A DNA stretch of 18,219 bases, taken from the NCBI GenBank assembly GCA_040755315.1, contig JBFMBF010000024.1:1-18219 (forward strand), written 5' to 3'. The DNA is from Candidatus Hadarchaeota archaeon. GTDB taxonomy: Archaea > Hadarchaeota > Hadarchaeia > Hadarchaeales > Hadarchaeaceae. Made by a program: the position numbers and the translations under genes. How positions within the stretch are numbered: the first letter of the stretch is position 1; each line of letters begins with the position of its first letter. The notes below the pieces were generated by a model. The model saw nothing but the letters and a program-made list of their open reading frames with translations, made no database searches and was not told the DNA's origin. Shown piece by piece: positions 1 to 18,219 of this stretch.

Positions 1-74
1 GAGAGGTCGGCGAAAGTAATATTTAAACGTTTTAACAAGCCTGACAATATTATATTGTTTTCAAAGGCGATATC

Positions 75-365
75 ATGAAAAAACAGAACTGGCCCGTCCT
101 CATCTCGCTGTTCTACCCGCTGGTGCTTGCTTTCATGGCTGCCGGGATGCTCGGCTTCATCATGCTGTTGATAAATGTGAATGCTCCCGTGGTCGCGGCT
201 TTTGTCATCTGGTTCTTCTTCATCTGTATTCTGTCGATTTACATTATTTCAAAGAAAGCAATTTCAGCGCTTGGCTACCGGAGGCTTTACCTTGCCATCC
301 TCATCGCAAACGGCCTTCTCGCAATCATCGCCGCGGCAGTTCTGCTTAAAATTTCACTTTTCTGA
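75..365 (+). CDS. Small hydrophobic membrane protein (about 3 predicted TM segments), function unknown
   Basis: 96-aa ATG ORF with three long hydrophobic stretches. AT-rich TATA-like sequence upstream (ATTTAAA 21-27, ATTATATT 49-56). Converges on secD with a 12-nt overlap. Confidence 0.65.
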   Translation: MKKQNWPVLISLFYPLVLAFMAAGMLGFIMLLINVNAPVVAAFVIWFFFICILSIYIISKKAISALGYRRLYLAILIANGLLAIIAAAVLLKISLF

Positions 366-2087
366 ACGGCCGGAAACTGCCAGGTCGAGGACGCGCGCGT
401 AAATCGGCCTCGTGAGAAGAGTGGAAAGAATTGTTGTGCCGATGACCACTATTATGAATCCGCGCAGGGCTTCTATGCCGAGGATGCCGGCCGCTGCCCC
501 CGCGCCTATCGCAAGAATCGCCGCCGTGCGGGCCAGCGCAAGGGCCTTGGGGGCCCTCCAGCCCACGCTCACCTTCGTGCCTTTCGGGATTTCGGCCAGC
601 ATCTCTTCCGTGATCATCAGCAGGCGGTTGATCCCAGCTGCCGAGACCAGAAGAATCGCGAGCAGCTCTGGGAATCCAAAGCTGATGTTTGCTATGGCCA
701 CGAGCCCCAGGCCCATCAGGGTCTCGCAAAGGATGGTCAGCAGAAACCCGATGTCCACCCTGCTGTTCTTGTACTTGCGGTGGATGATCAGTAGGACCAC
801 CCCGACCGCCGCGAGGTAGGCGGCCGCGACCCTGGTCAAAAAGTCTGGGGCAAAACTGGCAGAGATAGTTGAACTGGACGCCAGGACTGTCCTCGCTGGC
901 AGCTCGCTAACGGCAGTTGCCCTTATGAGCCTGGCCTCGTCCCTCGCGCTCGACTCTTTTTCCCCCCATACCGCGAGCACTATGCCGCTGCTTACCCCGT
1001 CGGCCGACATTTCGTTGCTTATGAGGGAGACGGCCTTCATGCCGCACACCCTCCTGAGCCATTGATCGCTGGTCTCTCCGGAGAGCGGCGTGAGGTTCTC
1101 GATATTGTAACCTACTGGGATGTCATTCATGAAGTTGTCCGAGTAATCGCTGTAATTTCCGTACAAGATCACGCGGAATTTTGACCCGACATTTGCAGGC
1201 AAGAATTCCATGGCCGCCGCCGACAGGGAGTCCTTGGAGCTCTTCAGCGCCGTCACTTCCACCCTGTGGTTCATGCTGGTCTCATTGAAGAACATGCCAT
1301 TTTCGTCGTAGGTAAATTCAGTGAGACCCGAGATGAAGGCCGCGTCAACGATAAGGACGGCGTCGACTGGGCGGTCCAGGTATGCCACCAGCGGGCGGTT
1401 CTCCCTGCCCTTCACATACATGTCGACGTTGTCGGAGGATCCCGCAAGAAAGATGAGCGGGAGGCGGGCGAGCTGGTCCACGGCGGACGGCGCATCTATC
1501 CGGCTGATGTCGGAGTTCTTGGCCACCGTCACACCGTCGAGAATCAGCTCGAACCTTCCCTGGGTCGCGACCATGTTCTGGGGGACGGAAAAGCTTGAAT
1601 CAACCGTGGTGCCGTTTTCTCCAAGCGGCTTTATCCTGACGCCGAGCAGCCCGTACTGGTCCAGGCGTCTGGTCAGGGCTGCAGCCATGCGGCCCAATGT
1701 GGACTGGGAAGCCTTGGCCTTGACATCCAGCACCTGCCCAAGTCCTCCGATTAGTGATTGGAGCTGGTCCTTGCTGACGGCGGCCCCGACATCCACCACT
1801 ATCTGCTTTGTCCCTTGGTCCTGCGAGACGAGGAACACCTCGAAGTACCTGTTCAAAGCCCTCTCTATCGAGTTCCAAACTGCGTCGACGTTGTTTTCGG
1901 ATGTCTGGACGGTGGCCTGAGTGGTCTGGGCGTTGATGTAAAGCCTTGTCCCGCCCGAGAACTCTACCCCGAAGTCCACGCCGCGGGCCTGCGGCGCCAG
2001 CCCGGCCGCCGGGTTCCAGACGGCCATGAGCGAGATGAGAACCACGAGCGCGAGGGCAAGGAATCTTCCCTGTCTATAAAGCGGCAT
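354..2087 (-). CDS. secD: Protein translocase subunit SecD-like (divergent)
   Basis: N-terminal TM followed by GVEFSGGT (SecD/F GxDFxGG motif), RRLDQYGL (cf. RxxxxG), a large extracytoplasmic region and five C-terminal TMs. Directly follows a secF-like gene. The ORF is open to 2117; ATG 2087 is preferred because AGGAG lies just upstream and it overlaps secF less. Confidence 0.8.
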   Translation of the reverse strand: MPLYRQGRFLALALVVLISLMAVWNPAAGLAPQARGVDFGVEFSGGTRLYINAQTTQATVQTSENNVDAVWNSIERALNRYFEVFLVSQDQGTKQIVVDVGAAVSKDQLQSLIGGLGQVLDVKAKASQSTLGRMAAALTRRLDQYGLLGVRIKPLGENGTTVDSSFSVPQNMVATQGRFELILDGVTVAKNSDISRIDAPSAVDQLARLPLIFLAGSSDNVDMYVKGRENRPLVAYLDRPVDAVLIVDAAFISGLTEFTYDENGMFFNETSMNHRVEVTALKSSKDSLSAAAMEFLPANVGSKFRVILYGNYSDYSDNFMNDIPVGYNIENLTPLSGETSDQWLRRVCGMKAVSLISNEMSADGVSSGIVLAVWGEKESSARDEARLIRATAVSELPARTVLASSSTISASFAPDFLTRVAAAYLAAVGVVLLIIHRKYKNSRVDIGFLLTILCETLMGLGLVAIANISFGFPELLAILLVSAAGINRLLMITEEMLAEIPKGTKVSVGWRAPKALALARTAAILAIGAGAAAGILGIEALRGFIIVVIGTTILSTLLTRPIYARVLDLAVSGRSEK

Positions 2088-2727
2088 GGTGTTCAACTCC
2101 TGGAGTTCTTTTTCCATACATCGCGAGGATTTCCGCGCCGAGGAACCATGTGTTCAGGATGTTCAATCCGACCCCTGCCAGAAAGATCAGCAGGGCGGGT
2201 AGGATTTGGGCGCTCATGCTCAGGGCGATGACGAATAGGAGCATCAGCGCGGTCGTGCCCCCCATCATGAGGCCGCTCTTCAGGGTCTTCCGGATTTGGT
2301 CTTTTGCAGTGCCGCCTGTGCCAGCCAAGACCCGGGAAGCGACGAGAGCGTTCGAGTCCACGGCATAAATCAACGCGGCGAGGATTGCGGCGAGAGAGGC
2401 CAGGGTGACCTGGATGTTGAGCAGCGCCATGAGCCCCAGTGTTTCCACGGTGTTTGCCCCGACCACAAGCGGGACGGCCCACCCGGCGACTTTGTGTCTG
2501 TGAGAAACAAGCGAGAGGACGCCCACAACAATTACGGCCGCGAGGGCCGCCACCAGGACCTGCTGGACCTGCGAGGCCTTCACGAGTGTTTCGCCGTCGA
2601 ACTCCACCCCTATCGAGAGGCCGCCGCTTGCGAGCGCCAGGGCCAGCGGGATGGACAGGAGAATCAGGACTAGGATCGGCACAAATATCCGCCTGTCGGT
2701 TTTCCTCTCATGCTTCAGAGGCGTCAC
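2074..2727 (-). CDS. secF: Protein translocase subunit SecF-like (short, about 217 aa)
   Basis: 3' part of the 2074..3504 ORF (the upstream part is the antisense shadow of trmI). GLSIGVEFDGET motif after TM1, YAVDSNAL in a TM (cf. archaeal GYSVDTDIL), NILNTWFL near the C-terminus. GTG 2727 is preceded by purine-rich AAGGAAGGGGG. Confidence 0.75.
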   Translation of the reverse strand: MTPLKHERKTDRRIFVPILVLILLSIPLALALASGGLSIGVEFDGETLVKASQVQQVLVAALAAVIVVGVLSLVSHRHKVAGWAVPLVVGANTVETLGLMALLNIQVTLASLAAILAALIYAVDSNALVASRVLAGTGGTAKDQIRKTLKSGLMMGGTTALMLLFVIALSMSAQILPALLIFLAGVGLNILNTWFLGAEILAMYGKRTPGVEHHAAL

Positions 2728-2754
2728 TTCATCCCCCTTCCTTTTTAGACCGCG

Positions 2755-2765
2755 AGTATATAACG
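2755..2765. promoter_or_regulatory. Probable shared/bidirectional TATA box between divergent secF and trmI
   Basis: TATATAA at 2757-2763 is the only TATA-like run in the 54-nt intergenic gap. It lies about 19 nt before the trmI ATG and about 30 nt before the secF GTG. Confidence 0.5.
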
Positions 2766-2781
2766 GCTCAGCGGTGCCGGA

Positions 2782-3537
2782 ATGTTCAAGGATGGAGAGA
2801 GGGTTCTGCTGCTGGACGAGCGTGGGAGGAAGTACCTGGTCAGGGTGGAGACCAAAAAGCTCCACACGACTTTCGGGGTCGTTGACATATCTGATGTTAT
2901 AGGGAAAGAGCCAGGCGCGGTCTTGAAGTCTCACATTGGGAAGGAGTTCCTTGCGCTCAGGCCGTCGGTGGCGGATGTCCTGCAGAAGATTCGGCGGGTC
3001 CCTCAGATAATGCTCCCTAAGGATGCGGCGCAGATAGTCGCGCACACTGGGGTGGGTCCGGGGAGCCTTGTCGTGGACGCGGGGGCGGGCTCCGGCGCCC
3101 TGGCTATTTTCCTCGGGAATTTGGTGAGGCCCGACGGCAGGGTCGTGAGCTACGAGGTCAGGGAGGACTTTGCCAAGGTAGCTGAGGAGAACATCAAGCT
3201 TGCAGGCCTCGGCGAAATCATCACTATAAAGCTGAAGGATGTCTGTCAGGGGATAGACGAGCGGGGGGTCGACTTGGTGACACTTGACATCCCGCAGCCG
3301 GAAGATGCGCTCCCCCACGCCGAGGCAGCTCTGAGGGTTGGAGGCCATCTCGCGTCTTTTGTCCCCTGCGTAGAGCAGCTGCAGAAGCTCCACCTGGAGA
3401 TCCGGAACTTCCGCTTCAGAGATTTGAAGACAATAGAGTGCCTGGTGAGAGAGATGAAGGTGGCCCCAGAGTGCACGAGGCCCAGCAACAGGATGATATC
3501 CCATACAGGCTACCTGACTTTCGCGCGGCTGGTGTAA
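2782..3537 (+). CDS. trmI: tRNA (adenine-N1, m1A57/58)-methyltransferase, TrmI/Gcd14 family
   Basis: RRVPQIMLPKDAA, SAM-binding VVDAGAGSGAL, YEVREDF, LDIPQP, FVPCVEQ and C-terminal RPSNRMISHTGYLTFAR are characteristic TrmI motifs. Confidence 0.95.
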   Translation: MFKDGERVLLLDERGRKYLVRVETKKLHTTFGVVDISDVIGKEPGAVLKSHIGKEFLALRPSVADVLQKIRRVPQIMLPKDAAQIVAHTGVGPGSLVVDAGAGSGALAIFLGNLVRPDGRVVSYEVREDFAKVAEENIKLAGLGEIITIKLKDVCQGIDERGVDLVTLDIPQPEDALPHAEAALRVGGHLASFVPCVEQLQKLHLEIRNFRFRDLKTIECLVREMKVAPECTRPSNRMISHTGYLTFARLV

Positions 3538-4130
3538 ATGACAGAAAAAAGATTCTGTTGGGCGTTGGGACCATAGTTATCGTGGTAATCTTGGCGGTCG
3601 TCCTGCCATTTTTTAGCGGCGCTCTAACAGGAAGAAAGAACCCGGCGGATGTTTTGCTGAAATCAAGCGACCTGTCAAACAACTTCCAACCAACGGCGGA
3701 CAACAAAATATACGTGAACATGACTGACAATGTGGAACCACAGGGCGAGGCAGGTTACAGTAGAACATTTGAATTTCATTCGTATTTTGTGGGTACGGTT
3801 CAATTGGAATCAACCGCGATTAGGTACGATTCAGCAGGGCATGCGGGCAGCGCTTTTAGTAGCATGCGTTCACAGCTTTCAGGTTCTGGTTTCACTATTG
3901 TGTCCGGTTCACAAATCGGCGACGAGTCTGTTTTTGGAAAGAGCAATCAGTACGGTTGGTGGGTATACACCTTTAGAAAACAGAACTTCATCGCCACGGT
4001 TTCCGTTATCAATCTAGGCGGCACTGAAAACTTCACTGTAAGAACTGGCGTTGTTGTCGGCGTTACAGGGAACGAAATTCTACAGGCAGAGATTGAGAGT
4101 TACGCTCAGATAATGAAAAATCGGATTTAA
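3538..4130 (+). CDS. Membrane-anchored/secreted hypothetical protein; start uncertain
   Basis: The frame of ORF 3438..4130 has KKILLGVGTIVIVVILAVVLPFF (signal/anchor) followed by a soluble domain. Visibly lower GC than its neighbours. ATG 3538 is out of frame by one base; the first in-frame start after trmI is TTG 3558. Confidence 0.65.
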
Positions 4131-4132
4131 TT

Positions 4133-4525
4133 TCAGACTTTCTTTGCCTTGAACCCGTAGTAGATGACGCCGTCCTCCCCGTCCTGCCCCATCCGCCTGA
4201 ACACCATCTCAACCTCGTCGCCAATCTTCACGTCCGCTGGATTGCAGTCTGTGACTTGGGCTGTGAGGCGTGGACCATCCGCAAGCTCGACCACAGCTAG
4301 GGAGTAGGGGGCCTGATCTTCGAAGCCGCTGGCTGCCGCATGAATAGTTGTGTAAGTGATTATCTTCCCCCGCGGGTTGAGTTTGTAAGGCTCGAGCTTA
4401 CCCGTCCGCCTGCAGTAAGGACATATGAACCTGGGAGGGAACATCACCTTGTTACAGTTGCCGCACTTCGTCCCTATCAGGTTGTACCTGTTTGGAATCT
4501 CCCTCCAGAACCTCGCAACCGCCAT
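4133..4525 (-). CDS. DUF35-family Zn-ribbon/OB-fold protein (thiolase-HMGCS scaffold)
   Basis: MAVARFWRE..., CGNC...FPPR..CPYC zinc ribbon, C-terminal FRRM...G.IYYGFK. Start overlaps the thiolase stop (TGATG). Confidence 0.93.
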   Translation of the reverse strand: MAVARFWREIPNRYNLIGTKCGNCNKVMFPPRFICPYCRRTGKLEPYKLNPRGKIITYTTIHAAASGFEDQAPYSLAVVELADGPRLTAQVTDCNPADVKIGDEVEMVFRRMGQDGEDGVIYYGFKAKKV

Positions 4526-5688
4526 CAGTCCCCCCTCCTCAAGATGTGCACGACGGCGGTCCCGCCTGAGCCCCCGACATTGTGCGCAAGCCCTACCTCG
4601 GCGCCTGTGACCTGCCTCTTCCCGGCCTCTCCCCTGAGCTGTAGCGTTAGCTCTACCGCTTGGGCAATGCCAGTGGCGCCCACTGGGTGGCCCTTCCCCT
4701 TGAGGCCGCCGCTGGAGTTCACAGGTATCTTCCCGCCTATGGCAGTCACGCCTTCCTCGGTGATCTTGCCCCCTTCTCCCTTCTTGCAAAAGCCCAGGTC
4801 CTCCACTGCCATTATTTCGGCTATCGTGAAGCAGTCGTGCACCTCGGCCAAGTCTATGTCTTTTGGCTCCACTCCCGCCTTTTTGTAAGCCATCTTCGAC
4901 GCCTCGACGGTCGCCGTCAGGCTTGTGAGTGAAGGCCGGCTGTGGAGGGAGATGTAATCGCTGGCCTGCCCCGTGCCCGCCACAAGTATCGGGGTGTCCG
5001 TGAAGTTCCTCGCCTTTTCTGCCGGAGCCAGGATCACGCAGGCCCCGCCGTCAGTTATCGGCGAGCAGTCCAGCAGTTTAAGCGGCAGGCTCACCGGCGC
5101 GGACTTCATGACGGTGTCTATCTTGATGTCCATGTGGTACTGGGCGCAAGGGTTGAAGCACGCGTTGTGGTGATTTTTTACCGCCACGGCCGCCATCTGC
5201 TCCTCGGTGGTCCCGAACTCGTACATGTGCCTCGTGGCCATCAGACCATAAAGCCCCGGGAATGTCGCCCCCTGGTAGACCTCCCACTCCTGGTCGGCAG
5301 CTGTAGCCAGCGCCCCCGTGGCCTCCTCAGACAGCACGTCCGTCATCTTCTCTATCCCGGCCGCCACCACGAAATCATGGAGACCAGACGCCACGGCTAT
5401 CACGGACTGCCTGAGCGCCAGGCCACCCGAGGCGCAGGCCCCTTCAACCCGCGTGGAAGGGATGTGAACCAGCCCCGCGTGGTCAGCAATTATTGAGCCG
5501 ATGTGCTCCTGCTTTATGAACTGCCCCCCGGACATGTTCCCGACGTACATGGCGTCGAGCTGCTTCCCGTCTATCCCGGCGTCCTCAATGGCCCTCACGC
5601 CGGCCTCGAGCATCATCTCCCTGAAGGAGATGTCCCACAGCTCCCCGAACTTTGTGAGCCCGACCCCGATTATGGCAACGTCCCTCAT
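4525..5688 (-). CDS. Acetyl-CoA acetyltransferase (archaeal acetoacetyl-CoA thiolase)
   Basis: EGACASG (catalytic Cys), [21 protein letters not shown] and HNVGG motifs; lies between HMG-CoA synthase and DUF35. Confidence 0.95.
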
Positions 5689-6750
5689 TCACCTCACCAG
5701 CAGCCTCTTGTATTTTGCATATGTCGAGTAGTCGATGTAAACCTTGTTGTTGATGTAGTCGGCGGTTTTCGGCGCAAGGTCCCGCCTGTCCACGATGGCA
5801 TCTTTGACCGTTATGCTGAAGGCGTCGCTCCCCGCCCCCGAGCCATATGACACCACGAGAATCCTGTCTCCGGCTTTCGCTTCGTCCAGGACAGCTGCCA
5901 GCCCCATCATGGATGCCGCGGAGTAGGTGTTCCCTATCTTTGGCGTCAGGAGCCCCGTCGTCACCTGCTCCTTGGAGAAACCCAGCTCCTCGGCCGCCTG
6001 TAGTGGGAACTTCCCGTTCGGCTGGTGGAAGACGGCGTAGGTGAAATCTTGGGGGGTGAGCTTGAGCCTCCTGAGCAGGCCGTGGGCCGCCGACAGGACA
6101 TGCTTGAAATAGGCCGGCTTCCCTGTGAACCTCCCGCCGTGCTTCGGATAGGGCCTCATCTCTCGCCTCCAGAAGTCGGGGGTGTCTGTGGTGTATGAGA
6201 ATGTCCCGTCTATTGAGGCGATTGCTTCCACCCCGTTGCTACCGACGAGGAAGGCAGCCCCCCCGGCGGCGGCAGTGTACTCCAGGGCATCGCCCGGGGC
6301 GCCCTGTGAAGTGTCCGTGCCTATCCCCATCCCATAGTTGATTATTTTGGCGCCGACCGAACCCATGCAGGCCTGGAGTCCCGCCGTCCCGGCCTTGCAG
6401 GCGAACTCGTAGTCTGCGGCGGTCAGGTTGGGTGTCGCCTCTATGGCCTCTGCGACGATTGTGGCCGTCGGCTTCACGGCGTACGGGTGGGATTCAGATC
6501 CAACGTAGATTGCGCCTATATCGGCAGGGTTTATCCCGGCCCTCTTCAAGGCGTTCCTCGCGGCTTCCACAGCTATTGTCGCCGAGTCCTCGTCGGGGCC
6601 CGGGACAGATTTCTCGGTAACAAGGAGGCCGTGCTTTATCCTCTGGGGGTCCTCGCCCCAGACCTTCGCGATTTCTTCCACTTTTATCCTGTATTTAGGG
6701 ATGTAGACTCCGTACCCGATTATACCTACTTCTGGCGGCAAAAAATCCAA
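5689..6750 (-). CDS. mvaS: Hydroxymethylglutaryl-CoA synthase (archaeal type)
   Basis: [19 protein letters not shown] (catalytic Cys), [38 protein letters not shown] start at 6750 or 6741 (GAGGT is better spaced for 6741). Confidence 0.96.
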
Positions 6751-6782
6751 CCTCTGATTTTTGTCTTAATGCTCTGGAACGG

Positions 6783-6797
6783 CTTAAATACCTTTCG
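6783..6797 (-). promoter_or_regulatory. BRE/TATA-like promoter for the HMGCS-thiolase-DUF35 operon
   Basis: Minus strand reads CGAAAGG TATTTAAG about 33 nt upstream of the HMGCS start. Confidence 0.55.
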
Positions 6798-6829
6798 AGT
6801 GTCGGATAAAGAATCGTCGAACGCCGTAA

Positions 6830-7540
6830 TCAAGGGGAGCATTTTCTCAGGTTTGATATCAGGTCGACCACCGTGGGCAGGCGGGAGATCACGAGGGGCA
6901 CCTTGAGGAGCTGGGCGATCTTTATCCCGAGGGGATCCACTTCCTTCAGGTCGCCGTGGAGGACGACCATCCCCGGGGTTATCCCTATCACCCTGATGGC
7001 CACCATTGGGGAGCGGCCGGCCGTCACCCCGGTGAACGCCAGGACCCTCTCGGTCGTCATGCCGTAGATGCGCCTGAAGTCCTCGGGGGACATGCTGATG
7101 ATGGCCTTGTAGCTGTCGATAGCGGTATAGCCGAAAAGCTTCTGCTCCATGAACTCCTTCCCGGAGACGACCTCGCCGTTCACGGCCTTGGCGACGGCCT
7201 TGCCATCGACCGGCTGGCGGTATTCCCTTATCTCCAGCACGACATCCGGCGGGAGCTGGGTGCCGAAGGCGTGGGAGAACGTCCGGCTGACCTCGCCTCC
7301 CCTTTCCTCGTCCAGCTTGAGCAGGGCTTCTGTGATGCGCTTGATGGTGGTTGCCCCGGGGGACTTCCTTCTGCTGGCCTCGTAGTCGCTGACCACGGAG
7401 GGGGAGACCCTGATGGCCTTTGCAAGCTCCGTCTGGTTGACGTCGAACCTTTCCCGCCACCTCTTTATGGTCTCTCCCGGGTTGCCTGAGAGGGCGATGT
7501 CGCCGGCAATCCACTTCATTATCCTTTCTTTTTCTTCCAT
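6830..7540 (-). CDS. Archaeal XRE-type HTH transcriptional regulator (COG1709-like)
   Basis: IAGDIALSGNPGETIKRWRE...QTELA...SPSVVSDYE..RRKSPG HTH, plus GYT.IDS, IYG.TTER and GRSPMVAIRV, typical of this archaeal family. Confidence 0.85.
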   Translation of the reverse strand: MEEKERIMKWIAGDIALSGNPGETIKRWRERFDVNQTELAKAIRVSPSVVSDYEASRRKSPGATTIKRITEALLKLDEERGGEVSRTFSHAFGTQLPPDVVLEIREYRQPVDGKAVAKAVNGEVVSGKEFMEQKLFGYTAIDSYKAIISMSPEDFRRIYGMTTERVLAFTGVTAGRSPMVAIRVIGITPGMVVLHGDLKEVDPLGIKIAQLLKVPLVISRLPTVVDLISNLRKCSP

Positions 7541-7551
7541 TGTTCCACCAT

Positions 7552-8127
7552 TCAGGCGGACCTCTCCCTGCCCCTGAGCTTGAAGATGTCCGCCCTCGTC
7601 ACTATGCCGACGGCGCTGCCACGGTCCACAACAAGCACCGCCAGCTCCTGCTCCAGAAGCCTGTAGATGACGTCCACGTTTTCATCAGGCCCGACCGACG
7701 GGAAGGGCCTGCCGAGCAGCTTCTCCACGCTCATCTTGAAAAGGACCCTCATGTCGTCGCCAGTGGCAACCCTCTGGATTATCGTGGACTCGGAGATTGT
7801 GCCGACCTGGACGCCGCCGTTCAGCACCGGGAGCTGGGAGATCTTGTGGCTCTCCATGAGCCTGACCGCCCGCGCCACCTTGTCGGATGGCCTGACGGAG
7901 ATCACGGGGGATGACATTATCCTGCTGACGGGTGCCGCCTCCTTTGAGAACACACGGTCGATGGCGTCCGAAATCCTCACGAGGGTGGAGACCCTTGGGT
8001 CGGCCCCGCCGGATTCTATCTTCGCGATGTAGGCCTGGGTCACACCAGCCATCTCGGCGAGCTTTGACTGGGTCAGGCCGGCCCTTAACCTAGCCGGCTT
8101 GACTTCCGAAGGTCTGAGGACACCCAT
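7552..8127 (-). CDS. HTH_3 plus tandem CBS domain transcriptional regulator (COG3620-like)
   Basis: RLRAGLTQSKLAEMAGVTQAYIAKIESG..DPRVSTL HTH, then CBS repeats (IMSSPVISV...ISQLPV...VGTISE; VLVVD...VGIVTRADI). Confidence 0.9.
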   Translation of the reverse strand: MGVLRPSEVKPARLRAGLTQSKLAEMAGVTQAYIAKIESGGADPRVSTLVRISDAIDRVFSKEAAPVSRIMSSPVISVRPSDKVARAVRLMESHKISQLPVLNGGVQVGTISESTIIQRVATGDDMRVLFKMSVEKLLGRPFPSVGPDENVDVIYRLLEQELAVLVVDRGSAVGIVTRADIFKLRGRERSA

Positions 8128-8147
8128 CAGAGCACCTATTCCTATGC

Positions 8148-8175
8148 GTTATATCTCCGGCAAACTTTAAATACT
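8148..8175. promoter_or_regulatory. Back-to-back TATA boxes for the CBS regulator (-) and mat (+)
   Basis: TTATAT at 8149-8154 about 22 nt from the regulator ATG; TTTAAATA at 8166-8173 about 25-35 nt before the mat start. Confidence 0.55.
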
Positions 8176-8198
8176 TCGGCCCCAAATTCCGCCGGACG

Positions 8199-9416
8199 GT
8201 GACTCGCTTGCAAAGAAACATCGTGGTCGAAGAGTTCAAACAGACGCCGCTCGAGGACCAGGCTTTCGAGGTGGTGGAGAGGAAGGGGCTCGGCCACCCA
8301 GACACAATTTGCGACTCCATACTGGACAGGGTGTCTGTGGAGCTGAGCGTCGAGTATCTGAAGAAGTTTGGGAACATCCTGCACCATAACGCTGACAAGT
8401 CCCTGCTCGTGGCGGGGGAGGTCGAGACGAGGTTCGGTGGCGGAATGGTGAAACAGCCGATGCTCATGATATTCGGCGACAGGGCCACGAACAGGGTGGA
8501 CGACAAAAATATTGACGTGGACAAGATTGCCATCGGCGCCGCGAAGAAGTGGATAAAGGAGAACCTCAGGTTTGTCGACCCCACCAAACACATGAAGTAC
8601 CAGGTGGAGCTGAAGCCGGGGTCGGCGGCGCTCACGGACATCTTCAGGCGCGGAGGGAAGCTACTGAGCGCCAACGACACGTCTGCGGCCGTCGGGTATG
8701 CCCCGATGAGCCCGACCGAGCAGATAGTGCTGAAGACCGAGCAGTACCTCAACTCGAAGAAGTTCAAGAAGGAGTTCCCCGCGGTAGGCGAGGACATCAA
8801 GGTCATGGGATTCAGGACGCACAACAACCTCTCCCTGACGGTCGGGGCGGCTTTCGTGGACAGGTTTGTCGATGGGGAGGACGATTACTTCCGGATCAAG
8901 GGCGAGGTTTTTGAGAGTCTGAGGAAGTTCCTGGACGAGAACACCGAGTTCAACGTTGATTTGAAATTGAACACCCTGGACGTCAAGGGCCGCGGCGTGG
9001 ACGGCGTTTACCTGACTGTCTTGGGCACGAGCGCGGACGGCGCGGACTCGGGCCAGGTCGGGAGGGGCAACAGGGCGAACGGCGTCATCCCCCTGAACAG
9101 GCACACAGGCTCCGAGGCCGCCGCGGGGAAGAACCCCGTGAGCCACGTCGGGAAGATATACAACCTTCTGACACACAAAATTGCGAACGAGATTCACACG
9201 AATGTCTCGGGGCTCCGGGAAGTCTACGTCTGGCTGGTGAGCCAGATAGGGCAGTCGATCGACCAGCCGGCAGTCGCGACCGCGCAGGTCATCCCGGCCA
9301 AGGGCACTTCCATGGCGGAGGTCAAGAGGAAGGTGTCCGATGTTGTGGACTCCGAGCTCGAGGACATAGGCGAGTTCTGCAGGTGCTTGGCCGAGGGCAA
9401 GTACTCCGTCTGCTGA
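8199..9416 (+). CDS. mat: S-adenosylmethionine synthetase, archaeal type
   Basis: EVVERKGLGHPDTICD, HHNADK, ANDTS, GEDIKVMG, YLTVLGTSA...DSGQVGRGNRANG, EAAAGKNPVSHVGKIYN. The true start may be TTG 8208 (GGTGA at 8198-8202). Confidence 0.97.
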   Translation: MTRLQRNIVVEEFKQTPLEDQAFEVVERKGLGHPDTICDSILDRVSVELSVEYLKKFGNILHHNADKSLLVAGEVETRFGGGMVKQPMLMIFGDRATNRVDDKNIDVDKIAIGAAKKWIKENLRFVDPTKHMKYQVELKPGSAALTDIFRRGGKLLSANDTSAAVGYAPMSPTEQIVLKTEQYLNSKKFKKEFPAVGEDIKVMGFRTHNNLSLTVGAAFVDRFVDGEDDYFRIKGEVFESLRKFLDENTEFNVDLKLNTLDVKGRGVDGVYLTVLGTSADGADSGQVGRGNRANGVIPLNRHTGSEAAAGKNPVSHVGKIYNLLTHKIANEIHTNVSGLREVYVWLVSQIGQSIDQPAVATAQVIPAKGTSMAEVKRKVSDVVDSELEDIGEFCRCLAEGKYSVC

Positions 9417-9465
9417 GCTGGCTGCATAAATTTTTATCGAGCCAGAGCGGTTGTTTTTTGATTGC

Positions 9466-10695
9466 ATGTCGGTGAGAATGCGCGGGTTTGAAAAATACAG
9501 CCCGCTGGGCGCCGCCCTGAAGCTGGTTCTTTCGCATGTCAGGCCGCTGCCCCCGGAGTCGGTCCCGTTCCAAAACACAGTGGGCAGGGTTCTGGCAGAG
9601 GATGTCGTTGCGGAGAGCGACTCCCCGCCGTTCAGAAGGTCGACCATGGACGGCTTCGCCGTTAGGGCCTCGGACACTTTCGGGGCCGGGCCGTCGACCC
9701 CAGTGGCGCTGAATGTTGTCGGCTCGGTCCGCAGCGGGTTCATGCCGAAGGCGAGCGTTGGGCGGAAGGAGGCCTTGAAAATAATGACGGGGGCGCCCGT
9801 GCCGAAGGGGGCGGATGCAGTTGTGATGGTCGAGCACACGAAGCTTCAGGGGCGGAGGCTGGAGGTTCTTCTGCCAGTGACGCCCGGCAAAAACACATCC
9901 GAGAGGGGCGAGGACATAAAGGCCGGCGAAGTTGTTTTGAAAAAGGGGCATGTGATTCACCCGCAGGATGTCGGGATGTTCGCCCAGATGCAGAACCTCG
10001 GCGTCAGGGTTTTCAGGAGGCCCAAGGTCGCGGTCGCCACCACAGGGGAGGAGCTTGTGGCGCCGGGAAGGAAGCTGCCTCCGGCGAAGATAGTTGACTC
10101 CAACTCATACTCCTTGGCCGCCGCAGTCACAGCCGCCGGAGGGGTTCCGCAGGTTCTTGGCATAGCCCCGGACGACAGGCAGTCTATAAAAAAATTGATC
10201 CAGCGCTCTTTGGGCCACGACATGGTTCTTCTTTCTGGAGGCAGTTCTGTGGGGGAGTTTGACCTCGTGCCGGAAATCATTTCCGAGATGGGCAAAATGG
10301 TTTTTCACGGCGTCTCCATCAGGCCCGGGGGCCCGACGGCTTTCGGGGTGATCAAAAAGAAGCCAGTCTTCTGTCTGGCGGGGTTCCCGGTAGCCACCCT
10401 AGTTGCATTCCATCTCCTGGTCCGCCCTGCACTCTTGGCGATGCAGGAGCTCCCGCCGGACCACGGCCGCAGGGCAGTGACGGCGAGGCTGACGAAGGAT
10501 GTGAGCGGGACCCTCGGGCGCATGGATGTCGTCAGGGTGAGGGTGAGGAAGGCGCGCGAGTGGCTTGCGGAGCCATTGATGGTAGGCGGCTCCAGCCTGC
10601 TGAGCTCCATGACGGGCGCGGACGGGTTCATCACGGTGCCGGAGGACATCGAGGGGCTGAACAAGGGGCAGAAGGTCGAAGTCGAACTGTATTGA
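9466..10695 (+). CDS. moeA: Molybdopterin molybdotransferase MoeA (Mo/W cofactor biosynthesis)
   Basis: GRVLAEDV, PPFRRSTMDGFAV, IMTGAP.P.GADAVVMVE, TGEEL, DSNS, SGGSSVG..D, RPGGP. Start at ATG 9466 or 9478. Confidence 0.95.
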   Translation: MSVRMRGFEKYSPLGAALKLVLSHVRPLPPESVPFQNTVGRVLAEDVVAESDSPPFRRSTMDGFAVRASDTFGAGPSTPVALNVVGSVRSGFMPKASVGRKEALKIMTGAPVPKGADAVVMVEHTKLQGRRLEVLLPVTPGKNTSERGEDIKAGEVVLKKGHVIHPQDVGMFAQMQNLGVRVFRRPKVAVATTGEELVAPGRKLPPAKIVDSNSYSLAAAVTAAGGVPQVLGIAPDDRQSIKKLIQRSLGHDMVLLSGGSSVGEFDLVPEIISEMGKMVFHGVSIRPGGPTAFGVIKKKPVFCLAGFPVATLVAFHLLVRPALLAMQELPPDHGRRAVTARLTKDVSGTLGRMDVVRVRVRKAREWLAEPLMVGGSSLLSSMTGADGFITVPEDIEGLNKGQKVEVELY

Positions 10696-10766
10696 TCAAG
10701 AAAATCCGAAAACTTTCAGAATAATTTTAAATCCAATTTCTGAGGCAAGGTCACACCAACGGAGCG

Positions 10767-10906
10767 TGGCGCGGGCCCGCCGGGATTTGAACCAAGGTTT
10801 CCTCCTCAACCACCAGTCGGAGGTTAGCGGGGAGGTAGTCTATCCAGTTGCCCTACGGGGCATTCTTTTTCACTTGGTTCAGTGTGCACCATTTTTCCCG
10901 CCGAAC
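10767..10906 (-). ncRNA. Putative structured non-coding RNA ending in a tRNA-like 3' end
   Basis: Nested complementary segments: 10896-10906/10775-10785, perfect 9-bp 10873-10881/10788-10796, hairpin 10849-10862, CCTCC/GGAGG stem 10831-10835/10801-10805. TTTAAATA on the minus strand at 10930-10923. Confidence 0.5.
10772..10793 (-). pseudogene. tRNA 3' fragment (T-loop plus acceptor 3' strand, tRNA-Arg-like)
   Basis: Minus strand GGTTCAAATCCCGGCGGGCCCG has the form of an archaeal tRNA-Arg 3' end. The upstream sequence does not give a properly paired cloverleaf. Confidence 0.6.
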
Positions 10907-11012
10907 ATTTGGGTGGACGGAGTATTTAAACGAGAAAAATGGCCGCGCCGAAACAAACGCCTCCCGCAACCCTCATAACCCCACTTTACATCATTTTTTC
11001 GGGGTTGAAACA

Positions 11013-12581
11013 TTGAATGTCCACGCGATCGTCGAGGGGCTCAACATAAACGACAAGAAGGTGCTGGTGTCCCTCCAGCAGCTGGAAGGCAAGGCAGATG
11101 TGGAAAAAATAGCCAGGCAGGCAGACATGGACCAAGCCGCCGTCATGCGCGGCGCCCTTTACCTGAGCGAGCGCGGGATGGTGAAGATAATTGAGGAAAG
11201 ATCGTTCACAGCCAGCCTGACTCCAGAAGGGTGGGAATACGCGGAGGAAGGGCTGCCGGAGCGCAGGATGCTTATGGCCCTGGCCAGTTGTGGGTCAGAG
11301 GTGATTGATGAGGTCGCCGCCCGGGCAGGCCTGAGCGAGCAGCAGAAGCAGATAGCTCTGGCTTGGCTCAAGCGCAGGGGATGGGCGGAGTTCGTGAAAA
11401 GGGACGAAAGAACCGCGCTACAGATGACTGAAAGGGGCGCCGCGGCGCTTTCTACGGACGAGGCCGACGAGGAGCTTCTCGAGCGGCTGGCCTCACGGGA
11501 GCTTGACGTCGGGAGTCTGGACAACGAGACAAGGGAGCGGCTCGACGTTCTTGTGGACAGGAAGCTGGCGAAAGTTGACGAGAGGGCCCGCCGCGAGCTT
11601 GAGATCACGGAGTTCGGCAGGCAGGCAGTTGAGGCGGGGCTTGAGATAGTTGGGGAGGTGAGCGGGCTCACGCACGAGCTCATCCAGAGCGGGAAGTGGA
11701 GGGAGGCGAAGCTGAAGCGCTACGATGTGCTCGCGCCCGTTGCCCCTGTTTATCCTGGAAAAATCCACCCCCAACAAAAAATAATCGATGAAATAAGGGA
11801 AATCCTCCTCGAGATGGGGTTCCTCGAGATAAAGAGCAGGATAGTCGACTCAGAGTTCTGGAACTTCGACGCCCTCTTCCAGGCGCAGGACCACCCCGCG
11901 AGGGAGATTCATGACAGCCTCTCGCTCTCAAGGCCGGAGAAGGCTAAACTCCCTCCTGAAAAACTGCTTAAAAAAGTTGCAGCTGCCCACGAGGGGGGAG
12001 TGGCCGGGTCAAGCGGATGGGGTTACAACTTCAACCCAGAGATCAGCCAGCGGCCTGTCCTTTGCTCGCAGACGACTGCCGCGACCGTCAGGTATCTCGC
12101 CTCAAAGCCCGAGCCCCCCGTGAAGGTCTTCTGCATCGACCGCGTCTACCGCCACGAGAAGATAGACTACAAGCACCTGGCGGAGTTCTACCAGTGCGAG
12201 GGGATAGTCATGAACGAGGGGCTGACGCTCCGCGACATGCTGGGCTACCTCAAGCAGGTCGTCACCAAGCTGGGGCTGCCGAAGATAAGGTTCAGGCCAG
12301 GGATGTTTCCGTTTACAGAACCATCGGTTGAAGCAGATGTTTATCACGAAGGCAGGAAAGAGTGGATTGAAATCTTGGGAGCTGGTTTGTTCAGGCCAGA
12401 GGTTCTACAACCACTAGGTATCCGTTATCCGGTGCTCGCGTGGGGGATTGGGCTTACTAGGCTAATAACAATACGACTGGAGTTGGATGATATAAGAAAC
12501 ATATTTTCCACCGACTTGAATTGGATTTCAAATTTTGTATTGTCAACTAAAAATAAAAATGAGGATGTAACATGCCGATAA
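11013..12581 (+). CDS. pheS: Phenylalanine--tRNA ligase alpha subunit (archaeal/eukaryote type)
   Basis: N-terminal wHTH-type region (LTPEG.EYAEEGLPE), FWNFDALFQAQDHPARE, motif 2 RVYRHE..D..HLAEFYQ, FPFTEPS, GAGLFRPE, AWGIG. TTG 11013 with GGGGTTGA upstream; the ORF-track extension to 10848 is not credible. Confidence 0.96.
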   Translation: MNVHAIVEGLNINDKKVLVSLQQLEGKADVEKIARQADMDQAAVMRGALYLSERGMVKIIEERSFTASLTPEGWEYAEEGLPERRMLMALASCGSEVIDEVAARAGLSEQQKQIALAWLKRRGWAEFVKRDERTALQMTERGAAALSTDEADEELLERLASRELDVGSLDNETRERLDVLVDRKLAKVDERARRELEITEFGRQAVEAGLEIVGEVSGLTHELIQSGKWREAKLKRYDVLAPVAPVYPGKIHPQQKIIDEIREILLEMGFLEIKSRIVDSEFWNFDALFQAQDHPAREIHDSLSLSRPEKAKLPPEKLLKKVAAAHEGGVAGSSGWGYNFNPEISQRPVLCSQTTAATVRYLASKPEPPVKVFCIDRVYRHEKIDYKHLAEFYQCEGIVMNEGLTLRDMLGYLKQVVTKLGLPKIRFRPGMFPFTEPSVEADVYHEGRKEWIEILGAGLFRPEVLQPLGIRYPVLAWGIGLTRLITIRLELDDIRNIFSTDLNWISNFVLSTKNKNEDVTCR

Positions 12582-14209
12582 TTACAGCAAGTTATCGCGA
12601 TCTCTGCAGGCTGCTCGGAAGGAAGATCGAGGTCGAGAAGCTTTGCGAGAGGCTTTCAATGGTGGGGATGGAGACAGAGGCCGAGGGATATTCTCTGAAG
12701 ATGGAGGTGTTCCACAACAGGCCCGACCTGCTCAGCCCAGAGGGGGTCGCGCGCGCCTTGAAGGGGTTCCTCGGGATTGAAACAGGGTTGCCGCGCTACA
12801 GACTCTCCGGGCCTCGCGTGGTCGTCGACGTGGATGCGAGCGTGGCCCAGGTGAGGCCGTTCATAGCGGCTGGAGTGGTCAGGGACGTCCAACTGACGGA
12901 CGACATCGTGGCGTCGCTGATGCAGATTCAGGAGAAGCTGCACGCCTCACTCTGCAGGAACAGGAGGAGGGCGTCCATTGGGGTCTACGACATGGACAAG
13001 GTCGCGCCACCGATAAAGTACACGACGGTAGCCCCTGACGGGATAAAGTTCACGCCGCTTGATTTCGGTCACGAGTGCACCCCAGCCCAGATCCTGATGG
13101 AGCACCCGAAGGGGCTGGAGTACTCCTGGCTCCTGAAAGACATGCCGCGCTACCCGCTTCTTGTGGACTCGAAAGGCGTCGTGCTCTCGATGCCGCCGAT
13201 AATCAACAGCGAGGACACCAGGGTCACGAGCGGGACCAAGAACCTCTTCATCGATGTCACGGGGCTTGACGAGAGGGCGGTGGAGCAGCCGCTGGCGATA
13301 TTGATGACCGCTTTGGCGGAGAGGGGGTTCAAGATTGAGCAAGTGGCTGTAAGGCGCAGAAAGGCCATCACAAAAACCCCAGACTTGAACCCTCGAAAGC
13401 ACAAGCTCAGCATCAGGCAAGCGAACCGGACGATAGGGCTCAACCTCGCGTCGAAGGAGATTGCGAGGGTGGCCAAGCGCATGCGTTATGGAGTTGGAGG
13501 AGCCAAGGGCGATTCCGTTACTCTCCTCGCGCCGCCGTACAGGACTGACATCATGCACGAGATTGACTTGATTGAGGACATCGCGGTGGGTTACGGCTAC
13601 GACAGACTTGAGCCGACATACCCAAAGGTCCTGACGATAGGGGAGAAGGCGGAGGTTGAGAAGACAAGCAGCGAGGCGAGGCAGGTTCTCACTGGACTCG
13701 GGTTCACGGAGGTCATGAATTACATCTTGACCAACCCCCGCAGCGAGATGGAGCTCATGAAGGTCAAGGAGGAGGTGGCGGAGATAGCCAACCCCGTTTC
13801 GGAGGAGTACACGATTTTGCGCGCCTCGCTGATTCCATCCCTGCTTGGCAGCCTGCATCAGAACAGGCGCAACCCTCTCCCGCAGAGAATTTTCGAGGTC
13901 GGCGACGTGGTTGTACTTGACCCATCTGCTGAAACAGGTGCCGCAAACGTCAGGCGTGCGGCAGGCGCAATAATCGGTGGGGGGGCGGGCTTCACAGAGA
14001 TCAAGGGAATTGCAGAGGCTCTTCTCAGGGAACTTGGCGTGAAATGTGATGTCAAGGCGGCATGGAGCGCGAGCTTCCTAGACGGCCGGGCGGTTGAGTT
14101 TTATTCCGAAGGCAAAAAAATCGGCGTTGCCGGGGAAATTCATCCAGAGGTTCTTGTCGAGTTCGAGCTTGAGCACCCGGCCGCGGTTTTTGAGGTGGAT
14201 CTGGAGTAA
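12572..14209 (+). CDS. pheT: Phenylalanine--tRNA ligase beta subunit (archaeal type)
   Basis: MPII..., NRPDLLS.EG.AR, QEKLH...RNRR..SIG.YD, LSMPPIINS, RTDIMHEIDLIEDIAVGYGY, NPVSEEY..LR.SL.P, FEVGDVV, GEIHPEVL..FEL. Overlaps pheS by 10 nt. Confidence 0.97.
   Translation: MPIITASYRDLCRLLGRKIEVEKLCERLSMVGMETEAEGYSLKMEVFHNRPDLLSPEGVARALKGFLGIETGLPRYRLSGPRVVVDVDASVAQVRPFIAAGVVRDVQLTDDIVASLMQIQEKLHASLCRNRRRASIGVYDMDKVAPPIKYTTVAPDGIKFTPLDFGHECTPAQILMEHPKGLEYSWLLKDMPRYPLLVDSKGVVLSMPPIINSEDTRVTSGTKNLFIDVTGLDERAVEQPLAILMTALAERGFKIEQVAVRRRKAITKTPDLNPRKHKLSIRQANRTIGLNLASKEIARVAKRMRYGVGGAKGDSVTLLAPPYRTDIMHEIDLIEDIAVGYGYDRLEPTYPKVLTIGEKAEVEKTSSEARQVLTGLGFTEVMNYILTNPRSEMELMKVKEEVAEIANPVSEEYTILRASLIPSLLGSLHQNRRNPLPQRIFEVGDVVVLDPSAETGAANVRRAAGAIIGGGAGFTEIKGIAEALLRELGVKCDVKAAWSASFLDGRAVEFYSEGKKIGVAGEIHPEVLVEFELEHPAAVFEVDLE
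14132..14209 (+). repeat. pheT 3'-end repeat, copy 1 (the functional gene end)
   Basis: Encodes GEIHPEVLVEFELEHPAAVFEVDLE*. 14163-14196 is identical to 16577-16610. Confidence 0.95.
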
Positions 14210-14225
14210 AAAAAGCCCGTTTTTT
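14208..14225 (+). terminator. Putative oligo-T terminator after pheT
   Basis: An A-run, GCCCG, then TTTTTT immediately after the stop; oligo-T is present on both strands. Confidence 0.4.
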
Positions 14226-14272
14226 GTCAATTGCCAATGCTAATGACAAACTTTAAATAAAAGCTTGTCAAT
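14223..14272 (+). promoter_or_regulatory. TATA box flanked by TTGTCA/TGACAA half-sites upstream of the ATPase
   Basis: TTTGTCA 14223-14229, TGACAAA 14244-14250, TTTAAATA 14252-14259, TTGTCAAT 14265-14272. Confidence 0.55.
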
Positions 14273-14287
14273 AAAAAACTGATACTT

Positions 14288-15592
14288 GTGAACGTTGAGG
14301 ACATAAAAAGGGTCGTGCTGGACCAAAGGGAAGAGCTTGAGGAGATTTTCCGGAGGGAAAAGATAGTCGACAGGACCGTGCCAACGGAAAAACTGCTGAA
14401 GGCTCTGGCACATCCAAACATCCTTGCTATCTTGGGCGTCAGGAGATGCGGCAAGTCCGTATTGTCGCACCTTCTTCTGAAAGGAAAACGGTACGGATAT
14501 GTAAACTTTGACGATGAGAGGCTTGCCAATATGGCAACAGAAGATCTGGACCGAGTTCTGCAGGCATTCTACGAGATTGAAAAGGACTTGGACTACCTCG
14601 TCTTGGACGAAATCCAAGATGTGCCGAAGTGGGAGCTTTTTGCCAACAGGCTGAGGAGGACGAAAAAGGTTGTCATAACGGGGAGCAATGCCAAACTGCT
14701 ATCGGGAGAACTGGCGACGCACCTCACGGGCAGGTACTTGGACTTCATCCTCTACCCGTTCTCGTTCGAGGAGTTCCTGCGCGTGAAGGGGGGCGAGGTC
14801 GGCCGCGATGCCACATACTCTACTAAAAAAACAGCCGAGATAAAGAGCGCCCTCCGTGACTACATGCACACCGGAGGCTTCCCAGAAGCATGCAAGTTTG
14901 GGAAGGGTGCCATAAACAAAGTTTACGAGGACATCATCACAAAAGACATACTGCTCAGGCACGGTGTTAGAAAAGAGAGGGATTTCAAAGATTTGGCGAG
15001 GTACCTGATCTCAAACTTCTCAAAAGAGGTTACTTTTTCGAAGTTGAAAAACCTGTTTGGGATAAGGAACGTCCACACGGCGAAAAATTACGTGGATTAC
15101 CTGGTCACCTCATACTTGGTCTTCACGGTGGAGCGATTCTCTTTCAAGTTGAAGCGGCAGATGATAGCACCGAAGAAGGTTTACTGCGTTGACATCGGAA
15201 TTTTGGACGTGATGGCCTCGCGGTTCTCGGAAGACACAGGCAAATTGATGGAGAACTTGGTTTTTTTGGAGTTGCTGAGGAAGAAATCGTTCATAGAAAA
15301 ACCGCGCGAAATTTTCTACTGGAAGGACCACCAGCAGCGGGAGGTTGACTTTGTAGTTAAAGATGGGATGAATGTGAAACAATTGATTCAGGTGGCATAC
15401 GCTTCCGGCAGGGACGAGATAGAAAAAAGGGAAATGGACGCCCTTGTGAAAGCCAGCGATGAACTGAGGTGTAATGGCTTGTTGGTGGTAACTTGGGATT
15501 ACGGCGGAGAATTGAAGCTCAAAAACAAAAAAATAACATGCATGCCATTGTGGAAATGGTTGCTGGGGGATGGGTGGGGAGGTCCATCCTGA
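14288..15592 (+). CDS. AAA+ ATPase with C-terminal DUF4143 / PD-(D/E)xK-like domain (COG1373-like)
   Basis: Walker A GVRRCGKS, YVNFDDERL, Walker B LDEIQ, ITGSN..LL..E.AT.LTGR, PFSF.EF, GGFPE, KKVY.VD.G, MENLV, FYWKD....EVDFV, PLWKWL. Confidence 0.92.
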   Translation: MNVEDIKRVVLDQREELEEIFRREKIVDRTVPTEKLLKALAHPNILAILGVRRCGKSVLSHLLLKGKRYGYVNFDDERLANMATEDLDRVLQAFYEIEKDLDYLVLDEIQDVPKWELFANRLRRTKKVVITGSNAKLLSGELATHLTGRYLDFILYPFSFEEFLRVKGGEVGRDATYSTKKTAEIKSALRDYMHTGGFPEACKFGKGAINKVYEDIITKDILLRHGVRKERDFKDLARYLISNFSKEVTFSKLKNLFGIRNVHTAKNYVDYLVTSYLVFTVERFSFKLKRQMIAPKKVYCVDIGILDVMASRFSEDTGKLMENLVFLELLRKKSFIEKPREIFYWKDHQQREVDFVVKDGMNVKQLIQVAYASGRDEIEKREMDALVKASDELRCNGLLVVTWDYGGELKLKNKKITCMPLWKWLLGDGWGGPS

Positions 15593-15647
15593 GGTGCTCG
15601 TCGGGTTCGAGCTTGAGCACTTGGCCGCTGTTTTCGAGCTACCTTGA
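15576..15647 (+). repeat. pheT 3'-end repeat, copy 2 (diverged)
   Basis: Translates as GEVHPEVLVGFELEHLAAVFELP*. 52/63 nt identical to 14132-14194; six of the nine changed codons are synonymous. Confidence 0.93.
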
Positions 15648-15735
15648 TGGGGAGAAGATGGAGCTGGTGCAGTTCGGGCCGGACGCTGGGTTCGGGGAGT
15701 GGAACTCGCTGGGGTTCGGGTTTATGAACAGGGTC
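15640..15735 (+). pseudogene. cas6: cas6 3'-terminal remnant
   Basis: Translates as YLDGEKMELVQFGPDAGFGEWNSLGFGFMNRV, containing the Cas6 glycine-rich loop GhGxxxxxGhG (15688-15720). The rest of the gene is absent. Confidence 0.75.
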
Positions 15736-15803
15736 GGGAGGGCCTGGGCAGAGTATGTTCCGAAAGTTTATTTTAGTTCATGCCGAATATAGGCCGTGGA
15801 AAG

Positions 15804-16001
15804 ATGGCAGCACGAAATTCTGATGTCGGGCGAAAGGCGCTCGAGGAGTTCAGGAAAAAGGTGAGGGAGGTCAGGGCGGCGGAGTGGAGGCGGGACGCTC
15901 GCCTTCTCAGAGACAGGACTCCAGAGGAAACCATAAGTGCGATGTTTGACTTGGTGAACTTTGCTGAAAACTTAAGCAGGGCGAAAAAATGCGAACCCTA
16001 G
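15804..16001 (+). CDS. Small charged helical protein, probable antitoxin partner of the downstream nucleotidyltransferase
   Basis: About 65 aa from ATG 15804, with LLRDRTPEETISAMFDL. TTTATTTT TATA-like run at about 15767. Overlaps the next gene by 13 nt. Confidence 0.6.
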   Translation: MAARNSDVGRKALEEFRKKVREVRAAEWRRDARLLRDRTPEETISAMFDLVNFAENLSRAKKCEP

Positions 16002-16567
16002 AGGACGTTACAAAAGAAGTCGCTAAAATCTTGGGGGCGCTTGGCATAGAATATGCCATTGTCGGGGGGGTGGCAGTTGCCGGTTGGGGGAACCTCAGGA
16101 CAACGAGGGACGTTGATGTCGTCATAGACCTCCAAAGCGACAGGGTGAAGGAGTTCGTCCGCGCTTTCAAGAAAAGGGGATTTTCCATTGGCGAGCAAGA
16201 TGTTTTGGATGCATTGAAAGAAAAGGGCCACTTCACGATTTTTGATAATCGCTCGGTGTACCACGTCGATGCCAAGGGTGCATACGGGGGAAGGGAGCTT
16301 AAAACAATCGAGACGAGGAAAAAGACGAGGATAAAGGGGTCCGATGCGTACATCGCGTCCGCCGAGGACACCATCGCAAACAAGCTGGTGTTTGGCAGCG
16401 AGCAGGACCTGAGGGACGCGGAGGGGATCTTCATAAGGCAGGCGGGGAGGCTTGATTTGAAGTACTTGGAGAGGATTTGTAAGGCGATGGGCGTGGGGAA
16501 GGAACTTGCGGGGCTGAAAAGGGCGGCCAGGGGGGCATCAGGAAGTCGGGGTCGTCGGCGCTTCTGA
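15989..16567 (+). CDS. Pol-beta superfamily nucleotidyltransferase (DUF6036/AbiEii/MenT-like), putative toxin
   Basis: YAIVGGVAV...G..RTTRDVDVV (GG...R.T.DhD) and C-terminal EDTIANKL...SEQDLRDA motifs. Confidence 0.8.
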   Translation: MRTLEDVTKEVAKILGALGIEYAIVGGVAVAGWGNLRTTRDVDVVIDLQSDRVKEFVRAFKKRGFSIGEQDVLDALKEKGHFTIFDNRSVYHVDAKGAYGGRELKTIETRKKTRIKGSDAYIASAEDTIANKLVFGSEQDLRDAEGIFIRQAGRLDLKYLERICKAMGVGKELAGLKRAARGASGSRGRRRF

Positions 16568-16623
16568 GGTTCTGGCTCGAGCTTGAGCACCCGGCCGCGG
16601 TTTTTGAGGTTGGGCTGGGGTAA
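16542..16623 (+). repeat. pheT 3'-end repeat, copy 3
   Basis: 34-nt perfect match (16577-16610) to 14163-14196, ending ELEHPAAVFEVGLG*. The upstream part reads EVGVVG..SEVL (cf. KIGVAGEIHPEVL) with small deletions. Confidence 0.95.
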
Positions 16624-16664
16624 AGAATTAAACACTTAGAATAAGATTATATTGGGGGCAGCAC

Positions 16665-17657
16665 ATGGGCATGAATCTAATCGTGGATGATTGGAAGACT
16701 TTCATCGGCAAAAAGGAAAACCGTTTCGAACTGCTTCAGGGCGAAAAAAAGACGGAATTCTCTGCGGACGATGTAAACCAGATAATTGTTGTGGCGGCAT
16801 CATCTATATCAGTTGGCGCTGTAAGGTTGGCGCTGGAAAAAGGGATAGACATAGTTTTCATCAACCGTTTTGGTGCGCCAACTGGCCGGATATATCCGTG
16901 CAAGCTTGGCGGTACCACATTTACCCGCAAAAGGCAACTTGAAGCCTATTTTTCTGGAAAAGGGTTGGAGCTGGCGAAGAATTTTATCAGCGGGAAGGTA
17001 AAAAACCAAGCGACCGTTTTGAAAGCTTTGCAGAAGACAAGAGCAAATGTCGATTTTGCTGAACAAATAGAAAAAATGAACGCGGGCTTGTCTCAGATTG
17101 GCGAGATTAATGGCGGTTTGGACGATGTTCGCGAAAAGCTGCTTGGGATAGAGGGCAATGCGGCGAGCGAATATTTCCAAGCGCTGTCTGAAATTCTGCC
17201 TTTTGAAAAGCGCGACAGAAAAAGCGGGGACATATTCAATACCATGCTCAACTATGCGTATGGAATTCTTTACTCCGAGGTCGAGAAAGCGTGCATTCTG
17301 GCAGGGCTAGACCCATATCTCGGCTATCTCCACACTGACCGTTATGGAAAACCATCTATGGTATTGGATTTGATTGAGGAGTTCCGTGCACCAATCGCCG
17401 ATAAGGCCGTTATAACTCTGATTGCCCGAAAGCAGGTTGAAGACAAGGATATTGAGAAAAATGGTGAAACGGTTCTTTTGAGCGAAAGCGGGCGAAAGAA
17501 AGTCATCGAAGCGGTTATGGCACGGCTTCACGGAACAGAAGAGCAGACAAACGCCGAGAAGAGACTAAAAAACGCCATAGTTGAACAGGCTCGTGCAGTG
17601 GCCAGATTTGTTCTTGGTTCGGCTGAGCGCTATCAACCATATGGGCTGGTCGGATAA
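16665..17657 (+). CDS. cas1: CRISPR-associated endonuclease Cas1
   Basis: LLGIEGNAA.EYF, FNTMLNYAYGILY, GLDPYLGYLH, SMVLDLIEEFR..IAD; catalytic E/H/E-D positions present. Confidence 0.97.
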   Translation: MGMNLIVDDWKTFIGKKENRFELLQGEKKTEFSADDVNQIIVVAASSISVGAVRLALEKGIDIVFINRFGAPTGRIYPCKLGGTTFTRKRQLEAYFSGKGLELAKNFISGKVKNQATVLKALQKTRANVDFAEQIEKMNAGLSQIGEINGGLDDVREKLLGIEGNAASEYFQALSEILPFEKRDRKSGDIFNTMLNYAYGILYSEVEKACILAGLDPYLGYLHTDRYGKPSMVLDLIEEFRAPIADKAVITLIARKQVEDKDIEKNGETVLLSESGRKKVIEAVMARLHGTEEQTNAEKRLKNAIVEQARAVARFVLGSAERYQPYGLVG

Positions 17658-17658
17658 C

Positions 17659-17958
17659 ATGCTGTGGTGGGTTATCTACGATATTTCTGAAAATAAAGTC
17701 AGGTCGTGTGCATCATCCAAGTGTAAAAATTACGGGTTAGTCAGAGTCCAAAAAAGTGCGTTTCTGGGGGAGCTTAGTAAAAACCGCGCGGAGATGTTAT
17801 CATTGGAACTAAAAGATGTCATAAAAGAAGGCGACTGTATTTTTCTTATCCCGACATGCACGAATTGTTTTCAAGATAAGATAATCCACGGTAGTTTCGA
17901 TGATGCTGTTGCTAAGAAAAAAGACTGGTATATCATCGGTGGGAATGATGAAGTATGA
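17659..17958 (+). CDS. cas2: CRISPR-associated protein Cas2
   Basis: MLWWVIYDIS...R....KCKNYGLVRVQKSAFLG, 99 aa; starts 1 nt after the cas1 stop. Confidence 0.95.
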   Translation: MLWWVIYDISENKVRSCASSKCKNYGLVRVQKSAFLGELSKNRAEMLSLELKDVIKEGDCIFLIPTCTNCFQDKIIHGSFDDAVAKKKDWYIIGGNDEV

Positions 17959-18219
17959 TGGGCTGGTTTCGGCAACTGATGTGATGAAATACTTGTATTG
18001 TCCGAGAATCATTTACTTCATTTATGTTTTACAATCCCCTCAGCTAGTGACTGCAAAAGAGAATAAAGGTTTGGAAAAATATCAAGAATTCAAAACCAAA
18101 TCAAAAAGAAATAAAATAGTAAAAGAGTTTCCCAAAATGAAAAAAGTTTATGATGTTTCCCTGTTATCGAACAAATTTGGTGCTATTACCAAAACAGATT
18201 GTATTCTGATAAACGAAGA
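17945..18219 (+). CDS. cas4: CRISPR-associated exonuclease Cas4 (5' part; truncated by the window edge)
   Basis: Not in the ORF track. Hand translation gives MMKYDGLVSATDVMKYLYCPRIIYF...SLLSNKFGAITKTDCILINE, open to the window end. YCPR Fe-S motif; overlaps cas2. Confidence 0.9.
   Translation, partial: MMKYDGLVSATDVMKYLYCPRIIYFIYVLQSPQLVTAKENKGLEKYQEFKTKSKRNKIVKEFPKMKKVYDVSLLSNKFGAITKTDCILINE

Follow-up and report, generated by a model that had tools for sequence, protein, structure and literature searches.

We analysed a window of 18,219 nucleotides from an uncultured Candidatus Hadarchaeota archaeon (GCA_040755315.1, contig JBFMBF010000024.1, positions 1-18,219, forward strand); the host assembly is metagenome-assembled, spans 1.21 Mb and is 86.6% complete. 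All features described here lie on the + strand. The host gene pheT, which encodes the phenylalanine-tRNA ligase beta subunit (12572..14209; TIGR00471 pheT_arch, E=3e-179), is followed by an AAA_14+DUF4143 ATPase (14288..15592; PADLOC candidate PDC-S01, E=7e-109), a C-terminal remnant of cas6, i.e. its 3' end (15633..15744; Pfam PF01881, E=8e-5), a small gene (15780..16001), a DUF6036 nucleotidyltransferase (15989..16567), cas1 (16665..17657), cas2 (17659..17958) and cas4 (17945..18219, cut by the contig end). Matches to defence-system and family profiles bear out the identities that a preliminary description of this DNA had given to pheT, the ATPase, the cas6 remnant, the nucleotidyltransferase and cas1-cas2-cas4. 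The small gene has no family match; gene order in relatives, with homologues preceding the nucleotidyltransferase in genomes G002, G003 and G008, suggests that it is an antitoxin-like partner of that gene (together, the TA pair). Searches of the host assembly turned up neither a CRISPR array nor a full cas6.

The 3' end of pheT occurs three times. Copy 1 is the resident end (14132..14209), copy 2 a decayed end joined to the cas6 remnant (15566..15638), and copy 3 an end with part of its 5' portion deleted and its 3' portion intact and in frame (16540..16623). A repeat search of the window returned them as one three-copy family (14132-14194; 15576-15638, 83%; 16546-16608, 62% ungapped), and BLAST found the 34-nt core to be perfect between copies 1 and 3 (14163-14196 and 16577-16610, E=5e-13), as had been described. 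BLAST against the whole 1.21-Mb assembly, a search that the preliminary description had proposed for the core, placed all three copies on their own contig alone; the three copies are genuine. Of 12 substitutions between copies 1 and 2, 7 are at third positions, and 6 of the changed codons are synonymous and 3 non-synonymous. Copy 2 and the cas6 remnant form a fusion; copy 2 stops three codons past FE (AVFELP-stop) and has a Pro to Leu change in common with the sister genome G002. The 5' part of copy 3 carries deletions of 5 and 6 nt, its 3' part and stop stay in frame (FEVGLG-stop), and its flank is shared with G002 as far as about 16632.

The direct repeats exceed 30 bp and are not dispersed (63-nt and 51-nt matches, on this contig only), and they enclose inserts of about 1.35 and 0.9 kb, as the definition of insertion with long target duplication in PMC2853133 asks (inserts below 20 kb free of mobility genes); no integrase or transposase was found in the inserts with Pfam, PADLOC and NCBIfam. 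The left junction at the locus restores pheT and the right junction clips the module ORFs: the ATPase has lost its native end and takes its stop from copy 2, and the ATPase and nucleotidyltransferase ORFs each run on into the next scar, the latter into copy 3. Integrase-less modules with displaced gene ends, as proposed earlier, are supported.

The ATPase differs from pheT in GC content (0.484 vs 0.583) and is 81% identical in DNA to an ATPase from another family (G044), which lies there between copies of a different gene end. Its leader (14232..14287) contains a predicted promoter and operator, with a TATA-like TTTAAATA (14252-14259) flanked by TGACAA (14244-14249) and TTGTCA (14265-14270), and the same arrangement recurs upstream of the G044 ATPase. 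A BRE/TATA-like element at 15762..15774, conserved in G002, G006 and G024, is the predicted promoter of the TA pair, and the cas6 remnant with its following spacer looks like a segment, made up of a cas6 end plus promoter, that lies ahead of TA modules in G006 and G024. The promoter-like stretches noted earlier before the ATPase and the TA pair are conserved in other genomes, where they precede homologous or analogous modules. A sigma-70 promoter scan, whose model does not cover archaeal promoters, found nothing.

The sister genome and other pheT loci

The pheT of the sister species (G002) is 93% identical to the host gene in amino acids. It is followed by copies 2 and 3, without the ATPase and with a swapped TA core (the 5' 60% of the nucleotidyltransferase is exchanged between the two), and after copy 3 by a full cas6 plus a further gene in place of cas1-cas2-cas4. 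The ATPase is missing from both G002 and G001, and cas1 was not found in either. These differences in ATPase, TA core and genes after copy 3 agree with the variable module content that had been anticipated; with scars and different cargo, G002 does not have the fixed gene order lacking variable modules or scars that was named as contrary evidence. A block of non-coding DNA is 89-97% identical between host and G002 and the fourfold sites of pheT differ at 93/256 (36%), and the two species have 15 perfect runs of at least 60 nt in common in 31.6 kb at 15% mismatch; the identity of the block and the long runs fit recent exchange between them.

Comparison downstream of pheT in other genomes gave less. 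Among 100 other pheT loci, G002 is the only one with downstream copies (the 80 loci from metagenomes being mostly distant), and a metagenome scan with the pheT C-terminus gave a best match of 74% amino acid identity and no close relatives. None of the loci compared is an empty pheT site, G002 having copies 2 and 3 and the other relatives being too distant. The far side of the island is likely the start of contig C35 beside spt4, which is the gene after pheT in 8/19 other relatives examined; no pheT scar was found there, where the preliminary description had suggested looking, and no scar brackets cas1-cas2-cas4 on its far side in the assembled sequence. A strict order of one module per scar fails, as G002 has copy 2 without the ATPase and cas1-cas2-cas4 has no far-side scar. 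The claim that the most recent insertion lies nearest pheT fares better: the ATPase, nearest pheT, is the part that G002 lacks, although its loss in G002 is also conceivable.

Scars around modules at other genes

We were able to identify 40-200-nt copies of gene ends or starts flanking TA and DUF4143 modules at many genes. In the host genome, 6/18 scorable TA/DUF4143 matches are bracketed by direct repeats (two make up the pheT locus and one is borderline), as compared to 6/288 random ORFs, five of which are the same modules; this amounts to 4/16 modules vs 1/283 other genes (Fisher p=2.7e-5; this p-value and the next overstate the enrichment, since kin genomes are not independent). Order-wide, 12/63 scorable DUF4143 genes are bracketed vs 4/143 control tiles (p=1.8e-4), some of the 12 being intergenic or module-level repeats, and 51/63 modules have no detectable repeat. 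The targets are unrelated and include SepRS, LeuRS, CysRS, ThiF, ThiS, prephenate dehydrogenase, cas6, a glycosyltransferase start, the start of RNase P RNA and a tRNA end. The idea that pheT is a special hotspot is not supported, in view of this spread of like anatomy and the single scarred locus among 100. The same scar type around similar genes at many gene ends points instead to a likely general, integrase-free route for gene entry. The PDC-S01 nuclease was considered as a general maker of scars and rejected, because TA-only modules are scarred too.

The 3' boundary of the scar lies between -15 and +11 nt from the stop in 15/15 retained pairs, a clustering that is confounded because similarity fades past a stop anyway. 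These are what is left of 25 pairs after removal of 3 pairs of paralogues and 7 more: two from a repetitive giant gene, four that were internal to modules or doubtful, and one from a spurious ORF. Junction microhomologies of 3-7 nt, read from decayed sequence, are only suggestive of an illegitimate joint.

An empty site is available for ThiS, whose 65-nt end is single in G002 and occurs twice around an MNT-HEPN pair in the host, with a boundary 2 nt past the stop. We note that the ThiS target is identical between the two species (0/69 vs 17/121 flanking mismatches); as a signal this identity was set aside as weak, such runs not being rare between these two species.

Origin of the scars

The stop is reached by 14 scars; in 12 of them a stop stands at the homologous codon, 4-5 of these using another of the stop codons, and a simple change from stop to sense is seen in none. 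Because stops are kept or exchanged in this way, the scars are probably former working alleles displaced by incoming ends. In the reading that we favour, DNA entering from a relative probably carries a version of the gene end with it. The earlier view of displaced, once-translated alleles is backed by this pooled pattern and not by copy 2 alone.

On balance, we lean towards reading the pheT-end copies as traces of several rounds of insertion with long target duplication, each without a recombinase and held at the gene end by homology. A donor fragment, consisting of a gene tail and a 1-1.5-kb module, would pair with the tail of the host gene through the homologous recombination machinery of the cell. 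The other end of the module would join the chromosome at a short microhomology lying 40-200 nt before the stop, a joint that would often trim the final codons of the module itself. The gene would be restored with a new end, and the old end would stay downstream as a scar. Later rounds may add, swap or delete modules, with scars decaying by indels and whole blocks passing between related species by recombination in the scars. Such a route would not be specific to pheT; any conserved gene boundary beside a module could serve.

A rather unlikely alternative is that the duplication arises in place: foreign DNA is joined at two staggered positions (break repair or template switch), the copies are initially identical, gene-sparing events are selected, and no donor allele is involved. 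Pooled over 19 pairs, third positions hold 141/267 substitutions (52.8%; two L268 pairs, whose repeats are glycosyltransferase starts and not a gene tail, were left out), which is not different from the 50% expected for in-place duplication plus decay, with one constrained and one neutral copy (p=0.39), and is far below the 78.5% of pheT orthologues; with a share near 50%, the codon pattern by itself is no proof of foreign alleles. The two ThiS copies differ at 1/65 nt (98% identical) and the resident one is the G002 allele; at ThiS and tyrA the resident copy, rather than the scar, is closer to the sister, and the tyrA resident copy retains the first 7 nt of the native pheA. The phenomenon is also the one reported in PMC2853133. 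In-place duplication accounts poorly for stops that are kept or exchanged rather than lost, for a cas6 scar in G006 that ends like another genome's full cas6, and for repeats that keep close to a single gene boundary and very seldom reach across two genes.

It is unlikely that a longer segment (pheT end, cas6 and TA pair) was duplicated in tandem and then trimmed by deletions to what selection keeps. A cas6 end adjoins copy 2, and in G002 the full cas6 comes after copy 3, as though a segment from pheT end to cas6 had once been doubled and the interior of one copy lost, and a decayed pheA start follows the scar at tyrA. Tandem duplication explains such decay, but not foreign single modules with a clean empty site as at ThiS, and the cas6 remnant at the pheT locus is a different allele from the full cas6 of G002.

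Insertion into an att site within the pheT end by a site-specific integrase supplied in trans, close to the integron-like hotspot of the preliminary description, appears distinctly improbable. The perfect 34-nt core would suit it, as would copy 3, which is attR-like in its degenerate 5' arm and intact 3' arm and matches its own pheT at one diagnostic codon in both species, and tyrosine recombinases are present in 30/46 family genomes. However, the recombinase search that had been called for found none at the pheT locus with Pfam, PADLOC and NCBIfam profiles; the sole tyrosine recombinase (PF00589) of the 86.6%-complete assembly lies on contig C40, where it is an integron integrase accompanied by attC-like repeats of its own, and the 3 genomes that represent the genus gave no resolvase-family match. 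Repeats differ freely in length and in target, G044 has the same ATPase beside a different gene end, other pheT loci are scarred in just that one case, and G008 (94% complete, 3 contigs) has a scar at a cas6 end and no PF00589 match. Strain-chimeric mis-assembly, conceivable for a metagenome-assembled source, is highly improbable, as the independent genome of the sister species has copies 2 and 3 with the shared deletions and the copies are too divergent for an assembler to collapse or split.

Known systems and wider meaning

Insertion with long target duplication is said to have been described for restriction-modification (RM) genes by Nobusato et al. in 2000. Tandem islands at tRNA genes or protein-gene ends, including SCC and pseudo-SCC at rlmH, carry attL/attR repeats and need an integrase of their own, a single target and a constant crossover point. 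The pheT locus is like them in that the target gene is given a replacement end and displaced fragments mark successive insertions; unlike them, it has no dedicated recombinase found in or beside the element and no single target or fixed crossover, copies 2 and 3 ending differently and repeats of 40-194 nt lying at many genes. Like integrons, it may have its newest module nearest a fixed point and has TA cassettes with their own promoters; unlike integrons, it shows no intI or attI, no palindromic attC (none of the 25 longest inverted-repeat pairs, out of 27 listed, falls inside the copies) and a repeat that is host coding sequence.

Closer counterparts are bacterial RM genes inserted with long, variable target duplications that often span a start or stop, with mobility genes absent and the mechanism left unresolved (PMC2853133; Furuta, Abe and Kobayashi 2010). 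That paper reports that no archaeal RM case survived its selection; its supplements may contain further cases. Direct repeats in both sets of loci are long and variable and do not recur elsewhere in the genome; mobility genes are lacking, target genes survive through start- or stop-spanning repeats, and relatives have empty sites (here ThiS). The cargo differs, being RM genes there and PDC-S01 ATPase, TA pairs and cas genes here (at pheT, PDC-S01 plus the DUF6036 pair), as do the archaeal hosts, the scars stacked in threes and the stop-codon evidence for displaced alleles. The pheT locus works like these cases, yet is not one of them.

Arrays of T6SS effector-immunity/Rhs genes, for which sequential displacement by homology-facilitated illegitimate recombination was proposed (PMC5361080; Kirchberger et al. 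2017), are similar in several respects: one homologous anchor and one illegitimate joint, older material pushed downstream, later movement as a whole by ordinary recombination, and no integrase found. In those arrays a conserved gene of the module itself serves as the anchor and the previous effector is removed, whereas here the anchor is an unrelated housekeeping gene whose end is duplicated. New relative to the known cases are the stacked arrays, the TA/PDC-S01 cargo and the measured enrichment. In a search of openly accessible literature, we found no published report of gene-end scars around archaeal TA/DUF4143 modules, or of pheT as a target.

More tentatively, and with some doubt, it is possible that archaea spread the small defence modules most common among them (PDC-S01, MNT-HEPN, RelBE, PIN, CRISPR blocks) as self-renewing units of gene tail plus module: recombination between scar and gene would pop out a circle, which would re-enter the same gene in a neighbouring species, swap the C-terminus of an essential protein and build integrase-free, integron-like arrays. 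PDC-S01 was reported to rank fourth in frequency among prokaryotic defence candidates and to move between domains (PMC12988326). A vehicle is usually not apparent for it or for small TA pairs, and scars offer a handle on their arrival and a means to date and order insertions. With guilt by scar as the rule, new defence genes can be sought between a gene end and its displaced copy, and the unexplained long target duplication becomes testable in a genetically tractable archaeon. A scar is measurable around about one in five such genes.

The pheT array and its counterpart in a sister genome

By repeat search and BLAST, we confirmed the three copies of the pheT 3' end reported in the preliminary description, at 14132..14209, 15566..15638 and 16540..16623 (copies 1, 2 and 3; 34 perfect bases are common to copies 1 and 3). 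They are confined to this contig in a BLAST search of the whole source assembly, G000 (1.21 Mb, 86.6% complete; the window is the entire contig C24). The cargo between and after the copies comprises, in order, a PDC-S01-type AAA_14+DUF4143 ATPase (14288..15592), a cas6 C-terminal remnant fused to copy 2, a small gene with a DUF6036 nucleotidyltransferase, and cas1, cas2 and a cut cas4. Neither the ATPase ORF nor the nucleotidyltransferase ORF keeps its native end; each stops within the next scar (displaced gene-end copy). The 5' part of copy 3 carries deletions, and the 3' part is in frame and ends in FEVGLG*; pheT ends in many relatives read DLG* or DLE*. Upstream of the ATPase, a TGACAA...TTGTCA palindrome flanking a TATA-like box (14244-14270; kept in the homologue in G044, a genome of another family) is a candidate autoregulatory operator of PDC-S01. 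We also note that the final pheS codons (12480-12570) are markedly richer in AT than the remainder of the gene.

The sister genome G002 (pheT 93% identical in amino acids) has pheT followed after 27 nt by a shorter copy 2 joined to the same cas6 remnant, then by the small gene and nucleotidyltransferase, copy 3 with identical deletions, a full cas6 and one further gene. The middle 470 nt of its small gene/nucleotidyltransferase are a different allele (~55% identical, with flanks ~90% identical), similarity to G000 breaks off ~9 nt past the copy 3 stop, and a search of the G002 genome gave no match to the ATPase. Since G002 carries copies 2 and 3 with different cargo, the array is real and polymorphic; the variable module content expected in a relative was indeed found (no ATPase, a swapped toxin-antitoxin (TA) allele, and cas6 after copy 3). 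One inserted unit probably spanned the pheT tail, cas6 and the TA pair and lost the interior of cas6 afterwards: copy 2 is joined to the cas6 end, and in G002 a full cas6 comes after copy 3. The segment of cas6 end and promoter resembles the sequence preceding TA modules in two other relatives (G006 and G024).

Non-coding parts of the array are 89-97% identical between G000 and G002, and fourfold-degenerate sites of pheT differ at 93 of 256 positions; such high non-coding identity means either recent block exchange or unexpected constraint. The 31.6 kb aligned between the two genomes (15% mismatch) contain 15 perfect runs of 60-127 nt, most of them coding, which possibly reflect short-tract recombination between species and favour exchange rather than constraint at the array.

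Scars at other genes and in other archaea

Among 100 other pheT loci (20 genome regions and 80 metagenome loci; 74 with at least 1.5 kb downstream), downstream pheT-end copies were found only in G002, and none of 28 other short pheT loci, a set overlapping the 20 genome regions, is scarred. With one of 100 other loci scarred and scars at many unrelated genes, pheT is not the special hotspot that had been proposed. A hotspot limited to the G000/G002 species pair may exist, since most of the metagenome loci are distant; the array belongs to a genome-wide habit and is not a pheT-specific integron.

A self-scan of G000 gave 50 local repeat pairs, many of which (giant repetitive genes set aside) bracket TA or ATPase modules, including an MNT-HEPN pair (ThiS end), a ParE/RelE pair (RNase P RNA start), a second DUF4143 ATPase, PIN pairs, and PemK with a second pheA (prephenate dehydrogenase end). 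When modules were chosen by family first, repeats within 1.5 kb bracketed 6 of 18 scorable matches; the random-ORF control (300 sampled out of 1013, 288 scorable) gave 6 bracketed ORFs, 5 of them the same modules. The enrichment persists with the pheT locus left out (4/16 modules vs 1/283 other ORFs, p=2.7e-5). At the ThiS locus, G002 retains the empty site, a single 65-nt end overlapping the start of the next gene, and G000 has two copies of this end, 1 nt apart, around the MNT-HEPN pair, a homologue of which lies elsewhere in G002; strictly speaking, this is an insertion with target duplication.

Other loci of G000 show further arrangements. Behind the prephenate dehydrogenase gene (L288, C11:35500-40000) lie a foreign pheA, PemK and an unnamed gene, and the native pheA is left only as a deleted remnant past the scar; G002 retains the native order. 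The ParE/RelE pair is preceded by a copy of the promoter and initial 40 nt of the RNase P RNA gene (L283:761-840), and in G002 another gene fills the slot, with no such second copy. PIN-type TA pairs are separated by three 220-300-nt surface-protein fragment copies (L285, C34:1-3500), and a tRNA gene is preceded, at a distance of ~320 nt, by a copy of its 5' start (C27:10367-10409 and 10691-10732).

Across the order, 12 of 63 DUF4143 genes with enough flank (70 matches examined) are bracketed vs 4/143 control tiles (p=1.8e-4; p-values are indicative, as related genomes are not independent samples and all control tiles lie in a single genomic neighbourhood). Relatives of the ATPase were examined at 36 loci of other archaea, 31 with enough flank and 13 with repeats; clear gene ends or starts were seen in 4 of these 13, including a three-copy ThiF array and a cysS scar. 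The closest ATPase (81% DNA identity, G044) is flanked on either side by a 194-nt copy of another gene's end, and in another relative (G018) a tRNA-end scar surrounding an MNT pair is followed by a cas1-2-4 block 69% identical to that of the window.

At locus L268 (2040-5010), a DUF4143 ATPase and an MNT pair lie between the three copies of a glycosyltransferase gene start, and an ATPase-end remnant precedes the intact glycosyltransferase gene, forming a mirror image of the pheT array. In a Nanoarchaeota genome (L162:4463-7614), three ThiF gene ends surround two DUF4143 ATPases, the third being a mosaic of the other two. A 3.9-kb contig (L182) has two ATPase modules and the same 138 nt at both ends (1-138 and 3765-3902), reflecting a circle, a tandem arrangement or an assembly break at the repeat. 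Four protein-gene targets are aminoacyl-tRNA synthetases: PheRS in the window, and SepRS, LeuRS and CysRS (L222, L262 and L179).

Scar boundaries and possible mechanisms

Repeat ends lie -15 to +11 nt from the stop in all 15 retained pairs (10 of 25 rows were dropped), a clustering to which the fading of similarity past the stop contributes. The stop is at the homologous codon in 12 of 14 stop-reaching scars (the two rows for pheT copy 3 are interdependent), 4-5 have a different stop codon, and none of the 14 has a plain stop-to-sense change. Since a freely decaying copy would be expected to lose its stop more often than to swap it, the scars were probably once working alleles.

Given the boundary at the gene end, the kept stops and the lack of a linked recombinase, we lean towards one-sided anchoring, in which homology would anchor one side and a microhomology joint would close the other. 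The repeat anatomy, the polymorphism, the enrichment and the empty site are direct observations; the recombination steps are inferred. Pooled substitutions in the repeat pairs (52.8% third-position, with frequent frameshifts) are compatible with decay following either allelic divergence or in-place duplication; in-place duplication is possible and rather doubtful, as the kept or exchanged stops are unlike a freely decaying copy. A longer tandem duplication with later trimming is improbable. An integrase acting in trans appears quite improbable: PF00589/PF00239 profile searches found no recombinase linked to the pheT locus, PF00239 has no match in genomes of the genus, and another relative (G008) has a cas6-end scar and no PF00589 match. 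That mis-assembly produced the copies is scarcely credible.

By their defining tests, the window array is neither an integron nor an integrase island. It matches insertion with long target duplication as described for bacterial RM (restriction-modification) genes, where repeats may likewise extend across a start or stop codon (PMC2853133; no archaeal case was retained there, and its authors did not settle the mechanism). Vibrio T6SS module arrays are proposed in PMC5361080 to be built by one-sided homology. In literature searches, no paper on such scars next to TA or DUF4143 genes of archaea came up.

In G000, PF00589 matches a single protein, an integron integrase encoded on contig C40 (L031) and accompanied by attC-like repeats and cassette-like genes; we take its motif to be IntI-like. 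Tetranucleotide usage of C40 correlates poorly with that of the genome (0.61), a feature shared by two contigs that carry giant repetitive genes, and C40 is possibly a binned bacterial contig or an archaeal integron.

Follow-up and report, generated by a model that had tools for sequence, protein, structure and literature searches.

Layout of the locus

The window, by which we mean the whole 18,219-nucleotide (nt) stretch analyzed here, belongs to genome G000. It carries an intact pheT, two insert blocks of 1.4 and 1.0 kb without an integrase gene, and then cas1, cas2, and the start of cas4 (Table 1). The 3′ end of pheT recurs twice downstream, as scar 2 and scar 3, and directly behind scar 2 one frame reads FSSYLDGEKMELVQFGPDAGFGEWNSLGFGFMN. 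Below, G002 denotes a genome of the same genus and L036 its locus.

Table 1. Features of the pheT-cas region, in window coordinates.
Feature	Position	Strand	Basis or remark
3′ end of intact pheT, duplicated twice downstream	14132..14209	+	Pfam PheT domains; repeat family D1
AAA_14 + DUF4143 ATPase (PADLOC PDC-S01), cargo between pheT and scar 2	14288..15592	+	Family matches
pheT scar 2, a diverged repeat of the gene's end (63 nt, 83% identity)	15576..15638	+	Cut 5 codons before the stop
Junction, imperfect microhomology between pheT end and cas6 "FSF" codons	15630..15638	+	7 nt common to the G002 cas6
Pseudogenic cas6 3′ tail, last ~36 codons	15637..15747	+	Pfam, TIGR01877, PADLOC, DNA profile, relatives
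G-rich loop codons, GFGEWNSLGFG	15688..15720	+	W codon at 15700-15702; L/E in intact clade genes
AT-rich leader, putative archaeal promoter plus start of the next gene	15762..15807	+	45 of 46 nt match L080
73-aa open reading frame, putative antitoxin	15780..16001	+	No family match; the cas6 array of L073/L079 has a copy with 68% identity
DUF6036 nucleotidyltransferase, putative toxin partner	15989..16567	+	73% identical copy in L073/L079
pheT scar 3, displaced pheT end with stop	16564..16623	+	Followed by cas1 here, by intact cas6-cas8b in G002
cas1, cas2, start of cas4	16665..18219	+	Contig ends inside cas4

The tail behind scar 2 is a decayed cas6 3′ end

A sequence-only reading had placed the end of an unannotated cas6 gene at this frame, and the frame is indeed present there. 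The profile searches bore the identification out, with Cas6 matches in Pfam, TIGR01877, and PADLOC. The tail peptide matched Pfam Cas_Cas6_C (PF01881) at profile positions 100-124 of 125 with E 1.5e-4 and 23 bits, which equals the gathering score. It matched TIGR01877 with E 2.3e-4, under that model's whole-protein cut-off, and nine PADLOC Cas6 models, the best with E 5.3e-6. We also built a DNA profile solely from the 3′ ends of 14 intact cas6 genes, which come from a mostly hadarchaeotal clade, and searched the 1.21-Mb G000 genome with it. The tail was found with E 6.4e-23, and the runner-up had E 3.2. The tail is 66-87% identical to these 14 ends. A homologue search with the protein of the tail frame, a query too short to be informative, gave 10 candidates and none at E<=10. 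About 36 of the approximately 260 cas6 codons are retained, a full-length open frame with two RRMs being absent from the window tail. The C-terminal loop GhGxxxxxGhG, common to the Cas6 family (PF01881, TIGR01877), is present as GFGEWNSLGFG. The tail is thus a genuine decayed cas6 3′ end. As other identities, a simple GTTCGGG repeat and an unrelated Gly-rich protein were ruled out by the DNA and profile matches.

The same relic is found in G002, with 90% identity over 299 nt (88% for the pheT genes of the two genomes). Between the two copies, 10 codons differ non-synonymously and none synonymously, and the G002 copy has a frameshift caused by a 1-nt deletion. In pairs of intact genes, 60% of the changed codons are synonymous; the relic is therefore a pseudogene. 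At 15745-15747, the G002 copy has a stop and the window TGG. Taken alone, the relic is a dead piece of a gene from which no working protein is made. At most, it supplies homology for later cassette exchange.

The tryptophan in the loop had been taken as a decayed R or K, an argument that failed. The published loop consensus, as given in PMC5965381, wants one K/R; this residue is missing in the relic and equally in the intact genes of its clade, where none of the five loop residues is K or R (14/14). At the W position, the intact genes have L (8/14, ELNS) or E (6/14, EENS). Seven of the 14 genes came from a Pfam search, which is unbiased for the loop codon, and the other seven from a pattern search in which the codon at the W position was free and the neighboring residues were fixed. 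Loops of the forms GFGELNSLGFG and GFGEENSLGFG, without K/R, can be seen for example at L036:9050-9862 and L072:5988-6764. Another hadarchaeotal cas6 clade carries K in the loop. Since all 14 intact clade genes also lack it, the missing K/R is no marker of decay here, and the consensus residue, missing across a whole clade of intact genes, is unfit for calling decay.

The base composition had been used as a further argument. The tail is indeed richer in GC (0.60) than the adaptation-side genes, along which GC falls steadily (window 16665-18219; cas1 0.47, cas2 0.40, cas4 0.32). This contrast is uninformative, because the G000 genome has 0.54, pheT 0.58, and the intact cas6 ends 0.45-0.63, a range that includes the value of the tail, which is thus ordinary.

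The leader and gene pair behind the tail follow cas6 in relatives

The counterpart of the 46-nt leader in L080 starts 12 nt past the stop of an intact cas6. Judged from its sequence, the leader may act as an archaeal promoter; a sigma-70 scan, which does not cover archaeal promoters, found no site. Because the leader and the gene pair behind it follow cas6 in relatives, the tail is still in its native linkage. We take the 73-aa frame to be an antitoxin, and together with the DUF6036 gene it forms a putative toxin-antitoxin (TA) pair, as suggested by the layout and by DUF6036 itself.

The array shared by L073 and L079 has the order cas6, putative MNT, HEPN, pair, cas6 tail, AAA, 17-nt mini-tail, and second pair.

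At the TA-like pair, the window (15780-16567) and L036:8172-8960 have conserved ends (small frame at the 5′ side, DUF6036 at the 3′ side) and a differing middle. The DUF6036 gene of G002 is an allele only 52% identical to that of the window at the amino acid level. The difference between G000 and G002 is thus an in-place allele swap between conserved flanks.

G002 is without the AAA_14/DUF4143 gene at the corresponding place. An AAA gene 85-87% identical to that of the window closes a type I-A cas operon in L072 and L081. The window cargo thus comes from a cas-associated pool. Between cas5 and the AAA gene of L072, a short frame on the minus strand (L072:455-672) resembles, by eye, the start of cas4, which suggests that an AAA cassette replaced adaptation genes at this locus.

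pheT ends and their neighborhood in relatives

The junction had been located correctly by the sequence-only reading, with 15638 as the last position of scar 2 and the cas6 frame beginning at approximately 15637. Tested against four cas6 alleles, the junction microhomology gave P = 0.016, 0.051, 0.053, and 0.85, so it is only weakly non-random.

We then compared the scars with the pheT of their own genome. Scar 2 agrees at 28/32 and 25/32 positions in the two genomes, and scar 3 at 32/32 and 30/32. Scar 3, the outer copy, is the less diverged of the two, which does not suit a simple series with the oldest copy outermost; scar 2 may have come in, already fused, as part of a larger block. At the sole informative base, scar 3 (window 16564-16623; L036:8958-9016) tracks the pheT of its own genome. 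This agreement hints at gene conversion or ongoing recombination with the pheT end. No duplicate of its own end was found behind pheT in any of the 11 other genomes of the family (11/11), the same-genus G001 included; pheT is therefore a target only in G000 and G002. An empty site, with pheT directly followed by cas genes, was not found in any genome compared.

In G002, the order is pheT, scar 2, relic, TA-like pair, scar 3, intact cas6, and cas8b. The linkage of a pheT end to an intact cas6, which the sequence-only reading had suggested looking for in relatives, thus exists at the corresponding site, and an intact cas6 therefore probably once followed the pheT end in the window. The relic is 83.7% identical to the present cas6 of G002 and 87.0% identical to those of L072 and L078. 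In a 92-column tree, it groups with L072/L078/L080-type alleles and not with the G002 cas6 (UFBoot 85). Since the relic is no closer to the present G002 gene than to L072 and L078, the donor cas6 was a different allele.

The gene directly upstream of cas6 matched no cas family in any of the 11 loci scanned (eight with a non-cas family, three without a match). A deletion ending in cas6 therefore need remove only cas6, and the lost piece was probably the cas6 body alone. An intact intermediate with pheT, cas6, and TA genes was found neither among the 65 genomes of the order nor in 14 metagenome loci. In the G000 assembly (86.6% complete, with the contig ending in cas4), we found no other cas6, RAMP (PF03787), Cas7 (PF01905), or Cas3 (PF22590) gene, no interference genes, and no CRISPR array. 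On a single metagenome contig, L082:2748-3949 holds two divergent cas6-like genes in tandem.

cas6 ends recur around TA and ATPase cargo

Additional cas6 ends lie close to 5/14 intact genes (G002, G006, G008, G038, and L073). This count is a floor, because on five of the 14 contigs the sequence stops no more than about 1 kb from cas6. Free cas6 tails are present in G000, L079, and L083. The left ends of the tails fall at profile positions 20, ~47-57, 51, 70, 121, and 144, a variability that is expected without a site-specific recombinase. Behind seven of the 14 intact clade genes lies cargo of TA or AAA type and not a cas gene (G024 and G042 were assigned by eye). The downstream tail in L073 keeps the spacer and the AAA gene that are found behind the intact cas6 in G008, which matches the prediction that the old gene end is displaced by an insertion.

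Displaced 3′ ends are not confined to pheT and cas6. In G000, three more genes have one behind an insert: a preA-like gene, tyrA, and feoB, the last as a candidate. Empty sites were found for the preA-like gene in G001 and for tyrA in G001, G002, G004, G008, and G016. The displaced end of the preA-like gene (G000:C9:14753-20734, L089) measures 62 nt and lies behind a 4.8-kb insert, with G001 empty. For the feoB candidate (G000 C3:37440-47727, L091), the values are 27 nt and 8.3 kb. At G000:C11:35540-39000 (L090), the duplicated tyrA end flanks a replacement prephenate dehydratase, a PemK/MazF-like gene, and an HNH gene; a remnant of the old pheA start persists behind the displaced tyrA end. 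For another gene, at G008:C1:538278-542750, a displaced 3′ end of 45 nt lies 2.8 kb downstream. Scans for displaced ends gave 5/970 open reading frames in G000 (four without one repeat-rich region), 3/828 in contig 1 of G008 (two without one beside an N run), and 1/941 in the unrelated control archaeon G059 (1.2 of 1.6 Mb). These counts are too few for a lineage-wide excess of displaced gene ends to be claimed.

It is conceivable, though doubtful, that the cas6 3′ end is a shared landing pad in Hadarchaeota and that the relic is such a pad moved to the pheT hotspot. If so, stranded cas6 ends flanking TA and ATPase cassettes would, through homologous recombination, allow these to be cut out, reordered, and exchanged, and an integrase-free cassette array would be built between cas6 and cas8 of a CRISPR operon.

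Origin of the relic

We favor, with moderate confidence, the explanation that the relic is what remains of a small pheT-end/cas6/TA block that entered at the pheT end and from which approximately 0.7 kb of cas6 was later deleted. The locus is likely a scar left by stacked insertions of TA-like blocks, and the loss of an entire CRISPR system need not be assumed. Adjacency of a pheT end and cas6 exists in the genus, since in G002 the relic and TA pair are followed by scar 3 and the intact cas6-cas8b. In the proposed series of events, pheT-cas6-TA DNA from a relative would have entered the cell and circularized. One crossover within the last ~50-60 nt of pheT would have integrated it, and the pheT end would have been displaced, as scar 3, to its position before the resident cas genes. 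The incoming cas6, redundant beside the resident copy, would then have been deleted between the pheT-end microhomology and the FSF codons of cas6. If the block resembled the scar 3-cas6 segment of G002, this deletion would amount to 719 nt and would nearly give the observed junction. A further insertion at the pheT end, before or after this deletion, would have brought the AAA ATPase.

Alternatively, the tail may have been short before it arrived: it would have formed the front edge of a tail-leader-TA cassette that came from a cas6 array and was joined to pheT by microhomology, and the pheT end in the window would never have had an intact cas6 behind it. L083, in which a tail lies before a TA pair and non-cas6 DNA lies upstream, is an example of such a cassette. 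The tail of G006 begins within a few bases of the start of the window tail, which speaks for this alternative and against a chance deletion. The clustering of the relic with L072/L078/L080-type alleles instead of the G002 cas6 is also in line with it. However, the ~45-nt pheT duplication would then require two staggered non-homologous joints, whereas, given the adjacency of pheT end and cas6 in G002, one crossover and one deletion are sufficient. We regard the pre-shortened tail as unlikely.

The sequence-only reading had proposed that a whole earlier CRISPR-Cas module stood behind scar 2 and was deleted except for the end of its last gene, cas6. The cas content of the site has changed, as scar 3 is followed by cas1-2-4 in G000 and by cas6-cas8b in G002, and the near relative of the window AAA gene ends a type I-A operon in L072 and L081. 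Against such a module, cas6 of this clade leads an operon or stands alone, with no cas family match upstream in 11/11 loci; cas8 or cas3 lies downstream of it; the leader and pair known from relatives follow the tail; and the stretch from pheT to cas1 showed no further cas remnant. A lost module is therefore unsupported and quite improbable. The accompanying proposal that CRISPR-Cas occupied the site more than once holds only in a weaker form, namely, as two cas6 alleles and differing cas genes after scar 3.

Slightly less probable still is that a site-specific recombinase, supplied in trans, uses the ends of cas6 and pheT as its attachment sites, as in tandem islands or an integron-like array. 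The layout is like that of the tandem islands described for Islander (PMC4383910), in which the target gene is restored, a displaced 3′ fragment lies downstream, and tandem arrays occur. Moreover, the last ~17-35 nt are kept by all cas6 copies, and integrons with TA cassettes are given for 3-4% of Hadarchaeota genomes in PMC9668308. The islands of PMC4383910, however, have tRNA or tmRNA targets and an integrase of their own in each member, unlike the window blocks. The sole PF00589 match in G000 is an integron integrase on contig C40, the worst compositional outlier of the 50 contigs. The left ends of the cas6 copies vary, though later erosion could produce such variation, and unrelated genes are affected (pheT, cas6, tyrA, the preA-like gene, and feoB). 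A scan with the attC consensus detected no attC-like motif at 14100-16700 and five on C40, which served as a positive check, and no stable DNA hairpin was predicted (z -1.0 to +1.2). An attC/integron reading of the window block was ruled out by the lack of both the motif and a hairpin signal. The integron integrase of C40 (L088:1226-2209; C40 ~6000-6900) matches TIGR02249 with 470 bits and is accompanied by the attC-like motifs; this contig represents either contamination or a genuine integron of an archaeon.

Finally, the tail is very unlikely to have been kept for a structured RNA or a small expressed peptide: although a 44-codon frame in G000 begins with an ATG at 15658 that is preceded by a purine-rich stretch, G002 has CGG at that ATG plus the frameshift, all substituted codons (10/10) are non-synonymous, and no Rfam match was found at E<=1.

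Comparison with known systems

Insertion with long target duplication has been described by Furuta, Abe, and Kobayashi in 2010 (PMC2853133) for bacterial restriction-modification genes; according to the account of the screen in that paper, no archaeal case survived it. As in the insertions characterized there, cargo of less than 20 kb lies between variable direct repeats longer than 30 bp, and no mobility gene is present. Here, the pheT copies (63 and ~51-60 nt) and most cas6 copies (33-145 nt) exceed 30 bp, and two other cas6 copies of only ~17 nt fall short of it. An empty site in a relative also belongs to that description; for the cas6 arrays, such sites are provided by cas6-cas8b of G002 and by G008 in comparison with L073, and they exist for two other G000 genes, whereas none was found for pheT. 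In contrast to the cases in PMC2853133, the host is an archaeon, the cargo consists of TA-like pairs and AAA/DUF4143 ATPases without R and M genes, and the insertions hit the 3′ end of cas6 or pheT and are serial, with repeats 79-93% alike. By analogy, the layout of the window fits the same process with other cargo in an archaeon. The relic is thus of value as a marker, indicating that defense-type cargo accumulates behind cas6 and beside cas operons, without an integrase, in an uncultured archaeal lineage; the stacking of this cargo extends the process described for bacterial restriction systems. Cassette stacking itself is known in kind; what is unusual is only that, in this lineage, the cas6 end serves repeatedly as a target.

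A possible route for such duplications comes from Escherichia coli, in which single crossovers of re-circularized fragments gave target duplications of 109-950 bp, as reported in PMC3240628. The likeness to these events, and to homology-facilitated illegitimate recombination as treated in the same paper, is that a homologous end and a non-homologous joint together give a gene-end duplication of variable length. In PMC3240628, the events were very rare and were observed during conjugation of E. coli, whereas the hadarchaeotal likeness is one of layout.

A search of the literature, with supplements outside its scope, found no report on cas6 tails in Hadarchaeota, nor one on Hadarchaeota, CRISPR, and cas6 together. 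TA modules directly behind cas6 in type I loci have parallels elsewhere. As described in PMC8501985, CreTA lies between cas6 and cas8 in Haloarcula hispanica, and TA pairs adjoin archaeal cas cassettes according to PMC3973734. CreTA is an RNA pair under Cascade control via repeat-like elements, whereas the hadarchaeotal cargo is protein-coding.
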